Source of the DNA: Patescibacteria group bacterium
GTDB lineage: Bacteria > Omnitrophota > Gorgyraeia > Gygaellales > Profunditerraquicolaceae
Direction: 5' to 3'
Assembly: GCA_035506195.1 (NCBI GenBank)
Contig: DATJPV010000001.1
Span: forward strand, 1 to 60,557
Length of the DNA stretch: 60,557 nt
Shown here: positions 1 to 60,557 of the stretch, in pieces
Position numbering within the stretch: the first letter of the stretch is position 1
How the letters are laid out: every line of letters begins with the position of its first letter
Notes under the pieces: model-generated
What the model was told of the DNA's origin: nothing
What the model saw: only the letters and a program-made list of their open reading frames with translations
Database searches by the model: none
Position numbers and translations under genes: made by a program

Positions 1-360
1 GACTACCATATCCGGCTTGTACGTTGCCAGGTTCTCTTCCAGCCGCCGCAGGATGGCCGGGGTGTCGGTAGCGATGACGCCCCTGTCGATGACGCTGAAG
101 GTTACCCCGGTGTGGCGCTTATTGAGGGCCTCTTGGAGAAAAGACGGATACTGGCCTGCGGTGGTAGACTCCCCCAGGCACATGATGCGGTAGGTCTTTT
201 TTCTCGCAGCCGCGCGGCTGTTCTGGCAGTTCTGAAAAGAAACAAACAGGAAACCTGCTACACGCAAGCCCGTTTCCAGCACCAGCAGAGAAGAGATTAT
301 TCCCAAGGCTAGAGCGTATATCCGTGCTGCGCGAATTGTCTTGTGCGGTAGAGCCGGCAT
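1..360 (-). CDS. SGNH/GDSL-type hydrolase, first 120 codons only (3' part lies beyond the window edge); paralog of 3619..5124
   Basis: Absent from the ORF track because no stop lies inside the window. The reverse-strand ATG at 358-360 opens a frame that stays uninterrupted to position 1. It reads MPALPHKTIRAARIYALALGIISSLLVLETGLRVAGFLFVSFQNCQNSRAAARKKTYRIMCLGESTTAGQYPSFLQEALNKRHTGVTFSVIDRGVIATDTPAILRRLEENLATYKPDMVV. This aligns colinearly with the N-terminus of the 3619..5124 product (RILCLGESTTRNQYPAFLAEALNKRSRGLTFTVIDQG...YRPDMVV). Confidence 0.7.
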   Translation of the reverse strand, partial: MPALPHKTIRAARIYALALGIISSLLVLETGLRVAGFLFVSFQNCQNSRAAARKKTYRIMCLGESTTAGQYPSFLQEALNKRHTGVTFSVIDRGVIATDTPAILRRLEENLATYKPDMVV

Positions 361-383
361 AGGTGCCCTTAGAAAACAAAGGT

Positions 384-2063
384 CTATTTCTTCAAAACAA
401 AATTGCCCATTACGAGGACATCCATCTTTGATTGCAAGAAATCGTCTAACGCATGAACGGGAGAACACACCATAGGCTCGCCGCGGAGATTAAAAGAAGT
501 ATTGATGACCATGGGGATACCGCTTATTTCTTCAAAGGCCTTAAGCAGGCTCCAGAATTTTGGATTTGTTGTTTTATTCACAACCTGAACTCTAGCGGTA
601 CCATCTATGTGGGTCACTGCCGGTATCTTGCTCTTCTTTGCTTCGCGCACCTTAACGGCTAAGAGCATAAAAGGCGAAAATTGCTTAGCCTCAAAATAAT
701 CCGTCGCTTTTTCTTCCAATACTGCCGGCGCATACGGCCGAAAGGGCTCCCTGTTCTTGACTTTAGCGTTTAGTATGTCTTTCATGCCCGGATTGCAGGG
801 GTTGGCCAGGATCGAACGGTTACCCAGTGCCCGCGGCCCAAACTCCATTCGGCCCTGGAACCATCCTACGATTTTATTCTGAAATATCTCCTCGGCGGCA
901 CGACGCACCAAATTGTCGCCGGTCAACTCTTCAAAGCCAAGGTGCCGATGCATAAGAATCTTCCTGATATGGCTGTCCGAAAATTCCGGGCCCAGATACG
1001 CATCGGCCATTTCATAGTTCCTGGTATTACCCAGGAGGGTGTGGTAAATATAGGAAGCTACGCCCAAAGCGCCGCCCCCGTCACCGGCTGCCGGCTGTAT
1101 AAAGACCTGACGGAAAGGGGTTTCCTCCAGGAGCCGGCCATTGGCGACGCAATTTAAAAATACCCCTCCCCCGAGACACAGTTTTGTGGTACCGAACTGT
1201 TCATAGACCTTTCTTGCCGCGTTAATCAGGCAGTCCTCAAGCAGCTTCTGGAGGCTGGCAGCGATATCGCAATGCCTTTGCTGAATCTCTTCTCCGTTTT
1301 TCCTTTCTTCTCCGAAGAGCTTGATGAACTTCTTGCGGTACATCCTGGAGCCCTCGTTAAACCCCAGGAAGCGCTGGTCGAGCCGGAAACTGCCGTCTGG
1401 GTATAGAGTGACTATTTTCTTGAAATGATCCATGAAGCTCGGCTTACCGTAACCTGCCAATCCCATCACTTTGCCTTCGCCTTCAAGGGCTTCAAAACCA
1501 AGATAGGTAGTAACCGCGGTATAAAGCAAACCCAGGGAGTTCGGATAGCGTATCTCTTTTGCAATCTTGATGTCGTTGCCCCTGCCGACCCCGTAGCTTG
1601 TGGTAGCCCATTCCCCTACGCCGTCTGCGATAAGGATCGCCGCTTCTTCGAAAGGCGAAACCAAAAATGCGCTTGCCGCGTGGGAGAGGTGGTGCGGGAT
1701 GAAAAGAGCCTGCCCACGATAGCCGATCTCCCTCTCGAACAACAGGGGCATCGCTAATCTATCTTGTAACCAAAAGGGAAGCGTATCCAGAAAATTCTTG
1801 AATGAAAAGGGGTATGCCCGCAGGTGGTTTACGATAACCCGGTGAAATTTCAAAAAAGGCTTCTCGTAGAAACCTACATAATCGATATCGTAGGCGGTTA
1901 GGTTGGCGGCTTGGAGGCAAAAATTTATGGACTGGATAGGAAAGCGGGGGGAATTCTTTTGGCGGTTAAACCTCTCTTCGGAAGCAGCAGCAATGACCCG
2001 TCCGTTACTTACCAGACAGGCTGCCGAATCATGATAGAAACAGGAAATGCCTAATACGTTCAC
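384..2063 (-). CDS. Carbamoyltransferase (NodU/CmcH/TobZ family)
   Basis: The 559-aa product starts VLGISCFYHDSAACLV and contains HHLSHAASAF, typical of the carbamoyltransferase N-terminal Kae1/ASKHA-like domain. A C-terminal YrdC-like part (GPRALGNRSILANP, INTSFN) is present. The start codon is GTG at 2061-2063. Confidence 0.9.
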   Translation of the reverse strand: MNVLGISCFYHDSAACLVSNGRVIAAASEERFNRQKNSPRFPIQSINFCLQAANLTAYDIDYVGFYEKPFLKFHRVIVNHLRAYPFSFKNFLDTLPFWLQDRLAMPLLFEREIGYRGQALFIPHHLSHAASAFLVSPFEEAAILIADGVGEWATTSYGVGRGNDIKIAKEIRYPNSLGLLYTAVTTYLGFEALEGEGKVMGLAGYGKPSFMDHFKKIVTLYPDGSFRLDQRFLGFNEGSRMYRKKFIKLFGEERKNGEEIQQRHCDIAASLQKLLEDCLINAARKVYEQFGTTKLCLGGGVFLNCVANGRLLEETPFRQVFIQPAAGDGGGALGVASYIYHTLLGNTRNYEMADAYLGPEFSDSHIRKILMHRHLGFEELTGDNLVRRAAEEIFQNKIVGWFQGRMEFGPRALGNRSILANPCNPGMKDILNAKVKNREPFRPYAPAVLEEKATDYFEAKQFSPFMLLAVKVREAKKSKIPAVTHIDGTARVQVVNKTTNPKFWSLLKAFEEISGIPMVINTSFNLRGEPMVCSPVHALDDFLQSKMDVLVMGNFVLKK

Positions 2064-2100
2064 CTTTTATCTTCGCAGAGCAAAAGAGAGCCTTGCCGTA

Positions 2101-2262
2101 TTAAATTCCCGCATAGATGAAGGAGATAATGACGCTGGGGCCGATATAAAAGCATAACAATGCCAGGATAAGAAAAAGCAGGAATATGGGCGCTAAAAAA
2201 TATAACTTATGCTTCTTTATCATATGAAGCATCTCTTTGAAAATATACCATATCTTTTTCAT
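2101..2262 (-). CDS. DUF5989/SxtK-like small membrane protein (53 aa)
   Basis: Below the ORF-track size cutoff; translated by hand as MKKIWYIFKEMLHMIKKHKLYFLAPIFLLFLILALLCFYIGPSVIISFIYAGI. It shows the family pattern: basic KK-x-K-LYFLAPI, one TM helix, and a C-terminal (P/S)FIY-x-x-(F/I). A G-rich SD (AAGGGGGGG) sits just upstream, and the ORF lies directly upstream of the carbamoyltransferase, as in sxtI-J-K-type neighbourhoods. Confidence 0.6.
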   Translation of the reverse strand: MKKIWYIFKEMLHMIKKHKLYFLAPIFLLFLILALLCFYIGPSVIISFIYAGI

Positions 2263-2288
2263 GTGCCCCCCCTTGCCTCCGGTATCGG

Positions 2289-2510
2289 CTAAGATTGCAT
2301 CTTGCTGCTCAACAGGTCCTTTTCATAGCCGGTTGCGTCAACCCATGTCGAACCGCGTAGATCTTGTCTGTCCCTCAAAAGATCGCGTTTGCACACAAAC
2401 GCAATGACTACGGTCAAGCCGAAAACTACATAGTAGACGACACAGAGCAATACGCTTATAAGCACTTTCTGTGTTATATATACTACTTTCTGGGTTATTC
2501 TTTTAAACAT
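2289..2510 (-). CDS. Small membrane protein resembling the C-terminal half of SxtJ-family proteins
   Basis: 73 aa with one long hydrophobic segment (VLISVLLCVVYYVVFGLTVVIAFV) followed by KRDLLRDRQDLRGSTW. This matches my recollection of the SxtJ tail (TM helix, then G-K-D-P-L-x-R-K-x-D...S-Y-W). Its position between the amidotransferase and the DUF5989 ORF fits. Confidence 0.45.
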   Translation of the reverse strand: MFKRITQKVVYITQKVLISVLLCVVYYVVFGLTVVIAFVCKRDLLRDRQDLRGSTWVDATGYEKDLLSSKMQS

Positions 2511-2527
2511 GACGCAAGGGCTGATCG

Positions 2528-3535
2528 CTATTCAAACGCATAACCGAGTTTCTGCGCAATAGTATTCAAGAATTCCTTATCAAAATTAATTTCCAGGTTT
2601 TTCATCGCCTCTTCCCTGGTCAGGAGCCCTTCTCGTATAAGCTTGCTCATTTCTATATGGTAATGCGTATAACCGAAATACCGCATGGAATTATGCACGG
2701 AAAGGAAATTCAGATAACAATTAGTGGTGTGCGCCGGGTAGCTGGCCTTCGGGAATTTCCATTTAAGCTCTTTCTGTATCAACCCTACATACGAATCGGC
2801 ATCAAAAGGCAAAAACCAGTGGGGAGACAACACCACGCACCTCTGCCTTCTTTTCGCCCTGACCAAGACCTCCTCCATCGTCTCCGGAAAATCCTTATAG
2901 AGAGGGTCTTTCTTTACGTGTTCGTTCAAAAATTCCTTTGTGGCCTTGGCCATGGCTACAAATTCCGACTCATGTATATTGCATGCGCATCGAGACATAA
3001 GCGGCTGCTTTTTGGATTGCCCCTTGGTCCATCCTGCAATGATGATCGGGATGTTAAACTTGGCTGCTGTTTTGAAGGTAAGGTCCATATACCAGAGCGA
3101 ACAGAGGTGGCATATAACTGCCTTCGAGCCGGTCTTGAGTATTTTGGAAAACATACCCTTCATCGCATCTGTTTTGAAATACAGGAAATCCACCCCTAAT
3201 ACCTCTACCGCATTTCTCACGTTTTCCATGGCATCCTCGGCTTCAAAGCCATGGTCGAACGTAAACGCAAGGGGATTAAGCTTATATCTTTTCTTCATAT
3301 AATACAGCGCAGCCGTACTGTCTTTACCTCCGCTGCACATAACCAGGCAGTCGTATTCTCCGTGGCTTTTGTACAGATTGAGCATTTTGATGAACTCCGT
3401 TTCAAGGTTTGCCCCCTCCCCCTCCGTACGGTCACCCCTGGTCTTCTCGTATTCCAGACAGACATTACAAATCCCGTTTTCGTTTAGCCAGATATCCGGT
3501 TTGCTTTCCGGCAATACGCATTTTTTACAGATCAT
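2528..3535 (-). CDS. N-acetyl sugar amidotransferase (PP-loop ATPase, WbpG/WbuX-like)
   Basis: N-terminal zinc-ribbon-like MICKKCVLPESKPDIWLNENGICNVCLEYEK plus the PP-loop SGGKDS (CLVMCSGGKDSTAALYY). Length is 335 aa. Confidence 0.8.
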   Translation of the reverse strand: MICKKCVLPESKPDIWLNENGICNVCLEYEKTRGDRTEGEGANLETEFIKMLNLYKSHGEYDCLVMCSGGKDSTAALYYMKKRYKLNPLAFTFDHGFEAEDAMENVRNAVEVLGVDFLYFKTDAMKGMFSKILKTGSKAVICHLCSLWYMDLTFKTAAKFNIPIIIAGWTKGQSKKQPLMSRCACNIHESEFVAMAKATKEFLNEHVKKDPLYKDFPETMEEVLVRAKRRQRCVVLSPHWFLPFDADSYVGLIQKELKWKFPKASYPAHTTNCYLNFLSVHNSMRYFGYTHYHIEMSKLIREGLLTREEAMKNLEINFDKEFLNTIAQKLGYAFE

Positions 3536-3574
3536 TTTCCCGGTCCTCTACCTGATTGTTCTTCTGCTTTTTTT

Positions 3575-3603
3575 GTTATACCATCTTTACGTCGATATTT
3601 CAA
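3575..3603 (-). promoter_or_regulatory. Candidate sigma70-type promoter for the amidotransferase/carbamoyltransferase sub-operon
   Basis: The minus strand reads TTGAAA-N17-TATAAC in the 83-nt gap between 3619..5124 and 2528..3535. Confidence 0.3.
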
Positions 3604-3618
3604 GCCATTCGGCTAGGC

Positions 3619-5124
3619 CTATTTTCCGAATGCTTCGCGCATAATCGTGTCGGCGATATTTTCGGCCAAGAGCCGATTGCCCTTCTCGGTACAGTGGCCA
3701 AAGTCTCCGCCGAACATGTCAATAAAGTAATTCTTGTAGCCGTCCTGTTTCACGGCCTCCTTAAAGATATGCTCATTATCTACAAAAATGAGGCCTTGCG
3801 TATCGCCGGAGAAGATTTTCTTGAGCGGGTCCAATCCGCGTATGGGGTACTGTACGCACACCAGCCTTATGCCCCGCGCGGACAAGGCCGCTTTTAATCT
3901 GCGGTAATTGCGAATGGTATCCGGATTGTACGTTTTCTCTCTCAGCGCGTTTGCCTGGCGATAACATTCCTCTGCCATGGCCCTGTCTCCCGCCTCTTCA
4001 TAAATCACTGCCAATTTGCCGTAAGGGATATCGTTCTCCCGGCTTAAGGCGATGGCCTTCTTTAACAGGGCCTCTGCCTCGGGGAGCCTCTCCCACCTCC
4101 TGTAGACTCCTGCCAGCAGTATATAACACGGCGGGTCGTTCGGGTTAAGCTTAATGCATTCTGCAAGTACGTCTTGAGCCCGGGAAAGGTTTCCCTGCTC
4201 TCCGCAGACCCCCGCCAGGTCCGCGTAGGAGACGGAGTCATGCGGATCAAGCTCGACGGCCTTCGCAAAGGCCTGTTCTGCCTGAGAAAATGCGCGCTGT
4301 CTTCTATGCGTGGCTCCGAGTTCTCTGTAGCATGCCGTATCCCGGGGCTCAAGCGCAATGCCCTTTTTAAGGACCTCTTCTGCCTGGGGGAATTTTTTCT
4401 GCTCCCTGTATACCCCCCCTAACCCGGCATAACAGGCGGCACCTCGAGGGTTGCTTGCGATGCAGGCGGCAAACACATTCTCTGCCTGCAGGAATTTGCC
4501 TTCTGCTGCATACGCCTTACCCAGCTTATCATAGCAGCTGGTATCACAAGGGTTGCGCGCAATGCATCTTTTGAGCTCACCCTCCTGCGACAAAGATCCT
4601 TCTGGGGTATCAGGGTGCCTAAATGCGGTGATGAGGCGTAACCGCAAAAGGCTGATAAGTTTATATGTCTTCAATGATCTTAAAAAAGAGAGGGCGGCCG
4701 GAGAAGGGATTGACGCCGCGTAAGGCATGTGTTTTCCTCGGTCGTTTACGCCCATCATCGCTACGACCATGTCAGGCCGATAGATATCCAGGTTTTGCTC
4801 CAGGCGGCTGAGTATGCTGGCCGTAGTAGCCCCTGCCAGGCCTTGATCGATGACGGTAAAGGTAAGGCCTCTGCTGCGTTTATTCAGGGCTTCCGCAAGG
4901 AAAGCCGGGTATTGGTTGCGCGTCGTGGACTCCCCCAGGCAAAGGATGCGAAAGGCGCCCTTCTTCTGAAGGGCGAGCCTGTTGCGGTGTTCTTGCAGTG
5001 ACACCAATACAAACCCGCTTACGCGTAAGGCTATTTCAAGCACGATAAGGCACAGACACAGGCCGCATATGACCAAGGTCAGTTTTCCCGAAAAACGGGT
5101 ACGCGGTGGCAACGCCTTTTTCAC
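3619..5124 (-). CDS. Membrane-anchored SGNH hydrolase with six TPR repeats inserted between catalytic blocks III and V
   Basis: N-terminal TM helix. Block I is ILCLGESTT, block III is AMMGVNDR, and block V is GGDFGHCTEKGNRLLAENIA at the C-terminus. Six 34-aa TPRs lie between blocks III and V (CYDKLGKAYAAEGKF..., CYAGLGGVYREQKKF..., and so on). The GTG start overlaps the upstream stop (GTGA). Confidence 0.75.
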   Translation of the reverse strand: MKKALPPRTRFSGKLTLVICGLCLCLIVLEIALRVSGFVLVSLQEHRNRLALQKKGAFRILCLGESTTRNQYPAFLAEALNKRSRGLTFTVIDQGLAGATTASILSRLEQNLDIYRPDMVVAMMGVNDRGKHMPYAASIPSPAALSFLRSLKTYKLISLLRLRLITAFRHPDTPEGSLSQEGELKRCIARNPCDTSCYDKLGKAYAAEGKFLQAENVFAACIASNPRGAACYAGLGGVYREQKKFPQAEEVLKKGIALEPRDTACYRELGATHRRQRAFSQAEQAFAKAVELDPHDSVSYADLAGVCGEQGNLSRAQDVLAECIKLNPNDPPCYILLAGVYRRWERLPEAEALLKKAIALSRENDIPYGKLAVIYEEAGDRAMAEECYRQANALREKTYNPDTIRNYRRLKAALSARGIRLVCVQYPIRGLDPLKKIFSGDTQGLIFVDNEHIFKEAVKQDGYKNYFIDMFGGDFGHCTEKGNRLLAENIADTIMREAFGK

Positions 5125-7118
5125 TGTTGTGCCTGCTTTCTATGGGAATCAAGCAGCTTCAGGAATACCGGATCGACGCCGTATCCTAATGCGCTTACTT
5201 TATCGCAATGTGCTATAGCCAAATCGAACTTTTTTTGCTGAAAATAAAATACTGCCAAATTAAAATGCGCCGTGGCGAATCCCGGGTCGACCGTCAGTAT
5301 GCGATTCCATAATTCCAGTGCCTTATCGATATCTCCGCTGTCGGCATAGGTAGACGCCATATTATTGTATGCCTCCAGGTACCCCGGGTTAATCTCGATT
5401 GCTTTCCGGTACGCCTGTATCGCTGCCTGGTAATCTTTAGCTTTATCATACGCATTTCCCAGGGAAAAATAGTGCGCCGCAGAAGCCGGATTGAACATCG
5501 CTGCCTTCTTATAAGAATCGACCGCCTCCCTGTATAACCCCTTGCCTTCAAACGCAAGGCCAAGGTCATTATATGCCACATCCAGGCCGGGGAGGCCGCC
5601 GTACAAGACAACTGCCCTCTCAAGCTCTCCCTGCGCTTCCTGCAACATTCCCTTCGCGCAATAGCCTGCGCCCAAATTCTTATGATACAGCGCGGTATCT
5701 GGTTCCAAGCGCACCGCAATGCGATACTCTTCTATCGCCTTATCCAAAGCTCCGTCTTTAAGAAAAGATGTCCCCATGCTCGCATGCGCCCTTGCGCTGC
5801 GGGGGTATCGTTTTACCATTTCTGACGACACCGTAACATTATTCGCCCATGTATCGTTGCCGCGTATGGTCAATAGGGCACAGGAGGCCAGAAACAGCGC
5901 GGCGGCAAAGATTGCGGCGCGGCGTTGCCAACCGTAGCGGGCCGCATGGCTGAGGCGGCCAGTCCAGGCGGCCAGTAACCCCGCAACCGCAAGACAAAAA
6001 CCGACGCTGGGCAGGTATAGATAGCGGCTGGCCATGAAATTTACGATTGGCCATATATTAGATACCGGTAATAAAGTTACAAAGAAGTACATAATGGAGA
6101 ACGCCACCAGGCCCGATATGTTTCGTAAGCGTACCGCCGTGGTCAAAAGGACGATGATCAACACAAAAGAAGCCATGACTGCGGGGGCGAGGAATGAGTG
6201 TGCGATGGAAAGATGAAGCTCGCGCACTACGATCGGTATGCCGATCGGAAAGAATAGCCAGCGGATATAATCGAGAAAGGCCTGCGACATGGTAATCGCG
6301 TTCGTATAAAAACTGCCTCCCGGATATCCCACGTGCGGTTCGCTGGTGTTTCTCATAAGTATGAATCTGACCCACAGGTAAAACAGGAGCACGGCGATAT
6401 GCCATGCATAACGCCTTAGCCGGCCGGCCAGGGGTTTCTTTTTCTCGGCGTAAGGGCCCCAGAAACGATCATACAAGACCAACACAAAAGGCAGCGTGAC
6501 GGAGATCTCCTTGGAAAACAGGGCTAATAGAAATGCCGCCAGCGATACCGCCTGGGCATATAGTTTTTTTCTGGCCGCATACCGATCGCTTATAATAAAA
6601 AAACCAAAGGCAGTCGCGAAGAAAAAGAACGCTAGCAGATCTTCTCTGAAAGATATTACGTTGACGGCTTCGCTATGGACGGGATGAACCGCAAACAGCA
6701 AAGAAGCCAACAGCGCAATCCCCCTGTCTTTTACCAGCAGTTGCGCAAGCCAGAAAAGCAAGAGCGCATTGGCTATATGCAATGCGATATTGGTAAGGTG
6801 GTACCCGAAAGGGTCGAGCTTCCAGACGGCGTAATCGACAAAATAAGAGGCGGTGACAACGGGTCGGTAGGTCATCTCTCCCGAGCCTCTTGCAAGATCA
6901 GGGGTATATAGGTGCTGCAGGCGCACATAAGGCGTCAGATAATCCCTGGTGAACAGAAGCGGTATATGCGCCCAGGATTTGACGAAATTGTTTTCAACGA
7001 TCACGGAGGCATCGTCCCAGACGAAGGAATGCTTCAGCGTATTTGCATAGACAACTGCGGTAAGAAAAATGACCAGCATGACTGACGACCTAACGCTGAT
7101 AGCATTACGCATACGCAA
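5121..7118 (-). CDS. TMTC-like GT-C membrane glycosyltransferase (DUF1736/PMT_2-like) with C-terminal TPR array
   Basis: N-terminal TM helix followed by SFVWDDASVIVENNFV, then about 10 TM segments including GYHLTNIALHIANALLLF, then about six C-terminal TPRs. It is a paralog of 7174..8955. The first codon is TTG; an ATG lies 2 codons downstream. Confidence 0.8.
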   Translation of the reverse strand: MRMRNAISVRSSVMLVIFLTAVVYANTLKHSFVWDDASVIVENNFVKSWAHIPLLFTRDYLTPYVRLQHLYTPDLARGSGEMTYRPVVTASYFVDYAVWKLDPFGYHLTNIALHIANALLLFWLAQLLVKDRGIALLASLLFAVHPVHSEAVNVISFREDLLAFFFFATAFGFFIISDRYAARKKLYAQAVSLAAFLLALFSKEISVTLPFVLVLYDRFWGPYAEKKKPLAGRLRRYAWHIAVLLFYLWVRFILMRNTSEPHVGYPGGSFYTNAITMSQAFLDYIRWLFFPIGIPIVVRELHLSIAHSFLAPAVMASFVLIIVLLTTAVRLRNISGLVAFSIMYFFVTLLPVSNIWPIVNFMASRYLYLPSVGFCLAVAGLLAAWTGRLSHAARYGWQRRAAIFAAALFLASCALLTIRGNDTWANNVTVSSEMVKRYPRSARAHASMGTSFLKDGALDKAIEEYRIAVRLEPDTALYHKNLGAGYCAKGMLQEAQGELERAVVLYGGLPGLDVAYNDLGLAFEGKGLYREAVDSYKKAAMFNPASAAHYFSLGNAYDKAKDYQAAIQAYRKAIEINPGYLEAYNNMASTYADSGDIDKALELWNRILTVDPGFATAHFNLAVFYFQQKKFDLAIAHCDKVSALGYGVDPVFLKLLDSHRKQAQQ

Positions 7119-7173
7119 AGCCCGGGTCTTTCTTCTGTTATGCTAGAGAATCGGGGACAGGCAGGCGATACGT

Positions 7174-8955
7174 CTAGTATCCCAACTGAGAAAGCTTCCG
7201 TAAGTTAGCCGCGGCTCTCTTATTACCCGGGGCCAACGTTAATATCTTCTCCCACAACCTTCGTGCCTGGTCATATTTTTTCATGCGCGCATACGTAACC
7301 GCCAAACCATTGTATGCCCGGATGCATCGTCCATCAAGCTGGATAGCTTTCTCGAAGCACGCCACCGCCTGCTGATAAAACCTCTGATCGCCAAGCGCGC
7401 CGCCGAGGTTGGCGTACGCTGTCGCATACCCAGGATCCAATTGTAATGCCTTAGTGAATTCCTGGGCAGCTTCTTTAAGCATTCCTTTTTCATAGAAGCA
7501 GACGCCCAGCTCGTTGTAATCTTTGGCGTAGCCGGGGTCAAGGCTTAAGGCAACCGTGTATTCCCGTATCGCCTCATCCGCTATCCCGGCTTTCCTGAGC
7601 GCCTCCCCCAGGCCGCTATGCGCCGAGGCGCTGCGCGGATACTGTTCAGCCATATTCGACCAAAAGATCATATTGTTTGCCCATCCGATATTCTGGATAA
7701 AAGTAAATTGGGCGTACCCGAGCAAAATAAAGACCATGGCATATCGGGATATTTTTCTTAAGGCATCCTGCGAAACCCGGCGCAAGCGCATATCCGGCAG
7801 CTCGATCAGGCAGGCCGCCAGGAACACGCAGAAACCGGCCCCGGGCAGATAAAGATAGCGGGCAGCTATATAGTTGGCCAGGGGAAACACCATATTGCTC
7901 ACCGGGATAAGCGTGACCGCAAACCAGCAGGCCCCAAAGACACACAGGGGAAAGCGTTTGCGCATCTTTATCGCAGCCGCGCACAAGACCGCCACCGCCA
8001 TCAGAGAAGCCAATGCGCCCGGTGAAAATAAAGAACGGCAGACAAATGCAGGGTCATCCGGTAACGTAGGATGGATATTAAGCGGAATCAGGAGCCATTG
8101 CAGATAGGTCACGAACACCTTGGACATGGTCAGCATGCGCGTGTAAAAACTGGACATGGGGGGCCAGACGGCCGGCCGGGAGACGTCCCCGATCAGAAAA
8201 AACTTTACTGCGGCATAACAGGCCAGGGAAACGAGGTATCCGGCATAGCAGGCCCGGACCCGGGAAAGGGCGCTTTTTAGCCTTTGCCGGGAGATGAAAA
8301 AATAGTCGAACACGAACAATACCAGAGGCAACGTAATGGCCATTTCCTTGGAAAATAGGGCCAGCAAGAACGAAGCGTTGGACACAAGATACAGGAACAT
8401 TTTCTTTCTGGGCGGCTGGTTCTGGGCGTGGATGAAAAGTATAGACGCTCCCACAAAGAAAAAGAAAGCAAGCAGGTCCTCGCGGAAAGAGACCACATCG
8501 ACCGCCTCCGTATTAACGGGGTGCAGCGCGAAGAATAAGGACGCCAACAGCGCAATGGAAGGATTACGCGTAACCAATCTAAGCAGCATATACAACAGCA
8601 GCGCATTGGCCAGATGCAACGCCAGGCTACTCAGGTGATACCCGAAAGGATTCAGTTTCCAAAGCGCATAATCCACAAAGTAAGAAGCCGTCACTACCGG
8701 CCGGTACGTTAACTCCCCCGAGCCTATATCCCGTTCTCCCAGATAATCAAGATCGGAAATCTTGGTCAGATAGGCCCGGTGAAAAAGCATGGGGACATTG
8801 CGCCAGGCTTTCACGAAGGCGTTTTCAACGATAACGCTATAGTCATCCCACACAAAGCCGTTTTTGAGGGAATTTGCGTATGCCAGGATGGTAAGCAGGA
8901 GTATCAGTACCACGGCCACCAGGCCGGGGCGCTGCGGCAGGAACCCGTTACGCAT
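7174..8955 (-). CDS. TMTC-like GT-C membrane glycosyltransferase with C-terminal TPR array
   Basis: Contains GFVWDDYSVIVENAFV and GYHLSSLALHLANALLLY, a polytopic core and about four C-terminal TPRs. It overlaps the upstream GT9 gene by 8 nt. Confidence 0.8.
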   Translation of the reverse strand: MRNGFLPQRPGLVAVVLILLLTILAYANSLKNGFVWDDYSVIVENAFVKAWRNVPMLFHRAYLTKISDLDYLGERDIGSGELTYRPVVTASYFVDYALWKLNPFGYHLSSLALHLANALLLYMLLRLVTRNPSIALLASLFFALHPVNTEAVDVVSFREDLLAFFFFVGASILFIHAQNQPPRKKMFLYLVSNASFLLALFSKEMAITLPLVLFVFDYFFISRQRLKSALSRVRACYAGYLVSLACYAAVKFFLIGDVSRPAVWPPMSSFYTRMLTMSKVFVTYLQWLLIPLNIHPTLPDDPAFVCRSLFSPGALASLMAVAVLCAAAIKMRKRFPLCVFGACWFAVTLIPVSNMVFPLANYIAARYLYLPGAGFCVFLAACLIELPDMRLRRVSQDALRKISRYAMVFILLGYAQFTFIQNIGWANNMIFWSNMAEQYPRSASAHSGLGEALRKAGIADEAIREYTVALSLDPGYAKDYNELGVCFYEKGMLKEAAQEFTKALQLDPGYATAYANLGGALGDQRFYQQAVACFEKAIQLDGRCIRAYNGLAVTYARMKKYDQARRLWEKILTLAPGNKRAAANLRKLSQLGY

Positions 8956-10174
8956 TGCTGCCTCCCGCCTGTTGCACGAGCGCCCGGTATACTGCTTCGG
9001 GGCTAATGGCTTTCAGGCAGACATTATCGCGGCATCTTGAGTCTCTATGATTGAATACCGAAAGGCACGGCGAACAAGGCCAGTGCGAATAAAATACCCA
9101 ATTATTACCGCCGAGAGGGCCAAAGACCTGGGGTGATTCCGGGCCGAAAATGATGAATTTCTTAAGCGGGGTCAGCATCCCCAGATGCGCCAAGCCGCAG
9201 TCGTTCGAAATCAAGGCCTCTGCCAGGCTGAAGAGCTCCAAAAGCTCACCCAGGGTAGTCTGGTTCAACATGTTCACGCAGCGGCCGTTGCGTATCTGCT
9301 CCTGCAGCGCGCCTGCCTTATCGGCTGCGCCGTCGGTGCCGACAAGTACTATGCAACTGCCTTCATCTTTAAGTATGAGCTTTGATAAAACGATAAAGTT
9401 GTCAAACGGCCATTCCCTCAACGGCAACACCCCCTCCCCGGGGTTAAGCAGGAATATCTTGTATTTCTCGGGGCTGGCTCCGCGTTCCCTCAGTTTGCCG
9501 AGGAGCCTTGTCTTTGTGGCGGCATCTGATGCATATCTGGGGAAAACGATATCGGCGTCATCGCTGGCCCCGGCCAGTTCTGGCGTCGTCTTGCTGGCCC
9601 CTGCGGCGGCCTGGCTAAAAGACAGATAATTCCTGGCTATATGGCATAAAGGGTTGTACTGCACTCCGTGCGTAAGAAGGCCTCCGCGGTAAAGCCCCTC
9701 GAATGTATAGCGATAAAAACCGACTCTCTTACGAGCGCCTGTCAAATACGCGAAGAGCGCAGAAATGCGCGAAAAAAATTCCAAGTCGAATACGATATCG
9801 ATCCTTTCCCGGCGCAGGCGGTTAATAGCTTTTATGATGTCGACCGTAAAGGCACGCATGGTTTCGCGGATGCTCAGGATATTTTTTTCGGGGATGAGTG
9901 CTCCCTGCACGCTAAAGACTCCCTTGTTCCTGGCGAAGGTTACAAAAAACAGTTCCGCCTCGGGGTACTCCTTCTTGATCTTACGTACAAGAGGGTAGGC
10001 CAGGATGATGGCCCCCAATTCGGATAACTTGATGAATGCGATTTTCCTGACGGGCGCATCTTCCTGCTGCCTGTGCATCCTGAAGGGCTGCCGAACGCGA
10101 TGCGCGATGCTCGCCAAAAAACACAAAGGCACCCCTACCCAACGGTCAATTTTTCTTGCCTGCGCAACGTTCAT
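8948..10174 (-). CDS. Glycosyltransferase family 9 (heptosyltransferase-like)
   Basis: Shows the GT9 pattern: IAFIKLSELGAIILAYPLVRKIKKEYPEAELFFVT, NDCGLAHLGMLTPLKKFIIFGP, and a C-terminal Cys-rich WPCSPC...C...C tail. Confidence 0.85.
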   Translation of the reverse strand: MNVAQARKIDRWVGVPLCFLASIAHRVRQPFRMHRQQEDAPVRKIAFIKLSELGAIILAYPLVRKIKKEYPEAELFFVTFARNKGVFSVQGALIPEKNILSIRETMRAFTVDIIKAINRLRRERIDIVFDLEFFSRISALFAYLTGARKRVGFYRYTFEGLYRGGLLTHGVQYNPLCHIARNYLSFSQAAAGASKTTPELAGASDDADIVFPRYASDAATKTRLLGKLRERGASPEKYKIFLLNPGEGVLPLREWPFDNFIVLSKLILKDEGSCIVLVGTDGAADKAGALQEQIRNGRCVNMLNQTTLGELLELFSLAEALISNDCGLAHLGMLTPLKKFIIFGPESPQVFGPLGGNNWVFYSHWPCSPCLSVFNHRDSRCRDNVCLKAISPEAVYRALVQQAGGSNA

Positions 10175-10226
10175 TTCGTCTGGCTCCGTAACGCTACAGT
10201 GTGTTTCATTATACCACGGAGAGTTG

Positions 10227-12137
10227 CTATTTTCTCAGTGATTTTAGGAGTTCCAAGAAGCCGGGATTGGGCCGATAGCCAAGGGCAACCGCCTTCTCAT
10301 AAGAAGCGATCGCGGACGTATAGTCTTTCAAAAAATAGTACGCTTCCGCAAGGCCCGCATGTATCCAGGCCTGATCGGGCCCGTGTTGCAGCGCCCGGCT
10401 ATAATCGGAAACGGCTTCTGCGTATTTACCGCTGGCGTAATAGATGAAACCTCTGTGCTGATAGGGCTGTGCGCTATCGGGGTCGCGCAACAATTGCGCG
10501 GTATAGTATCTCACCCCCTCTTCACAGGTACGAGAGAACTGTTCCGCGAACCCCGGACAGCCGGGGCAGATGCGCAGCGCGCGTTTGAAATCAAGAACTG
10601 CCCTATCATACTTTTTATCGGCGCAAAAGAGGAAACCCCGGTTGTAATATGCCTGCATATACCCCGGATTTATCTTAATTGCCCGCGAATAATCTTGAAG
10701 GGCCTGGGCATTGGCACCCTGTTGCTGATATGCGAGGCCGCGATTATAGTAGCCGCCGGCATACTCCGGTGCCAAACTCAAGGCCGAGGTATAATCCCGG
10801 ACCGCTGCGTCATAGCGCCGGAGCTGTTGATACGCCAGAGCTCTTTCGTTATAGGGCCTGGCCTTGCGCGGAGACTTTGAGATCACGTCGCTCCACAGGC
10901 TTATCTCGTCTTTCCAGATAAAGTTCCTGCGCCAGGAAAGGGCCGCGCATGTAATCAATATCGAGGAAGCCGCGGCTATCGCGATCAAGGGCTTTTTTCT
11001 GGCCAGTGCGTAATAGAGGCCGGCGGCGGCCAGCAGGCTTACCCCCGCCATCGGCAGATACAGGCGGTGTTCAACGATCACGTCTAGCAGGGGCATGACA
11101 CTTGATTCCGGCAGCAGGGTAATAAAGAACCAAAAGATGCCATATGAAACGACGCGGGACCGGCGGAAGGCAACAAGCCCATACCACAGGATCAGGCATA
11201 GTATGCCCAGGCTTATCAGAGTCGGGCCATCCCCTAGGCCACGGGAGAGGGGATAATCGTAGTCGAGATTCTGATGCAAGGGCAAGCCTAACAATCTGAC
11301 GTAGGTGATCATGACGCGAAACTGGGTAAGCAGATATTGGGCGCAGTGAAAAAGCGGCTGCCCCATAAAACGCTGCATATCGGAAGCCGGCGCCCAGCTC
11401 AGGCGAGTAGATAACAGCGTCAGGGGGACAACGGGCAGCAGGCAGCAGAAAGGCACTACATAACGATAGCGGCAACGCTGTTCAGGGCGCAGGAAGTATG
11501 CGTGGTACAATACGATCATCAGGGGCAGGGTGAACATAGTCTCTTTGGTAAACATGCCGACTGCCGCCACCGTAAAACTGAGCCCGTAATACCTCCTGCC
11601 TGCAACGGGACGGCCGGCAATAACGCGCATGGCCTGGATATACAAACACAGGGACGCCAGATATAAAAAGGTAGACAGGATCGTGACGCGCTGAAAAATA
11701 TAATTGACTGCCTGGGTTTGAATAGGATGCACCAGGAACAACAAGGCGGCAAAAAGCGCCAACGGCTTGGCGTTACGCCTCAGGCCGGCGTCGTTGAGCG
11801 CAGGAGAACAGAAGCTTTGGTACGCCAAACAAAGCACCAGGCCCGCAGTCAAGATATGCAACAGGACGCTGATAAAATGGTAGCCAAAAACTGCGTCTGC
11901 CTGCAGGCGATAGGTCAAAGCAAAGGACAGGAGCCCGAAAAAACGCGTGGGCCAAAAATGCCATATGCCCCCCAGGCTCCCGCCTGGTTTGATCGCGTCA
12001 TTCTCAAGGATAAAGGCGATGTCATCAAAATGGAAAGAATTCAAAAAACTATTAGCGTACACTGCGGTACCTGCGCATAGCAGCGCAAGAAATGAAAGAA
12101 TACGCCAGTCGGTTATCCGAAACCCGCGGAATCTCAT
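10227..12137 (-). CDS. TMTC-like GT-C membrane glycosyltransferase with C-terminal TPR array
   Basis: The start is refined from the track value (12344) to the ATG at 12135-12137 (MRFRGFRITDW...). That ATG overlaps the upstream stop as ATGA and yields an N-terminus colinear with the paralogs. Motifs are SFHFDDIAFILEND, GYHFISVLLHILTAGLVL and about five TPRs. Confidence 0.8.
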   Translation of the reverse strand: MRFRGFRITDWRILSFLALLCAGTAVYANSFLNSFHFDDIAFILENDAIKPGGSLGGIWHFWPTRFFGLLSFALTYRLQADAVFGYHFISVLLHILTAGLVLCLAYQSFCSPALNDAGLRRNAKPLALFAALLFLVHPIQTQAVNYIFQRVTILSTFLYLASLCLYIQAMRVIAGRPVAGRRYYGLSFTVAAVGMFTKETMFTLPLMIVLYHAYFLRPEQRCRYRYVVPFCCLLPVVPLTLLSTRLSWAPASDMQRFMGQPLFHCAQYLLTQFRVMITYVRLLGLPLHQNLDYDYPLSRGLGDGPTLISLGILCLILWYGLVAFRRSRVVSYGIFWFFITLLPESSVMPLLDVIVEHRLYLPMAGVSLLAAAGLYYALARKKPLIAIAAASSILITCAALSWRRNFIWKDEISLWSDVISKSPRKARPYNERALAYQQLRRYDAAVRDYTSALSLAPEYAGGYYNRGLAYQQQGANAQALQDYSRAIKINPGYMQAYYNRGFLFCADKKYDRAVLDFKRALRICPGCPGFAEQFSRTCEEGVRYYTAQLLRDPDSAQPYQHRGFIYYASGKYAEAVSDYSRALQHGPDQAWIHAGLAEAYYFLKDYTSAIASYEKAVALGYRPNPGFLELLKSLRK

Positions 12138-13870
12138 TGCTTCTCCATTCCTAACACATACCTGCCTGAGATCAATGCCGCCTCGCTCGGCTCCTGGTGT
12201 ATGGCCCCCTTTGCCTTTAAAGAAGCAATTATCTGTTTCATGCTTTCTAAGTCGTCGGTTACCAACACCGGGGCAAAGCCGCCGCGGCTGCGGTTGGCCA
12301 TACACAGAAGGTCCGACGTCAAGTCCTCGGGGTTCGTAAAACAAAGGATAGGCCTGCTGCCTGCGTAGTATTCGATAATCGGATGGATCTGGGGGTAGCC
12401 GGGCACGTATTCCGGAGCCAGAAAAGCGTGGAACCCTTTAAAGCTGAAAATGACGTGGTCGGAATCGGCCAGAAACGAACGCAGTGCCTTTGCCAGCAGC
12501 ACATCGGGATGCTTCCTGAGTTTTGCCCGGTCAAATACCGGGTCCCGGGCCATACAGAAAAAAGAATGCCAGAATAAAACGAGGGCAAAACCGAACAAGA
12601 ACAGGTGCCCGGCAGCGGCGGCGTGCCGCACCGATGGGCCGGTGCCGGGAAGCGGACGATACGCCCCTCGCAACCAGGCCTGGGCCTGTCTCCAGAAGGC
12701 CCAGGTCGCTGCGGCCGCCAAAAGAGCGGCTGCGGGGGCCAGCTGCCTGATCTGGTAGCGCATGGCTGCCCCAAACGGAACTACGGCCAGAAAAGCCGCG
12801 GCGCAGGCCGACAAGAGCGCCAAGAGTCTCCAGGAAGGCAATTCCGAAACCGTGCTATCACGGTGCGTAAAGAATGCCAGGTGGAGCAGGTACAAAACAG
12901 CCAGCAGCACAAGTAATACTACAGGACGATAAAGCGCATTCAATGCCCCTGTCGCAGCATAAAAAAACAAAACAGGCAAGTTGGTTATGCCAGCAGACCA
13001 CCCTCCTCTTCGCGCAAAGGCATCTGCCAGGTCCGTCAGCGCATCGGCAATGCCCAGATACCATGCGTTCTGTAGTAATTTAATACCGCCGGCAACCAGC
13101 ACAGCGGCAGCAAAAGAACAATACCACCTCCAACGAAATCGGCGCAGCTCCAGCAGATCCCAACCGATAAGCCAGACATAGCTGAACAGGATCGAATCCA
13201 GGCTCGAAAGGGACATGATGAAGAAAATGAGCCAGGCGCAGGCCCCGTAGACCTTGCGGTGCTGCGGCGCGCCTGCCCGGGTAGAAAGAACGACGGCGAG
13301 CATAAAAGAAAACCGTAATATGTCATCCACCGGCTGAGTAGCCAGGCTGTCCGCATAACCTAAGAATGCCCCTGACATGCCGTAAAAAAAAGCAGCCAGA
13401 ACAGCTACGGCAGGACAGGCGATCTTTACAAACAACACATACATTAGAATAAGGGCACCAAGGGACAAAAGTACCGAAAGCGCCCTTAAAAAAAAGATCC
13501 GCTCCAGTCCTGCCGTGTATAACAAAGCGTACGGAATAAGGTAGCCGCAAGGGTAATGCGTGTACCATAGGCGAGGGCCGACGCGCGGCGAGGTACCTGG
13601 AGCAATGCCGTGGGCATGATGCCGCAGGGGCGGCTCATCGAGCGCTCTGACGCAAGAGGCGTATCCTTGCGGAATGAACAAAAGCTTGTGCGCAAGCCAT
13701 CCGTCTCTTTGCCACTGGTGCAGAGAAAGCATAGTCTGCGCATCTCCCGGCCCCCAATCGCTCCAACGGTATTCGTCGCAGGCCCGGAATAAAAGAAAAA
13801 TCAGTAGGCAGGCAAAAAACACGGCGGCAACCCTATGCCACGTCCTTGCCGGTACGTCATCGTTTATCAT
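12134..13870 (-). CDS. Polytopic integral membrane protein with a C-terminal soluble domain; possible GT-C-type transferase
   Basis: 578 aa with at least 10 hydrophobic segments and an acidic first loop (CDEYRWSDWGPGD). I recognise no family-defining motif. The gene is markedly more GC-rich than its neighbours, and coding is supported by the ATGA coupling downstream. Confidence 0.55.
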   Translation of the reverse strand: MINDDVPARTWHRVAAVFFACLLIFLLFRACDEYRWSDWGPGDAQTMLSLHQWQRDGWLAHKLLFIPQGYASCVRALDEPPLRHHAHGIAPGTSPRVGPRLWYTHYPCGYLIPYALLYTAGLERIFFLRALSVLLSLGALILMYVLFVKIACPAVAVLAAFFYGMSGAFLGYADSLATQPVDDILRFSFMLAVVLSTRAGAPQHRKVYGACAWLIFFIMSLSSLDSILFSYVWLIGWDLLELRRFRWRWYCSFAAAVLVAGGIKLLQNAWYLGIADALTDLADAFARRGGWSAGITNLPVLFFYAATGALNALYRPVVLLVLLAVLYLLHLAFFTHRDSTVSELPSWRLLALLSACAAAFLAVVPFGAAMRYQIRQLAPAAALLAAAATWAFWRQAQAWLRGAYRPLPGTGPSVRHAAAAGHLFLFGFALVLFWHSFFCMARDPVFDRAKLRKHPDVLLAKALRSFLADSDHVIFSFKGFHAFLAPEYVPGYPQIHPIIEYYAGSRPILCFTNPEDLTSDLLCMANRSRGGFAPVLVTDDLESMKQIIASLKAKGAIHQEPSEAALISGRYVLGMEKQ

Positions 13871-13887
13871 GTCAGCTCACCGCCATC

Positions 13888-15906
13888 TCAATGTTGTCTC
13901 CCGGAAGCCTGCTGCAGCCGCTGGATAAACTCGGGGTCAAGCCTTCTGTCCAGCTCCTCTACCCTGCGCACATCCAACCAGCTCTTCTCGTAGTCTTTTA
14001 TGAAGAAATACGCCACCGCCCGATAGGCATACGCCCACATCGCTTTCGGATCCATCTGTATTGCCTTATTGTAATCCGCGATCGCCTGATCAAAGTCCGC
14101 TTTCATGCCGTACACCAATCCTCGATAGATATAGGCCTCGACATAGCCGGGACGAACGGCGATAGCCCGGTTGTAATCGGCGATAGCCATATCTAACGAT
14201 CCTCTTGTCCGATACACGCCGGCTCGGTTATAGTATGCCTCAGACAAAGACGGATCAAGAAGGACGGCCTTGTTGTAATCGGAAAGGGCCGGGGCCAAAG
14301 AACCCTTAGCCTGATAGGCGTTCCCCCGGTTGTTATACGCCCTGGCGTAGCCGGTATTGATGCGCAGCGCCTGATCGTAATCTGCGATAGCTTCGTCAAG
14401 CCTGCCCTGTCTTCTAAAGAGGACGCCGCGACTGTTATATGCTTCGCTGCACGAAGGGTTTATGGTAATAGCCTGGCTATAATCCGAAATAGCCTGCTCA
14501 AGTTGTCCGCTGCCGGCGTACAGGTTTCCCCGGCCCATGTACGCCAGGATCGAACGCGGGGCGACGGCAATCGCCTTGTTAAAATCAGAAAGCGCCTCCC
14601 TGGTCTTACCCTTATTGTAATACGCATTCCCCCGGATAATATATCCTCTTTCTTTTTGCGGAGATTTATCGACTACATCGGTCCAGAGGCTAATCTCGTC
14701 TTTCCAAACAACGTTTCTGCGCCAGGTCAATACCGAATACCAACAGATGAGCACGGCAACAACGGCGACCGTCCATTTCCAGTTCCGGCGCGCCAAGAGA
14801 CGGTAAAGTACGCTTACCATCACTATGCCGTAGCCGAAGATCCCCAGGTAGAGGCGGTGCTCGAAGATGACATCGGCAAGGGGGAAGATACTGGAATCCG
14901 GAGACAGCGATAGGAAAAACCACAGTATGCCGAAGGAAACCAGCCGATGCCTGGCAAATAACCTCTTCGCAGCGGCGAGCCACGAAACGACCACCAGGAG
15001 GCTAGCCAGGGTCGGAAAATCCAGCAGGGTCTTTGTGATCGCGTAATCGTAATCGAAGTTTTGATGCACAGGCAATACCAGCAGCCGCATATAAGTAACC
15101 ATAACCCGCAGCTGGGTCAAAAAATAATACCCCATCGCGCGCAAGGCGCTCTGATATTGCATGAGTTTGTGCACATCGTCGAACGTCACCGGCTTGGCAT
15201 ACGCCATCAGCATGGGGATGACGGGCAGCAAGATGAAAAACGGCAGGACATACCGCCACGCAAACGGTCTTTTCTCCTTGAAAAAACATATCTCGAACAA
15301 CAATACGGCAAACGGCAAAGTCACGGCATTTTCTTTGGTAATCATACAGACCGCTGCGATGCACCAGGAGAATGGGTACCAGGGCACCGTTGCGCAGCCT
15401 TTGATGCGCCGCAGGCACGCTAGCGCATAACAGCAGAGTGCGGCCAAATAAAAGAAGCCCGCCAGCTCCGTTGCCCGCTCGTGGATATAGGTCACTGATT
15501 CTGTCTGGAGCGGATGGGACAGAAATACCAAGGCCACAAGCAGAGAAAGCGTGCCGGCGTGCTGCGAAAAGGCCTCCTTTTCCATGGCGGGGCTGGCGCA
15601 TATCAGTTGCAACAGGCGCCATACCAATAGCGCCGAACCAATGTGAATAAGCACATTGATAAGGTGGTAGCCCTGCACATCCAGTTGTCCGAACCGGTAA
15701 TTAACGGCGAACGTCAGGTAGGTGACAAAACGCGTGGGCCAAAAATACCACATGCCGGCCAGGCTAGACAGGTCCTTGATACGGGTATTGGTAATGATGG
15801 AGTAGCCGTCATCAAAATGAAAGGCTGCCTGAAAGGTGTTGAGGTAGGCCAACACCCCGACGCAGCCGATGAGCATGACCCCCAGAAGCTTTCGAGAAAC
15901 CGTCAT
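13888..15906 (-). CDS. TMTC-like GT-C membrane glycosyltransferase with seven very regular C-terminal TPRs
   Basis: Contains AFHFDDGYSIITNT and GYHLINVLIHIGSALLVW, a polytopic core, and seven 34-aa repeats of the form AY-NRG--Y---G----AI-DY--AI---P. Confidence 0.8.
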   Translation of the reverse strand: MTVSRKLLGVMLIGCVGVLAYLNTFQAAFHFDDGYSIITNTRIKDLSSLAGMWYFWPTRFVTYLTFAVNYRFGQLDVQGYHLINVLIHIGSALLVWRLLQLICASPAMEKEAFSQHAGTLSLLVALVFLSHPLQTESVTYIHERATELAGFFYLAALCCYALACLRRIKGCATVPWYPFSWCIAAVCMITKENAVTLPFAVLLFEICFFKEKRPFAWRYVLPFFILLPVIPMLMAYAKPVTFDDVHKLMQYQSALRAMGYYFLTQLRVMVTYMRLLVLPVHQNFDYDYAITKTLLDFPTLASLLVVVSWLAAAKRLFARHRLVSFGILWFFLSLSPDSSIFPLADVIFEHRLYLGIFGYGIVMVSVLYRLLARRNWKWTVAVVAVLICWYSVLTWRRNVVWKDEISLWTDVVDKSPQKERGYIIRGNAYYNKGKTREALSDFNKAIAVAPRSILAYMGRGNLYAGSGQLEQAISDYSQAITINPSCSEAYNSRGVLFRRQGRLDEAIADYDQALRINTGYARAYNNRGNAYQAKGSLAPALSDYNKAVLLDPSLSEAYYNRAGVYRTRGSLDMAIADYNRAIAVRPGYVEAYIYRGLVYGMKADFDQAIADYNKAIQMDPKAMWAYAYRAVAYFFIKDYEKSWLDVRRVEELDRRLDPEFIQRLQQASGRQH

Positions 15907-15912
15907 CTAGTT

Positions 15913-17055
15913 TTATTCCATTAGTTTGAGTCTTTTGATTTCTCCCAAAAGCAACTGCGACTCGATTTCGGTGGCGGCATCGCTGGGGTGGATATCATCC
16001 AAAAAATATGTCTCATTTTTAGGGATGCCCTTTTCTAGGTCCACAAGCGGCACATTCAGCTCACTGGCCACCCTTACGATGGCGCGATTGAATAGGTCCA
16101 TGCCGTACTCCATCGATTCCACGTCGGGATATGCGCCGTTTTGGCTGCAGTGCAGAGGCGCAAAATAGAGTCGCGCCTTTTCGCTGTCACTAAGATTTTT
16201 GTTGTAAATATACGGCTGGGTGGCAACTAACACCCGCACGTTATCTTCGCGGATCAACCTGATCAACCGCTTCAGGTTCTCTTCAAAAACCGGCAGGCTT
16301 TGGAACTGGCGTATGGCAGCCGGATGGTTAAGCCTTCTTACCTTCTCTGAAAAATCAGGGTCTTCGCCGTCTATGTGGGCAAGCTGCGCAGGGTCAGGCG
16401 CAAAAAGCATGTTTTTTATCTTTTTGTAAAGCAGGAATTCGGTGAACGGGAAATATTTAACGCGGGTCCGCTCCAGCCCCACGACCGGCCCGAGATAATG
16501 CGAATAGTCCCGCCTGAACGTATCCCCCGGCCGGCACCACCATTCAGGAGCAAAACTCCGGAACAGGTCGTTTACCGCGTGCATAATAATCACCAGCTGC
16601 GGCTTATAATAACGCACGTAAAAAAGATACCTGATAATCGAGTGCTCCGTCGAATACCAATCACAGGCCGCATTTTCGACTTGTATCTTCCTGTACGGAT
16701 ACTCCTGCCTCAGTTTTTTCTGGAGTTTTGCCGGATAGGTCTGTTCGTAGGGAAGCGTGTAGCTATAACTGGTTGAGCCGCCAAGCACGAATATCCGGTA
16801 GGTATCCGGATCGTCGCTTACCGGGTCTCCGCGGAAAGAATCCGCGTTGACATGCAGGTCGCGGTCGAATTGCGGATACCGTTTAGGCCGTATCTGCAGA
16901 AACGGGTCTACCTCAAAAAAGCCGTAGCGGCGGTGAGTGATCAAGCGGACCTTAAGGTACTGTTGAACCTGCAAGAATATTTCGCCCAGCGTCCCCGCGA
17001 CGATGAGCAGAAAAATAACCAGTAACACCCGGAATTTCTTTTTGTGAGTACTCAT
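15913..17055 (-). CDS. Membrane-anchored SGNH/GDSL-like hydrolase
   Basis: N-terminal TM helix (VLLVIFLLIVAGTLGEIF). Block I is IFVLGGSTSYS, block III is IIMHAVNDL and block V is FLDDIHPSD. Confidence 0.65.
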   Translation of the reverse strand: MSTHKKKFRVLLVIFLLIVAGTLGEIFLQVQQYLKVRLITHRRYGFFEVDPFLQIRPKRYPQFDRDLHVNADSFRGDPVSDDPDTYRIFVLGGSTSYSYTLPYEQTYPAKLQKKLRQEYPYRKIQVENAACDWYSTEHSIIRYLFYVRYYKPQLVIIMHAVNDLFRSFAPEWWCRPGDTFRRDYSHYLGPVVGLERTRVKYFPFTEFLLYKKIKNMLFAPDPAQLAHIDGEDPDFSEKVRRLNHPAAIRQFQSLPVFEENLKRLIRLIREDNVRVLVATQPYIYNKNLSDSEKARLYFAPLHCSQNGAYPDVESMEYGMDLFNRAIVRVASELNVPLVDLEKGIPKNETYFLDDIHPSDAATEIESQLLLGEIKRLKLME

Positions 17056-17103
17056 CCTACATGCCCCTCCTGTATATGTCCCTGTTACGCCAACAGCCTA
17101 AAG

Positions 17104-18603
17104 TCACAGCGGCCGTACCCGGATTGCCCTGGTCGGCCGGACCGGACACTTATTCTGGCAAATCCCGCAGCCAATACATAATTGAGCCTCTACATACGGT
17201 TTAAGTACTGCGGGGCCGTACAGCGAATCCTCCTGGAGCTTGATTGCTTTACTGGAGACCGGACAATGCTCCTGGCAGACGATGCACTGCTCATGGCGCG
17301 CCCAGGGCAGGCACATTGCACGGTCTATAACGGCCAAACCCAAAGATGTCCTATGTTTTTGTTCCACCGAAAGCGACGGGATTGCCTGCGTAGGGCATAC
17401 TTTGCCACAGAGAGTACAGCTGTATTCGCAATAACCTGTCTCGGGCACAAGCTGCGGCGTCCAGAGGCCGGCAATACCGGTCTGCAGCATTACCGGCTGC
17501 AGGCCGTTGGTAATACAAACCTTCATACAATTGCCGCAGCGTATACAGCGGTCCAGGAATTCCTTCTCCGGAGGCGCTCCGGGAGGTCTGATGACCGCCC
17601 GCCTTGTCGCATCGAGCGTCTCCTCCCCTCTGAACCGGGCCCCTAACGCCAGAAGCAGCGAACAGGCCAAGAATAAAAAATCGCGGCGATTGATCCCCGC
17701 GCCCCCTGAAGGCGCCGGCTTAGTTTCCGCGGAAGGCAAAAACGACCACTGAAACCGGGTGGCCTGCACAGGGCAATCGTAGAGGCAATCGAGACAAAGG
17801 ATACACTCCCCTTTTATGTAACTGGCATCATCCTTTATGGCTCCCATACGGCAGCGGCTTTTGCATTGTCGACAATGCGTGCAGCTTGTCACCGCACGGC
17901 CCAGAAGCGCAACGGAAGCGAAAAACGCATACAGTGCGCCCAGGGGACAGAGCGCGCGACACCAAAAACGTTTCAATACGGCTGACGTCCCTACCACAAA
18001 AATGAAAAAGAGCAAAATAATAAAAGAATGAGAAAAATAGTAGATATTGACCCCCAGGAGGGATGCTTTCAGCGCCCGATACAGGTCAAGAACTCCCCCC
18101 GTCCAACCAAGATCCCTCACCAGGAAAACAAACGCCTTATTCATGGCAAAGGTCAATCCGGGGATGAGATTAAGGGAAACAGACCTTGCCATAATGACCA
18201 TGGGGTCAAAGACCCAGGCTAGTTGTATGCCGAATACGGCGCATACAAGTATTATCAACAAGATGTAAAACTTAACCGAACGCATGCGCCTGTTATGCGC
18301 GTCGCTGACATCGGATCTTTTACGGTTCAGCAGACCGGCGGCATCGATACAGGCACCTAAAGGGCATACCCAGCCGCAAAAAAATCTTCCCACTGCCAAG
18401 GTAAGCAACAATAGGCAGGCCGATACCGCAAGCCCCGACAGCAACAGGCGGCCGCTTAAGGAGACTGCCGCCATGATGAGGGGGTCAAGCGTAAAAAAAG
18501 TCTCGGGCGGCAGAAGCCCTTTCAGGGGATAGGTAGTAGACCAGAGGATATATACAAACAGACACAGAAAAAAAGCCTGAGAAAGTCTCCGCAAGATGGC
18601 CAT
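17104..18603 (-). CDS. NapH-like membrane ferredoxin fused to a NapG/MauM-like 4x[4Fe-4S] ferredoxin (polyferredoxin)
   Basis: The N-terminal half has TM helices with two CX3CP motifs (CGWVCPLGA, CRALCPLGA) and two ferredoxin motifs (CTHCRQCKSRC, CILCLDCLYDCP). An internal INRRDFLFLACSLLLALGA segment follows. The C-terminal half is colinear with NapG: VIRPPGA...CIRCGNCMKVC, CEYSCTLCGKVCP, CIVCQEHCP, CIGCGICQNKCP. Confidence 0.8.
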   Translation of the reverse strand: MAILRRLSQAFFLCLFVYILWSTTYPLKGLLPPETFFTLDPLIMAAVSLSGRLLLSGLAVSACLLLLTLAVGRFFCGWVCPLGACIDAAGLLNRKRSDVSDAHNRRMRSVKFYILLIILVCAVFGIQLAWVFDPMVIMARSVSLNLIPGLTFAMNKAFVFLVRDLGWTGGVLDLYRALKASLLGVNIYYFSHSFIILLFFIFVVGTSAVLKRFWCRALCPLGALYAFFASVALLGRAVTSCTHCRQCKSRCRMGAIKDDASYIKGECILCLDCLYDCPVQATRFQWSFLPSAETKPAPSGGAGINRRDFLFLACSLLLALGARFRGEETLDATRRAVIRPPGAPPEKEFLDRCIRCGNCMKVCITNGLQPVMLQTGIAGLWTPQLVPETGYCEYSCTLCGKVCPTQAIPSLSVEQKHRTSLGLAVIDRAMCLPWARHEQCIVCQEHCPVSSKAIKLQEDSLYGPAVLKPYVEAQLCIGCGICQNKCPVRPTRAIRVRPL

Positions 18604-18612
18604 AGACGACGG

Positions 18613-19608
18613 CTATGCTCCCAATTTCAGAATGCGCGCTTTGTCAATATCGCAAATCCCGAAGCCTCGCTCAAAGGCATGCGCCAGGTAAGGTATTGAC
18701 CGGGGATCGACATCGACCAGACGGCAGGCATAGGAATCCGCCAATACCGAATCTACCGATGCCAGTATTGTCTTCTTTTCTACCACATCGCCTACGTCTC
18801 CGCCGGTGGGGCCGTTACGCACCAAAACCCGGAAGGCATCGATGACAGTCAGCTCGGGCTTTAAAAAATCAGTCAAGTCGACCAGTTTTCTGCCGATATC
18901 CTGGTGCATGAGCCCGCGGTTTCCCAGGCATACCCCCATCAGGTTTTTCATCGACAGGGTAAGCCCGGTTAAGCCGTGGTGTTTAAGGACGGGCACATTG
19001 ATGAGCGTGTCGCAGGAGAGCGCATCTTTGAGTATGGGCCAGTTTTCCAAGGGGCTTGGGTAGGCGAATCTTGCCTCAGTGCTGTTCCATTCTTCGGGGA
19101 AATAGACGCTGGCCCCCTTGTCCTGCGCGGCTTTCTGGATGCCGCTGTTTTCATAGGATCTCCGGGGGTCATTACACGTTATGTCAAAGACATTGACTTT
19201 TTTTGCCCCCGCCTTAAACGCCAATTCAACCAGGGCTGCCACTACCAGCGGATTGGTGTTCGCCGCCTGCTCAGGGGTCCGATCCCAGCCCATATTCGGC
19301 TTGATAAGCACCGCGTCATTCTTTCTGACAAACCTGCCCATCCCTCCCATGGCCTCTATTGCCCGCACCGTCATCGCATAAGGATCATGGCCGCCAACCG
19401 CTACTAAATCGTAATTGGCATGAATGGTCCTTTTGCTCCTGCCGGAAGCGCCGGAAGGCTGCGCACCAAGGGGTTTCAAAAAATACCTGTACGCAGGAAG
19501 CAGGGCCAATCCGGAAATGCACAATTTGATGAATTGTCCACGCGACATGCGTTTACGCGTACACCTCTCAAGCAGGAGTTTGAAGCGGTCCATGCGCCCT
19601 CCCCGCAA
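18613..19608 (-). CDS. DUF362 domain protein with an N-terminal export-signal-like region
   Basis: DUF362 core: VLIKPNMGWDRTPEQAANTNPLVVAALVELAFKAGAKKVNVFD...VPVLKHHGLTGLTLSMKNLMG. The N-terminus is ..RKRMSRGQFIKLCISGLALLPA. The start is uncertain: ATGs occur at 19608, 19593 and 19548, and the last one lies after the tatC stop. Confidence 0.75.
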   Translation of the reverse strand: MRGGRMDRFKLLLERCTRKRMSRGQFIKLCISGLALLPAYRYFLKPLGAQPSGASGRSKRTIHANYDLVAVGGHDPYAMTVRAIEAMGGMGRFVRKNDAVLIKPNMGWDRTPEQAANTNPLVVAALVELAFKAGAKKVNVFDITCNDPRRSYENSGIQKAAQDKGASVYFPEEWNSTEARFAYPSPLENWPILKDALSCDTLINVPVLKHHGLTGLTLSMKNLMGVCLGNRGLMHQDIGRKLVDLTDFLKPELTVIDAFRVLVRNGPTGGDVGDVVEKKTILASVDSVLADSYACRLVDVDPRSIPYLAHAFERGFGICDIDKARILKLGA

Positions 19609-20299
19609 AGAAAGATACCCAGATGGTTACTTCGTATAACGCGAGCATCGGTACAGCAAGCAATAACATATTGAATGCGTCCGTGGTGGGGGTGATGACT
19701 GCGGAAACGACGCTTATGATCACGACGGCGAAACGGAACTGCCGCCTCAAAAAGCGGGCGTTCACCAGGCCTGCCCGGGTCAAGATGAATCCTGCGATGG
19801 GCATCTGAAAAATGACGCCCGTATACAGCATGCAATTGGTTATAAATGCGATGTAATTCGTGGCGGATATGACCGGCTGCAGGCCGGCGCCGGCAACACC
19901 CATAAGGAACTTCAGCGCCGCAGGCAGCATCAGGAAATAGGCAAAACAACACCCTGCCAGGAACATCGCGGCCCCTGCGCCAATGAAGGCGGAGGCGTAC
20001 TTTCTATGCCTCAGGGCAACGGCGGGAGACAAAAATAACCACGCCTGCTGCAGGATGATCGGCATGGTTACCAGGATCGCGCAGAAAAAACTAATGCGCA
20101 TGTAAACCAAAAGGGCCTCTTCGGGAGAAAAGTAAACGAGCTTCTCGATAAGCCCTGCGGCTGGCAGCTGTAACAGGCCTAAAAGTCTACCTGCCAGAGG
20201 GAAACAAACCGCTACGGCTACTACTAAAGAAATGACGCATACAAGTATGCGTCTGCGTAATTCTTCAAGGTGTTCGACGATAGTCAAATGGCGATCCAT
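19568..20299 (-). CDS. tatC: Twin-arginine translocase subunit TatC
   Basis: 243 aa with the characteristic N-terminus LTIVEHLEELRRRIL and six TM segments. It lies immediately downstream of tatA. Confidence 0.9.
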   Translation of the reverse strand: MDRHLTIVEHLEELRRRILVCVISLVVAVAVCFPLAGRLLGLLQLPAAGLIEKLVYFSPEEALLVYMRISFFCAILVTMPIILQQAWLFLSPAVALRHRKYASAFIGAGAAMFLAGCCFAYFLMLPAALKFLMGVAGAGLQPVISATNYIAFITNCMLYTGVIFQMPIAGFILTRAGLVNARFLRRQFRFAVVIISVVSAVITPTTDAFNMLLLAVPMLALYEVTIWVSFFAGRAHGPLQTPA

Positions 20300-20352
20300 A
20301 TATGCCGCATCCGGGGCGTAGGCGGGCAGACCTTAAAGGTCTCTGCAGGAGG

Positions 20353-20529
20353 TTATTGTTTTTTTTCCTCAGAGGCGTCGCCGTCTGTTTCCTTAAGGGA
20401 GTTTTTGAATTCCTTGATGGTCCGACCCAACGCCCTGCCGATCTCGGGCAGCTTGGCCGCCCCAAAAACCAAGAGGCAGATAAGAAAGATGACCAAAAGT
20501 TCAGGCAGGCCTATACCGAATATTCTCAT
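20353..20529 (-). CDS. tatA: Twin-arginine translocase subunit TatA/E
   Basis: The start is refined to the ATG at 20527-20529, preceded by TAAGGAGGT. The product [42 protein letters not shown] has the canonical TatA TM helix plus amphipathic helix. Confidence 0.9.
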
Positions 20530-20580
20530 GCGTACCTCCTTAAGGATCAATTGTAGCACAGAAAAGGCCAGAATGAAGCG

Positions 20581-21087
20581 CTATTTCATACCGAAGCGCC
20601 CCAGCACGTCGTCCCATATCTGGCATATCCGGCTGATGTAGTCCGTGTGACGCTGGCTGCTCTCACTGCGGGCAAGATAGCGCCTGGTCTCGGCAATAAT
20701 GAGCTCATCCGGAAGCGCGTCAATGAACGAAAACATCTTGTTCTTATCCCATGAGCTTAGCTGCTGAAGGAACTCTTCTTTGCGCATGTGCTCTTTCAAG
20801 CCATACTGTTCCATCAGGCGCGGATACTGCCGTATTGTCTGATACGCCCTATCGTATGTGCGGATGAACTTTTGATTATCCAAAGCCCCTACCTTCTCCA
20901 CTAACTGGTCTTTCTCCTGGGTCGAGATAAAAGCCTTGGCCAGCGTTTTGACGGTTGACACAATAAGCGCATTCTGCAGATCGGGCTTTTGAGGATAGGG
21001 GAGTTGTTGTTCCGATGCCGCGCAGGCGCCTGGCGTGGACAACACACCGCTACCTGCTACAAGGAAAAGGCACAGAAGAATGGTCAC
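20581..21087 (-). CDS. Hypothetical secreted protein (signal-peptide-like N-terminus)
   Basis: 168 aa with a hydrophobic N-terminus LLCLFLVAGSGVLSTPGACAAS and no recognisable domain. It starts with GTG. Coding is inferred from its operon position and length. Confidence 0.45.
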   Translation of the reverse strand: MTILLCLFLVAGSGVLSTPGACAASEQQLPYPQKPDLQNALIVSTVKTLAKAFISTQEKDQLVEKVGALDNQKFIRTYDRAYQTIRQYPRLMEQYGLKEHMRKEEFLQQLSSWDKNKMFSFIDALPDELIIAETRRYLARSESSQRHTDYISRICQIWDDVLGRFGMK

Positions 21088-21115
21088 GGTTAAAAAGGCA
21101 ATCCCGTAGAAACGC

Positions 21116-21508
21116 TTAGCGCTTCTTAGGCATTAATCCGTATAGGACATCCCGCTGAGAGGCGATACCGACGAGCTTGCCGTTATCCATGATCGGCAGG
21201 TGTCTGAATTTAATATGACAGAGGGTCTGATAGATCTTGTCGAGTCCCTCTTTGAATTCCGCGGTAACGACATTGGTCGTCATAAAATCCTTGGCCTTGA
21301 CATGCTCAGAGGATACCCCTCGGGCTACCACGCGCCTGGTAATGTCGCGCTCGCTGACGATACCGACAAGCTTCTCCCCCCTGAGAATGACTACCGCACC
21401 GATATTGTTTTCCTCCATAAGGCGGGCGATGTCTATAGCTGTTGCGTCTTCATGGGCCACGACAACACCCCTGGAAATTATCATGCTGAATGCTCGTTGC
21501 TTTTGCAT
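21116..21508 (-). CDS. CBS-pair domain protein
   Basis: 130 aa with two CBS motifs (GAVVILRGEKLVGIVSERDI; HLPIMDNGKLVGIASQRDV). A GGAGGG SD lies 4 nt upstream of the ATG. Confidence 0.85.
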   Translation of the reverse strand: MQKQRAFSMIISRGVVVAHEDATAIDIARLMEENNIGAVVILRGEKLVGIVSERDITRRVVARGVSSEHVKAKDFMTTNVVTAEFKEGLDKIYQTLCHIKFRHLPIMDNGKLVGIASQRDVLYGLMPKKR

Positions 21509-21541
21509 TATCCCTCCTTTTTAAAACGCAAATCTATGCCT

Positions 21542-21970
21542 TTATTTGAAACAGGCGCTGATTAAATCTCTTTTGCCGACAACACCGACTAATTTGCCGT
21601 TACGGGTCACAGGGATCGTATGTACCTTGCGGTCAAACATCAAGCGCATGACTTCATCGATAGGAGAGCTCTCATCCAGCACAAGGACTTCCTTGGTCAT
21701 AATGCTTTTGACCTTAGCTTCTGCTTTCTCCTTTTCGAACATGTCGCTCAACTTTATCTCGGGGACCCTGCGCTCTATTTCCTTCCAATGATAGATTTGA
21801 TCAAGGATCCTGAGCATATCGGTGAGGGTGATGACGCCGACGACGGCGCCGTCTTTGTCGACCACCGGCAACCCGCTGACCCTGTCGCGTTTCAGGATCG
21901 CTCCAACTTCCTTCAATGAGGTTTCCGGAGAAATGGTGATTACATCGGTTGTCATTATATCCTTAAGCAT
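21542..21970 (-). CDS. CBS-pair domain protein
   Basis: 142 aa with two CBS motifs (GLPVVDKDGAVVGVITLTDM; TIPVTRNGKLVGVVGKRDL). A GGAGGTG SD lies 5 nt upstream. Confidence 0.85.
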   Translation of the reverse strand: MLKDIMTTDVITISPETSLKEVGAILKRDRVSGLPVVDKDGAVVGVITLTDMLRILDQIYHWKEIERRVPEIKLSDMFEKEKAEAKVKSIMTKEVLVLDESSPIDEVMRLMFDRKVHTIPVTRNGKLVGVVGKRDLISACFK

Positions 21971-22047
21971 TACGCACCTCCGTGTGATGGGCTGCTGTGG
22001 CCCTGCGCATCTTTAAAAACTGAAGCTGTTTCTCGTTGCTATACAAC

Positions 22048-22076
22048 ATTTTATACTGTCTTACCGACTTTTTCAA
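22048..22076 (-). promoter_or_regulatory. Candidate sigma70-type promoter for the CBS-CBS-tatAC... transcription unit
   Basis: The minus strand reads TTGAAA-N17-TAAAAT. It sits directly after the terminator-like hairpin and about 75 nt upstream of the CBS gene start. Confidence 0.35.
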
Positions 22077-22079
22077 GAG

Positions 22080-22114
22080 AAAAAAATAGCTACATCCGGC
22101 TCACCTTCCGGATG
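22080..22114 (-). terminator. Candidate intrinsic terminator downstream of folE
   Basis: The minus strand has a 7-bp stem CATCCGG/CCGGATG with an 8-nt loop. TAGCTA and a run of seven T follow. Confidence 0.4.
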
Positions 22115-22201
22115 AAGAAATACAGCAATACGGCATTCGCGCAGATGAACACCGTGATAATCGCCGCCAAAAGTCGTTGTGTCTTATTCATCGATTAGAC
22201 G

Positions 22202-22759
22202 CTAGGATCGCATCAGCGCCAGTGTTTCGGAGCGCGTTTTTTCGTTCTCCTTGAACACCCCCCGGACTACCGAGGTTACGGTAAGGGTGCCTGGCTTTTT
22301 AACCCCCCGCATAGACATACACATGTGTTCGGCCTCGATAACCACCATACACCCCTGGGGCCGCAGCTTCGACATGATAATCTCTGCGATTTGAGTCGTC
22401 AGCCTCTCCTGGACCTGAGGGCGCCTGGCTAAGATATCCACCACCCGAGCCAGTTTGCTTAAACCTGTAACGCGGCCCTGCTTGGGAATATAGGCGACGT
22501 GTGCCCTGCCGACAAAAGGAAGCAAGTGATGCTCGCACATGCTATAGAGCGGGATACCCTTCAGCAGGATAATCTCGTCGTGCTTCTGGTCAAGTATGAC
22601 CTCCAGCTCTTTTTCGGGGCTCTGCCTGATCCCCGCAAAGATCTCTTCATACATCTCAGCTACGCGACGGGGCGTCTGCTGAATGTCGCCGCGTTGAAGG
22701 TCTTCGCCGATTGCCTCCAGGATCACGCGAATCGCTTTTTCGATTTTCTTCCTGTCCAT
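22202..22759 (-). CDS. folE: GTP cyclohydrolase I
   Basis: Contains [35 protein letters not shown] and [23 protein letters not shown]. The track start at 22780 is a TTG; the ATG at 22757-22759 is preceded by GGAGG, so I prefer it. Confidence 0.93.
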
Positions 22760-22769
22760 ACTGCCTCCG

Positions 22770-24152
22770 CTATTTGCCAACGCAAAATTCTGCGAAAATC
22801 CTGTCTAAGACATCTTCCGAGAACTGCGTGCCCAGTATCACATCAAGATGCCCAAGGGCATCCCGGATATCCTGCGCGATGAACTCTCCGGATAGCTTAT
22901 TATCTAACGAAGTGAGTGCGCCTGCAATAAATTTTTGCGCGCGCTTTAGCTGCTCGATGTGCCGCTGATGGGCAACCAGCGCCGGCTCGGGAACCGTTGC
23001 GCCTCCTGCGCAGGCGCACGTTACGATCGCCTCTTCCAGCGCATCGATATGCAGGCGCTTCTTTGCCGACAGTAAAACCGGCTCCCCCAGTAACGCGCTG
23101 ATCCTTTCTTTTTCTATGTGCCCAACAAGATCGATCTTGTTCAACACGGGAATAACCCGCTTATTTTTTACCCGGCGGATGATGAATTCGTCTTCTACTT
23201 TGAGTTTCTTGCTGGCATCGAATACCAGAATCACTATATCTGCGGCGGCGATATAGTCTTTTGAGCGCCGAATAGCTTTTTTTTCGATCAGGTCCCGGGG
23301 TTCGATGATCCCCGCAGTATCGGCAATCCGGACAGGCACGCCCCGTATATCGATGATCTCTTCGATGGCGTCGCGGGTGGTGCCGGCGATCGAGGTAACG
23401 ATAGAGCGCTCCTGCCGCAAGAGGGCGTTCAACAGAGAAGACTTACCGGTGTTGGGACGGCCGCAGATAACCGCTTTCAGCCCTTCGCGCAATATCCTGC
23501 CGTAAGGAGCCTGACGCAGGAGGCCCTGGATACGGCCCTCTGCCGCAGTCAGTTTGGTAAGCATCTGTTGCATATGCAACGCCGCAATGCCTTCGTCGGG
23601 AAAATCAATGTCAGCTTCCAGATGCGCCAGTATCTCCAGCAGTTCGCCGCGGATCGCGCAGAGTTGTTGCGATAATAAGCCTTTCAGTTGCTGCATACCC
23701 AGGGCCAATGCCGCATCCGTCTTGGCTTTGATCACATCCAGGACCGCTTCGGCCTGGGCCAGGTCGATCCTGCCGTTTAAGAATGCCCGCTTGGTAAACT
23801 CTCCGGGCTGGGCCAGGCGGCAGCCGTTCTCCAGGGCCAATTCCAGCACCTTGCGCAAAGGCACAATCCCGCCGTGACAATTGATTTCAACTATATCTTC
23901 CCGAGTATACGACCCGGGGGCGCGCATGATGGTCAGAATGACTTCATCAATGATCTTGCCGCCGGAAGAAATCCACCCGTAATGCAGGGTATGGCTCTTG
24001 AAATCCGAAGGCCTGCCTCCCTTGCGCGCAACGAATATCTTGCCTGCGACGGAAAGGGCGTCCTTGCCGCTTAAACGCACGATGCCGATGCCGGATTCGC
24101 CAGCAGAGGTTGCGACCGCCGCGATGGTATCGTCAAGGCCGTATGATTTCAT
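22770..24152 (-). CDS. mnmE: tRNA modification GTPase MnmE (TrmE)
   Basis: N-terminus [19 protein letters not shown]-domain [14 protein letters not shown] / DTAGI, and the C-terminal FCVGK tetrapeptide. Confidence 0.93.
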
Positions 24153-25485
24153 TTCGGAACTCTCCCACGAGAAATAAAGAACCGCATACCAGTATCACAT
24201 CTCCCGGAGCGGCCAGGCGCAACGCCGCATGCATGGCCTCCGTGACATTGGCGGTTATGCGGACAGGCTTGGTCGTAAAGAAACGCGCCAGTATGCCGGG
24301 CGCGCAGGCGCGGGGATTGTCGGCAGCCGTAACCAAGACCTCATCCGCGATGCCGGATAAGACCGTACAAATCCCTTTAATATCCTTATCGCTGGAGATG
24401 CCCAGCACGAGGATGAGCTTTTTATAGTTAAAATTCTCCTTGACCGCTTTCACCAGGACTTGACTGGAAGCGACGTTCTGGGCTCCGTCCAAAACGACCA
24501 GGGGCTTGCGACGGACAACCTCGCAACGGCCGGGCCATTGTGCGGCGTAGATACCGTCTCGTATCGCATCACCGGAGACGATAAAAGAGAAGGCGTGTAG
24601 TGATTCAACCAGCCCTAAAGCCACGCAGGCGTTGATGCGTTGATGCGCGCCAAGCAACTGAATGCGCAGCCTAGGATACGTCTGCCGGAGCCCTTTTGCC
24701 GTAAAGCCGTCTTTGGCGCAGCGGCAGGCGATATCCCTGCCTACCGTATACAGGCGCGCAGACATGCGGCTGCATGTCTTGCGGATAACCTCCATGGCCT
24801 GGGGCCGCTGCGGCGCACTGATGACGCTTAAGGGATAGCCGAGCCGCCTTTGCGCTTTGATGATACCGGCTTTCTCAGCGGCAATCTTTGCCAGGGTGTT
24901 CCCTAGTTTCTGGGTATGCTCGTAACTAATCGGCGTGATGGCGCAGGCCAGGGGATTAACTACATTGGTGGCGTCAAGCCTGCCGCCCATTCCGGTTTCC
25001 AGAACCACGATATCGGTTTTCTGTTTTTTAAAATACAGGAACGCCAGGGCGGTATATATCTCAAAAAAAGAAAGCGGCCCATACCGGCAGGCGGCGTTAA
25101 AGCGCCTGACCGAAGGCCTCAGCCGGCTTACCAGCTCGACCAAAGCCGTGCGGGGGATCATCCCTTCGAACTCCGTTACCCCCTGCCTGTGCGAACGGGG
25201 CTGCAAAATCCTGATCCGCTCGCGAAAATCCGTCAAGTGCGGAGAAGTATATAACCCTGTGCGATAACCGGCCTGCCGCAATACATACGCCGTAAACGCG
25301 CAGGTTGAGCCCTTGCCTTTTGTCCCGGCAATGTGGACGCAGCGCAATGATTCATGAGGATCCCCTATGGTCTTCAAGAAACCCCTGAACCGTTCCAGCC
25401 TCAGAGACTCCGCATACGACCAGGAAACAGCCTTTTCGTAGTCAATGAACGATTCTAGGTACCGTATGGCTTGCCGGTAGGTCAC
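24133..25485 (-). CDS. folC: Folylpolyglutamate synthase / dihydrofolate synthase
   Basis: Mur-ligase P-loop HIAGTKGKGST within a typical FolC layout of 450 aa. The GTG start lies 3 nt after the upstream stop. Confidence 0.88.
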   Translation of the reverse strand: MTYRQAIRYLESFIDYEKAVSWSYAESLRLERFRGFLKTIGDPHESLRCVHIAGTKGKGSTCAFTAYVLRQAGYRTGLYTSPHLTDFRERIRILQPRSHRQGVTEFEGMIPRTALVELVSRLRPSVRRFNAACRYGPLSFFEIYTALAFLYFKKQKTDIVVLETGMGGRLDATNVVNPLACAITPISYEHTQKLGNTLAKIAAEKAGIIKAQRRLGYPLSVISAPQRPQAMEVIRKTCSRMSARLYTVGRDIACRCAKDGFTAKGLRQTYPRLRIQLLGAHQRINACVALGLVESLHAFSFIVSGDAIRDGIYAAQWPGRCEVVRRKPLVVLDGAQNVASSQVLVKAVKENFNYKKLILVLGISSDKDIKGICTVLSGIADEVLVTAADNPRACAPGILARFFTTKPVRITANVTEAMHAALRLAAPGDVILVCGSLFLVGEFRNEIIRP

Positions 25486-25488
25486 GTC

Positions 25489-26859
25489 TTACTGTAGATA
25501 ACCCAGGGCCTTAAGCTGTTCTCTGGAGGATTCTTCCAGGGGAGTGCGCGCAACCCAAACAGGCCTGCGTTTCCAATACGCCTCCAGCAGGTTTCGCAAG
25601 GAATCGAATACCTCCCCCTGCCTATCTACCAGGTTCACCGACTCTTGCGGGTCGTCTTGCACGTCATAGAGCTCATACACGACAGACTTGGCGGTATCAG
25701 AACGGATCAGCTTCCACCGCGCGGTCCGTATCGCGGTTTTTTCGTGCGTCGTATCATGGATCGTAAACCAGCCCGAAGGCTTCTGGTTGCCGAAAATAAG
25801 CCCAACAAGGCTGCGGCCGTCAAATGACAAGCCGGTTTTAATCCGCAGCATGTCCAGGACTGTCGGCGCTATATCCACAGAAGCCCCTACGGGCTCCTGT
25901 ATATCTTGCCTTTTAACCGAGGGGCATGTTTTGATGATCAGGGGGACTTTCAACAGGGGCTCATAAAGAAAGATCCCATGGCCAAAATAATAGCCGTGTT
26001 CCCCCAACAATTCCCCGTGATCCGCGCTAATGATTATAACGGTGTTATCGTATAAACCGAGGTCTTTTAACTTTCCGATAAGCAGCTTTAATTGCGCGTC
26101 AAAAAAACGGATGGCAGCATCGTATTGTGCGATATAAAAATCAGGGTTATCTATCCCGTTGATATAGACATGCGGGGGGATGCTTTGTACTCCGTAGCCG
26201 GAAACATTGCCTTGCGCGGCGGGTAAATGCTTTCCGGGATCAAAGAAGGCATCGTTTAAAAACAAATCCAGGTATGCCCTGGGGGCAAGATACGGCGCGT
26301 GCGTACCCATATAGTGCAGCCACATAAAGAACTTTTTATGTTTTAAACCTCCCAGTTCTGAAATGGCGAATTGCATAACTGCCCGTTTTGAGAACTCACC
26401 GGTCGAACAGAAATCGAACCCTCTCCCCAGATCATACAGGCCTCTGTAGAAAAGATTGCCGCCGATAAAGATCGTCTTGTATCCGTTTTGTTGCAGTATC
26501 TCGGCAAGGGTCGGTAACTGCGGATTTAACAGGTATTCAAAGCCTTTGAGATGATGCCGGGCGTAATAACTGCCGGTCGCAATAGCGCCCATCGAGCCGG
26601 GGGTGTAGGAGGCGTGCGAAGCTGCCTGCGTAAATAACACTGCTTCTTTTTTGACGAGACTATCCAGGAAGGGGGAGGTGTTGCGTTTGTATCCGTAACA
26701 GCCTAAATGGTCGGCCCGGAGGGCATCGGCGGTAATCAGGATAACATTGCGTTGCCTAAAGCCTGCCGCTTGACGCAGGACGTAGAGCCGCACACCAATA
26801 CCTGCCAACACACATACTGCGATACAAAGAGAAACTGTCTTTATGTTTTTGGCGTTCAT
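25489..26859 (-). CDS. Sulfatase-fold (alkaline phosphatase superfamily) hydrolase/transferase with an N-terminal TM anchor, lacking the formylglycine motif
   Basis: Contains ILITADALRADHLGCYGY and IIISADHGE. Where sulfatases carry C/S-x-P-x-R, the sequence is SYTPGSMGAIATGSY. Confidence 0.75.
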   Translation of the reverse strand: MNAKNIKTVSLCIAVCVLAGIGVRLYVLRQAAGFRQRNVILITADALRADHLGCYGYKRNTSPFLDSLVKKEAVLFTQAASHASYTPGSMGAIATGSYYARHHLKGFEYLLNPQLPTLAEILQQNGYKTIFIGGNLFYRGLYDLGRGFDFCSTGEFSKRAVMQFAISELGGLKHKKFFMWLHYMGTHAPYLAPRAYLDLFLNDAFFDPGKHLPAAQGNVSGYGVQSIPPHVYINGIDNPDFYIAQYDAAIRFFDAQLKLLIGKLKDLGLYDNTVIIISADHGELLGEHGYYFGHGIFLYEPLLKVPLIIKTCPSVKRQDIQEPVGASVDIAPTVLDMLRIKTGLSFDGRSLVGLIFGNQKPSGWFTIHDTTHEKTAIRTARWKLIRSDTAKSVVYELYDVQDDPQESVNLVDRQGEVFDSLRNLLEAYWKRRPVWVARTPLEESSREQLKALGYLQ

Positions 26860-26909
26860 ACGAATGGCAGAAAGCTAAAACCAGCACCGGCTGAGAGGCG
26901 ACAGAAGGA

Positions 26910-28478
26910 TCAGTGCCTGAAGTGCCTTATGCCGGTAAAAACCATGGCTATCTTATGCTTATCACAGGCCTTGATAACCGCTTCATCAGCAAGAGAGCCT
27001 CCGGGCTGGATAATCGCCTTCGCTCCTGCCTTGGCGGCTTGCAGTATGGCATCCTCTTTGGGGAAGAAGGCATCCGAAGCAAGGCAGCAATTACGGCTGG
27101 AGGCGCCTGACTTTGTCTTAGCGATGACCACCGAGTCGACTCGGGACATCTGGCCCGCACCGATACCTACAGTCTTGGTGCCCTTAGCCAAAATAATGGC
27201 GTTTGATTTTACGTGCTTGGCCACCTTCCAGGCAAACACCAGAGATTCCAGCTGGCTTTTGGTGGGTTTTTTCTTAGTTACTACCTTGAGGTTCTTGTTG
27301 TCGAGGGTAAGCGTATCGCTGTCCTGGACCAGGAGGCCTCCGTTGACTTTTTTAAAATCCAGGTCCGCAACTTTTTGTGCCAACTGCGGCCACTCCAAAA
27401 GCCTGAGGTTTTTCTTCTCCTTTAACAGCGCCAGCGCTTCGGGGGCAAAAGAAGGACAGATAACGCATTCCAGGAATCCGCTCTTGGCGATTGCCGTCGC
27501 CAGGACCAGGTCTATTTTCCTGTTGATGCCTACGATGCCTCCGAAAGCGGAAAGGCGGTCGCAGTTCCAGGCATCCCGGTAGGCCTTTAACAGGTTCTTG
27601 TTTTCCGCGACGCCGCAAGGGTTATTGTGTTTGATGAACACTACCGCCGGCAAGTCAAACTCCTGTATGACGTTCACCGCTGCTTGCACATCAAGGATAT
27701 TATTAAAAGACAGCTCCTTACCCCAAAGCTGCTTCATTTGCACTAACCCCTCCTGCCGCCGGCTATCGCGGTAAAACGCGGCCCTCTGGTGGGGGTTCTC
27801 TCCGTAGCGCAGGTCTTGGACCTTGACGAAATTAAGGGCAAGGTCGGAGGGTAGCCCTTCGCCGGAAAGAGGCTTGCCTGCCCCCAAAAGGTGGAGCGCC
27901 AAATACCTGTGGATAACCCCGTCGTAGTGCGAGGTGGCCTCAAAAACCTCGACCCCCAGATCCCGGAGCGTTTCTTCGGAGAGCCGATTGTCGTTTTTCT
28001 GGAGTTCTTCCAGAATCCGACCGTACCGGCCGGGATTGCAGATGACCGCCACGGATTGATGGTTCTTGGCGGCGGAACGCAACATGCTCGGGCCGCCGAT
28101 ATCGATATTCTCAATAACCTCTTCGATGGTCACCCCCGGTTTCTGGGTTGTTTTTTCAAAAGGATAGAGGTTTACCACGACCATATCGATAAGGCCGATA
28201 CCGTGTTCTTTGAGCGTACGCATGTGCTCGGGGTTGTCTCTGAGGGCCAGCAGCCCTGCGTGGATCTTAGGGTGCAGGGTTTTTACTCTGCCGTCGAGCA
28301 TCTCCGGAAAACCGGTATAGTCGGATACGTCCATAGCCGAAATGCCGTTTTCGCGCAAGAGGCGCGCCGTGCCGCCGGTAGAAAGAATCTCAACCCCCAG
28401 GCCGCTTAAAGCCCTGGCAAAATCCACTATCCCCGTCTTATCCGATACGCTTATCAACGCCCTCTTTACCTTAACCAT
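26910..28478 (-). CDS. purH: Bifunctional AICAR transformylase / IMP cyclohydrolase
   Basis: Starts RALISVSDKTGIVDFARAL..GVEILSTGGTA and ends GIRHFRH. The 522-aa product reads as PurH over its full length. Confidence 0.95.
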   Translation of the reverse strand: MVKVKRALISVSDKTGIVDFARALSGLGVEILSTGGTARLLRENGISAMDVSDYTGFPEMLDGRVKTLHPKIHAGLLALRDNPEHMRTLKEHGIGLIDMVVVNLYPFEKTTQKPGVTIEEVIENIDIGGPSMLRSAAKNHQSVAVICNPGRYGRILEELQKNDNRLSEETLRDLGVEVFEATSHYDGVIHRYLALHLLGAGKPLSGEGLPSDLALNFVKVQDLRYGENPHQRAAFYRDSRRQEGLVQMKQLWGKELSFNNILDVQAAVNVIQEFDLPAVVFIKHNNPCGVAENKNLLKAYRDAWNCDRLSAFGGIVGINRKIDLVLATAIAKSGFLECVICPSFAPEALALLKEKKNLRLLEWPQLAQKVADLDFKKVNGGLLVQDSDTLTLDNKNLKVVTKKKPTKSQLESLVFAWKVAKHVKSNAIILAKGTKTVGIGAGQMSRVDSVVIAKTKSGASSRNCCLASDAFFPKEDAILQAAKAGAKAIIQPGGSLADEAVIKACDKHKIAMVFTGIRHFRH

Positions 28479-28501
28479 GACAGATTCATCCTCCCAAAAA
28501 A

Positions 28502-29209
28502 TTATTTATTAAACCTGAAGTTAGCCAAATCCGCGTCTTGCATTACGTATTCTTTTTGTTCCAGGCGCAGCTTCCCTGCCTGCTTGGCGGCCGTCTCTGA
28601 GCCGGCCTGGATATAGTCGTCAAAGCTGATGATCTCAGCACGGATAAAGCCTTTTTGTATATCCGAGTGGATCACGCCCGATGCCTCCCAGGCAGTCGCA
28701 CCCTGCCGGATAAGCCAGGCGCGGGTCTCTTTTTCTCCGGCAGTGAAAAAACTGATGAACCCGCTTTCTTTAAGCGCCCGGGACAATAACGCATCAGGAT
28801 CGTCTGCCTCGGCAGCCTCCGCGAGGATAACGGGTTTATTGGTTAAAAGGACGTAGCTTGACATCGAGTCTCGCTCTTCGGGGCTTAAACCCGCACGGAA
28901 AATGAATTCCTCTTTTTCTAGCAACGCTTTTAATTTATTCAAAAAAGCTTTTTCCTGTTCGCTTGCGCTGCGGCTTAAGCGCGTATCCACGAATTCCAGG
29001 TCCTTTAACACCAGGTCGGTCTGGCAGCCTTTCAGCGCCAGGATGGCGTCTGCCTGAAGCGCATCGGCCTCCCCTACCAGCTCTACCTGTACATAGGTTT
29101 TCTTTTTAGCCTTTACGAGCCTGTCGACCTGGTCAAGCCGCGGGTCTTTGACGTTGTGTTTTCCCGGCGCAAGCGAGCCGGCCGGCAAGGAAAATATGCT
29201 TATCTTCAT
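28502..29209 (-). CDS. YchF-like protein lacking the P-loop/G-domain motifs (DUF933/TGS-type C-terminus retained)
   Basis: The C-terminus FFTAGEKETRAWLIRQGATAWEASGVIHSDIQKGFIRAEIISFDDYI...KEYVMQDADLANFRFN is colinear with the E. coli YchF C-terminal domain. The N-terminus (MKISIFSLPAGSLAPGKHNVKDPRLDQ) has no GxxxxGKS. Confidence 0.75.
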   Translation of the reverse strand: MKISIFSLPAGSLAPGKHNVKDPRLDQVDRLVKAKKKTYVQVELVGEADALQADAILALKGCQTDLVLKDLEFVDTRLSRSASEQEKAFLNKLKALLEKEEFIFRAGLSPEERDSMSSYVLLTNKPVILAEAAEADDPDALLSRALKESGFISFFTAGEKETRAWLIRQGATAWEASGVIHSDIQKGFIRAEIISFDDYIQAGSETAAKQAGKLRLEQKEYVMQDADLANFRFNK

Positions 29210-29228
29210 GAGGGTTTTTTGATTTAGG

Positions 29229-31187
29229 CTACTCTTCTTCCTCGTGCTTCTTCGTAGCCTGATATTGACTTATGATTGTTGAAGCTATCTTGTGCGGGGC
29301 TTCTTCGTAATGAGAGAATCTCATGGTATAGCTACCCCGTCCGCCGGTAAGTGACCGCAAGTCATTGGCATACGTAAACATCTCAGCCAGGGGCACGTTG
29401 GCCTTGACGACCTGCAGCCTTCCTTTTACATCCATTCCCATAATGCGGCCGCGGCGGGAATTAACATCGCCGGATACTGCGCCCAGGTATTCATCCGGTA
29501 TGGTTATCTCAACATCCATAATCGGCTCAAGCAGCACCGGGCCTGCTGCCATAACTGCCTTGCGTAATGCCATGGCTCCGGCAATCTGGAAGGCCATATC
29601 CGATGAGTCCACCTCATGGTAAGAGCCATCGTAAAGAATGACCCGGACATCCACGATCGGATAGCCGGCCACCGCCCCTTCAAGACAAGCCTGCCTGATG
29701 CCTTTTTCGGCTGAAGGGATAAAGTTGCGGGGTATCGCGCCGCCGAAGATCTTATCCACGAACTCAAAACCTTTGTCGTGCCCCAACGGCTGGATCTCGA
29801 TCCATACATCGCCGTATTGGCCCCGTCCGCCGGACTGGCGTTTGAATTTACCCTGGATCTTGGCGCTCTTGGTGATTGTCTCTTTGTAGGAAACCTTGGG
29901 GGTCCCCAATTCTACTTCGACGTTGAATCGTTTTTTCATCCTGCCGACCATCACCGACAGATGCAGGTCTCCCAGGCCGGAGATAATCAACTCCTTGGTC
30001 TGCGGATCGTGCATGAATTTAAACGTAGGGTCTTCTGCGGCAATCTTCTGCAACGACCCGGAGATCTTTTCCTCATCCTGTCGGGATTTAGGTTTCACGG
30101 ATGCCGATATCGCCGGCTCCGGGAAGACGGTCGGCTCAAAAAGAACCTGCTCTTTTTCGTCGGACAGAGAGTCGGAGGTGCCGGTTTCTTTCAGTTTTGC
30201 GATCGCCACAATATCGCCGCAAGAAGCGGCATCCACGGGCCGCTGCTCCTTGCCCTGAAGCAGATATATCTGGCCGATTCTCTCTTTGGCTTTTTTGTTG
30301 ACGTTATAGAAACCGGTGGCCGAAGCAAGGCTCCCGGAAAACACACGCAGCAGGGTAAGCTGACCTACGTAGGGATCGGATATGTTTTTAAACACAAACG
30401 CCGCAAAGGGGGCATCCTCTTTGAGGGGAATAACCCTTTTTTCTTCCGGTTTTGCGGGATTGCTCGCTTCCACGGGAAGGCGGCCGGAAGGATCCGGCAG
30501 ATACGCAATAACCGTATCCAGCAACTCGGGGATGCCTTTTTCTGTGATAGCCGATCCGGCGACAACCGGAAATGCCTTACGCTTTATGATCGCCTGGCAA
30601 AGGCCTTTCTTGAGCTCCTCAACCGACAACTTGGCGCCTTCCAGGTATTTTTCCAACAGCTTATCGTCGCTTTCCGCTATGGCCTCGACCAGATCAGGGT
30701 CTTCGAAAGAACCAATAACCGCCGCGTTCTTGGAAAGCCTCTCTTTTATATCCGTCAGCGTCTTTTTAAGGTCGGCCTCTGCTTTGTCAAGCTTGTTAAC
30801 AAAGATCACACAAGGAATACGGTTTTCTTCTAAGACCTGCCAGGCGCGTTCGGTTCCCACTTCGACGCCTGCGGTAGCATCTACGACCACTACCGCCGCA
30901 TCCACGCCCCGTATGCCAGCAATGACTTCTCCGAAGAAATCCGCGTAGCCGGGAGCATCGATCATCTGGATCCGCACACCTTTATAATCGCAGTACAACA
31001 GGCTTGAATTTATGGAGCTTTTGCGCTCGATTTCGTCAAAGCTGTAGTCGCTTACCGCAGTCCCTTCGGCGACAGAGCCTTTTCTTGTGGTGGCTTTACA
31101 GAAATACAGGATGGCTTCGGCAAGGCTGGTTTTTCCGGATTGGGCATGACCTAGAAAAATGAAATTGCGTTTGTTCTTAACTTCCAT
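29229..31187 (-). CDS. Elongation factor G family GTPase (short EF-G paralog, 652 aa)
   Basis: G1 is GHAQSGKTSL, G3 is DAPGYADF and G4 is NKLD. Domains II-V are recognisable (GDLHLSVMVGRMKKRFNVEV, FKRQSGGRGQYGDV). An AAGGAG SD lies 8 nt upstream. Confidence 0.9.
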   Translation of the reverse strand: MEVKNKRNFIFLGHAQSGKTSLAEAILYFCKATTRKGSVAEGTAVSDYSFDEIERKSSINSSLLYCDYKGVRIQMIDAPGYADFFGEVIAGIRGVDAAVVVVDATAGVEVGTERAWQVLEENRIPCVIFVNKLDKAEADLKKTLTDIKERLSKNAAVIGSFEDPDLVEAIAESDDKLLEKYLEGAKLSVEELKKGLCQAIIKRKAFPVVAGSAITEKGIPELLDTVIAYLPDPSGRLPVEASNPAKPEEKRVIPLKEDAPFAAFVFKNISDPYVGQLTLLRVFSGSLASATGFYNVNKKAKERIGQIYLLQGKEQRPVDAASCGDIVAIAKLKETGTSDSLSDEKEQVLFEPTVFPEPAISASVKPKSRQDEEKISGSLQKIAAEDPTFKFMHDPQTKELIISGLGDLHLSVMVGRMKKRFNVEVELGTPKVSYKETITKSAKIQGKFKRQSGGRGQYGDVWIEIQPLGHDKGFEFVDKIFGGAIPRNFIPSAEKGIRQACLEGAVAGYPIVDVRVILYDGSYHEVDSSDMAFQIAGAMALRKAVMAAGPVLLEPIMDVEITIPDEYLGAVSGDVNSRRGRIMGMDVKGRLQVVKANVPLAEMFTYANDLRSLTGGRGSYTMRFSHYEEAPHKIASTIISQYQATKKHEEEE

Positions 31188-31267
31188 TTTTGCACTCCTT
31201 TTCGTCCCTGTAAGAAGATACGGAAGGAAGCTGGCTCTTGGGGAAGCCGGGCTAGGTAATGGAAGAG

Positions 31268-31296
31268 ATTATATACCACAAAAAACGAGGGGTCAA
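31268..31296 (-). promoter_or_regulatory. Candidate sigma70-type promoter for the EF-G-paralog ... folE transcription unit
   Basis: The minus strand reads TTGACC-N17-TATAAT, near consensus, in the 127-nt gap. It lies about 80 nt upstream of the EF-G-like start. Confidence 0.45.
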
Positions 31297-31314
31297 GGAA
31301 TAAAAACTCTCGTC

Positions 31315-32499
31315 TTATTCCAGGTAGGTATAGATTTTACCCCGGTAATTACGCAATACGTATTTACCTTTGGCCTGGGAAAGGGCATAATTGGGCCCCA
31401 CAGGGATTTTACCGCCTCCTCCGGGACCGTCAATGACATACGTGGGCACCGCATACCCGGAGGTATAGCCGCGGAGCTTCTCCATGATGTTTATCCCCAC
31501 AGACACCGGGGTGCGAAAATGCTGGGTACCCCTGACAGGGTCGCATTGATAGATATAATAGGGCCTGACCCTTATCTGTAGGAGTTCATGCATCAGTTTT
31601 TTCATGATATAGGGCCGGTCATTGATGCCTTTTAAGAGCACGGTCTGGCTGCCCATGGGAATGCCGGCATCCGCCAGCATATCGCAGGCAATGCGGCAGC
31701 GCTTAGTAATCTCTCTGGGGTGGTTAAAATGTATGCTCATCCAGATCGGCGAGTATCTCTTGAGGGTATTGACAAGCTTTTCGGTAATCCGTTGAGGCAG
31801 TGTTACCGGCACGCGCGTACCGATCCTCAAGAATTCGACATGCGATATGGAGCGTATCTTCTGCAGCAGCTCTCCGATCTCTTCATCCTCCATGATGAGA
31901 GGGTCGCCGCCCGATATAAGCACGTCCCTTACCTTTTTGTTTGACCTGATATATTCGACCGCGGCGTCGAATCTGGCTTGCTGGCTTGTCTCCTGGTGGT
32001 CCCCGACAAGCCTGCGCCTGGTGCAGTGCCGGCAATACATGGCACAGTGCTCGGTAGCCAGCAATAATACCCGGTCCGGATAGCGGTGGACAAGGTGCGG
32101 AGCCGGAGAATCCCTGTCCTCAGCGCACGGGTCGATCATCTCGTGCGGAGATACCGCTGATTCTGCCCCCACCGGTACCGCCTGTCTCCTCAAGGGGCAG
32201 GCAGGGTCTTCCGGGTCCATCTGGGCAGCCCAGTAAGGAGTAATCGCTATGGAAAGCCTTCCTGATGCCTTCCTGATGCCTTCCTCCTCCTCGGCCGTCA
32301 ACCTGATGATCTGGCATAATTCCTCCCTGGTGCGGATCCGGTGTTTTATCTGCCAATGCCAGTCTTCCCAATCCAGGGGATTGACGTCCCTGTAAAGGCT
32401 TATTTGCTGATAATCACGGGGCCTTTTTACCGTGCGGGGCTGTGGCGCGGTTTCTTGTTGCGTTCTCTGTTGCTCTACCGTTCCCGTGGTGTTATTCAA
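31315..32499 (-). CDS. kamA: Lysine 2,3-aminomutase (KamA-family radical SAM/PLP enzyme)
   Basis: Colinear with Clostridium subterminale LAM. It carries CAMYCRHCTRRR (cluster Cys), QCD and VIDGPGGGGK (equivalents of Asp293, Asp330 and PLP Lys337). The start is non-ATG (TTG at 32497-32499 overlapping the upstream TGA), so it is uncertain. Confidence 0.88.
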   Translation of the reverse strand: MNNTTGTVEQQRTQQETAPQPRTVKRPRDYQQISLYRDVNPLDWEDWHWQIKHRIRTREELCQIIRLTAEEEEGIRKASGRLSIAITPYWAAQMDPEDPACPLRRQAVPVGAESAVSPHEMIDPCAEDRDSPAPHLVHRYPDRVLLLATEHCAMYCRHCTRRRLVGDHQETSQQARFDAAVEYIRSNKKVRDVLISGGDPLIMEDEEIGELLQKIRSISHVEFLRIGTRVPVTLPQRITEKLVNTLKRYSPIWMSIHFNHPREITKRCRIACDMLADAGIPMGSQTVLLKGINDRPYIMKKLMHELLQIRVRPYYIYQCDPVRGTQHFRTPVSVGINIMEKLRGYTSGYAVPTYVIDGPGGGGKIPVGPNYALSQAKGKYVLRNYRGKIYTYLE

Positions 32500-33503
32500 T
32501 TTACCTGCTCCCTCCTTTTAGAGGCGCTGGTCAATATAGCCTCGATGAGTTCCTCATATTTCATGCCGGCGGCATACGCCATGACCGGAAAATTCGACTC
32601 CTTGGGATCAAGGCCGGGCAAGGGATTTATTTCCAGCACGTAAGGGATATTCTCTTTTTTGCTCAGGCGGATATCGGTCCGCGATATATCCAAACACCCT
32701 ACGGCATGGTGGGTCTTTAAGGCTATCTCTTTAATTTTGCGCTCGGTCTCTTTGTCCAGGCGCGCAGGACAGTGGAACGTCGGCACCAGCCCTAATTCCT
32801 CATTACCCTGGAATTCTTTCATTCTCCAACTGTAAAAAAACTCGCCGCTCTTTGCGCATTTCGAAAAATCTATTTCCAGGATAGGCAAAATGGTGGTCTT
32901 GCCGTTCTCCAGGATCCCAACGGTCAGCTCTTTTCCGTCGATGAATTCTTCGACCAGTACTTCCTGATTATAGGCACCCCGGAGCTCTTGGATCTTTTTA
33001 TAAAGATTTTCTTCATTGTCAACCACGCAGGATTTGTTGATACCCTTGGCAGAGCCTTCGCGGTTAGGTTTGGCGATAAGCGGGAATTGCAGGGTTTGAT
33101 CCAGCGTTTCGTTGCCCTTCGTAAACAACTGGAAACGCGGAGTAGGGATGTTCTCGGCGATTAATATTTTTTTGGTCAGGGCCTTATTCAACGCCAAGGC
33201 CAACGCAAAAGTATCGGAACCGGTATAAGGGATATGCAGATAATCCAGTATGGCGGGGATTTCCGATTCGCGGAATTTTCCGGATGAGCCTTCGGCAATA
33301 TTGAAGACCATATCGACGCGGTTCTTCTGGAAATAGGATAACAGGTCCGGCCGCTGCGCCTCAATAGGCTTAACCGTATGCCCGCGTCTTTCGATTGCGG
33401 CGACAATGGCATTGACGGTCTCTTCAGAGTCGAATTCGGAGAAGTAATCCGCGGGTTTGGTGCTATCCTTCTTCTTCAAATTGTAGGTCAGGCCTATGCG
33501 CAT
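32496..33503 (-). CDS. D-alanine--D-alanine ligase-family ATP-grasp enzyme (paralog 1)
   Basis: 335 aa with a Ddl-like layout: VFNIAEGSSGKFRESEIPAILDYLHIPYTGS, then an ATP-grasp core (PLIAKPNREGSAKGI, VLVEEFIDGKELTVGIL, YVLEINPLPGL). Confidence 0.85.
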   Translation of the reverse strand: MRIGLTYNLKKKDSTKPADYFSEFDSEETVNAIVAAIERRGHTVKPIEAQRPDLLSYFQKNRVDMVFNIAEGSSGKFRESEIPAILDYLHIPYTGSDTFALALALNKALTKKILIAENIPTPRFQLFTKGNETLDQTLQFPLIAKPNREGSAKGINKSCVVDNEENLYKKIQELRGAYNQEVLVEEFIDGKELTVGILENGKTTILPILEIDFSKCAKSGEFFYSWRMKEFQGNEELGLVPTFHCPARLDKETERKIKEIALKTHHAVGCLDISRTDIRLSKKENIPYVLEINPLPGLDPKESNFPVMAYAAGMKYEELIEAILTSASKRREQVN

Positions 33504-34499
33504 TTAATTAAGCTGGTAGCGCTTCAACGCGCTCTCCAGTATCTTGCCGATAATCTGCTCGTAGGAAAATCCCATCTGCTTGCCTACGACCGGAAAGACG
33601 TCTTCGGTCGACAGGGAGGGCAAAGGATTGATCTCCAACACGTAGGGGTTGCCTTCGTTGTCCACCCTGAAATCGACCCTGCCGAAATCCCGGCACTCTA
33701 CTGCGTTGTATGCTTTTACCGCAAGGTCGGAAATCTTTTTGCTCAATTCCTGGCTGATGCGCGCCGGACAAATGTATTCCAGTCTATTAGAGGTAATCCT
33801 GGCGAACGTGTAGAACCTGTTGTTCAGTTTAAGGTGCCCGTCTATCTTGATCTGAACGATCGGCATCGGTTGCGGAGGATCGTTGCCGATCACGGCTACC
33901 GTAAATTCCTGGCCGGCAATAAACTCCTCCACCAGCGCAGGCTGTTTATATGTTTGGATAACGTACTCCGCTTGTTTTTTAAGCTCCTCCCTGCTTTCCA
34001 CGCGCGAGTTCTCGCTCAGGCCCTTAGATGAGCCTTCGCAGCGAGGCTTAACGATCAAAGGGAATTTAAGGTGATCCGTGTCGATAAGGGTTTCGACGTT
34101 TTTAATCTCGAAAAATTTCGGCGTGGGGATTTTCTCGCCGATAAAAACCTTTTTGGCCATGATCTTATCCAACGTCAAGCCCAGCGTAAGGGCATCCGAA
34201 CCCACGAAAGGAATATCCAGCATTTCCAGCAGTATGGGGACCTGGGATTCCCTGTTCCTGCCGGAAATACCTTCCGAAATATTAAAAACGATATCCACCC
34301 CGAGGTTGCCCATCTTTTCCATGAGATTGGAGGCGTTGCCTATCCTTTTAGCCTTAAACCCCTGAGATTCGATAGCCTCGGCGATAACGCCTATGGTCAA
34401 AGGATGATCGAATTCGGCGTTGGCATCGGGTGGGTCGCCTTCCTTGAATTCATAATCCGTCTTTAAATCGTAGGTTAAGCCGACTGTTTTCATGGGCAT
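33504..34499 (-). CDS. D-alanine--D-alanine ligase-family ATP-grasp enzyme (paralog 2)
   Basis: 331 aa, colinear with 32496..33503 (VFNISEGISGRNRESQVPILLEMLDIPFVGS, PLIVKPRCEGSSKGL, ALVEEFIAGQEFTVAVI, YVLEINPLPSL). There is a 0-nt gap to the next gene. Confidence 0.85.
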   Translation of the reverse strand: MPMKTVGLTYDLKTDYEFKEGDPPDANAEFDHPLTIGVIAEAIESQGFKAKRIGNASNLMEKMGNLGVDIVFNISEGISGRNRESQVPILLEMLDIPFVGSDALTLGLTLDKIMAKKVFIGEKIPTPKFFEIKNVETLIDTDHLKFPLIVKPRCEGSSKGLSENSRVESREELKKQAEYVIQTYKQPALVEEFIAGQEFTVAVIGNDPPQPMPIVQIKIDGHLKLNNRFYTFARITSNRLEYICPARISQELSKKISDLAVKAYNAVECRDFGRVDFRVDNEGNPYVLEINPLPSLSTEDVFPVVGKQMGFSYEQIIGKILESALKRYQLN

Positions 34500-34537
34500 A
34501 TAAAAAATAAGGGCTCTTCCTTGTTGCGAGCCCTTAT
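34500..34537 (-). terminator. Intrinsic terminator-like hairpin abutting the ATP-grasp start codon
   Basis: The minus strand has a perfect 10-bp stem ATAAGGGCTC/GAGCCCTTAT with an 11-nt loop. TTTTTAT follows, and then the ATG at 34499 comes immediately after. Confidence 0.55.
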
Positions 34538-34600
34538 CTTCTTGCTTATTTTTTCAATTTATTTGATTTAACCTCCGAAAAAATATGAACTTCTATTATT

Positions 34601-34629
34601 TTTTTATCATACTGTGCTTTGTTTGTCAA
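34601..34629 (-). promoter_or_regulatory. Candidate promoter upstream of the terminator-containing leader
   Basis: The minus strand reads TTGACA-N17-TAAAAA with a TGn extended -10 (TGATAAAAA), in an AT-rich 206-nt gap. Confidence 0.3.
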
Positions 34630-34705
34630 GTATTTTTTATCGGAGCGGGAATCCCGTTTTATCGACGGGAAAAGGCAAAAAATACCGATAGGTTCGCCTC
34701 CGTTT

Positions 34706-35674
34706 TTATCTGTCCCGGTAAAGCCGTTTCGTAAGGGATCTGCGTTTGTGCAGCGCGGCTTTCGCATATGCGCACAGAGGAATGATGCTCCTGATCAGGC
34801 GAGGCCGGAAACAGATAGCATACCCCCATACGAGCAACTCATACCACACCAGAAACGGCAGGCGCAGGCATACATCCCAGAAGGAAGCGTTCTTGATAAT
34901 GGTCAAATACCGATTCTTGATCAGGTCCGCCTGTAAACCGTCGCTCAAATACAGGCGGGCATACGGTTGACCTACGCCGCATCCGGCCCTGACCGTGGCT
35001 CCGCGCGCATGCATGGCCGTTGCCTGCGGGACATAATAGGCCTTCCATCCTTTGCGTTGCGCTCGCCAAGACATATCCAGATCCTCATAAAAAAACCGGA
35101 AAACCGGATCGCAATACGCATCCTCTGCCTCTCGTATGGAAAGAAGCGTGTGCCTTCGGTAAAAAGCGGCTGCGCCGGTTACCCCAAAAACAAACCCTGG
35201 CCGCTGAAATTGCCCTCCGTCTTTTCTGCCGTAACCTCGTTCCCGGGCCGTCCCCCAGAGACTGACATATAACCCCGTGCTATCCAGCGTGATCCCGTCC
35301 ATACGCACGATCTTACCGCTGACCATGCCCACCGCAGGATCAATCCGGAACCCCCGCAAGCCGTATTCAATGAAATGCGCATCCAGGATCACGTCGTCGT
35401 TAAGGCAAAGAATGAAATCCCCGCAACTGAGGCTAATCCCCTTGTTGAGCCCACCGCAATAAAAAAGATTGCTGGAGGCAGAATAGATAGTAGCTCCGGG
35501 GTACTGCTCGGCCATGCGTAAGGCGAAATCTTTCTTGAGGGAATTATCGATAATAACGGTCTGCAGGTGGGGGTATGTTTGCGCGTGTACGGAATCAAGG
35601 CAGGGTTTTATATACTCGTGACCTCCGCAGGTGACGACGACGACGCTGACTATTTCATTTGACGGCTTCTCCAT
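34706..35674 (-). CDS. Glycosyltransferase family 2
   Basis: VSVVVVTCGGHEYIKPCLDSVHAQTYP..TVIIDNS, followed by LNDDV (DxD-type) and a GT-A fold layout. Confidence 0.85.
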   Translation of the reverse strand: MEKPSNEIVSVVVVTCGGHEYIKPCLDSVHAQTYPHLQTVIIDNSLKKDFALRMAEQYPGATIYSASSNLFYCGGLNKGISLSCGDFILCLNDDVILDAHFIEYGLRGFRIDPAVGMVSGKIVRMDGITLDSTGLYVSLWGTARERGYGRKDGGQFQRPGFVFGVTGAAAFYRRHTLLSIREAEDAYCDPVFRFFYEDLDMSWRAQRKGWKAYYVPQATAMHARGATVRAGCGVGQPYARLYLSDGLQADLIKNRYLTIIKNASFWDVCLRLPFLVWYELLVWGYAICFRPRLIRSIIPLCAYAKAALHKRRSLTKRLYRDR

Positions 35675-35696
35675 TTTCGAATAAAATTATAGCATC

Positions 35697-36848
35697 ATGT
35701 TTATCCTATTGCTAATTCTAATTTTCGCAAGGCCCTTCATTTCCGCGATCGCCTTCCCTCAGGAAAATCTCATATACTCAACGGCCATGTTTTGCGGTAT
35801 CGCCCTTTGGTTTGCGCGCAAGGGGCTGCCCTTAAAAGACATCGCCCCGGTCGGCTGGCCGTTGGCGGCGGTCTTTTCGGCGCTGTGCGTTTCCTTTATC
35901 GCATCGGCCGACAAGCCGCTGGCACTGCAGGAGCTGCACACAAATCATTATGTAAGCGGCATGCTGCTTTTTATTTTCGCTGCCGGCCTTAGCCGAGCCC
36001 AGCAGTCACGCGTTATCTCCTGCATGCTCGCCGGCGCCCTGGCAGTAAGCATCTTGGCCATCCACCAATACTTCTTCGGCTTCAGAAGGCTTTTTGACTT
36101 TTTAATGGCGCAGGGGATTGTCGATCAGCCTTCTCTGGGATACATCATTCAGCGAAGAGTATTCTTCCCTTTTGTGACCCCCAACACCCTGGCAGGATAC
36201 CTGGCAATGATGATCCCTCTGGCGTTAACCGAAAAAAAACGGTTTTGGCTCATCATCCCCCTGTCAGTTGCCTTTATGATGACCAAATCCGTAACCGCTC
36301 TTCTAAGCATGGCGCTGGCATTGCTGGTATATCTTTTTTTAAAACCCCGCATGGACAAGAAAAAGATTATATGCGTGGTAGCGCTGCTCCTGGCGGCCGG
36401 CGCGATAATGTTTTTCGCAAGGACACAGACGACTAAAAAACATCTCCAGCCGGCTTTCTCTACGGTAGTCAGATGGCATTATTGGAAAGACACCCTGCCG
36501 ATAATCCAAAAGTCCCCGGTCACCGGCGTGGGGCTGGGTAACTTTGACCTGGAGAAATGGTCGCACTACGCCCACAACAGCTACCTCCAGGTGTGGGCGG
36601 AGACGGGCGTCATCGGGATTGCCGCATTTTTGTATCTGATTGCCCTGGTGCTGCGCGTGAGCCTGAGGGCCCTTAAAGACGCTTCCGATGCGTCTTACGG
36701 CGCCGCCCTGATCGCGGCGCATACGGCATTCCTGATCCATAACCTGATTGATTTTACTTTTTTTCTTCCCGAGGTATGCATCTTCTGGTGGCTCATTATG
36801 GGGTTATCGATATCAGGAAGGAAAGACGTCCAGGCCGGGGCTCCTTAA
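35697..36848 (+). CDS. O-antigen ligase/polymerase-like (Wzy_C domain) polytopic membrane protein
   Basis: About 10 TM segments and the Wzy_C signature WSHYAHNSYLQVWAETGVIGIAAFLYLI. This is the only plus-strand gene in the window. Confidence 0.8.
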   Translation: MFILLLILIFARPFISAIAFPQENLIYSTAMFCGIALWFARKGLPLKDIAPVGWPLAAVFSALCVSFIASADKPLALQELHTNHYVSGMLLFIFAAGLSRAQQSRVISCMLAGALAVSILAIHQYFFGFRRLFDFLMAQGIVDQPSLGYIIQRRVFFPFVTPNTLAGYLAMMIPLALTEKKRFWLIIPLSVAFMMTKSVTALLSMALALLVYLFLKPRMDKKKIICVVALLLAAGAIMFFARTQTTKKHLQPAFSTVVRWHYWKDTLPIIQKSPVTGVGLGNFDLEKWSHYAHNSYLQVWAETGVIGIAAFLYLIALVLRVSLRALKDASDASYGAALIAAHTAFLIHNLIDFTFFLPEVCIFWWLIMGLSISGRKDVQAGAP

Positions 36849-37691
36849 TGCGCGGCGCACGTAGGGGTTAGCAAAGAATAAAAATATCAACCGCCAAAAG
36901 TCATAGCAGGCATACCGTATGGCCTTCGTAAAGACGGGTATCCTTTGTTTTGCCAGAAATAGCCTCCGATTCCTCCAGGAAAGGTACTGACGCATCGGCG
37001 CGCCCGTCAAAGAGCTGTTGCCGTCGTGAAAACAAACCGCCTCCGGACAAAACAGCGCTCTCCAGCCTTTTTGCTGCGCACGGCAGGAAATATCTACGTC
37101 TTCGACTAAAAAGAAAAAGCGTTCGTCAAAATAGCCGGTAGGCTCCTTTGTGTCATTGAGCATGGCGCGCCTGTATGCTGCGGAAGCGGCACAGGCTCCG
37201 TATATATATCTGGCCTCCTTGAATGCCGCGCCGTCTAACCTGCCTCTGCCGATATCATAGAATCTCCTTAGCCCGGACAGTAAGATCCCCGCGGAATAGA
37301 TCGTTTCCTGGTCGGCATTCAATATTTTCGGCTGTAACATCCCCACCTCGCCAGGCAGGCCTGCCGCTGTATCTGCCAGGCGCATAAAAAAAGTACGCTC
37401 GAGCATGACGTCGCAATCTAGCGTCAGGATCCACTCGCCTCTGGCAACCTCGATCCCCTGGTTTCTGGCCTTGCAGGCCCCCAGATTATTCTGATTTTCG
37501 ATCAGGACAACCCCGGGGTAATGCGTCTTGATAAAATCTGCCGTTGCGTCACGGGAACCGTTATCTACCACGATAACTTCCTGACAACAGAGCTCTTGTG
37601 CGTATACCGAAACCAGGCAGCGGCGGATAAAGTGCGCGCTGTTATGCGTCACAATCACCGTCGAGATATTCAATCTTTCTGTCCTTTTCAT
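36813..37691 (-). CDS. Glycosyltransferase family 2
   Basis: ISTVIVTHNSAHFIRRCLVSVYAQ...EVIVVDNGSRD and LDCDV. The 3' end overlaps the convergent Wzy_C-like gene by 36 nt. Confidence 0.85.
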   Translation of the reverse strand: MKRTERLNISTVIVTHNSAHFIRRCLVSVYAQELCCQEVIVVDNGSRDATADFIKTHYPGVVLIENQNNLGACKARNQGIEVARGEWILTLDCDVMLERTFFMRLADTAAGLPGEVGMLQPKILNADQETIYSAGILLSGLRRFYDIGRGRLDGAAFKEARYIYGACAASAAYRRAMLNDTKEPTGYFDERFFFLVEDVDISCRAQQKGWRALFCPEAVCFHDGNSSLTGAPMRQYLSWRNRRLFLAKQRIPVFTKAIRYACYDFWRLIFLFFANPYVRRALRSPGLDVFPS

Positions 37692-37721
37692 GGGTTGCCG
37701 CGCACGCTTCCGCCGCCGGGC

Positions 37722-39779
37722 CTATTGCGTTACCCCGGCTATGACCTGCCCCTCTAGATACGCTGGTTTGGCGATGCCGAACGCCGCCAATACCGTCGGT
37801 GCAATATCGAGAATTGAGGCAGAGCGAAGATCGGCCTTTTTGTTCACGAATATCACCCCGGGTACTACTTGCGGGTCAACCAGGTGATCGCCGCTCCATT
37901 TTTTGGTATTATCTTCGATGACCGCATCCGACAGCCCTCCCAGTGCGGTTTGCCAGGAGGCGCGATAGCCGGCATTAAAACCTACGTATAGGTCCGGGCC
38001 TCCGCCGCCGGAAGCCCCCGCATATATGCGCGCGGTATCATACACCTGCCTGACCACTGCGCCTGCCGTTTTGGGGTCGCGCAATTGCAGGAGCGCTTGA
38101 GTTATCTGTTGCTTCAATGCTTGTCTGTGCGATGGATCAACGATGCCGTTGCGTTCCCGGTTGGCAAGGTTAAGGTATATTCCGCCGAACCCCAAGGCGT
38201 ACGCCTGCGTCCTTGACCAATCGATGCCCTCCAGGAACTCCGTACCCGGGCCGGTACCCTGCCTTAGAAAAAGATAGCCTTTTTCCAGAAGCCAGCGGTT
38301 CAGGTGCACGCTGCGGCGGAAAGAAGTAAAGCCGTGATCGGAAACCACCATACAGGTTGTATCCTTGGCCATGCCCCGCATGGCTTCTCCGATAATGCGG
38401 TCTATGCTCTCGTAATACCGCATGATCGTGTCTGCATAGGCGGAGTCCTTTTGGTACAGGGGGCTTTGCGGATCCTGGTAGCGCCAAAACATGTGTTGTA
38501 CCATATCTAATGTGTCGAAATAGAAAAACAGCACCCCGCCCTTAAAATCCTTCAGCGCTTCCCTGAGGATCGCCTCTCTCTGGCGCATGATGTAATCGGC
38601 CTCGGCCAGGAAGGCCTGCTCGTCAAGCTTGCCTTCGGATAAACTCCAGGTGTCATGAGGCATGCCCTGGGTATAATACAAGCCGACCTTTTGGGAAAGT
38701 TTCTTGGCGTAATCGGCAGGATAAGAAATTGCAAAAGGCGGCTCTTGGGGATCGAAATTCACCGGGCTTGCGTACAGGGCAAATTCAGAGGAGGTCTTCT
38801 TAAGATAGAACCTGACTATGCCGTGCACGCGCTTGAATATCCCGACCCTGAAAGAGACTCGCTGCCAATCGCTCCAGGCGCCCTCCTGCAGCGAAAAACG
38901 TCCCTGGCCCAGCTCTATGTCGATCTTGTTCGCCTGGGGGTGAAGCCGTATCTTCAGGGGGATCCGGCTGGCTTCTGATGAAGCCCCTCTTTTTACTGCG
39001 GGGCCGTAGAGGTCGGTCATGATGACGCCGGCCTCAGGGGCAACCCGAACGATCCTGCCCCGGCTTTGCGCATCGTTTTCGGTCAGCTCTGCGGTGGTAT
39101 AAAAAGAGAACCTCCCCATGGTCCCGGAAATGTCCGGTACCCCCATGCCGGAAAGCATCTTACCCATGACTCTTTCGGGCGGAAAAGTGTTGGGACAAAA
39201 ATACACCGAACACGGCACTCCTGCGGCGGAGAGAGTCTGCCAAAAACCATCCCCCTTCCTGCGCCTGGCGATGTGCAGGCTGCCGCCGGCACTGGAAACC
39301 TCGTTCAGGCTTAAATACAAAGAGTAATCCCGGGGGTCACGCATGACAAAATCGAATATGCCGTGACCAGCCGGATCCAGACCCGTAGCGAAACTTGACC
39401 AAACCACCGCGGTCTCGGAAGGAATAGTGGTTTTTAAGTGAGCATAACTGCCCTGCGTTTTAAGCAGGGAAAGGTTGGGGAGCCTGCCGGCCTGCATGAG
39501 CTGCTCGGTAATCGCCGGATCCATCGCATCGATGCCGAAAATGATCATTTTTTTGCTGACTGTAGGCGTATGCATGCGTATCAACCCTCCGATAAGTGCT
39601 GCGACTGCCAGGATGCACAGAAGCCAGATAAATTTTTTAAAAAAATGGAAAAACAGCCGGAAAAATAAAAGCAGGCCTCCTAACACGCCTGCGATAAGCG
39701 CCCACAAAAAAGAAGTACCCTGCACAAATACGAACCCGGAACCCGGATCGACATAATAATACCTCATAGAACTGCGCAT
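37722..39779 (-). CDS. Membrane-anchored alkaline phosphatase / type I phosphodiesterase (NPP) family protein
   Basis: N-terminal TM helices, then IIFGIDAMDPAI (metal-site Asp region), TTIPSETAVVWSSFATG and MVVSDHGF. Confidence 0.75.
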   Translation of the reverse strand: MRSSMRYYYVDPGSGFVFVQGTSFLWALIAGVLGGLLLFFRLFFHFFKKFIWLLCILAVAALIGGLIRMHTPTVSKKMIIFGIDAMDPAITEQLMQAGRLPNLSLLKTQGSYAHLKTTIPSETAVVWSSFATGLDPAGHGIFDFVMRDPRDYSLYLSLNEVSSAGGSLHIARRRKGDGFWQTLSAAGVPCSVYFCPNTFPPERVMGKMLSGMGVPDISGTMGRFSFYTTAELTENDAQSRGRIVRVAPEAGVIMTDLYGPAVKRGASSEASRIPLKIRLHPQANKIDIELGQGRFSLQEGAWSDWQRVSFRVGIFKRVHGIVRFYLKKTSSEFALYASPVNFDPQEPPFAISYPADYAKKLSQKVGLYYTQGMPHDTWSLSEGKLDEQAFLAEADYIMRQREAILREALKDFKGGVLFFYFDTLDMVQHMFWRYQDPQSPLYQKDSAYADTIMRYYESIDRIIGEAMRGMAKDTTCMVVSDHGFTSFRRSVHLNRWLLEKGYLFLRQGTGPGTEFLEGIDWSRTQAYALGFGGIYLNLANRERNGIVDPSHRQALKQQITQALLQLRDPKTAGAVVRQVYDTARIYAGASGGGGPDLYVGFNAGYRASWQTALGGLSDAVIEDNTKKWSGDHLVDPQVVPGVIFVNKKADLRSASILDIAPTVLAAFGIAKPAYLEGQVIAGVTQ

Positions 39780-40882
39780 CCTCTCTGTTGTGCCGCCGTC
39801 AAGGCCTCATACAACCGCTTGCCTAAGATTTCCAGGGAGTAGTCAGACTCTACGGTCAGGCGCGCCCTCTGCCCCATCCGCACGCATAGATCGGCATCTT
39901 CAACGAGCGTTTGCATCTTCTGCATGAACTCGTCTTTGTCTTTAGCCAGGAAGCCATTGTCTGCGTCGCGGATAATATGAACGTTTTCGCCTACGCAACT
40001 GGAAACCGTCGGCTTTGCCATAGCCATATACTCGAAAAGCTTCGTCGGGCTCTTGGCGTTATTAAACCTGTTATCGGAAAGCACGGGCATAAGCCCTATA
40101 TGGATATTCGCCAGGTACGCGGGAACCTGGCGCGGGGCAATCCAGCCCTTTACGGCGATATGGCTGTCATGGTAGCCTTCGACTATTTCCAAAAGGCTGC
40201 GGCGATGGATACCGTCACCGGCGATCTCGAAATAGATGTGGGGATAACGCTGCCTTAACAGGCTGAAGCATTGTAACGCAAAGGCTATGTTTTCGATATA
40301 TTCTTTTTTGTGGAACGTGCCGATCCAGGAAAAGATTATCTTCTGACGGTCCGGCTGATATAGGCAGGGGCAAAACAGTGCCGTATCGACTCCGGTCGGA
40401 ATATACTGCAGGCGATCCGTGAAACCGGAAAGGAAGGTTTCCAGGGACCGGCTGGCGGCGATACACAGCAGGCTGCGCCGGGCGATATGCCGGATACAAA
40501 AATGGGCTTTTGACGAAGGGTAAAACCCCAGATGATACTTCGGGTTATCCCGCATCTCCCAATCGTCGAGATCAAGGATGATCCTGCGCTTGTGCAACAG
40601 GTGCGCAGCATAAGGCGCCAGGGAGTGATAATTAAAACGCTGCATATATAACAGGGCGTCCTTATCCTTCAGGAGCACCCTGAAAGCCTTCTGGTTATAC
40701 CTGATCTTTTCAAGCATCCCCATGCGGGATTCGTCCTCCCCGTCAGGCGCTCCGAGGGTGTCCGCATAAGACAGAACCTCGGTCTGAAGACCGTACTTGT
40801 TAAGCTCTCTGGCAAAGTTATAACACCGGATCCTTGCGCCGGGCAACCTGTATCCTTCGCGAGTAATAAATATTAACTTCAC
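39764..40882 (-). CDS. Glycosyltransferase family 4 (GT-B, retaining type)
   Basis: The C-terminal half carries PTKLFEYMAMAKPTVSSCVGENVHIIRDADNGFL (E-x7-E region). The GTG start overlaps the upstream stop (GTGA). Confidence 0.85.
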   Translation of the reverse strand: MKLIFITREGYRLPGARIRCYNFARELNKYGLQTEVLSYADTLGAPDGEDESRMGMLEKIRYNQKAFRVLLKDKDALLYMQRFNYHSLAPYAAHLLHKRRIILDLDDWEMRDNPKYHLGFYPSSKAHFCIRHIARRSLLCIAASRSLETFLSGFTDRLQYIPTGVDTALFCPCLYQPDRQKIIFSWIGTFHKKEYIENIAFALQCFSLLRQRYPHIYFEIAGDGIHRRSLLEIVEGYHDSHIAVKGWIAPRQVPAYLANIHIGLMPVLSDNRFNNAKSPTKLFEYMAMAKPTVSSCVGENVHIIRDADNGFLAKDKDEFMQKMQTLVEDADLCVRMGQRARLTVESDYSLEILGKRLYEALTAAQQRGCAVL

Positions 40883-43017
40883 GGCTTCTCCTGGCGAGCC
40901 TGCAGCTGGGTAATGAACGATCCGTAAGCCAGGCCTGCGGGTTTGAGCGTTCCGTCATCATGCACGCAGACACCAAGCTCATCATCCCACCGTTCCGGCT
41001 GGGAAGCATTATTCCAGAGGCGCGCCTGCCTGGTCCACTGCCAGGGGGCAAAACCGGCGGCTCCGGCTTTTAAAAAATCTCCGAAATCTTTTTTTATCTT
41101 TTCTGACTGCCGCAACTCGTCAGTTGCACCGGAACCGGCATCGTTCCAAACCTCCTGGAATATAACCGGTTTATCGAACCTTCCGGAAAAAATGAATTCC
41201 CCGGGATGATACGTATGGATACAGCCGTAATCCAGGACATCGAGCATCCGCAGGCTTGAGTCATCGCCGAGAGTAATCAGATGCCTGTCCCCGTTGCTCC
41301 TGAGTACCCCGGCGATCTCCTGCGCCCATGCCTTCAATGCCTCCAACTCGTTATCCAGGCGCGGTTCGTTCCATAAATCCCACGTAATCCCGGGCGCTTC
41401 TTTATAACGTCTCGCCAGCAGTGTGGCGAATTCTTTCTGCACCTCCACCTTGTCCTTCCCCTTGATCCTTTCTGTGCCCTTAAGCCATCCGATCGGGTCG
41501 CCCATTTCAACGGGGACCAGAGAAAAAATATCCGCACAAAAAATCAGGCCCTGCTCCTGGCTCAATTGCACCACCGCATCCAGTATCCGCCAGGACCTTT
41601 CCGAAGGCATGGCCGTGGTATCGGCAACGTCAAAATACTCCCCCGGTTCATCCAGCCCGCAGCGCTTGAAGTAATCCCGGAACCATTTTGAATGGTGGTA
41701 ATGAATACGGATATAATTGATGCCCAGCCTGTTCATTTCCTGAAAATCGCGGCGTATCTTCAACAGGTTGGGCCGCAGCCACATCAATTCGCCGAGCGTG
41801 CTTTCATAGTAATTGACCCCTAGGATAAAAGACGGTTTCTGGCGTATCAGAAAACGGCTGCCTGTTGCCTGCAGGCCCGGCCCGTTTCTTAACAGGCGCG
41901 GGTTGATTACAACGAAGCCGTTCTCCTGCCTGTCCAGGATAGCGCCTTGCTGATATACGGTTACCCTGACGGTATAAAAATCATCTTTGAATCTGCCGGG
42001 CTGCCAATGCTGGCGCGCTATCATGGGGGGCCCTGATTTTACCGTAAGGAAACCTGTCTTGCTATATGCGATCCTTCCGGCTGTATCGAGAATCTGGAAT
42101 TCAACCTGGCAGTCTTTTTCTTCGGTTGCGGTATTGCCGATATACACCGACAGCTCAACCCTCTCTCCCTGCCGGTATGCAGCCAAATTTGTCTCCAGGC
42201 CCCAGACCGTCACTCCGGAACAAAGACGGCGCACGATCTCAACCAAGGTTTTTCTGGCGGCCGGGTCATCCGGATTCAGGGGGTGCCGTGCGCCCCTGGC
42301 CCCCAGAAGACACCATTTCTGCGGTATGGCGCCAGCCTTCCCCACATAAGGATTTTGCCAGCTTTTAACCACGACCCCCGGCCATTTCTCTTTCGTTATA
42401 CCGGCATCCTTCAAAGAATAGAAGTCCCTGGCAGGGGTCCTGTAGGGGAAGACGTTGCCGGCCGTAGGCTGTACAGGGGTCAAGCCAAGGCTGGTCGTTA
42501 CGCTTAAACCGATGCCTGCGTTATCTGGGGATTCATAATACTTGATGCCCAGCGGCGCCAGGAAATTGCCGTAAGGATCATCGATGGGCTGCGCCTCCCA
42601 TACGCCTCCGTTTTTACGCATGGGTGCCCAGAAAGGCCTTCCCGCCAAATGCAAAAATCCGCCCCCCTGGAATAGATATGCCTTTATGGCATCAAAAGCC
42701 TGATAAGGAAAGGACTCTCCATAAGGCAGCACAAGCAGCTCGAAATTCCCCGGGCGTAAATATGTGCGATCGCTTAGCTGCGCGGCATCTATATACGTAA
42801 CCGAAAATCGCTCCGAGAGACAGGCATATAACCACTCCGGGGTGACTCCCGGAGGCAGGCCGACCGCAGGGAAACCGTTCTCTTTAAAAAGTGCGATCCT
42901 GCATTGTCTTTCTGCGGGTCGCGATGCTTCTTGCGCATATGCACCGTGCCCGGGAAGGCAACATGATATGACAAGCGCCAGCATTGTTGACCGCAATGCC
43001 TCCGGGATTGGCCTCAT
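40879..43017 (-). CDS. Secreted multidomain glycoside hydrolase, clan GH-A (GH5-like TIM barrel)
   Basis: Signal-peptide-like N-terminus (LALVISCCLPGHGAYAQ). The C-terminal barrel carries GINYIRIHYHHS, ITWDLWNEP (acid/base NEP) and VIFQEVWND (candidate nucleophile Glu). The N-terminal ~250-aa module is unassigned. Confidence 0.6.
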   Translation of the reverse strand: MRPIPEALRSTMLALVISCCLPGHGAYAQEASRPAERQCRIALFKENGFPAVGLPPGVTPEWLYACLSERFSVTYIDAAQLSDRTYLRPGNFELLVLPYGESFPYQAFDAIKAYLFQGGGFLHLAGRPFWAPMRKNGGVWEAQPIDDPYGNFLAPLGIKYYESPDNAGIGLSVTTSLGLTPVQPTAGNVFPYRTPARDFYSLKDAGITKEKWPGVVVKSWQNPYVGKAGAIPQKWCLLGARGARHPLNPDDPAARKTLVEIVRRLCSGVTVWGLETNLAAYRQGERVELSVYIGNTATEEKDCQVEFQILDTAGRIAYSKTGFLTVKSGPPMIARQHWQPGRFKDDFYTVRVTVYQQGAILDRQENGFVVINPRLLRNGPGLQATGSRFLIRQKPSFILGVNYYESTLGELMWLRPNLLKIRRDFQEMNRLGINYIRIHYHHSKWFRDYFKRCGLDEPGEYFDVADTTAMPSERSWRILDAVVQLSQEQGLIFCADIFSLVPVEMGDPIGWLKGTERIKGKDKVEVQKEFATLLARRYKEAPGITWDLWNEPRLDNELEALKAWAQEIAGVLRSNGDRHLITLGDDSSLRMLDVLDYGCIHTYHPGEFIFSGRFDKPVIFQEVWNDAGSGATDELRQSEKIKKDFGDFLKAGAAGFAPWQWTRQARLWNNASQPERWDDELGVCVHDDGTLKPAGLAYGSFITQLQARQEKP

Positions 43018-45089
43018 GGAGATCCTTTCTCTGGCGAGCCTTCGGCTTCCTTGTATTCAAAATCGGCTTCATCGTTAAAACCGCGCGCGCGATATATGTT
43101 GCCGAGCGCTATGTGCGCCTGGCGGTCGTCTGGGGCAAAAAGAAGGCGCTCCTTGTTTTGGATGACCACGCCATCGGCAACGGCGTTGCCGCCAGGCAAC
43201 AGCCCCGGCGGCAAGGCCGTGTTCGGGATAAGCAGCATCGAACAGGCGCCGTGGCCTGGGCAACGGAAGTGATACCGCGATCCCGCAGGCACGAGCGCTT
43301 TTGCGCCGTTGCCAAGAAGCTGATACCGGTATTGATTCGGCTGTAAGACAACAGAGACCGTCCAATCGCCATCTTTTTCCTGCGTGAGCGGATTCGCCTT
43401 CGCATCCCAGTCGTTAAAATCGCCTACCAGCGATAACTGCCGAAGGCCCTGCCCTTTGATTTTATATATGACCTTTGTCCCGGGGAAATAGACATCGCTT
43501 AAGTCTTGGACCTGCCCGTCCCGATACGTAAATACATACCTGTGGGAACTTTTGAGGAAACAGTTATCTACGCCGGCCTCCGAGAAACTGCGGCGAAACC
43601 CGTAGTCCTCCGCGAAGGAATAACCCGCCGCTTTGGATAACTGCCCCTGCTTGCAGGCACCAGGCTCGGTCATTATATATAACGCCGCAGGAAGCGAATA
43701 GCAATGCCTTCGATAATCGATTACCTTGATTTCCACCGGCACGTTTTCGGATTCAAAGTGGAGAAAGAAATTGTCGGCAAACGCCGGCCAGCGTTTTATC
43801 TTGAGGGGAAAATCAAAGGCATACACAACCGCTCTTGATGAACCGGAGGATGCTTTCGATATCACGGCAGTAACTGCGTTATGCACCATCTGGCCGACTT
43901 CGTAGCGTGCCTGCTGCCTGCGGCAGGTGGAAAACAACAGAAGCCCTGCAACCGCCACAGTCGCCGCCAGGCGAAATGCGTTGCGCCGGCGCACCGTAGC
44001 GCACACAGAAGACAGATCGTTGATGATAAGGGCGAACAGGAAACTGGACGCGACTGTCGGTAAATACATATAAAGATCAGAGGCACCCCTGCGACAGTTG
44101 AGCGCAAAAAAAACGGAAAATACCAGTAACCAAGACAGGAGCATGGCATACATCCGGTTCTTGCTGCGCATACGAACAAGCAGCAGGCACGGGAGCAGGC
44201 ACGAAAAAATTATGAGGGAAAAACGCAGCTGATAAAACGTGAGGCTGAAAAATGCCTCGTGGGTCCCCTGGAAGTCGAAGGGGACCATCAGAAATGCCCA
44301 GATAATATTGAAACTTGCTAGCGCAACCCAGGGGGCCCGTAAAATCATCTCGGTCCTGCTCTGTATATTATCGATGTTTAGGTGACGCCACGTAAGGATA
44401 AAAAACAGGACAAATGCTAAGTATATGAGGCTTACTATAAAAAAGGGGGAATCCCGTATGATCACGGAACGTTTTTTTTCGCCGGGCGCCCTCCAAAGCA
44501 TATCGTACACCAATATGATAGCCGGTAAGACCAGCGACGTTGCCCGGGAGAGGATGCTCCCGGTGAAAAAAAGGAAAGAAAGGCCGTAGCATGCAATCCT
44601 GCGGCCGGCTGCTACGCTATTATGGTATTCGATAAAACACAGCAACGACAGCAAGCAGAACATCGTTGACAACAGCTCGCAGGCCATGGTCACCTGCAGG
44701 ACGATCGTAGCGCTCAGATAATGCAGGGCAAATATAAGCCCCGCGGTTAAAGCAGCCCCTTCTTCGCCCGTTAGTTTTTTAAAAAGGCTGAAAACCAGGA
44801 CGACGTTTACCAGGTGCAAAAACACATTAGCCGCTAAATGGTAGGATGCATTATATTGGAATGACGAGAACGTATGCGCAAAATAGAATTTGGTAAACCA
44901 CCTCACCAGCGGGATTGCCGCTCCGATATTCTTGTAATCCAGATCGGCCGCTAAAAAATACTGCCTGTGCAGAAGAAACGGAAGGTAGACAATCGCCGTG
45001 ATGCCGCCCAAGAGCGCTGCCTTACCGAAACGCATTGAGAGGATCTTTTGGGTATTCCACATAGGGCTATCGCGTCTGCGTATCCACAT
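43014..45089 (-). CDS. Polytopic GT-C-like membrane protein fused to a CBM48/AMPK-beta-type carbohydrate-binding module and a terminal TPR-like segment
   Basis: The N-terminal polytopic part carries SYHLAANVFLHLVNVVLVF (compare GYHL-N--LH--NA in the TMTC-like paralogs). The C-terminal part reads VIYKIKGQGLRQLSLVGDFNDWDAKANPLTQEKDGDWTVSVVLQPNQYRYQLLGNG. An alternative start at 45062 would avoid overlap with the 87-aa ORF. Confidence 0.65.
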   Translation of the reverse strand: MWIRRRDSPMWNTQKILSMRFGKAALLGGITAIVYLPFLLHRQYFLAADLDYKNIGAAIPLVRWFTKFYFAHTFSSFQYNASYHLAANVFLHLVNVVLVFSLFKKLTGEEGAALTAGLIFALHYLSATIVLQVTMACELLSTMFCLLSLLCFIEYHNSVAAGRRIACYGLSFLFFTGSILSRATSLVLPAIILVYDMLWRAPGEKKRSVIIRDSPFFIVSLIYLAFVLFFILTWRHLNIDNIQSRTEMILRAPWVALASFNIIWAFLMVPFDFQGTHEAFFSLTFYQLRFSLIIFSCLLPCLLLVRMRSKNRMYAMLLSWLLVFSVFFALNCRRGASDLYMYLPTVASSFLFALIINDLSSVCATVRRRNAFRLAATVAVAGLLLFSTCRRQQARYEVGQMVHNAVTAVISKASSGSSRAVVYAFDFPLKIKRWPAFADNFFLHFESENVPVEIKVIDYRRHCYSLPAALYIMTEPGACKQGQLSKAAGYSFAEDYGFRRSFSEAGVDNCFLKSSHRYVFTYRDGQVQDLSDVYFPGTKVIYKIKGQGLRQLSLVGDFNDWDAKANPLTQEKDGDWTVSVVLQPNQYRYQLLGNGAKALVPAGSRYHFRCPGHGACSMLLIPNTALPPGLLPGGNAVADGVVIQNKERLLFAPDDRQAHIALGNIYRARGFNDEADFEYKEAEGSPEKGSP

Positions 45090-45330
45090 CAGCCTGAATC
45101 ACGATCGTCTTCTGCACAGATAAAGGTAGACTCCCCAAGGCCTGGTGTGCCGTACCATCCTGCGGCGCATGTTTTTTTAAAGTCCAGGCGAATTGCACAT
45201 TACGCGCATATGCATACATAACGATGCCCGTAAGAAGCGCGACCAAAAAAAGGCTGGCCATCGCCTCGGCAACGCCGGGCGTATTCAAAACCTTCCCCCT
45301 GCTTCTTGGGATGATGGGCCGTATGCGCAT
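45067..45330 (-). CDS. Hypothetical small single-pass membrane protein (87 aa)
   Basis: Its ATG shares one base with the asnB stop (TGATG). One TM helix is present (MASLFLVALLTGIVMYAYA). No recognisable family. Confidence 0.4.
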   Translation of the reverse strand: MRIRPIIPRSRGKVLNTPGVAEAMASLFLVALLTGIVMYAYARNVQFAWTLKKHAPQDGTAHQALGSLPLSVQKTIVIQADVDTQTR

Positions 45331-47210
45331 CAGTTACACCAATTCTTATGCCAGGCCTGGAACATGATGTAGGCTCCTATTTTCTTCCGATGATCGCTCT
45401 TGCCGGAGGACTGCTGTGCAAAAATGGTCTTGAGGTACGCAGGGTTGAATAATCCCTGGCGGATTATATATTGCTCGTCGAAAAACGGTTCTATCATCTT
45501 TTTTATCCTTGTACCGCGCAACCACAGCGCAAAAGGGATAGGGAATCCCTTCTTAGGTCTTGCCAGTATCCTGCGGGGCAAAACTGCCGTCATTGCTTGC
45601 CGTAAAAGTTTCTTTCCAAGAAGCTGCGTGTCGTCAAGGCCCCAGAGAAACTCCGCCAGCTGGTGATCCAGGTAGGGAACGCGGCCCTCCAAAGAAGACA
45701 GCATGCTGGCGCTATCTAATTTAACCAGCAGGTCGGCGGCCAGATAACTCATAATATCTACGTATTGGATCTGTTTGAGCAAGGGCAGCGTATGCACTCT
45801 TTCAATGACCTGTTCTAAGAAAACGGCTGGTGTGTCTTCTGAAGGCGCGCCGGCAAGCCCCCCCTGGAACAAGAGCTGTTTCTCTTGTCTGGAAAATGCC
45901 CCCATCCATAACAGGTGCCGTAGGGCAGGATCCCGTTCCGCCAGCCCCCGGCTGAATTGTTTCAATTTAAAATCAAAACTGAAATACTTGTATGAGGGGG
46001 GCAGCGCATGCGCCAAAGAGCCCATTGCCCGCCTGATGCCGCCGGGCAGCGGATTGCAAAAATCGGCATAGCGGTGGGCGGTATATGTTGGATACCCCAT
46101 AAACAGCTCATCCGCCCCTTCACCAGACAGGCAAACCTTTGTCTTGGTCCGGGCAAACCTGGCCAGCATACAGGAAGGGAATATCGACAGGTCGGCCAAC
46201 GGTTCATCCAAAAACCTGGTTACCTCGGAAAAGGTATCTGCGAATGTATCCGCGGTAAATACGTAACTGTGGTGCCTTGTCCCGAAATGCTTTGATACGC
46301 ACAGGGCATATGCAGAATCGTCAAATGTTTTTTCTTCAAAGGCTATGGTAAACGTAGAGATGTCCTGCCGACCGGCCTTTTGCGCCAGCGCCACCAGGGC
46401 GCTGGAATCCAAACCGCCGCTCAAAAAGATACCCATCGGCACTTCGTTTGTAAGATGCTCCTTAACGGCGACGGAAAATCTTTCCCGGAATTCATCCTGC
46501 ACTGCGGCAGCCGAGAGGGTATGTGCGCCGAAGGGGATATCCGCCAGATCCCAATACTTCCTGGTTTCTAAGGCGCCCTGCCGATACAGAAGGTAGTGTC
46601 CGGGTCTTAATTTTTGGATATCGGCGAATATGCTGTAAGGAGCGGGGATATACTCTAAAGAAAAATACATGTCGAGGGCCCGCAGGTCAAGTTGCCGGTT
46701 GACGAAAGGAAGCTGTAACAGCCCTTTTAATTCCGAAGCAAATGCAAACGTACCGTTTTTGTAGTAATAGTGCAGCGGCTTGATGCCGAAGCGGTCCCGT
46801 GCGATAAAAAGGAGTCCTTGCCGTTTGTCCCAGAGCGCAAAAGCAAACATACCCTTGATATGCGCCAGCAAATCGGTACCGTACTCCTCATAGAGATGCG
46901 CCAGGACCTCCGTGTCGGATCGGGTATGCAACAGATGGCCCCGGGCGCGCAGGTCTTTTTGTATGCCCGCAAAATTGTATATCTCTCCGTTAGACACCAC
47001 GACAACGCTTTTGTCCTCGTTATAAAACGGCTGCGAGCCGGCTGACGCATCCACGATACTTAACCGCCGTACCCCCAGCACGGTATGCTCGTCGTCATAG
47101 ATGCCGGATTCATCGGGACCGCGGTGCACCATAACCTCCAGCGCATCATGGATATGGCTGCGCTGCTTCATCGCCGGGTTCAAGCTATGTATACCGCAAA
47201 TACCGCACAT
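45330..47210 (-). CDS. asnB: Asparagine synthase family glutamine-dependent amidotransferase
   Basis: Ntn glutaminase start MCGICGI and the synthetase-domain PP-loop-like GIFLSGGLDSS. Length is 626 aa. Confidence 0.88.
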   Translation of the reverse strand: MCGICGIHSLNPAMKQRSHIHDALEVMVHRGPDESGIYDDEHTVLGVRRLSIVDASAGSQPFYNEDKSVVVVSNGEIYNFAGIQKDLRARGHLLHTRSDTEVLAHLYEEYGTDLLAHIKGMFAFALWDKRQGLLFIARDRFGIKPLHYYYKNGTFAFASELKGLLQLPFVNRQLDLRALDMYFSLEYIPAPYSIFADIQKLRPGHYLLYRQGALETRKYWDLADIPFGAHTLSAAAVQDEFRERFSVAVKEHLTNEVPMGIFLSGGLDSSALVALAQKAGRQDISTFTIAFEEKTFDDSAYALCVSKHFGTRHHSYVFTADTFADTFSEVTRFLDEPLADLSIFPSCMLARFARTKTKVCLSGEGADELFMGYPTYTAHRYADFCNPLPGGIRRAMGSLAHALPPSYKYFSFDFKLKQFSRGLAERDPALRHLLWMGAFSRQEKQLLFQGGLAGAPSEDTPAVFLEQVIERVHTLPLLKQIQYVDIMSYLAADLLVKLDSASMLSSLEGRVPYLDHQLAEFLWGLDDTQLLGKKLLRQAMTAVLPRRILARPKKGFPIPFALWLRGTRIKKMIEPFFDEQYIIRQGLFNPAYLKTIFAQQSSGKSDHRKKIGAYIMFQAWHKNWCN

Positions 47211-47212
47211 GG

Positions 47213-48712
47213 TTATTCTGACTCTTCTAACTTATAAACCCAATAAATCCGCCCGGAAAAAATCCGCCTGTACGTAACCTTGCCGATGTGCTCTTCCTGC
47301 AAGAAAAGGGGGTCAATAAACCTTAAAGACCTGCCTTCGGGGGCATATACGATGTAGGCAAAGCGGCCGTTACCCATCAGGTTCAACAGATGGCTCTTGC
47401 ATTTAGCCAGGCCTTGACCCTTTTTTACGCGGTGGCCAAAAACTTCGATTTCATCGGCTATCTTAAACCGGTGCGCGGCAAGCCCCGTACCGACGATGAT
47501 GTGTTCGGGATACCAGTTCATGTAGTCCGTATCAATCAGGATCTGTTTATCGGCGGCGGTATCCCCCAGAAGGGCGGGGATGTTTTTTATCTCAAGTGGC
47601 AGCGAAAAGGACTGTGCGATGGTATCCTGGTTGGTGATATATTTGACCCCGAACAACACCGCGTATATGCACAATATGCTGATGAACAGGGCTTGGGTGT
47701 GCTGGCTCTTGAAGTCATCAAAGAAATAGAGGAGCCCCACGGCTTCGTAGATGACAAGAAACAGGCCAAAGGTAAGAAAATACTTGGGGTCCCAGGAAAG
47801 GGTCCCTCCTGCAATCTTGATGCTAAAAGCGGTCACAAAGGAAACGAAGATAATATTGAGGACGCGCATCCGCACATCCTTGAGAGAAATCAGAAAGCCC
47901 ACCCCCCCGAATAACAGAAGGGGCAAGGAAAAAACCCGGGTAATTTTTTCGATGACGCACTCAAGACGGCAGCCGCCGAGTTGATTGAGGCGCGAGTAAT
48001 ATGCGTGCCAGGTGTAGGAAAACAGGGGATCGCCGAATTTGAAGATGCATACCAGCATCCAGGCCAGCGGCAACAGAAACGACACTGATGCAAACAGAAA
48101 GAAGGGTTTCTTGTTCTTTCCTGCGACCAGAATTGCGCTCAACAGGATCGCATACAATAGGCCTTCAAACCGGAAACCAAAAGAACAGCTCGTCAGTACC
48201 GCGGAAAGGGCCAGGTACCGCATTGCCTTTGACTCGCACTGGTACCGTAGAAAGAAATACAGCGCATAGAATATAACGCAATAGAACGGCATATCTTCCA
48301 GGGAGAGAGTGCTATAGATAATGTGCAGCGGAGAAACCGCCAACAGCAGCATCGCCAGAAGCGCGCTGTCTTTACCCTTGACGAGCTTGACTATCAGAAA
48401 GAAAGGAACCAGGGTCAACATTCCCAGGAGGACCGCCAACAGGCGGGGGGCGGAAATAATATCATGGCATATGCCAAGCCAGGCGCGCAATACATACGGA
48501 TACAGCGGAGGTATGAAGGGGTCCAGGATCCCGTAATCGGCGGCCTTAAACTGCAGTTGTTGGGCATACACAATCCGCTGGGCAGGCAGCACACCGGAAA
48601 AATTATCGGTCAGAAAAACAAAGGTCAGCCTCAGGAACAAGGCCAGGGCGACAATAAAAAGGAACCCCAACGCGCTGTTATCTTTCGGTTTTATATCCGT
48701 CCCATTCGTCAT
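47213..48712 (-). CDS. PMT_2/ArnT-like GT-C polytopic membrane glycosyltransferase with a C-terminal soluble domain
   Basis: The start is refined to the ATG at 48710-48712 (MTNGTDIKPKDNSALGFLFIVALALFLRL). It contains DPFIPPLYPYVLRAWL (PPLY-type motif) and at least 10 TM segments. Confidence 0.6.
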   Translation of the reverse strand: MTNGTDIKPKDNSALGFLFIVALALFLRLTFVFLTDNFSGVLPAQRIVYAQQLQFKAADYGILDPFIPPLYPYVLRAWLGICHDIISAPRLLAVLLGMLTLVPFFLIVKLVKGKDSALLAMLLLAVSPLHIIYSTLSLEDMPFYCVIFYALYFFLRYQCESKAMRYLALSAVLTSCSFGFRFEGLLYAILLSAILVAGKNKKPFFLFASVSFLLPLAWMLVCIFKFGDPLFSYTWHAYYSRLNQLGGCRLECVIEKITRVFSLPLLLFGGVGFLISLKDVRMRVLNIIFVSFVTAFSIKIAGGTLSWDPKYFLTFGLFLVIYEAVGLLYFFDDFKSQHTQALFISILCIYAVLFGVKYITNQDTIAQSFSLPLEIKNIPALLGDTAADKQILIDTDYMNWYPEHIIVGTGLAAHRFKIADEIEVFGHRVKKGQGLAKCKSHLLNLMGNGRFAYIVYAPEGRSLRFIDPLFLQEEHIGKVTYRRIFSGRIYWVYKLEESE

Positions 48713-50084
48713 TGGCGAACACCTTTCTCCTCTTGCCGGAGCTGACCGATCTTTGCACAAGGTCGCGGAACGTGCCGGACTTCTTGTACACGAACACATA
48801 GTCAGATTCCTCGAGGTATTGGTTTATATCCACCCTCCCCTGCATGACCCCCAGATGATCGTACTCCATTACCTGGTCGATACCTAAGTTGGCATTGAGC
48901 GCGATAAAAGGATGGTATATGCCGCATTCCAGAAGCAGCCTATCCGTCTTACGGGTATGATGCGCCATCCACGATATCATCTCGATCAACGGACCGGAGA
49001 CGGCTATTCTCTTGGAGAAAAACGCAAGGGTCCCGACTGAAAAAGCCGTACAGGCAATAATTACCGCCCATGCAAAAGCTTTGCGATAATGGCCGTACGC
49101 ATAATCGATAGAGACGGCGGCGAGCGGCAGGCATAACAGGCCCAATACCAGGGAGTACCTGCTGATATAATACGCATACGTACCGCCGAGGCTGCGCAAT
49201 TCAAAAATCAGGAAAGTCGGGATGAACAAGAGCAGGAAGAAAAGGCTGCGCGGCCTTTTGCGCATCGATAGAATACCCCCTCCCAGCGCGGCGATGCACA
49301 CGGGCAAGGTGAGCGTTATTCCCAGGACCTTAAAAAACCCCAGCCCTCTACGGAGAAAATTGATACCACGCATCTGTGCCTCGGTGACGGAGGCGGCCGT
49401 CGTCGCGAAAGTCAGGGGGTCGCCGGTTTGGATATAGTTAAGCAGCAGCCACGCTGCCGGGAAAAAAGAGGCCAGGAGAAAAAACAGGCATGCCTGCCGC
49501 AAGGGCTTTCCTCGAAGTAATAACAGCCCCGCAAAAAGCAACGCAAAAAGCCAGCACTCAAACCTTAACATGCCCGCTAAATTCAAGGATATCGCCGAAA
49601 CCACCAGGTAGCCGATCCTGTCTTTTCTTGCGAATGCCTCGCAATAGTATAAGGAAGCAAACAGTAAAAAATACGCCATGGTTTCCGGAAGGCTCACCGA
49701 ACTTAAATGGATGTGCAACGGGTATATGGCCAAGAGAAAGGCGCCAAAGAGGGCAATGCGAGTGCCGAGGGTCCCGCGTATCGTCTCGAAATAAAGCGCG
49801 ATGAAGGCGACTCCAAAGACAAGGCTGACCAGGCGGGACACCAAGACCATCTGTGCCATGCTTAAAAAGGATAAGGCGGAAATAAGCCAAGTATGCAGAG
49901 GGCCGAAATTCAAGTCCGGCACGATACGGCCCGCGTGCAACCAGCGCAGGGCCAAGTTTATTTTCGACCAAGGCTCATCTCCTTCCAGGTCCATATTATA
50001 CGTATTGACGCCAAAATACCAGATGCGCAGCGCCGCCCCCAAAGCAAAAATGCAAATAGCGATGATTAATTGTTTTTTTGACAT
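48678..50084 (-). CDS. PMT_2/ArnT-like GT-C polytopic membrane glycosyltransferase
   Basis: The first loop reads NMDLEGDEPWSKINLALRWL (acidic DE motif), followed by FGPLHTWLISA and at least 10 TM segments. It overlaps the upstream carbamoyltransferase by 19 nt. Confidence 0.65.
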   Translation of the reverse strand: MSKKQLIIAICIFALGAALRIWYFGVNTYNMDLEGDEPWSKINLALRWLHAGRIVPDLNFGPLHTWLISALSFLSMAQMVLVSRLVSLVFGVAFIALYFETIRGTLGTRIALFGAFLLAIYPLHIHLSSVSLPETMAYFLLFASLYYCEAFARKDRIGYLVVSAISLNLAGMLRFECWLFALLFAGLLLLRGKPLRQACLFFLLASFFPAAWLLLNYIQTGDPLTFATTAASVTEAQMRGINFLRRGLGFFKVLGITLTLPVCIAALGGGILSMRKRPRSLFFLLLFIPTFLIFELRSLGGTYAYYISRYSLVLGLLCLPLAAVSIDYAYGHYRKAFAWAVIIACTAFSVGTLAFFSKRIAVSGPLIEMISWMAHHTRKTDRLLLECGIYHPFIALNANLGIDQVMEYDHLGVMQGRVDINQYLEESDYVFVYKKSGTFRDLVQRSVSSGKRRKVFANDEWDGYKTER

Positions 50085-51769
50085 ACTAGAAAATTATTCA
50101 AAACCAGGTAATCCAGGCCGCACTCCAGGAAAGATCGCATGGCGTCACCGGGAGAACACACAATCGGCTCTTCGTGCCGGTTAAAGCTGGTATTAATGAC
50201 GGTCGAGGTGCCCGTGCGTTTTTCATATTCCCGCATGATCGCACACAACCTGGGGTTGTCTTGCGCATGCAGGATCTGCGGCCGGGCCGTCCCGTCGATA
50301 TGAACCGCCCCGGGGCACCTTTCTTTCATTGCCGGAGCGCAATCTACCGCTATGTTCATAAAACGCAAGGTATAGCCGATCTTGTTTATGCCGGTATACA
50401 GGCTTTCGGCTTCCTCGAAAAGGCTCACCGGCGCAAATGGCATAAAACGTTCCCGTGCCAGTTTCCTGTTGAGCCATTCTAAACAGGTAGGGTCATCCGC
50501 GCGATATAAAATTGAGCGGTTGCCCAAGGCGCGCGGCCCATACTCCATCCCTGCGTTAAAATGAGCTACGGTTTTGCCTTGCGCAAGAAGCTCGGCCACG
50601 CGGACGCAAAGGGCCTCTTCTTCCATCAACAGGTGCGTCAGGCCGGCGCCTCCCAGAAGCCGCTGGATATATGCAGTGGCATACGCCGGCCCCCAATATA
50701 TCTGTTTCAGGTAAAACGGGTCCGGCCTAAAGAAAGCGCATACCGCCCCTAACGCAAGCCCGCCATCCCCCATGTGCGGGAAAATATATAGCCTGTCTAC
50801 GTGCCGGCTCTGGCTTATCTTGCGGTTCACGCTCACATTCGCAAACGCGCCCCCGGCTACACAGACATTGCGTATGCCGGTTACCTTGACCCAAAAGTCT
50901 ATAAATGCGGCGATTTGGCTTTCGAAATTGTTTTGAAACGCATAGGCTATATCTTCGCGCGCATATCCGCCGAGCTCCCGGTAAAGCCGATTACTGCGCC
51001 GTTCTTTTAGAAAATGGTTTTTGAGATTAAACGCTCCTCTCTTTTCCACAAAGCGCAGCTGTTTTTCTGCAATCTGCCGTATCCGCGGATGCGGTTTTCC
51101 GTAGCCCGCAAGGCTGGTGATTTTACCTTCATGGGCAAGCGGCCGAAATCCCAGGAATTCCGTTAACCGTGAATAATAGACACTGATGGAACTGAACCCG
51201 TTCTGAGAAAATATCCTGGTAATCGTGTTGTGCCTGCCGATGTTGACGGTGACGCTCAAGGCGTCCCCCATGGCGTCAATGGTAATAATCAATGCGTCGT
51301 CTTGCGCGCCCGAGGTATAATACGCGCTGGAGGCGTGGGCATGGTGATGTTCAATACCGATCACCGGGGCTTTTATGTTCAACTGCCGGAGCCTGCCCCG
51401 GATGATTTTTTCCGAACAGAGCCGTTCCAGAGCTTGAGGGACCTTGAGGGTATGTGCCAGGACCTGATATACGATATACGCATTTAAAAGGTAGCTAAAA
51501 GACGAGCTCTTCCTGCGTAAGGAGTCGTGAGAAGCCTCCCATAGCCGCAACAGGGTTGCAGGCGTCATTTCCGACCCCAGCAAAATGAGGTCGATCTGGT
51601 GGGGCTTGATCCCGGCATCCTCCATGGCCCTTTCGATAGACAGGTGCGGAAAGCCTCCTTTAAGCTTTTGGCGTGCGAGCCTCTCTTCGTTCATGGCCGA
51701 AATAATCCGGCCGTCCCTCCACAGGCATACGCCGCTATCGTGGTTATCGGAAATACCAAGCGCGATCAT
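50066..51769 (-). CDS. Carbamoyltransferase (NodU/CmcH family), second copy
   Basis: MIALGISDNHDSGVCLW, HHHAHASSAYY, GPRALGNRSILYRA, INTSFNRHEEPIV. Length is 567 aa. Confidence 0.9.
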   Translation of the reverse strand: MIALGISDNHDSGVCLWRDGRIISAMNEERLARQKLKGGFPHLSIERAMEDAGIKPHQIDLILLGSEMTPATLLRLWEASHDSLRRKSSSFSYLLNAYIVYQVLAHTLKVPQALERLCSEKIIRGRLRQLNIKAPVIGIEHHHAHASSAYYTSGAQDDALIITIDAMGDALSVTVNIGRHNTITRIFSQNGFSSISVYYSRLTEFLGFRPLAHEGKITSLAGYGKPHPRIRQIAEKQLRFVEKRGAFNLKNHFLKERRSNRLYRELGGYAREDIAYAFQNNFESQIAAFIDFWVKVTGIRNVCVAGGAFANVSVNRKISQSRHVDRLYIFPHMGDGGLALGAVCAFFRPDPFYLKQIYWGPAYATAYIQRLLGGAGLTHLLMEEEALCVRVAELLAQGKTVAHFNAGMEYGPRALGNRSILYRADDPTCLEWLNRKLARERFMPFAPVSLFEEAESLYTGINKIGYTLRFMNIAVDCAPAMKERCPGAVHIDGTARPQILHAQDNPRLCAIMREYEKRTGTSTVINTSFNRHEEPIVCSPGDAMRSFLECGLDYLVLNNFLVCQKNN

Positions 51770-51775
51770 TCCTCT

Positions 51776-53209
51776 TTACGCTTTCTCCCAGAGCATGTCG
51801 GCAAGCGCCCCCAGGGCCCTGGGCAGTTCCGCAACGGATTTCATCTTTGCGATGAACCTGATGATGGAGCGCGGATGCAGGTAAAATTTCAAATATGCCT
51901 TCCGCGCCAAGGCGCGAATGTCTTTTCTTGTAAGGCAGGTACCCACAACCGGAAGATGAAAGCCCTTTTCCGGTGCGATAGTGTATTCCCGCCAATAATC
52001 ATGCCCTGTATCCTTGAGCACCTGTTCATACAACGCTGTCTGGGGAGGATAGAAAATCGGCGCAATCTGCGCATAATCAAGGGGCAGGCTTGCCAATAAC
52101 TGCGCAGTCTGCGCCACGGTCTGCGTTGTTTCCCCCGGCGCGCCGATGATAAAGAAACCGAACGTCTCGATGCCGATTTTCTTGGTATACGCAACTTCCC
52201 TCTTGATGCGCTCCAGATCCATGTTCTTGCGTATGTTCTTTAATACCTCGGGGGAGCCGCTCTCGATGCCATAATATATCCTTAGACATCCGGCCTGCTT
52301 AAGGGCCCGAAGGGATTCCTCGTCCATAAGGTCGGCCCTGGTCCGCAAAGACCAGTGCACCTTGATGCTCCTTTTGTTGATCAGGTCGCATATCTGCAAT
52401 AACCTGATCCTGTCAACGGAAAAAATGCCATCGAACATATCGATCTCATTAATGCCGAATTCTTTAACGCAGCTGTCGATCTCATTCACTACCCTGCGGG
52501 GACTCATCGCCCTGTAGGGGATGCAATGATTATCGCAAAAGGTGCACTCAAAGACGCACCCCCTGCTGGTGGTCATGGCGGTGAAATTCTTATACTGCGA
52601 GATGAAAGAGTAGTACAACGAATTGTCGAGCAGATGGCGGGCAGGGAAGGCGACGGTATCCAAATCCCGCACGTATGAGGCAGGATTGATGATTGCCGCC
52701 CCGTCGTCGTCGCGCCAGGCAACGCCGCCAATGCCGCGGATATCCGCACCGCTTGCCAGGGCGCTTAACAAAAGAGGCAGCGCTTCTTCCGCGTCGCCGA
52801 TAACGCAATAGTCGATCTGGCGGTGAGTCAATATTTCGGCCGGGTATGCGCGCGCATGCGGTCCGCCGACAATGATCGGCGTGCGCAGGCGCAGGCGTAT
52901 GCGCCGTATCCATTCCAGGGTAAAGTGAAACTGGTATGTCGAAAGCGTAAATCCCAGAAAATCGGGACCGAACTCTTCGATCTTCCCGATTGCCTCATCG
53001 ACGCCTATTCCCGAGGCATTGGCATCGATAATCTGCACGCGGCAGCGATGCTTCTCCAGCGCTGCCGCTACTGCGCAGAGGCTTAAAGGCGTGATTTTGC
53101 CTAAATTTTTTTTTGCAGAAGCCAAAAAAACGGTATCATGGCTTTCCCGGTACGGAGGAAACACCAGGCACACTTTCATGCCGCCTAAATCGACCGATCT
53201 ATCGTTCAT
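51776..53209 (-). CDS. B12-binding-domain radical SAM enzyme
   Basis: N-terminal Rossmann-like module (KVCLVFPP...LSLCAVAAAL...FLGFTL...IIVGGPHA) followed by TSRGCVFECTFC (CxxxCxxC). Confidence 0.85.
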   Translation of the reverse strand: MNDRSVDLGGMKVCLVFPPYRESHDTVFLASAKKNLGKITPLSLCAVAAALEKHRCRVQIIDANASGIGVDEAIGKIEEFGPDFLGFTLSTYQFHFTLEWIRRIRLRLRTPIIVGGPHARAYPAEILTHRQIDYCVIGDAEEALPLLLSALASGADIRGIGGVAWRDDDGAAIINPASYVRDLDTVAFPARHLLDNSLYYSFISQYKNFTAMTTSRGCVFECTFCDNHCIPYRAMSPRRVVNEIDSCVKEFGINEIDMFDGIFSVDRIRLLQICDLINKRSIKVHWSLRTRADLMDEESLRALKQAGCLRIYYGIESGSPEVLKNIRKNMDLERIKREVAYTKKIGIETFGFFIIGAPGETTQTVAQTAQLLASLPLDYAQIAPIFYPPQTALYEQVLKDTGHDYWREYTIAPEKGFHLPVVGTCLTRKDIRALARKAYLKFYLHPRSIIRFIAKMKSVAELPRALGALADMLWEKA

Positions 53210-54149
53210 AAAACTCCACCTCTATATGCCCGAGAGCCGGGGCATTTTTGAAATATAGATAAAAAGAGCGGGATATATAGAGGACGGCGCTGAGCACGAA
53301 TACATACACGCCCAACAAGGCAATAGCAAAATGCATTATCGCAGTCTGGGGATAGCGCCCCAGTTCAATGATCCCGTTGATGAAGCCGTAAGAAAAGACC
53401 ACAAAGGAAAGGAATCCCGAAATGAATAGGAAGCGGTTTGAATTTTTCTCGAAAAAATTTATCTTAACGATCTCGAAAATGACCTCCAGGATCCGCGAGG
53501 GGCCGTACTTTGTTTTCCCGTACATCCGCCTGCGATGGGCCACCCTTATCTCGGTTACCCGCGCCCCATTGAGATGAAAGTAGAGCGGCAAGATTCTATG
53601 CATCCCTTGTTGAAAGACCATTCTTGAGGCAAGGTTTTTTTTAAAGATCTTCAGAGAACAGCCGATATCCCTGAATTTGCTGCCGCAGAGAAAACGCAGC
53701 AATACATTCGCTACGGCGGAAGGAAAAATCTTCGAAAAGAACGGATCCTGCCTCCTGTAGCGCACCCCCTGGACCAAATCATACCCTTCGTCAAGCTTCT
53801 GTAGCAGGCGCGGGATATCGGCGGGGTCATTCTGCAAATCTCCGTCCATGAATACGACGACCGGGAAGCGGCTATGATCCAGGCCTGCCTTAAAGGCGAA
53901 CGATTGCCCCAAGTTCCTGGGGAGATTGATTATCTTTGCATAGCGGGCAGGCGCACTGGCCAGCGCCTGGCGAAGCCTTGCATACGTGGCATCCGTACTG
54001 CCGTCGTTGACATACACCAGTTCATACCGGTAGCCGGCCACCGCAGAAAGCAATTGTGCATGAAGAAAGCAGACGTTGTCCTGCTCGTTATAAAACGGTA
54101 TGACAATGGAAAGTTCCGCGGGGCTTTTATTGTCTTGTGGCATCGGCAT
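53199..54149 (-). CDS. GT2 polyprenyl-phosphate glycosyltransferase (GtrB/ArnC/Dpm1-like) with a C-terminal two-TM hairpin
   Basis: The start is refined to the ATG at 54147-54149. It carries LSIVIPFYNEQDNV, VNDGSTD and FMDGDLQNDP (DxD). Two C-terminal TM helices are present (FLFISGFLSFVVFSYGFINGII; FAIALLGVYVFVLSAVLYI). Confidence 0.8.
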   Translation of the reverse strand: MPMPQDNKSPAELSIVIPFYNEQDNVCFLHAQLLSAVAGYRYELVYVNDGSTDATYARLRQALASAPARYAKIINLPRNLGQSFAFKAGLDHSRFPVVVFMDGDLQNDPADIPRLLQKLDEGYDLVQGVRYRRQDPFFSKIFPSAVANVLLRFLCGSKFRDIGCSLKIFKKNLASRMVFQQGMHRILPLYFHLNGARVTEIRVAHRRRMYGKTKYGPSRILEVIFEIVKINFFEKNSNRFLFISGFLSFVVFSYGFINGIIELGRYPQTAIMHFAIALLGVYVFVLSAVLYISRSFYLYFKNAPALGHIEVEFYER

Positions 54150-55836
54150 TGAGAAATGTGTCAAACCCCAAGTTGCGTAATTCTTGGGAGATCGCCAGCA
54201 GGCTTTGATGGTTATCGCAGTGTTGGCAATGCTGGTCATATAACGTCACGCCGTTTGAGAACACAAAGTCTGCGTTACGCTTCAGGTGCTTTGCTTTTAC
54301 CCTGTAGCTGCGGTAATCCCGGGATTCCCACAGGTCTTTGAAAGATTGCCGGTCCAAGTGTCCGGTGGTCCGCAAATGACAACAGAGGCTGGCATCATAC
54401 TGGGCCGGGATAAGGCAGAAATACCATCCGATCATGCACCCCTGTTGGGAAAAGACATCTTTTGACCAGGCGCCGGTATCGCGGTCATAGTGCCCAAGTT
54501 GAAAGAAAATATTATCGATGAATTCAACGCGGTGTCTCTTGAGGATCCTGGCGCATGCCGGCAGGTCTTTTTTGATGCTGCGCACGTGCGTATCTTGGAG
54601 TTTAAGCGACGCGTTGTTGGCGTCGAGCCGTATCAGATAAAAACGGCTGGCATCCGCTCCGATAGACGCATCGAGTCTGGCCATGGCAACGAGCTCGTGA
54701 TAATTAAGCGCATGGATCACATGGGTCATAATCAGCCGCGGCTCGGTTTTGTTCAGCCCTTTTCTTATCGCAAGGAGCCTCTTCAAATTCTCTACGGTAA
54801 CGTCGAACATTGCTTCGGTCCCCCTGGTCGTTACCTGCCTATATGTCTGGGCGGTGCCCGCGGGCAGGCTGCAGTATATCCCCTGCACGCCCAATTCCAC
54901 GGCCTGGCGCGCCTTGGGCTCGTCAAGGAGCGAACCGTTGGTAAAGAACGTGACCTCGATACCTTTGGCGCGGGCGTAGCTGACCATGTCAAAAAAAGCA
55001 CCGCACAGCAGCGGCTCTCCGTCCCCTTGCAAGATAATGGTATCGGTACGCAGGCGCGCAGCGTCATCAACGATGCGGGTGAAGATACCGTAATCGAATT
55101 GGCGGTCAAGGAATGCCTGCGGGTGGCGTATGCGCGGATTGTGCACGAAACAATGCGCACACTCTAGATTGCATTTATGATACGGATCAAACACTATCGT
55201 CTGCGGCCCGATAAAGGCATGTTCCGTAACAATGCCCAGAAGGCGCAGAAGCCCCTTTTCGGAGACCTTGCCCCGTTGCGCGTGAAACTGAACCAGCTGA
55301 AGGAGCTCAATCAGCTGTTCGTCGATGATGACCAGATCGATATGCGCAGGCTTAAGTTTTGTCTGTATCTGTTCTGCGTATAGGATAAAATTACGGATAA
55401 TGTCCCGGAGGGGATAAACGGCAAGCGGAGAAAACCCAATGTCCGTAGCGCCTTTAAGGCTCAACAGGGATGCGGCTATTTGGTCAAGGCAAAAGAAGTT
55501 GTACCGGCTCATACCGATCCTGCAATGGCTATCCCTGTCTTCTGATAAGGCCTCCTTAAAATTATCTACCGCTTCGGCGAAGCTTGAACCGTCGCCGGCT
55601 ATCCGCTCATGTAGTTCGGCGAAATGGCCGAAGAAATAACGCGCCCCCTGCGCACGCCGAGGTTCGAAAGAGAATAGTTGCGCAAGGGTACGCAAGTGCG
55701 CATGACCAAGCGTTAAGGTATGCAAATAATCGCGAAGCTCCCGGGGGTTACCGATGCGGACGGCAACGTCCTTGGCTCTCCTCAACGCGGTTTCAAGCTT
55801 CAGATCTCTGGTCTGTACGCCATTTGCAAGACGCAT
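54127..55836 (-). CDS. Radical SAM enzyme with a SPASM-like C-terminus and an unassigned ~200-aa N-terminal domain
   Basis: Cluster motif HKCNLECAHC and glycine-rich ILQGDGEPLL. The C-terminal Cys-rich tail reads QQGCMIGWYFC...SLCCHL...QHCQHCDNH. Confidence 0.8.
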   Translation of the reverse strand: MRLANGVQTRDLKLETALRRAKDVAVRIGNPRELRDYLHTLTLGHAHLRTLAQLFSFEPRRAQGARYFFGHFAELHERIAGDGSSFAEAVDNFKEALSEDRDSHCRIGMSRYNFFCLDQIAASLLSLKGATDIGFSPLAVYPLRDIIRNFILYAEQIQTKLKPAHIDLVIIDEQLIELLQLVQFHAQRGKVSEKGLLRLLGIVTEHAFIGPQTIVFDPYHKCNLECAHCFVHNPRIRHPQAFLDRQFDYGIFTRIVDDAARLRTDTIILQGDGEPLLCGAFFDMVSYARAKGIEVTFFTNGSLLDEPKARQAVELGVQGIYCSLPAGTAQTYRQVTTRGTEAMFDVTVENLKRLLAIRKGLNKTEPRLIMTHVIHALNYHELVAMARLDASIGADASRFYLIRLDANNASLKLQDTHVRSIKKDLPACARILKRHRVEFIDNIFFQLGHYDRDTGAWSKDVFSQQGCMIGWYFCLIPAQYDASLCCHLRTTGHLDRQSFKDLWESRDYRSYRVKAKHLKRNADFVFSNGVTLYDQHCQHCDNHQSLLAISQELRNLGFDTFLNADATRQ

Positions 55837-55839
55837 AGT

Positions 55840-56895
55840 CTAGAAAAAATAAGGGAAATCTCCTTCAAAAAAGCAATTGAGCAAAAAGTGGCAATTATGC
55901 TTACAGCCGGCGACATCCCTGCGGACCGACTTGGCTTGGTCGGAAAGCCACAGGTCCTCTACCCGGCTGGTTTTGATGGTACCCAGCCTGGCCCACCGGA
56001 AACATACAAAGACATCGCCCATGGCGCTGATATGCAGGGCCCGGGACATGTTGCACTCCGCGGTTTTGACAAATTTTGCCGGGTTGGCAAAATACGATTT
56101 AAAAGCCCTTAGCTGCGGTATCTGGTTGACGATCTTGTGCCCTTTACGCTTAAGCTCAATCAGGCGGTCTAATACCGCATGCACCTTTCGTGTGTCTTGT
56201 GGCCAAAGCTGCCGGAACGCGTCTTCTTCATACCAGCGCACCTGGGGCGGGGTATTATTGGGCTGCATCGCAGCCATAAAATATATCCACTCCAGACGCT
56301 GGTCGGCCTGCACGACATTCGTCAACTCCAGTATGTCATCCAGATTGATACCGCATATGATCGTGCATATCCCTTTTTTCAGTGACGGACAATGTGTATC
56401 CAGATGCGCTATCGCCTCCTGCGCCCTTCTATAGACGCCCGGCAGGCCCCGCACATAATCATGGGTTTCTTCCCGGAAGCTGTCCAGGGAGATGTTGATG
56501 GTGGATAATCCGGAGTCAGCAATCTCCCTGGCCTTGGCTTCGTCGATGAGGTAGGCATTGGTGGCGATGTTGGTAGTAAAACCGTTGTCTGCGGCATATT
56601 TGACCAGTTCAAGAACCCCCTCCTTTAATAACGGCTCCCCGCCTCCGAAGTTTATCAGGAACCCCTTATCCGTTATCTGCCGCAAGGACCCTATCGCTTG
56701 CTTCCATTGCGAAAGAGACGGCGGCGTATCGCCAGGCTTGACCGCGGCATCCGTCTTCCATTTACGACACATCTGGCACCTGAGCATGCATTCCTCGGTT
56801 ATGGCGAAGCAACAAAAGTTCGGCTTGGTATTCTCACCGGGAAGCCTCTCCAGCCTCTGGCATAAATCGATCAAAAATTTCTTCACCATTACCAT
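55840..56895 (-). CDS. Radical SAM enzyme with a SPASM/twitch-like C-terminus
   Basis: Contains ITEECMLRCQMC and NFGGGEPLL. The C-terminal Cys pattern is ECNMS...GDVFVCF...GCKHNCHFLLNC. Confidence 0.8.
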   Translation of the reverse strand: MVMVKKFLIDLCQRLERLPGENTKPNFCCFAITEECMLRCQMCRKWKTDAAVKPGDTPPSLSQWKQAIGSLRQITDKGFLINFGGGEPLLKEGVLELVKYAADNGFTTNIATNAYLIDEAKAREIADSGLSTINISLDSFREETHDYVRGLPGVYRRAQEAIAHLDTHCPSLKKGICTIICGINLDDILELTNVVQADQRLEWIYFMAAMQPNNTPPQVRWYEEDAFRQLWPQDTRKVHAVLDRLIELKRKGHKIVNQIPQLRAFKSYFANPAKFVKTAECNMSRALHISAMGDVFVCFRWARLGTIKTSRVEDLWLSDQAKSVRRDVAGCKHNCHFLLNCFFEGDFPYFF

Positions 56896-58145
56896 CTCCG
56901 CCGGAAGAACGCGTTATTGAAGCGGGCAGTGTTGGCGAGGGCCTGCAATGCCTTGCGCCGGGAAGGGGTCAAGCCCGCAAGCTTCTGGTGCATACATATA
57001 TTCCTGCCTACATCATCACAACTTTTATAACAACCGACGTTTTTCTCCGGGTCATTGCCGATCATCCGCAGAAGCGGCGAATCTTTTTGAGGACGCAGGG
57101 CGCACCTGCGGAACTCTCTTTGCCGGGCGTTATTCCATATCACGTCGAAATCCTCTGCATACAGATTACCGATAGGGATTCGATGCGCCTTCAGGCAGGA
57201 ATTTACGTTACCGTCGGCGATGATCCGGGCAAAGAGCCAACCGACATAACAAGGCATGGTATCGAGAAACCCCTTGTCATACTCGGCGTCGCGGCTGTGG
57301 CTGCTGGATGCGCGTCTGACAAAATGTTCGAAGTTCTCGATAATACACCTTCCTTGCGCGTCATAATAACGCCTGTCATTTTTTGCCTTATCGCACATCT
57401 GCAGCAACTGGCGGGTCTGGGGTCCATCCAGCAGCAGCCCTTCCGTACGGCCGGGGATCGTATCTACCACGGTAAACTCTACGGACTCGCAACCTGTCTC
57501 CAAAGCAAAATCTGCCATACTCAAAAACTCCGCATAATTAAGCTGGGAGATGACATTATATACCCTGACTCTCGGGAACATGTTTTTCTTGGCATTCAAC
57601 GCAATCAAGAGCCTTTTGATCCTTAAGAAGTCTTCTTCCTGCTTATTGGGGTGGGTTTTGACATAGCTTGGGCTCGTCGCGGCCCACAGGCTTACTACCA
57701 GATGATCAAGTTTGCTTTCCAGCATCCTTGCAAGGGCGGGTTCATCGGCGAGGGTAAAATTTGTGTGCAACTGACAGATGAAACCTTTTGATTTTGCATA
57801 TGCGATAATATCAAGAGCCCTGGGATGCATCAACGGTTCGCCGCCGCCGCTGAAATACAACTCCATGGTCCCCATCGCGGCAAGCTTATCGATCAACCTG
57901 ATCACCACCTCATATTCCAAGGTCTGTTTTTTGACGTCAGGGGGCGTGGCTTTATCGCCCAGGAGCGGAGAATTACACCAACAGGCAATGCAGTTGTTGT
58001 TACAGTTATTGGTGAGGTCTATCTGGACGCAGTCCGGCCCCTTATAGGCGTATTCTCCGTCAAGGATACCGATGATATTCAAAACGTTCCTTTTGACCCT
58101 GGCGATATCCGAATATTTTTTGAGGGTGCGCGCTATCTTTTTCAT
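56889..58145 (-). CDS. Radical SAM/SPASM domain enzyme
   Basis: Contains DLTNNCNNNCIACW and YFSGGGEPLMHP. The SPASM-like tail reads MPCYVGW...DGNVNSC...IGNLYAEDFDVIW...GCYKSCDDVGRNIC. Confidence 0.85.
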   Translation of the reverse strand: MKKIARTLKKYSDIARVKRNVLNIIGILDGEYAYKGPDCVQIDLTNNCNNNCIACWCNSPLLGDKATPPDVKKQTLEYEVVIRLIDKLAAMGTMELYFSGGGEPLMHPRALDIIAYAKSKGFICQLHTNFTLADEPALARMLESKLDHLVVSLWAATSPSYVKTHPNKQEEDFLRIKRLLIALNAKKNMFPRVRVYNVISQLNYAEFLSMADFALETGCESVEFTVVDTIPGRTEGLLLDGPQTRQLLQMCDKAKNDRRYYDAQGRCIIENFEHFVRRASSSHSRDAEYDKGFLDTMPCYVGWLFARIIADGNVNSCLKAHRIPIGNLYAEDFDVIWNNARQREFRRCALRPQKDSPLLRMIGNDPEKNVGCYKSCDDVGRNICMHQKLAGLTPSRRKALQALANTARFNNAFFRRRW

Positions 58146-58147
58146 TG

Positions 58148-59659
58148 TTACATGTTGGCTACATACCGTGCCGTCTTGACAAGCGTATGCAATGCGCCGT
58201 GATTTTTTATGTTGTTACACCAGGCTAGACGCAACTCTTTATCAAAGGGCATGGTAATAAGTGTTTTTTTGCTCCTTCTGTACTTTCTCCAGGCATGCAG
58301 CGCCTCCTGCCTTGCCTTTTCCAGGTCACCGGCCGCCAGGGTGGCGGTTTTGATGACGCTTCTGGAAGCGCCATCGTAATCGGACCAGTCCTGCGATACG
58401 ATATCTCCCTGTGACTGCAGGCGTCTGTAGTATGCCGTGCCCGGATAAGGCGTCAGAATGGAGAACTGCACCGTATGAGGCTCCAAGCCCATTGCAAACT
58501 CAATGGTCTTTTGGATGGTCTGTGGTGTTTCTCCGGGCAAGCCGAACACAAAGCTAAGGTGTATCTTGATGCCGAGCGCCTTCGTCAGGCGTATCATACG
58601 CGCGGACTTTTCCAGGTCCATATGCTTATCCACCGCATCCAAAAGCCCCTGGTCGGCTGATTCGACCCCGTATTTTACCGAATATAATCCGGCCCGGCGC
58701 ATTGCGGTCAATGTCTCTTCATCCATCAGGTCGGCGCGCGCCATAACCGCCCAGGGCGCCGTAAGGCCGCGGCGCTTTATCTCTGCGCATATCTCCAAGA
58801 CATGCGATTTATTAATATTGAAAGTGTCGTCGTCGAAATAGACAGATCTGAATGTACCGCCGGCGACTAAATACTCCATCTCATCTACGATTGCGCGGGG
58901 ACGACGCATGCGGTACTGATTGTTGTTATACACCAGCTGCGGCCAGGCGCAAAAGGTGCACCCGAAAGGACACCCCCGGCTAGCCAACATCTGGACGCTG
59001 GGCGTCTTCAGGTTTCCCGGAGCGTCAATATAACTGGCCATCGGCAGCCCTTCCCGTACAGGCCAGGGGAGTGCATCGAGATCGGTGATGGGGCTGCGCG
59101 CCGGATTAACCCTGATATGCCCATTATCCCGATACACAAGACCGTCTATCTTTTCTAGGCCGGCACCGCCGTGGAGGTACTCATACAGCTGCAGGCTCGT
59201 ATACTCATATTCGCCTATCATAGCGTAATCGATGAAATCATTCTGCTCAAAAAACAAGGGGGTCCGGATACTAAAATCCATGCCGCACACCGCTATCCTC
59301 ATACCGGCTCGCTTGATGCGGCGCAGGATCGCCAAATCATTCGCTAGAGAAGGAGTGGACACTTCGGCAACCAGAAGCCTGGGCTGGGCCTGGGCAACCA
59401 ATGCCGCAAAGGCATCTTCAGGAATCGCCTCAGCGATGGCATCGATGAGTTGAGCGCGTATGCCCTGCTGCAGCAACACGGCAGCAGTGTAGGCCAAAAA
59501 GAAAGGAAACGGCAGATACATCTCCTCTCCTTTGTTTTTTATGTGCGGCCATCTTGACCCTGCCCTCACCCCCCAGTTATCTCCTCGCTTCCACGGCAAA
59601 TTGACCAAGATAACCTCGGCCGGCTTCACCATCTGTCTTCGCGAATGTTTAGTATCCAT
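58148..59659 (-). CDS. B12-binding-domain radical SAM enzyme
   Basis: N-terminal Rossmann-like module (VILVNLPW...LAYTAAVLLQQG...IAVCGMD) followed by ASRGCPFGCTFC. Confidence 0.85.
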   Translation of the reverse strand: MDTKHSRRQMVKPAEVILVNLPWKRGDNWGVRAGSRWPHIKNKGEEMYLPFPFFLAYTAAVLLQQGIRAQLIDAIAEAIPEDAFAALVAQAQPRLLVAEVSTPSLANDLAILRRIKRAGMRIAVCGMDFSIRTPLFFEQNDFIDYAMIGEYEYTSLQLYEYLHGGAGLEKIDGLVYRDNGHIRVNPARSPITDLDALPWPVREGLPMASYIDAPGNLKTPSVQMLASRGCPFGCTFCAWPQLVYNNNQYRMRRPRAIVDEMEYLVAGGTFRSVYFDDDTFNINKSHVLEICAEIKRRGLTAPWAVMARADLMDEETLTAMRRAGLYSVKYGVESADQGLLDAVDKHMDLEKSARMIRLTKALGIKIHLSFVFGLPGETPQTIQKTIEFAMGLEPHTVQFSILTPYPGTAYYRRLQSQGDIVSQDWSDYDGASRSVIKTATLAAGDLEKARQEALHAWRKYRRSKKTLITMPFDKELRLAWCNNIKNHGALHTLVKTARYVANM

Positions 59660-59665
59660 CTGTCT

Positions 59666-60556
59666 TTACTCTGCGATAATCTTCTTATACACCACGACCT
59701 GATAGGCGTTGGCAAATGTAAACCTGGCTGCCTCCTGGAAAAGCCCGAGATGAGCGGCAAAGGCAGCCATGAATTTCTGTTTGCCGTCCGCCAACCGTTT
59801 CCCCTCGTTAAGCACACCCACCTGAATACGACTGACGCGGTCGATGAGGGTAAAAGTAACGGAGTTCTTAATGTTATCGGCATCGTAGACGGTCACGGTC
59901 TGGTTCAGGTAATCCTGATTCCAAACCTGGTGAGCGCCGATATAAAGATCCTCGATGCTCAAGGGGCAACCCTGATTACCGACGCAGGCACTGGCCTTGT
60001 TGACCGGGGTGCCGGTGGTGATCTCTTGGGTGAAAGCGACCATCTCGCCTGCCTTGAAATAAAAATCTTCGTAGACCGGACCGTCAGGAGCATATCTCCA
60101 GGGCTGATTGGTATCGACGATATAATCGGCGGTACGCAGGGTCTTTTCCCAGTCCGTGTCTTTACGCAAGGCAGCGTCCGCCAGGTCGCCGTGCGTAGGC
60201 GACAAAACCCATGCCCTCCCGGCGGCATAGTGCAGTTCGGCGCACAAATGGTCTCCTGCTTCTTGCGCGAATGATACGATCCTGATATCTTTTCTCGTTT
60301 CCAGGATCTCCTTCCTAAAATAGCCCAGCAAGGCCTGGAATACTTCAAACCCCTGGTCATGACGAAAAGAGAACATCGCGCCGTTGGCGTACCGCCTGAT
60401 CCGTGAAGCATCCAGGAAGGACGGGGAAAACGTCAGGGCAAATTGAGCCAGGCATACCAGGGCAACCAGGCCCAGATACGCCTTCTTCATGCGCATGGAC
60501 GAAGCGGCCAGCTCGATGCCCAGGATCAAGGAAAGGGCCGGTATGAGCGGCAGCAT
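59666..60556 (-). CDS. Partial CDS (5' end beyond the window): hydrophobic segment(s) followed by a ~250-aa soluble domain of unknown function
   Basis: The frame stays open to the window edge. The visible part has TM-like LPLIPALSLILGIELAA and AYLGLVALVCLAQFALTF, then a domain I do not recognise. A start at MRMKK (signal-peptide-like) cannot be excluded. A 6-nt gap separates it from the next gene. Confidence 0.5.
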   Translation of the reverse strand: MLPLIPALSLILGIELAASSMRMKKAYLGLVALVCLAQFALTFSPSFLDASRIRRYANGAMFSFRHDQGFEVFQALLGYFRKEILETRKDIRIVSFAQEAGDHLCAELHYAAGRAWVLSPTHGDLADAALRKDTDWEKTLRTADYIVDTNQPWRYAPDGPVYEDFYFKAGEMVAFTQEITTGTPVNKASACVGNQGCPLSIEDLYIGAHQVWNQDYLNQTVTVYDADNIKNSVTFTLIDRVSRIQVGVLNEGKRLADGKQKFMAAFAAHLGLFQEAARFTFANAYQVVVYKKIIAE

Positions 60557-60557
60557 A

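Follow-up and report, generated by a model that had tools for sequence, protein, structure and literature searches.

An array of four bacterial TMTC-like (GT-C and TPR) paralogs as a candidate periplasmic protein glycosylation system

A window of 60,557 nucleotides, the whole stretch of DNA analyzed in this work, contains an array of four paralogous genes (A to D) whose products we assign with high confidence to the TMTC-like family, as proteins of GT-C fold with an outward-facing DD loop; this confidence applies to family, fold and topology alone. The best explanation of the array as a whole, put forward tentatively and at slightly less than an even chance, is that A to D are active TMTC-type (CAZy GT105-like) glycosyltransferases of the GT-C class that depend on polyprenyl-phosphate sugars and most likely act on proteins. 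TMTCs were recognized as protein O-mannosyltransferases only recently, and knowledge of their enzymology and structure is still thin. The bacterial homologs constitute a very large family without a Pfam model for the membrane domain, with ~34,000 clusters at 50% identity matching at E<=1e-10. Prokaryotic homologs of TMTCs have been mentioned only in passing (PMC7801869).

Four paralogs and the coupled gene run

All four genes are encoded on the minus strand, and both their boundaries and their DD motifs are exactly as described in an earlier, sequence-only reading of this DNA. Paralog A (5121..7118; 665 aa from a TTG start, with an ATG two codons downstream) consists of a membrane domain with 11 TM helices (nt 5853..7118) and ~6 periplasmic TPRs (nt 5121..5852), and has its VWDD motif at 7011..7016. 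Paralog B (7174..8955; 593 aa) contains VWDD at 8842..8847 and 4 TPRs. Paralog C (10227..12137; 636 aa) has HFDD at 12021..12026, a short EL1 and 5-6 TPRs of the 'NRG' type, and paralog D (13888..15906; 672 aa) combines HFDD at 15808..15813 with 7 TPRs. The reading frame of C is open to 12344; its ATG at 12137 shares an ATGA with the stop codon of the preceding gene. Repeat numbers were obtained from Pfam matches and models, the TPR_1 matches being C-terminal in A to D (E-values from 1e-22 to 1e-53), and bear out the 4-7 C-terminal TPRs counted previously.

By sequence comparison the membrane domains are clearly paralogous, with similarity far above chance. A and B share 47% identity (E 1e-109), C and D share 43% (E 1e-90 to 1e-104), and pairs across the two groups share ~26% (E 1e-18 to 1e-26), in agreement with the proposed division into a VWDD subtype (A and B, with the exact motifs FVWDDASV and FVWDDYSV) and an HFDD subtype (C and D, with FHFDDIAF and FHFDDGYS). 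The four-paralog array described before is real, but that description missed a fifth TMTC-like paralog (43014..45089, minus strand, 691 aa; membrane domain matched by the family HMM, hmmsearch 97.5 bits, E 4.6e-32), and arrays of this kind are ordinary in the family: the bacterial TMTC-like family is common rather than rare, and tandem arrays occur in 26 of the 83 related loci. The fifth paralog is degenerate, with ADLD, HY and RA replacing DD, HP and KE; its C-terminus has a weak CBM_48 match (Pfam 4e-5) and no TPR array, and the gene is ATGA-coupled to a GH5 gene.

The array is embedded in a run of minus-strand genes in which the interleaved GT9, second type of polytopic protein and SGNH hydrolases reported earlier were all recovered, with ATGA/GTGA coupling. 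The GT9 gene (8948..10174; Pfam Glyco_transf_9 1.5e-16), whose stop is overlapped by the start of B by 8 nt, is translationally coupled to B and encodes a cytoplasmic GT-B protein of the heptosyltransferase family with a C-terminal CxxC-x11-C-x4-C motif. Its NCBIfam match to heptosyltransferase II (3e-22) is below the cut-off; in the PDB its best match is the LPS heptosyltransferase WaaF (1psw, 3.8e-8), and TibC was not matched. Between C and D lies gene X (12134..13870; 578 aa), which overlaps C as ATGA and encodes a divergent PMT_2/ArnT-like polytopic protein with a small C-terminal soluble domain. X itself has no Pfam match; PF13231 PMT_2 is matched in 29 of 40 aligned homologs (best 5.3e-7), and some X homologs are called 'glycosyltransferase family 39 protein' at NCBI. 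This supports the earlier suggestion that X is GT-C-like and places it with PMT_2 at the family level.

An SGNH/GDSL hydrolase (15913..17055; Lipase_GDSL_2 4e-17) with one N-terminal TM anchor (aa 10-28) is located 6 nt upstream of D. A second membrane-anchored SGNH hydrolase (3619..5124), whose catalytic region is split into an N- and a C-terminal block by intervening TPRs, overlaps A as GTGA. Further downstream in the run is a WbuX-like N-acetyl-sugar amidotransferase (2528..3535, minus strand; NCBIfam TIGR03573 8e-49, below cut-off), and the run also includes a NodU-like carbamoyltransferase.

Relationship to TMTCs, fold and topology

In BLASTP comparisons with TMTC1-4 reference sequences from the supplement of PMC7801869, all four membrane domains are matched at 45-105 bits and 24-32% identity, nearly over the full length in the best cases; paralog A and zebrafish TMTC1 align with 105 bits and 27.6% identity over aa 19-381. 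Profile-profile comparison of the membrane domain with animal TMTC1-4 (hhalign) gives probability 100 and E 7e-51 over 398 columns. Together with the TPRs, these similarities sustain the TMTC domain plan originally proposed, but the DUF1736 component of that plan did not materialize. In the isolated membrane domains of A to D, DUF1736 (PF08409), PMT_2 (PF13231) and PF02366 have no match at E<=10, and for the 240 homologs listed, precomputed Pfam annotation likewise includes no DUF1736. We count the lack of a DUF1736 or PMT_2 match against the best explanation.

AlphaFold2 models were obtained for paralog A (pLDDT 95, pTM 0.91) and for aa 1-408 of paralog D (pLDDT 93.8, pTM 0.94). In a Foldseek search of the PDB with paralog D, the best 14 matches are all GT-C enzymes (probability 0.99-1.0, TMq 0.37-0.52), namely AglB, EmbB, ArnT, STT3, PglB and EmbC, and are followed by Pmt4, ALG3, AftA and Pmt1, which supports the GT-C fold anticipated from the sequence. 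The models contain 11 TM helices per paralog. The density of K+R per residue in predicted cytoplasmic and periplasmic loops is 0.25 vs 0.07 in paralog A and 0.23 vs 0.09 in paralog D. A cytoplasmic N-terminus with the DD loop and the C-terminal TPRs in the periplasm is thus well supported by models and charge counts, and the predicted outward orientation of the DD loop agrees with the earlier expectation.

The highest Foldseek scores belong to the oligosaccharyltransferases AglB, STT3 and PglB (TMq 0.41-0.52, vs 0.38-0.40 for ArnT and Pmt), as might be expected if A to D transferred preassembled oligosaccharides en bloc from undecaprenyl-pyrophosphate in the manner of O-oligosaccharyltransferases or ligases, or performed TfpW-style polymerization, with GT9 helping to build the donor. 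The tight coupling of GT9 would fit an enzyme extending a lipid-linked donor, TfpW has been proposed both to polymerize and to transfer D-Araf, and, of the proline motif known from TfpW and Emb, Y-x6-P is retained (Y271, P278). We nevertheless consider en bloc transfer improbable: the structural scores are only modest and follow from the total number of helices, the donor-site motifs match the TMTC model for binding of the monosaccharide donor Dol-P-Man, and the genes recurring near family members are monophosphate sugar synthases of DPM1/ArnC type, not phosphoglycosyltransferases.

Conserved motifs

Alignment of 68 sequences reveals 15 invariant positions in the membrane domain, including DD, HP and KE, which correspond to the donor and metal-site motifs of TMTCs. 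Elements kept from TMTCs are M1 (DD), M4 (KE..T), the LLFAVHP(I/V)H(T/S)EAV helix and the R/Y positions of M7. With respect to the complete TMTC set (M1-M7: DD, SHKSYRP, RxD, KE(T/Q)xxT, DW, PxxP and ERxxY), M1 and M4 are present in all four paralogs. M2 and M3 are represented by YRP and RED in A/B and by a single Arg each in C/D; the counterpart of M5 is DY in C/D, while A/B have nothing aligned to it; of M6 the second P alone is retained; and M7 keeps R and Y, with a one-position shift in C/D. The missing M5 in A/B and the reduced M2 and M3 in C/D were counted against the best explanation. The GYHL-N--LH--NA motif, thought earlier to be shared by the four proteins, is complete in A and B, while C and D keep only GYH and the second H.

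Pfam and NCBIfam matches in A to D are limited to TPR models, and homologs carry the NCBI or source names 'tetratricopeptide repeat protein', 'PilF' and 'TadD', which would suit non-catalytic TPR scaffolds or pilotin-like proteins with the membrane domain as a mere anchor. Such a role is very improbable given the invariant membrane-domain positions and a GT-C fold predicted at pLDDT 94-95; the fifth paralog, in turn, illustrates true motif loss.

Genomic context and the nature of the acceptor

The genes associated with A to D recur in other genomes. GT9 is found immediately upstream of a TMTC-like gene in 8 scanned loci and in L084 and L085. Loci with this arrangement for A/B-clade genes are L002, L005, L010, L012, L018, L032, L084 and L085, including an orthologue of B in L002; in L084 the two genes form a stand-alone module among unrelated genes. 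The D-X-C order is kept in L003, where an SGNH gene again precedes the D orthologue, genes of the SGNH-TPR type (as at 3619..5124) adjoin TMTC-like genes in L002, L008 and L057, and the WbuX-like amidotransferase is kept in L002.

Partners of this kind (GT9, SGNH, WbuX-like and NodU-like) are typical of LPS and polysaccharide pathways and make a glycan acceptor nearly as likely as a protein. In this serious alternative, A to D would decorate a glycan or glycolipid of the envelope, such as LPS core, O-antigen, capsule or EPS, in the periplasm, in a manner resembling ArnT or GtrABC and with unchanged donor chemistry. Synthesis of the cytoplasmic part would fall to GT9 and O-acylation or its removal to the SGNH enzymes, whereas the TPRs would serve for docking on the polymer or on export and assembly machinery, as in BcsC, PgaA and AlgK. 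The alternative is favored by the recurrent GT9 linkage, including the isolated pair in L084, by WaaF being the best solved relative of GT9, by the presence of SGNH, amidotransferase and carbamoyltransferase genes in one run, and by the CBM48-like module that takes the place of TPRs in the fifth paralog. An X homolog elsewhere adjoins a cluster of HldE/GmhA-like ADP-heptose genes, which we also count against a protein acceptor. The GT-C fold does not discriminate, since ArnT and Emb are among the best structural matches.

Glycan-acting Emb enzymes have carbohydrate-binding domains in place of TPRs. Fusion to TPRs in characterized GT-C enzymes (TMTC and TfpW), in contrast, goes with protein acceptors, and in the full-length model the TPR domain is closest to the TPRs of OGT and SPY, which we count in favor of a protein acceptor. 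The sole and nearest characterized sequence relatives are the TMTC protein O-mannosyltransferases (PMC7801869), and this too was counted for a protein.

Additional evidence comes from pilus genes. In 12 of the 83 related loci, a gene for a PilB-type ATPase and a TMTC-like gene are no more than 7 kb apart, and in 5 of these no more than 80 nt (raw counts); prepilin genes occur beside these PilB-linked TMTC-like genes, 201 nt upstream in L077. Pilin adjacency was observed for distant family members in L055, L066, L069, L077 and L083. The linkage to PilB and prepilins was taken to favor a protein acceptor and speaks against a glycan. However, the pilus-linked relatives form a different, distant subclade (111-250 bits to A/B) and the window has no prepilin-like ORF, its own paralogs not being pilin-linked, and this was counted on the opposite side. 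Overall, we consider a protein acceptor plausible for A to D.

Proposed mechanism and donor supply

In the preferred reading with protein acceptors, each enzyme, as models and charge counts indicate, has its N-terminus in the cytoplasm, spans the membrane with 11 helices and carries its C-terminal TPR solenoid in the periplasm. Motifs and homology suggest that DD of loop 1, K-E..T of loop 3, H-P after TM3 and R..Y of loop 5 form a donor and metal site on the periplasmic side. A GT2 of DPM1/ArnC type would attach a single sugar to undecaprenyl phosphate on the cytoplasmic side, and once this donor has been flipped, the GT-C enzyme would use it to glycosylate an acceptor that the TPRs present, most likely Ser/Thr residues of secreted or envelope proteins. 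Individual paralogs or TPR types may serve different acceptors, as with TMTC1-4. The cytoplasmic GT9, the PMT_2-like GT-C and the membrane-anchored SGNH esterases or acyltransferases of the coupled module might further modify the same glycoconjugates.

In 9 related loci, the distance between a DPM1/ArnC-like GT2 gene and a TMTC-like gene is ~2 kb or less; these neighbors and a GT2 gene in the window were counted in favor of polyprenyl-phosphate sugar donors. The latter gene (53199..54239, minus strand; Pfam GT2) encodes a GT-A domain followed by two C-terminal TM helices (270-288 and 304-322); its best NCBIfam matches are ArnC (2.5e-38) and PgfS (1e-30), both below curated cut-offs, and it is a candidate polyprenyl-phosphate sugar donor synthase. 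Its GtrB/ArnC/DPM1 type agrees with the lipid-phosphate sugar synthase suggested earlier as donor source for the array, but the gene belongs to a separate glycan cluster 37 kb away, with housekeeping genes (19.5-31 kb) intervening. Two ArnT/PMT-like GT-C genes beside it (47213..48799 and 48678..50084, minus strand; Pfam PMT_2 1.9e-11 and 5.2e-8) are more likely than A to D to be its clients. Adjoining the array, no GtrA-like flippase was identified.

The recurrent cassettes (GT9 with SGNH, DPM1-like GT2, and pilin with PilB) suggest testable acceptors and donors. If the acceptors are proteins, the family would represent a major additional route of O-glycosylation in diderm bacteria and provide tractable models for the TMTC mechanism; if they are glycans, it would constitute a new TPR-guided class of periplasmic enzymes decorating the envelope. 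A broader proposal, speculative and on balance rather unlikely, is that Omnitrophota and other uncultivated diderm phyla possess general periplasmic protein O-glycosylation based on an expanded TMTC-type family, where the GT9, TMTC-like and SGNH cassette of this window forms a hitherto unrecognized module for protein-glycan maturation, acceptors are clade-specific (pilins, adhesins or other envelope proteins), and metazoan cadherin O-mannosylation has its prokaryotic root.

Comparison with known systems

TMTC1-4 (CAZy GT105) resemble A to D across the whole 11-TM domain, in the occurrence of several paralogs per genome and in the order of elements: N-terminus inside, DD in loop 1, (Y)RP, the HP-x-H-x-E helix, KE..T, P-x-SN, (E)R..Y and non-cytoplasmic TPRs. 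The differences are: i) the periplasm as the equivalent compartment in bacteria, with undecaprenyl phosphate expected to take the place of dolichyl phosphate as carrier; ii) a loop-4 'DUF1736' segment too diverged for PF08409; iii) the missing DW in A/B and, in C/D, a loop 1 that is ~25 residues shorter and lacks SHKSY; and iv) the operonic association with GT9, SGNH and PMT_2-like genes.

The ArnT/PMT_2 and PMT families (GT83, GT39), to which X and the two genes at 47213..50084 belong, have the GT-C fold in common with A to D, together with acidic residues in a loop-1 motif, polyprenyl-phosphate monosaccharides as donors and an active site that faces the periplasm or lumen. In contrast to A to D, which have no PMT or PMT_2 Pfam match, ArnT acts on lipid A and has no TPR, and PMTs carry MIR domains. 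O-antigen glucosylation by GtrABC follows the logic proposed for A to D, from a GT2 through a flipped Und-P-sugar to a polytopic transferase that decorates outside the membrane, whereas GtrC enzymes are unrelated to TMTCs in sequence, have no TPRs and act on O-antigen.

The pilin D-arabinofuranosyl transferase TfpW of Pseudomonas aeruginosa (GT-C and TPR, compared by architecture only) has ~650 aa, a cytoplasmic N-terminus and 11 predicted TM helices, and shares with A to D the DDx/DD in periplasmic loop 1, the C-terminal periplasmic TPR and Y-x6-P in loop 4, although A to D lack its full motif Y-x6-PF-x7-P. This layout of a pilin O-glycosyltransferase was counted for a protein acceptor. The tfpW gene adjoins pilA; some distant family members adjoin pilin genes, whereas A to D do not. 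The adjacency to type IV pilin and PilB genes in those members resembles the pilA-tfpW arrangement.

Gene organization of the array

The four TMTC-like paralogs predicted by the sequence-only reading are all present as minus-strand ORFs, and the DD codons of their loop-1 motifs were located in each: A (5121..7118; DD codons 7011..7016), B (7174..8955; 8842..8847), C (10227..12137; 12021..12026) and D (13888..15906; 15808..15813). They lie in a compact, unidirectional run that begins with an SGNH hydrolase (15913..17055, minus strand) and continues with D, the polytopic gene X (12134..13870, minus), C, a GT9 glycosyltransferase (8948..10174, minus), B, A, an SGNH hydrolase with TPRs (3619..5124, minus) and a WbuX-like amidotransferase (2528..3535, minus). 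Intergenic gaps are 6 nt (SGNH-D), 17 nt (D-X), 52 nt (C-GT9), 55 nt (B-A) and 83 nt (SGNH-with-TPR to WbuX-like). The GT9 and B genes overlap by 8 nt, and the claimed start-stop coupling is seen in the ATGA overlap of X with C and the GTGA overlap of A with the SGNH-with-TPR gene. A NodU-like carbamoyltransferase (384..2063) follows the WbuX-like gene after 464 nt.

Between these last two genes, directly upstream of the carbamoyltransferase gene, a small unannotated ORF (~2090..2250, minus) encodes a 53-aa hydrophobic peptide (MKKIWYIFKEMLHMIKKHKLYFLAPIFLLF...), which we take to resemble the small membrane proteins that often accompany NodU-like carbamoyltransferases. Directly upstream of the array, 17104..19608 (minus) encodes a fused NapH/NapG-like membrane polyferredoxin of 499 aa, and a protein of the Npun_F2552 family whose leader is twin-arginine-like; the next gene (19568..20299) is a predicted TatC, identified from sequence alone. 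These genes have no obvious link to glycosylation.

Relationship to the TMTC protein O-mannosyltransferases

The membrane domains of A-D are unambiguously paralogous and fall into the two subtypes proposed earlier from the loop-1 motif. The VWDD pair A and B share 47% identity (E ~1e-109) and the HFDD pair C and D share 43% (E 1e-90 to 1e-104), whereas cross-subtype pairs share ~26% (E 1e-18 to 1e-26). The C-terminal TPRs number ~6 in A, 4 in B, 5-6 in C and 7 in D, and are of 'NLG' type in A/B and 'NRG' type in C/D.

Pfam and NCBIfam searches with full-length A-D returned TPR matches only. The DUF1736 match anticipated by the sequence-only reading was not obtained: the isolated membrane domains gave no DUF1736, PMT or PMT_2 match in Pfam even at E<=10, and sequence and profile searches of the PDB with the membrane domain gave no match. 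Comparison with the animal enzymes TMTC1-4 (family GT105), whose aligned N-terminal regions come from supplementary data by Eisenhaber et al. (PMC7801869), reveals the relationship despite this Pfam blind spot, which is a new result. All four paralogs match animal TMTCs by BLASTP (45-105 bits), the best pair being A and zebrafish TMTC1 (27.6% identity over residues 19-381), and the bacterial membrane-domain profile aligns with the TMTC alignment at probability 100 and E 7e-51 over 398 columns. The missing DUF1736 match reflects divergence of loop 4 rather than absence of homology. The distance between A/B and C/D is about that of either subtype to the animal TMTCs, making the three clades roughly equidistant.

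Among the conserved TMTC motifs, M1 (DD) and M4 (KE..T) are present in all four paralogs, with M1 at D35/D36 of A and D32/D33 of D. The helix LLFAVHP(V/I)H(S/T)EAV is kept with substitutions in B-D, the P-x-SN element with its N replaced in C/D, and the M7 Arg/Tyr with a one-position shift in C/D. M2 (YRP) and M3 (R-E-D) are kept in A/B only; M5 (DW) is DY in C/D and is not aligned in A/B. Loop 1 of C/D is ~25 residues shorter. A purely scaffolding role for A-D is very unlikely because the catalytic motifs are invariant.

Predicted fold and membrane topology

AF2 models of full-length A (pLDDT 95, pTM 0.91) and of D residues 1-408 (pLDDT 93.8, pTM 0.94) both contain 11 TM helices. Foldseek matches to the full-length model are TPR proteins only (OGT, SPY and designed CTPRs among them), and the search was therefore repeated with the membrane domain alone. 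The top 14 PDB matches are then all GT-C enzymes (AglB, EmbB, ArnT, STT3, PglB, EmbC), followed by Pmt4, ALG3, AftA and Pmt1; no TMTC structure is among the PDB matches listed. Lys plus Arg per residue is 0.25 in the predicted cytoplasmic loops of A vs 0.07 in its other loops, and 0.23 vs 0.09 in D. By this bias the TPR domain is periplasmic, as are the DD loop and the remaining motif loops, in agreement with the published TMTC topology (PMC7801869, PMC6801728). The lack of a GT-C fold or a cytoplasm-facing DD had been named beforehand as evidence against the glycosyltransferase proposal, and on both points the fold and topology results speak in its favor.

In sequence homology, fold, topology, DD, KE..T and C-terminal TPRs, which are most of the features that define TMTC/GT105 membership, A-D resemble that family; they differ in giving no Pfam DUF1736 match and in keeping several motifs only in part. 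It is well supported that A-D are TMTC-family GT-C transferases that face the periplasm and keep their predicted donor and metal site intact. In the literature consulted, prokaryotic TMTC homologues receive no more than a brief mention (PMC7801869), and searches of it turned up no characterized bacterial TMTC-like enzyme.

Size and distribution of the bacterial family

The size of the bacterial TMTC-like family is measured here for the first time. A phmmer search with the membrane domain of A against 1.84 billion 50%-identity representatives returned 69,144 matches at E<=1e-3, 33,838 at <=1e-10 and 2,198 at <=1e-30. Close relatives of A-D come overwhelmingly from Candidatus Omnitrophota and are named 'tetratricopeptide repeat protein' by NCBI; JGI names some of them 'protein O-mannosyl-transferase' and others PilF or TadD. 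The O-mannosyltransferase label is already given to some homologues by IMG-style annotation.

Species-representative genomes were scanned with a VWDD-only alignment, the mixed-subtype alignment having no conserved stretch, so that the neighbourhood census is biased toward this subtype. Of the 79 loci found, nearly all carry a MAG label and a few come from single-cell assemblies; none is from a cultured species with a name. They represent Omnitrophota, Planctomycetota, Elusimicrobia, Latescibacterota, Acidobacteriota, Deltaproteobacteria, Thermodesulfovibrionales, Ignavibacteria and others. A tblastn search against plasmids gave no match. Together with four further related loci (L001-L004), the 79 scan loci form an HMM census set of 83 loci with up to 8-10 kb of flank per side. 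One TMTC-like gene is found in 57 of these, two in 17, three in 6, four in 2 and six in 1; given these counts, tandem arrays are ordinary for the family and the array as such is not unusual.

Conserved neighbourhoods and the acceptor

Recurrent cassettes with GT9/SGNH, GT2 and pilin genes are a further new result and yield testable hypotheses on function. Pilus-related genes are linked to a distant subclade of TMTC-like proteins (111-250 bits to A/B). A PilB/GspE-type ATPase occurs within 7 kb of a TMTC-like gene in 12 of the 83 loci, a raw count with no whole-genome null, and such an ATPase (T2SSE + MshEN) lies within 80 nt in L026, L050, L060, L066 and L080. N-methyl prepilin genes separate PilB from the TMTC-like gene in L055, L069 and L083; in L077 they lie 201 nt upstream of the TMTC-like gene, and in L066 and L053 downstream. 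These pilin-linked loci mirror the pilA-tfpW arrangement of P. aeruginosa, where TfpW (AAM52060.1) is a characterized GT-C pilin glycosyltransferase that has 11 TM helices, a loop-1 DDx motif and a TPR domain in the periplasm. The window contains no prepilin-like ORF.

As part of the best overall explanation, the acceptors of A-D would be proteins, a reading to which we give somewhat less than an even chance. Speaking for it are the homology to TMTC, the pairing of TPR fusions with protein acceptors among characterized GT-Cs (TMTC, TfpW), the pilin linkage of some family members, and the diversity of the paralogs and their TPR types. The donor would be an undecaprenyl-phosphate monosaccharide supplied by a DPM1/ArnC-type GT2, and in 9 related loci a DPM1/ArnC-like GT2 gene is found no more than ~2 kb from a TMTC-like gene. 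The GT2 gene in the window (53199..54239, minus) encodes a GT-A domain and two C-terminal TM helices, and its best matches are ArnC, PgfS, AglJ and PpgS, each under the curated cut-off. By this layout and these matches it is a plausible polyprenyl-phosphate sugar synthase, as had been suggested, but it sits in a separate cluster ~3 kb from two PMT_2 GT-Cs, and the region at 19.5-31 kb, between the array and this cluster, holds housekeeping genes, which weakens its proposed role as the donor source.

The other partner genes argue for decoration of an envelope glycan or glycolipid by A-D, an alternative that we rate only slightly below the protein reading. Two close relatives share the layout of the window: L002 has the order GT9-B-A-SGNH/TPR-WbuX (70% identity) and L003 the order SGNH-D-X-C (76% identity). 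The gene immediately upstream of A/B-clade members encodes a GT9 in L002, L005, L010, L012, L018 and L032; the same holds for members of a more distant TMTC-like clade in L027 and L034. The GT9-TMTC-like pair of L084 is surrounded by unrelated genes, and L085 has an SGNH-GT9-TMTC-like-TMTC-like cassette. Besides these conserved GT9 and SGNH partners, the glycan or glycolipid alternative is favored by the WbuX-like and NodU-like genes within the run and by an X homolog in an ADP-heptose gene context. En bloc transfer or polymerization by A-D is less likely, and we regard it as improbable.

X has no Pfam match of its own, and a PDB profile search gave a spurious designed-protein match only. Since 29 of 40 aligned relatives match Pfam PMT_2, some being named GT39 proteins by NCBI, X is assigned as a divergent ArnT/PMT-like GT-C, in line with its earlier description as GT-C-like. 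Elsewhere its homologs occur without TMTC-like neighbours. On the Nitrospiraceae contig L087 (~1..8836), an X homolog shares a cluster with a GT2, radical-SAM/SPASM genes and ADP-heptose genes of HldE-like (CTP_transf_like + PfkB) and GmhA-like (SIS) type, a context which hints that the sugar of the X/GT9 part of the module may be heptose.

The GT9 (408 aa) is a divergent heptosyltransferase-family GT-B with four C-terminal cysteines. The idea that it might be a TibC/AAH-type protein heptosyltransferase was dropped, the best solved relative being WaaF with no TibC match in the PDB. TMTC-coupled GT9s (8948..10174, minus, in the window; 5750..6994 in L027) share a C-terminal CSPC-x11-C-x4-C, suggestive of a putative metal site, which we take to recall the iron finger of TibC-type heptosyltransferases. 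Each of the two SGNH proteins is anchored by one N-terminal TM segment. In the second (3619..5124, minus), the anchor precedes both catalytic blocks, GES-T near aa 63 and D-x-x-H near aa 470, which are split by an insertion of ~six TPRs; this type is kept beside TMTC-like genes in L002, L008 and L057.

Other genes in the window

The HMM census uncovered a fifth TMTC-like paralog (43014..45089, minus; family HMM 97.5 bits), missed by the sequence-only reading. Because its DD, HP and KE are replaced by ADLD, HY and RA and the C-terminal TPR array is absent, it is probably non-catalytic or divergent; there is a weak CBM_48 match. It is followed by a GH5 gene (40879..43017), whose start overlaps its stop.

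The GtrB/ArnC-like GT2 is flanked by five radical-SAM genes (51776..59659, minus), of which two encode B12-binding and three SPASM domains; these genes adjoin two PMT_2 GT-Cs and a second carbamoyltransferase (50066..51769). In 5 related loci, and in L001 as well, B12-radical-SAM genes are again found near TMTC-like genes. The adjacent PMT_2 (ArnT-like) ORFs (47213..48799 and 48678..50084, minus) overlap by 122 nt as listed, and the downstream ORF probably starts at a later codon. At 31315..34499 (minus), a lysine-2,3-aminomutase-like radical-SAM gene precedes two paralogous ATP-grasp genes of the D-Ala-D-Ala-ligase family; after them come GT2 genes and an opposite-strand Wzy_C (O-antigen ligase/IctB-like) gene (35697..36848, plus); this region may encode an amino-acid-decorated glycan pathway.

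Follow-up and report, generated by a model that had tools for sequence, protein, structure and literature searches.

Radical SAM enzymes with a SPASM domain are peptide maturases in the classic cases. Precedents for radical chemistry on lipid-linked sugars are HpnJ and Cds, both of which stand for radical SAM ring contraction (PMC13459092). The locus described here comes from an uncultured, probably Omnitrophota, bacterium and combines five radical SAM enzymes with genes for the loading, modification and transfer of sugars. We read it, with even confidence, as the decorating module of a cell-envelope glycan locus, in which an envelope sugar would be tailored by radical chemistry.

Extent and gene content of the operon

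The window, that is, the whole stretch of 60,557 nucleotides that was analysed, contains a string of co-directional, tightly spaced genes extending from the end of the contig to ~36.8 kb (36813..60557, minus strand). The features considered are:

59666..60557 (-), g00: gene truncated at the contig end, of which the 3' part is present (at least 346 aa); membrane protein, probably another GT-C glycosyltransferase
58148..59659 (-), g01: B12-type radical SAM enzyme, 503 aa, CPFGCTFC (Pfam Radical_SAM 71 bits)
56889..58145 (-), g02: radical SAM/SPASM enzyme, 418 aa, CNNNCIAC (Radical_SAM 54.6 bits, SPASM 33.3 bits)
55840..56895 (-), g03: radical SAM/SPASM enzyme, 351 aa, CMLRCQMC (Radical_SAM 69.6 bits, SPASM 27.3 bits)
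54127..55836 (-), g04: radical SAM/SPASM enzyme, 569 aa, CNLECAHC, with a conserved N-terminal domain of ~200 aa (Radical_SAM 43.9 bits, SPASM 23.9 bits)
53199..54143 (-), g05: GT2 polyprenyl-phosphate glycosyltransferase (ArnC/GtrB/DPMS-like), 314 aa (Glycos_transf_2 93 bits)
51776..53209 (-), g06: B12-binding radical SAM enzyme, 477 aa, CVFECTFC (B12-binding 79 bits, Radical_SAM 86 bits)
50066..51769 (-), g07: O-carbamoyltransferase of the NodU/CmcH/TobZ family, 567 aa (Carbam_trans_N 134 bits, Carbam_trans_C 178 bits)
48678..50084 (-), g08: GT-C glycosyltransferase (PMT_2/ArnT-like), 454-468 aa (PMT_2 33.7 bits, cutoff 26.1)
47213..48799 (-), g09: second GT-C glycosyltransferase (PMT_2), 499-528 aa (PMT_2 44.9 bits)
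45330..47210 (-), g10: AsnB-type glutamine-dependent amidotransferase, 626 aa (Asn_synthase 289 bits, GATase_7 150 bits)
45067..45330 (-), g11: small single-TM protein, 73-87 aa (ORF and gene call, one hydrophobic segment)
43014..45089 (-), g12: polytopic membrane protein, 665-691 aa, with a CBM48-like module at its C-terminus (CBM_48 24.2 bits); another candidate GT-C-like transferase
40879-43017 (-): GH5-like protein (Pfam)
39764-40882 (-): GT4 (Pfam)
37722-39779 (-): membrane-anchored phosphodiesterase-family protein (Pfam)
36813-37691 (-): GT2 of the downstream core (Pfam)
25489-26859: sulfatase (Pfam)

The five co-directional radical SAM ORFs are present on the minus strand with the coordinates and CxxxCxxC motifs that the original prediction had quoted. 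Its claim that neighbouring ORFs all overlap or lie no more than 6 nt apart is true if the longest ORFs are used; with independent gene calls the widest spacing, 23 nt, separates the carbamoyltransferase from the first PMT_2 protein. The range 50066-60556 proved too small for the whole unit, which continues with the AsnB-type amidotransferase, more GT-C-like proteins, the GH5-like protein, GT4 and GT2. The two predicted PMT_2 proteins are both real, and are located at 47213-50084, just beyond that range. At the other end, an extension past 60557 had been proposed as a check; the contig (60708 bp) adds only ~150 nt, and its end cuts the first gene, g00 (59666-60556), whose gene call reaches contig position 60706. 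The encoded protein has two TM segments followed by a soluble domain of ~250 aa and a weak Pfam match to Glyco_transf_22 (Alg9-like GT-C; E 8e-4, profile positions 269-366 of 414), and from this sequence it is probably another GT-C glycosyltransferase. The same gene is found upstream of g01 in close relatives, all of whose contigs likewise end within it, a caveat on the reading proposed here.

The GT2 protein g05 is of the polyprenyl-phosphate sugar synthase type, as predicted, with a hairpin of two C-terminal TM segments and the solved relatives ArnC (2.7e-37), GtrB (1.9e-25) and DPMS (3e-19); gene calls and homologues agree on its 314-aa start. The NodU-type assignment of g07 also holds, both Pfam domains being present and the best solved relatives being O-carbamoyltransferases (7xb6, 1.4e-53; NovN; GdmN; TobZ, 4e-48). 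The GT-C proteins g08 and g09, each with ~10 TM segments, share 26% identity. An orthologue of g08 (54% identity) occupies the same position in the related locus L009, and g09 is found at the same position in L043, where the AsnB-type gene again comes after the PMT_2 pair. Protein g11 belongs to no Pfam family, and g12 has at least 10 TM segments. We note that GT-C proteins with TPR tails occur in the window. While the GT2 has its hairpin and the GT-C proteins are polytopic, none of the radical SAM proteins, the carbamoyltransferase or AsnB contains a TM segment, and these are therefore taken to be cytoplasmic. The window yielded no flippase (GtrA, ArnE/F or Wzx type), which counts against our reading.

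The radical SAM enzymes and their nearest relatives

Across the five enzymes the Pfam Radical_SAM E-values range from 4e-11 to 4e-24, so the domains are not chance matches. Two members were expected to be of the B12 type: the B12-binding domain is clear in g06 (cutoff 32.1) and sub-threshold in g01 (27.2 bits). These two proteins share 31% identity, and the long start of g01 is backed by homologues that align over 492 of its 503 residues. For both, the best PDB match is AprD4 (1e-31 for g01, 1.2e-24 for g06); the best NCBIfam match is HpnJ for g01 (256 bits versus a cutoff of 577.6), and ApyD, HpnJ and BchE for g06, all far below their cutoffs. The suggestion that the B12 enzymes would C-methylate the sugar finds no support, as HpnJ, BchE, ApyD and AprD4 are all non-methylating.

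The SPASM domains predicted in the middle three enzymes all score above the cutoff of 21.5 bits. Enzyme g02 has no PDB sequence match and meets no NCBIfam cutoff; its orthologues (41-76% identity) adjoin g04 homologues in 9 loci. Enzyme g03 (AF2 model, pLDDT 88.6) has BlsE as its top Foldseek match (9e-15, TM 0.65-0.70) and represents a family of 868 clusters at 50% identity (E <= 1e-30) with invariant cysteines in its alignment; it is this family that forms tandem arrays in relatives. Enzyme g04 (pLDDT 83.6) is closest to DesII and BlsE by Foldseek, and its 174 homologues, which come mostly from Omnitrophota, align over 85-100% of its length. Its N-terminal domain of ~200 aa, described earlier as lacking a recognised motif, is real, conserved with invariant residues, confidently modelled and mostly helical in the predicted structure, with no Pfam match even at E = 10 and no match to an RRE. 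The likeness of g03 and g04 to BlsE and DesII is barely above that to the peptide maturases SkfB, SuiB and anSME, a point against a sugar substrate. BtrN, offered earlier as the analogy, is a distant match (Foldseek rank 42, E 2e-6) and not the nearest.

A check for confident hits to characterised radical SAM families returned none: every curated NCBIfam score of the five enzymes lies below its cutoff, including those for HpnJ, HpnR, Tes, the ladderane-type B12 enzyme, AprD4, BlsE and DesII. That these families have no characterised member, with curated scores far below cutoff, also weighs against our reading.

Conservation of the cassette across Omnitrophota

The same cassette, in the same order, is found in at least 4 other metagenomic samples (L009, with 59-76% identity; L043 with L047; L044-L046; L048), which answers the question of neighbourhood conservation in the affirmative. 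The radical SAM families of the window are largely confined to Omnitrophota, where the 569-aa family is almost always located within glycosyltransferase-rich loci next to arrays in which as many as 11 old, diverged paralogues of the 351-aa enzyme are lined up. These paralogues share a median identity of 39% inside one locus, versus 62% with their best match at a different locus. GT4-family genes follow the three largest arrays, homologues of the window's glycosyltransferases are present in 20 of the 28 related loci (loci of at least 10 kb), and orthologues of the core glycan genes at 36813..43017 (46-65% identity) adjoin g04 homologues in many Omnitrophota loci. Constantly found with the 569-aa family are 351-aa-type arrays, B12-type enzymes, GT4, GT2 and the GH5-like protein. 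A cluster built around the polyprenyl-phosphate GT2 and the carbamoyltransferase, as originally proposed, is not general; these two genes belong to one lineage only.

Two fusions connect the radical SAM families with glycosyl transfer: in L036 a B12 radical SAM protein resembling g01 (45% identity) carries a GT2 domain, and in L005 a GT2 domain is joined to a radical SAM domain. Relatives also have polypeptides that combine two or three radical SAM modules. Modules of the 351-aa type are often fused there to TPR domains, which usually bind proteins, and this counts against our reading.

Candidate substrates of the radical SAM enzymes

Under the reading we favour, the ArnC/GtrB-like GT2 (g05) would move a sugar from a nucleotide donor to polyprenyl phosphate at the cytoplasmic membrane face. 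The five radical SAM enzymes (g01-g04, g06) would remodel the loaded sugar, or its nucleotide-sugar precursor, via hydrogen-atom abstraction; deoxygenation or dehydration, decarboxylation, oxidation, epimerisation and ring contraction are possible reactions, and methylation is possible but not indicated. The carbamoyltransferase (g07) would then O-carbamoylate one hydroxyl and the AsnB-type enzyme (g10) amidate a carboxylate. After flipping, the GT-C enzymes (g08, g09, probably g00 and g12) would pass the finished sugar to an extracytoplasmic acceptor made by the conserved downstream core of GT4, GT2 and Wzy-type proteins. We infer this order, the sugar substrate, the stage at which it would be tailored and each single reaction type. 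The scheme accords with the presence of the GT2 in one operon with GT-C enzymes, with BlsE and DesII as nearest solved SPASM structures, and with the radical SAM-GT2 fusions of relatives. Of the original prediction, the glycan context, the GT2 type, the co-occurrence of the genes and the lack of a characterised family stand.

Action at the level of the polymer, with each paralogue serving its own residue or position on a growing lipid-linked oligosaccharide or polysaccharide (by chain epimerisation, cross-linking or deoxygenation, for example), is rather unlikely. The many old, diverged paralogues would suit many distinct but related substrates or positions, as would the polypeptides with several radical SAM modules; the fused GT2 domains are of the type that extends lipid-linked glycans, and GT4, GT2, Wzy and the GH5-like protein are constant company. 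At the sequence level the expectation is the same as for sugar tailoring. The radical SAM genes of the window, however, flank an ArnC-type monosaccharide-carrier synthase and not chain-building transferases, and we know of no precedent for radical SAM enzymes acting on polysaccharides. Modification of a ribosomal peptide or surface protein by the SPASM-type, perhaps also the B12-type, enzymes, with subsequent glycosylation, is unlikely; it would resemble glycosylated RiPPs and the peptide-derived cofactor mycofactocin with its GT2 MftF. Besides the classic role of SPASM enzymes, it draws on Foldseek scores to SkfB, SuiB, CteB, PqqE and anSME near those of the top matches, on the TPR fusions together with the TPR-tailed GT-C proteins in the window and L005, and on a conserved micro-ORF of ~40 aa (36-49 aa) ending in (I/L)xFPGG directly 3' of the 569-aa family gene in 15-18 related loci, which makes a peptide substrate conceivable for the wider family. 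The original statement that there is no precursor holds for the window. The micro-ORF is absent from the window and its closest relatives, and most of it is a TM-like segment, unlike known leaders; as GT4 always comes next, a membrane-anchor subunit fits at least equally well. Neither in the window nor in Pfam-annotated homologous loci was a precursor, PqqD/RRE, protease (leader peptidase) or ABC exporter found, as predicted, so the context is that of a glycan and not of a RiPP. The mostly helical N-terminal domain of g04, with no RRE match, also speaks against a peptide, and to our knowledge arrays of up to 11 old, diverged radical SAM paralogues have no RiPP precedent.

Tailoring of membrane lipids or glycolipid head groups (membrane-spanning, hopanoid-like or ladderane-like), in the manner of Tes, Grs, Hbs, Hgm, HpnJ or Cds, is improbable. 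Among curated families g01 scores best against HpnJ, weak matches include the ladderane-type lipid B12 enzyme and Tes, GDGT-MAS appears in the PDB and Foldseek match lists, and membrane-spanning-lipid synthase homologues have been reported in Omnitrophota (10.1101/2023.10.20.563219). The scores nevertheless remain far below the cutoffs (HpnJ as given above; ladderane-type 115-122 versus 360; Tes 36 versus 450), the surrounding genes encode glycosyltransferases, GT-C proteins, Wzy and the GH5-like protein, and neither the window nor related loci yielded a squalene/hopene cyclase, hpnH or hpnG, or any fatty-acid, isoprenoid or glycerol-lipid genes. It is very improbable that the SPASM proteins are anSME-like maturases installing formylglycine or another cofactor modification in nearby sulfatase or alkaline-phosphatase-family proteins. 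While anSME is among the structural matches, and the window harbors a sulfatase and a Phosphodiest-family protein (L008 has several such proteins), no anSME family is among the best 25 NCBIfam matches listed for each SPASM-type enzyme, none of which meets its cutoff. The sulfatase is ~25 kb distant, 8-11 maturases per array for one or two targets would make no sense, and the B12-type partners and GT2 fusions would be unaccounted for.

For the tailoring of an envelope sugar, the up to 14 radical SAM enzymes per sugar locus in relatives point to an undescribed radical route for cell-surface glycan decoration. Among known systems, the closest solved relative of both B12-type enzymes is the aminoglycoside diol-dehydratase AprD4, which itself binds no cobalamin; the pair is nearest to AprD4, HpnJ and BchE, no methylase among these three, and HpnJ, the best curated match of g01, contracts the ring of a lipid-linked sugar. 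The closest solved structures to g03 and g04, in turn, are the sugar-modifying enzymes BlsE and DesII.

Operon structure and surrounding genes

The genes g00 to g12, numbered in the order of transcription from the contig end, are arranged as follows.

59666 to beyond 60557, minus strand: g00, membrane protein, cut by the contig end
58148-59659, minus strand: g01, B12-type radical SAM enzyme, CPFGCTFC
56889-58145, minus strand: g02, radical SAM/SPASM enzyme, CNNNCIAC
55840-56895, minus strand: g03, radical SAM/SPASM enzyme, CMLRCQMC
54127-55836, minus strand: g04, radical SAM/SPASM enzyme with N-terminal domain, CNLECAHC
53199-54143, minus strand: g05, GT2
51776-53209, minus strand: g06, B12-binding radical SAM enzyme, CVFECTFC
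50066-51769, minus strand: g07, carbamoyltransferase
48678-50084, minus strand: g08, PMT_2 GT-C protein
47213-48799, minus strand: g09, PMT_2 GT-C protein
45330-47210, minus strand: g10, AsnB-type amidotransferase
45067-45330, minus strand: g11, small single-TM protein
43014-45089, minus strand: g12, polytopic membrane protein with CBM48-like tail

The original prediction of an operon with five radical SAM enzymes is borne out, and Pfam recovers all domains that it named; both the operon structure and the domain identities are observed directly. The range first assigned to it (50066-60556) is too narrow: the two PMT_2 genes lie just outside, and the operon extends over approximately 24 kb instead of 10.5 kb. 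The junctions are indeed overlaps or gaps of a few nucleotides, but independent gene calls give a largest gap of 23 nt, where at most 6 nt had been claimed. Beyond g12, Pfam identifies on the same strand, down to position 36813, a GH5-like protein, a GT4, a phosphodiesterase-family protein, and a GT2. According to hydropathy, the radical SAM enzymes, the carbamoyltransferase, and the AsnB-type enzyme have zero TM helices. Genes for envelope glycan machinery make up most of the 60-kb contig.

Extending the operon past 60557 yields little, as the source contig (ENA ERZ27256505, 60708 bp) stops 151 nt past the window, inside g00. The truncated gene is probably a further GT-C, since its sequence weakly matches the C-terminal part of an Alg9-like GT-C domain. 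It is also the break point of all four close-relative contigs that carry g01 (L044-L047), and assembly breaks within this gene suggest a repeat or a strain-variable region.

Several other gene groups of the contig, all on the minus strand, are of note. Three genes precede a second carbamoyltransferase (384-2063; 32% identical to g07): they encode a QueC-like PP-loop protein (2528-3535) and two small membrane proteins, one of 73 aa (2289-2510) and one of the DUF5989 type (2101-2262). Both small proteins also stand ahead of distant carbamoyltransferase homologues in three related loci (L017, L029, L030), and we take the gene set at 384-3535 to resemble the SxtI/J/K arrangement. The region 5121-15906 encodes five polytopic membrane proteins with 6-9 TM segments, of which four (5121-7118, 7174-8955, 10227-12344, and 13888-15906) carry C-terminal TPR repeats in a GT-C/TMTC-like architecture; GT9 and GDSL esterase genes are scattered among them. 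A membrane-bound polyferredoxin with Fer4_5 and several 4Fe-4S motifs (17104-18603) is found next to a DUF362 protein (18613-19608) and TatC (19568-20299). That these three genes supply electrons to the radical SAM enzymes is pure speculation. The low-coordinate edge of the glycan locus (31315-34499) is formed by a lysine-2,3-aminomutase-like protein, the sixth radical SAM protein of the window, followed by two D-Ala-D-Ala-ligase-type ATP-grasp enzymes.

Family placement of the encoded proteins

The Pfam family Radical_SAM matches g01-g04 and g06 with E-values from 4e-11 to 4e-24. Pfam SPASM exceeds its cutoff in g02, g03, and g04, and the N-terminal B12-binding Rossmann domain is recognised in g06 (79 bits) and, below the cutoff of 32.1 bits, in g01 (27.2 bits). 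The complete SPASM motif comprises seven cysteines (CX9-15GX4C ... CX2CX5CX3C ... C). Of this motif, g02 and g03 (C281-X11-G-X4-C298) retain the first half. The second half deviates from the canonical pattern, reading CX3CX5C in g03 and CC...CX2C in g04. Judged by sequence identity (31% between g01 and g06, 24-26% among g02, g03, and g04), the five proteins are not recent duplicates.

None of the five reaches a curated NCBIfam cutoff. The nearest family of g01 is HpnJ (256 bits versus a cutoff of 577.6), followed by BchE, and those of g06 are ApyD, HpnJ (TIGR03471, 152 bits versus 577.6), and BchE. The proteins g02 and g04 are nearest to a tungsten-cofactor oxidoreductase maturase (87 and 107 bits versus 380), and g03 is nearest to a GeoRSP protein (94 bits versus 400). 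Membership in HpnJ, HpnR, the ladderane-type enzyme, Tes, AprD4, BlsE, DesII, PqqE, MftC, the tungsten-cofactor oxidoreductase maturase, and viperin is therefore rejected, all scores being below the NCBIfam cutoffs. HpnJ is also rejected by genomic context, as shc, hpnH, hpnG, hpnI, and hpnK were not found in the 60-kb window. The methylase families HpnR, PhpK, TsrM-type, KedN5, and RiPP C-methyltransferases all score far below their cutoffs.

AprD4 is the best match of both g01 (1e-31) and g06 (1e-24) in a PDB sequence search, in which g03 retrieves BlsE, then GDGT-MAS and DesII, and in which g02, g04, and the second PMT_2 protein find no match. AlphaFold models computed from homologue alignments are confident for g04 (pLDDT 83.6) and g03 (pLDDT 88.6). 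Using these predicted structures, Foldseek places DesII (4.5e-12) and BlsE (8e-11) at the top for g04, and BlsE (9e-15, TM 0.65-0.70) for g03; the peptide maturases SkfB and SuiB as well as anSME, PqqE, viperin, and MoaA are close behind. BtrN ranks far down, and the BtrN-like chemistry initially suggested for the SPASM-type enzymes is not the closest analogy. C-methylation by the B12-type pair is not supported, as their best matches HpnJ, BchE, ApyD, and AprD4 are all non-methylating. AprD4 possesses a Rossmann-like domain, yet does not bind cobalamin (PMC12931638).

The N-terminal domain of g04 (569 aa), isolated from three family members, has no Pfam match even at E = 10. It is mostly helical in the predicted structure and is kept throughout the alignment of the g04 family. 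Most members of the g01 family, by comparison, have 715-830 aa and an extra domain of 230-330 aa (for example L025:6273-8417 and L026:16494-18926), which is without a Pfam match, N-terminal in some members and C-terminal in others, and absent in g01 itself (503 aa).

The protein g05 consists of a Glycos_transf_2 domain (93 bits) and a C-terminal TM hairpin (269-291 and 297-326 of the 346-aa ORF). Its matches in the PDB are ArnC (2.7e-37), GtrB (1.9e-25), and archaeal DPMS (3e-19), all of them polyprenyl-phosphate sugar synthases, and its top NCBIfam families are ArnC and PgfS. The proposed polyprenyl-phosphate synthase architecture is thus confirmed by both the hairpin and the nearest relatives. 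An assignment to ArnC itself is rejected (131.9 bits versus an equivalog cutoff of 529), and g05 is of the same type only. The carbamoyltransferase g07 combines Carbam_trans_N (Kae1-like, 133.7 bits) with Carbam_trans_C (YrdC-like, 178.3 bits); its relatives in the PDB are the O-carbamoyltransferases NovN, GdmN, and TobZ, and a NodU equivalog is rejected (114 versus a cutoff of 1000). The GT-C proteins g08 and g09 match PMT_2 with 33.7 and 44.9 bits (cutoff 26.1) and have approximately 10 hydrophobic segments apiece. No flippase gene was recognised in the window.

Related loci, paralogue arrays, and fusions

Named homologues of g01, g03, and g04 are nearly all from Candidatus Omnitrophota MAGs, and from these names the window, too, probably belongs to Omnitrophota. 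The best species-representative genome is only 55% identical for g04. Searching 1.84 billion representatives with a profile of g03 yields 868 clusters (at 50% identity) with E <= 1e-30. The cassette co-occurs in relatives, as its reading as one unit supposes, with identical gene order in L009, L043-L047, and L048. The Logan contig L009 holds g01-g02-g03-g04-GT2-g06-carbamoyltransferase-PMT_2 with 54-76% identity; L043-L047 are JGI contigs and L048 is an NCBI assembly contig. A 6.5-kb piece from a second dataset (L002) is identical to the window. The g01-g04 quartet is also found in MAGs labelled archaeon, Nanoarchaeota, Woesearchaeota, or Methanosarcinales (L027, L031, L032, L034, L035, L038); these labels may reflect mis-binning, mislabelling of small-celled organisms, or horizontal transfer.

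We compared the window proteins against every ORF in a set of 37 non-redundant related loci, of which 28 have a length of at least 10 kb. Among the latter, 25 contain g03-like genes, 13 contain three or more of them, 23 contain a B12-type enzyme, and 20 contain homologues of the window glycosyltransferases. The three largest arrays are without such homologues, but are followed by GT4-family genes. L024:629-12422 consists of 11 g03-like genes in tandem, and L026:3-22537 comprises 14 radical SAM genes within 22 kb; tandem g03-like arrays also occur in L027, L031, and L020. For 82 of the 85 array domains the nearest relative resides in another locus (median identity 62%, versus 39% within the array). 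By this measure the array paralogues are ancient, each of them a conserved, distinct subfamily. The GH5-like protein, GT4, and GT2 of the window have orthologues (46-65% identity) that are constant partners across Omnitrophota, whereas the ArnC-like GT2, g07, and the PMT_2 pair are confined to the lineage of the window.

As directly observed as this conservation are several gene fusions. L036:1255-3834 encodes a g01-like B12 radical SAM protein with a C-terminal GT2 domain, and L005:14850-16760 encodes a GT2 with a C-terminal radical SAM domain. At the level of sequence, these fusions tie the radical SAM families to glycosyl transfer. Other fusions comprise three g02-like radical SAM/SPASM modules within one polypeptide of more than 1208 aa (L026:18913-22536) and TPR repeats with a g03-like module (860-980 aa, for example L003:7423-10011).

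A screen for conserved small ORFs identified a micro-ORF of 36-49 aa in 15-18 related loci, denoted FPGG after its C-terminus LKKxxKx(I/L)(I/V)FPG(G/N). Its single TM-like hydrophobic segment contains an acidic residue, and it matches no Pfam family. In all cases it is located between the g04 homologue and a GT4 of approximately 395 aa that starts with MNILMVHPHD.

Examples of the FPGG micro-ORF in related loci
L004:11710-11835
L006:11695-11817
L009:1527-1649
L012:11502-11621
L018:11528-11647
L025:12351-12488
L029:8110-8259
L042:2375-2497

A split GT4 is rejected as explanation, since the GT4 owns its first strand (MNILMVHPHD) and the stops and relative frames vary by locus. Its product may be a peptide substrate or a subunit acting as membrane anchor. 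The window lacks this micro-ORF (best hmmsearch E-value about 1), and g04 is instead followed there by the ArnC-like GT2.

Proposed function and comparison with known systems

The best-supported model, which we regard as having about an even chance of being correct, is that the radical SAM enzymes tailor a sugar within a lipid-carrier/GT-C route. The GT2 would place a sugar on polyprenyl phosphate, and the cytoplasmic radical SAM enzymes would remodel the sugar on its carrier or its nucleotide precursor. The carbamoyltransferase would then contribute a carbamoyl group and the AsnB-type enzyme an amide, and the GT-C enzymes would move the product across to the glycan of the conserved core genes, outside the membrane. 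The type of substrate, the point at which it is tailored, and all reaction types are inferred. The model is favored because protein topology, operon order, the pairing of GT2 and GT-C, and the fusions agree, and because the nearest characterised relatives BlsE, DesII, AprD4, and HpnJ are all sugar-directed.

A variant at the level of the polymer, with a lipid-linked oligosaccharide as substrate and a separate residue of it for every paralogue, is unlikely on present evidence. Modification of a peptide or protein, which we consider quite unlikely, draws on the FPGG micro-ORF of the related loci and hence stays alive for the wider family, but not for the window. The operon is without free intergenic space for a precursor gene, as had been noted from the sequence; PqqD/RRE domains were found neither in the operon proteins nor in the Pfam-annotated neighbours of homologues, and no leader peptidase or dedicated exporter was found among the window genes between 31 and 60 kb. 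Lipids as substrates are improbable, given a Tes score (tetraether/GDGT lipid; NF045702) of 36 bits versus 450 and no hopanoid or other lipid biosynthesis genes found in the window. Least probable of all, and only barely worth considering, is a role in enzyme maturation: anSME is outside the best 25 NCBIfam matches of each SPASM-type enzyme, and the nearest sulfatase is located approximately 25 kb away.

Returning to sugar tailoring, we tentatively extend the model to the phylum, though we rate the following reading at somewhat less than an even chance. Omnitrophota would harbor an unrecognised class of glycan-directed radical SAM enzymes, the result of a long-ago expansion into arrays that reach 14 genes in an envelope-glycan locus and that would act together with glycosyltransferases and GT-C proteins to give radical-installed surface sugars. 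The class would consist of three SPASM-type and two B12-type families, none of which has been curated so far, and the installed features could be deoxy, C-branched, carbocyclic, and C-C or C-O cross-linked, here also carbamoylated and amidated. In the full-text literature on Omnitrophota radical SAM and glycan genes we found no account of such clusters, and biosynthetic gene cluster surveys refer to Omnitrophota in generic terms only. To our knowledge, radical SAM enzymes act on sugars almost only as single tailoring steps in antibiotic synthesis, in addition to two genetically inferred lipid head-group enzymes. Five such enzymes in a conserved lipid-carrier/GT-C operon, together with whole envelope-glycan arrays, are unlike these cases and imply that radical chemistry may be a major, overlooked way to build bacterial surface glycans. 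Omnitrophota are a widespread, uncultured nanobacterial phylum; if the reading is true, their envelopes contain unusual sugars with a bearing on host attachment, phage resistance, and biomarkers, and carbohydrate chemistry gains several new enzyme families. The five-enzyme cassette of the window with its ArnC-like carrier synthase would be the most tractable entry point and provides concrete genes to express.

With the clusters for sactipeptides, ranthipeptides, PQQ, and mycofactocin the operon shares a radical SAM core with a Cys-rich C-terminal SPASM-like extension and structural similarity to SkfB, SuiB, and PqqE; mycofactocin clusters also combine a SPASM enzyme with a GT2. Unlike these clusters, the window is without precursor, RRE, peptidase, and exporter, the second half of the SPASM motif is non-canonical, and the neighbours are glycosyltransferases and GT-C proteins. 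Closer in function are BlsE and DesII, the nearest structures to g03 and g04, and AprD4, the nearest solved relative of g01 and g06. These enzymes and BtrN abstract H atoms on sugars or aminocyclitols. They are single enzymes of secondary-metabolite clusters that act on soluble nucleotide sugars or pseudo-oligosaccharides, not members of envelope glycan operons, and sequence identity to them is only 13-18%, with NCBIfam scores far from the cutoffs (BlsE 49.5 versus 400, DesII about 30 versus 450, AprD4 105-130 versus 500).

Lipid-bound sugars as radical SAM substrates have two precedents, HpnJ (hopanoid cyclitol ether) and the calditol synthase Cds, both known only genetically, for which a ring contraction of the lipid-attached sugar after the action of a glycosyltransferase has been proposed (PMC13459092). 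Among curated families g01 matches HpnJ best, yet with less than half of the cutoff score. In contrast to both systems, hopanoid or GDGT genes are not found nearby, the putative carrier is polyprenyl phosphate, and the product would be passed on by GT-C enzymes.

Also among the functionally closest systems is three-component lipid-carrier glycosylation, namely ArnC/ArnD/ArnT (lipid A Ara4N), GtrA/GtrB/GtrC, DPM1/PMT, and decaprenyl-phosphate arabinose with Emb/Aft. In the Arn and DprE1/E2 pathways the sugar is likewise chemically altered on its polyprenyl-phosphate carrier before GT-C transfer. We know of no such system with radical SAM enzymes, let alone five, or with a carbamoyltransferase; the operon differs from them in having both, and in that a flippase is not recognised. 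Common to all is a hairpin GT2, here nearest to ArnC, GtrB, and DPMS, together with GT-C transferases, which the window unites in one operon.
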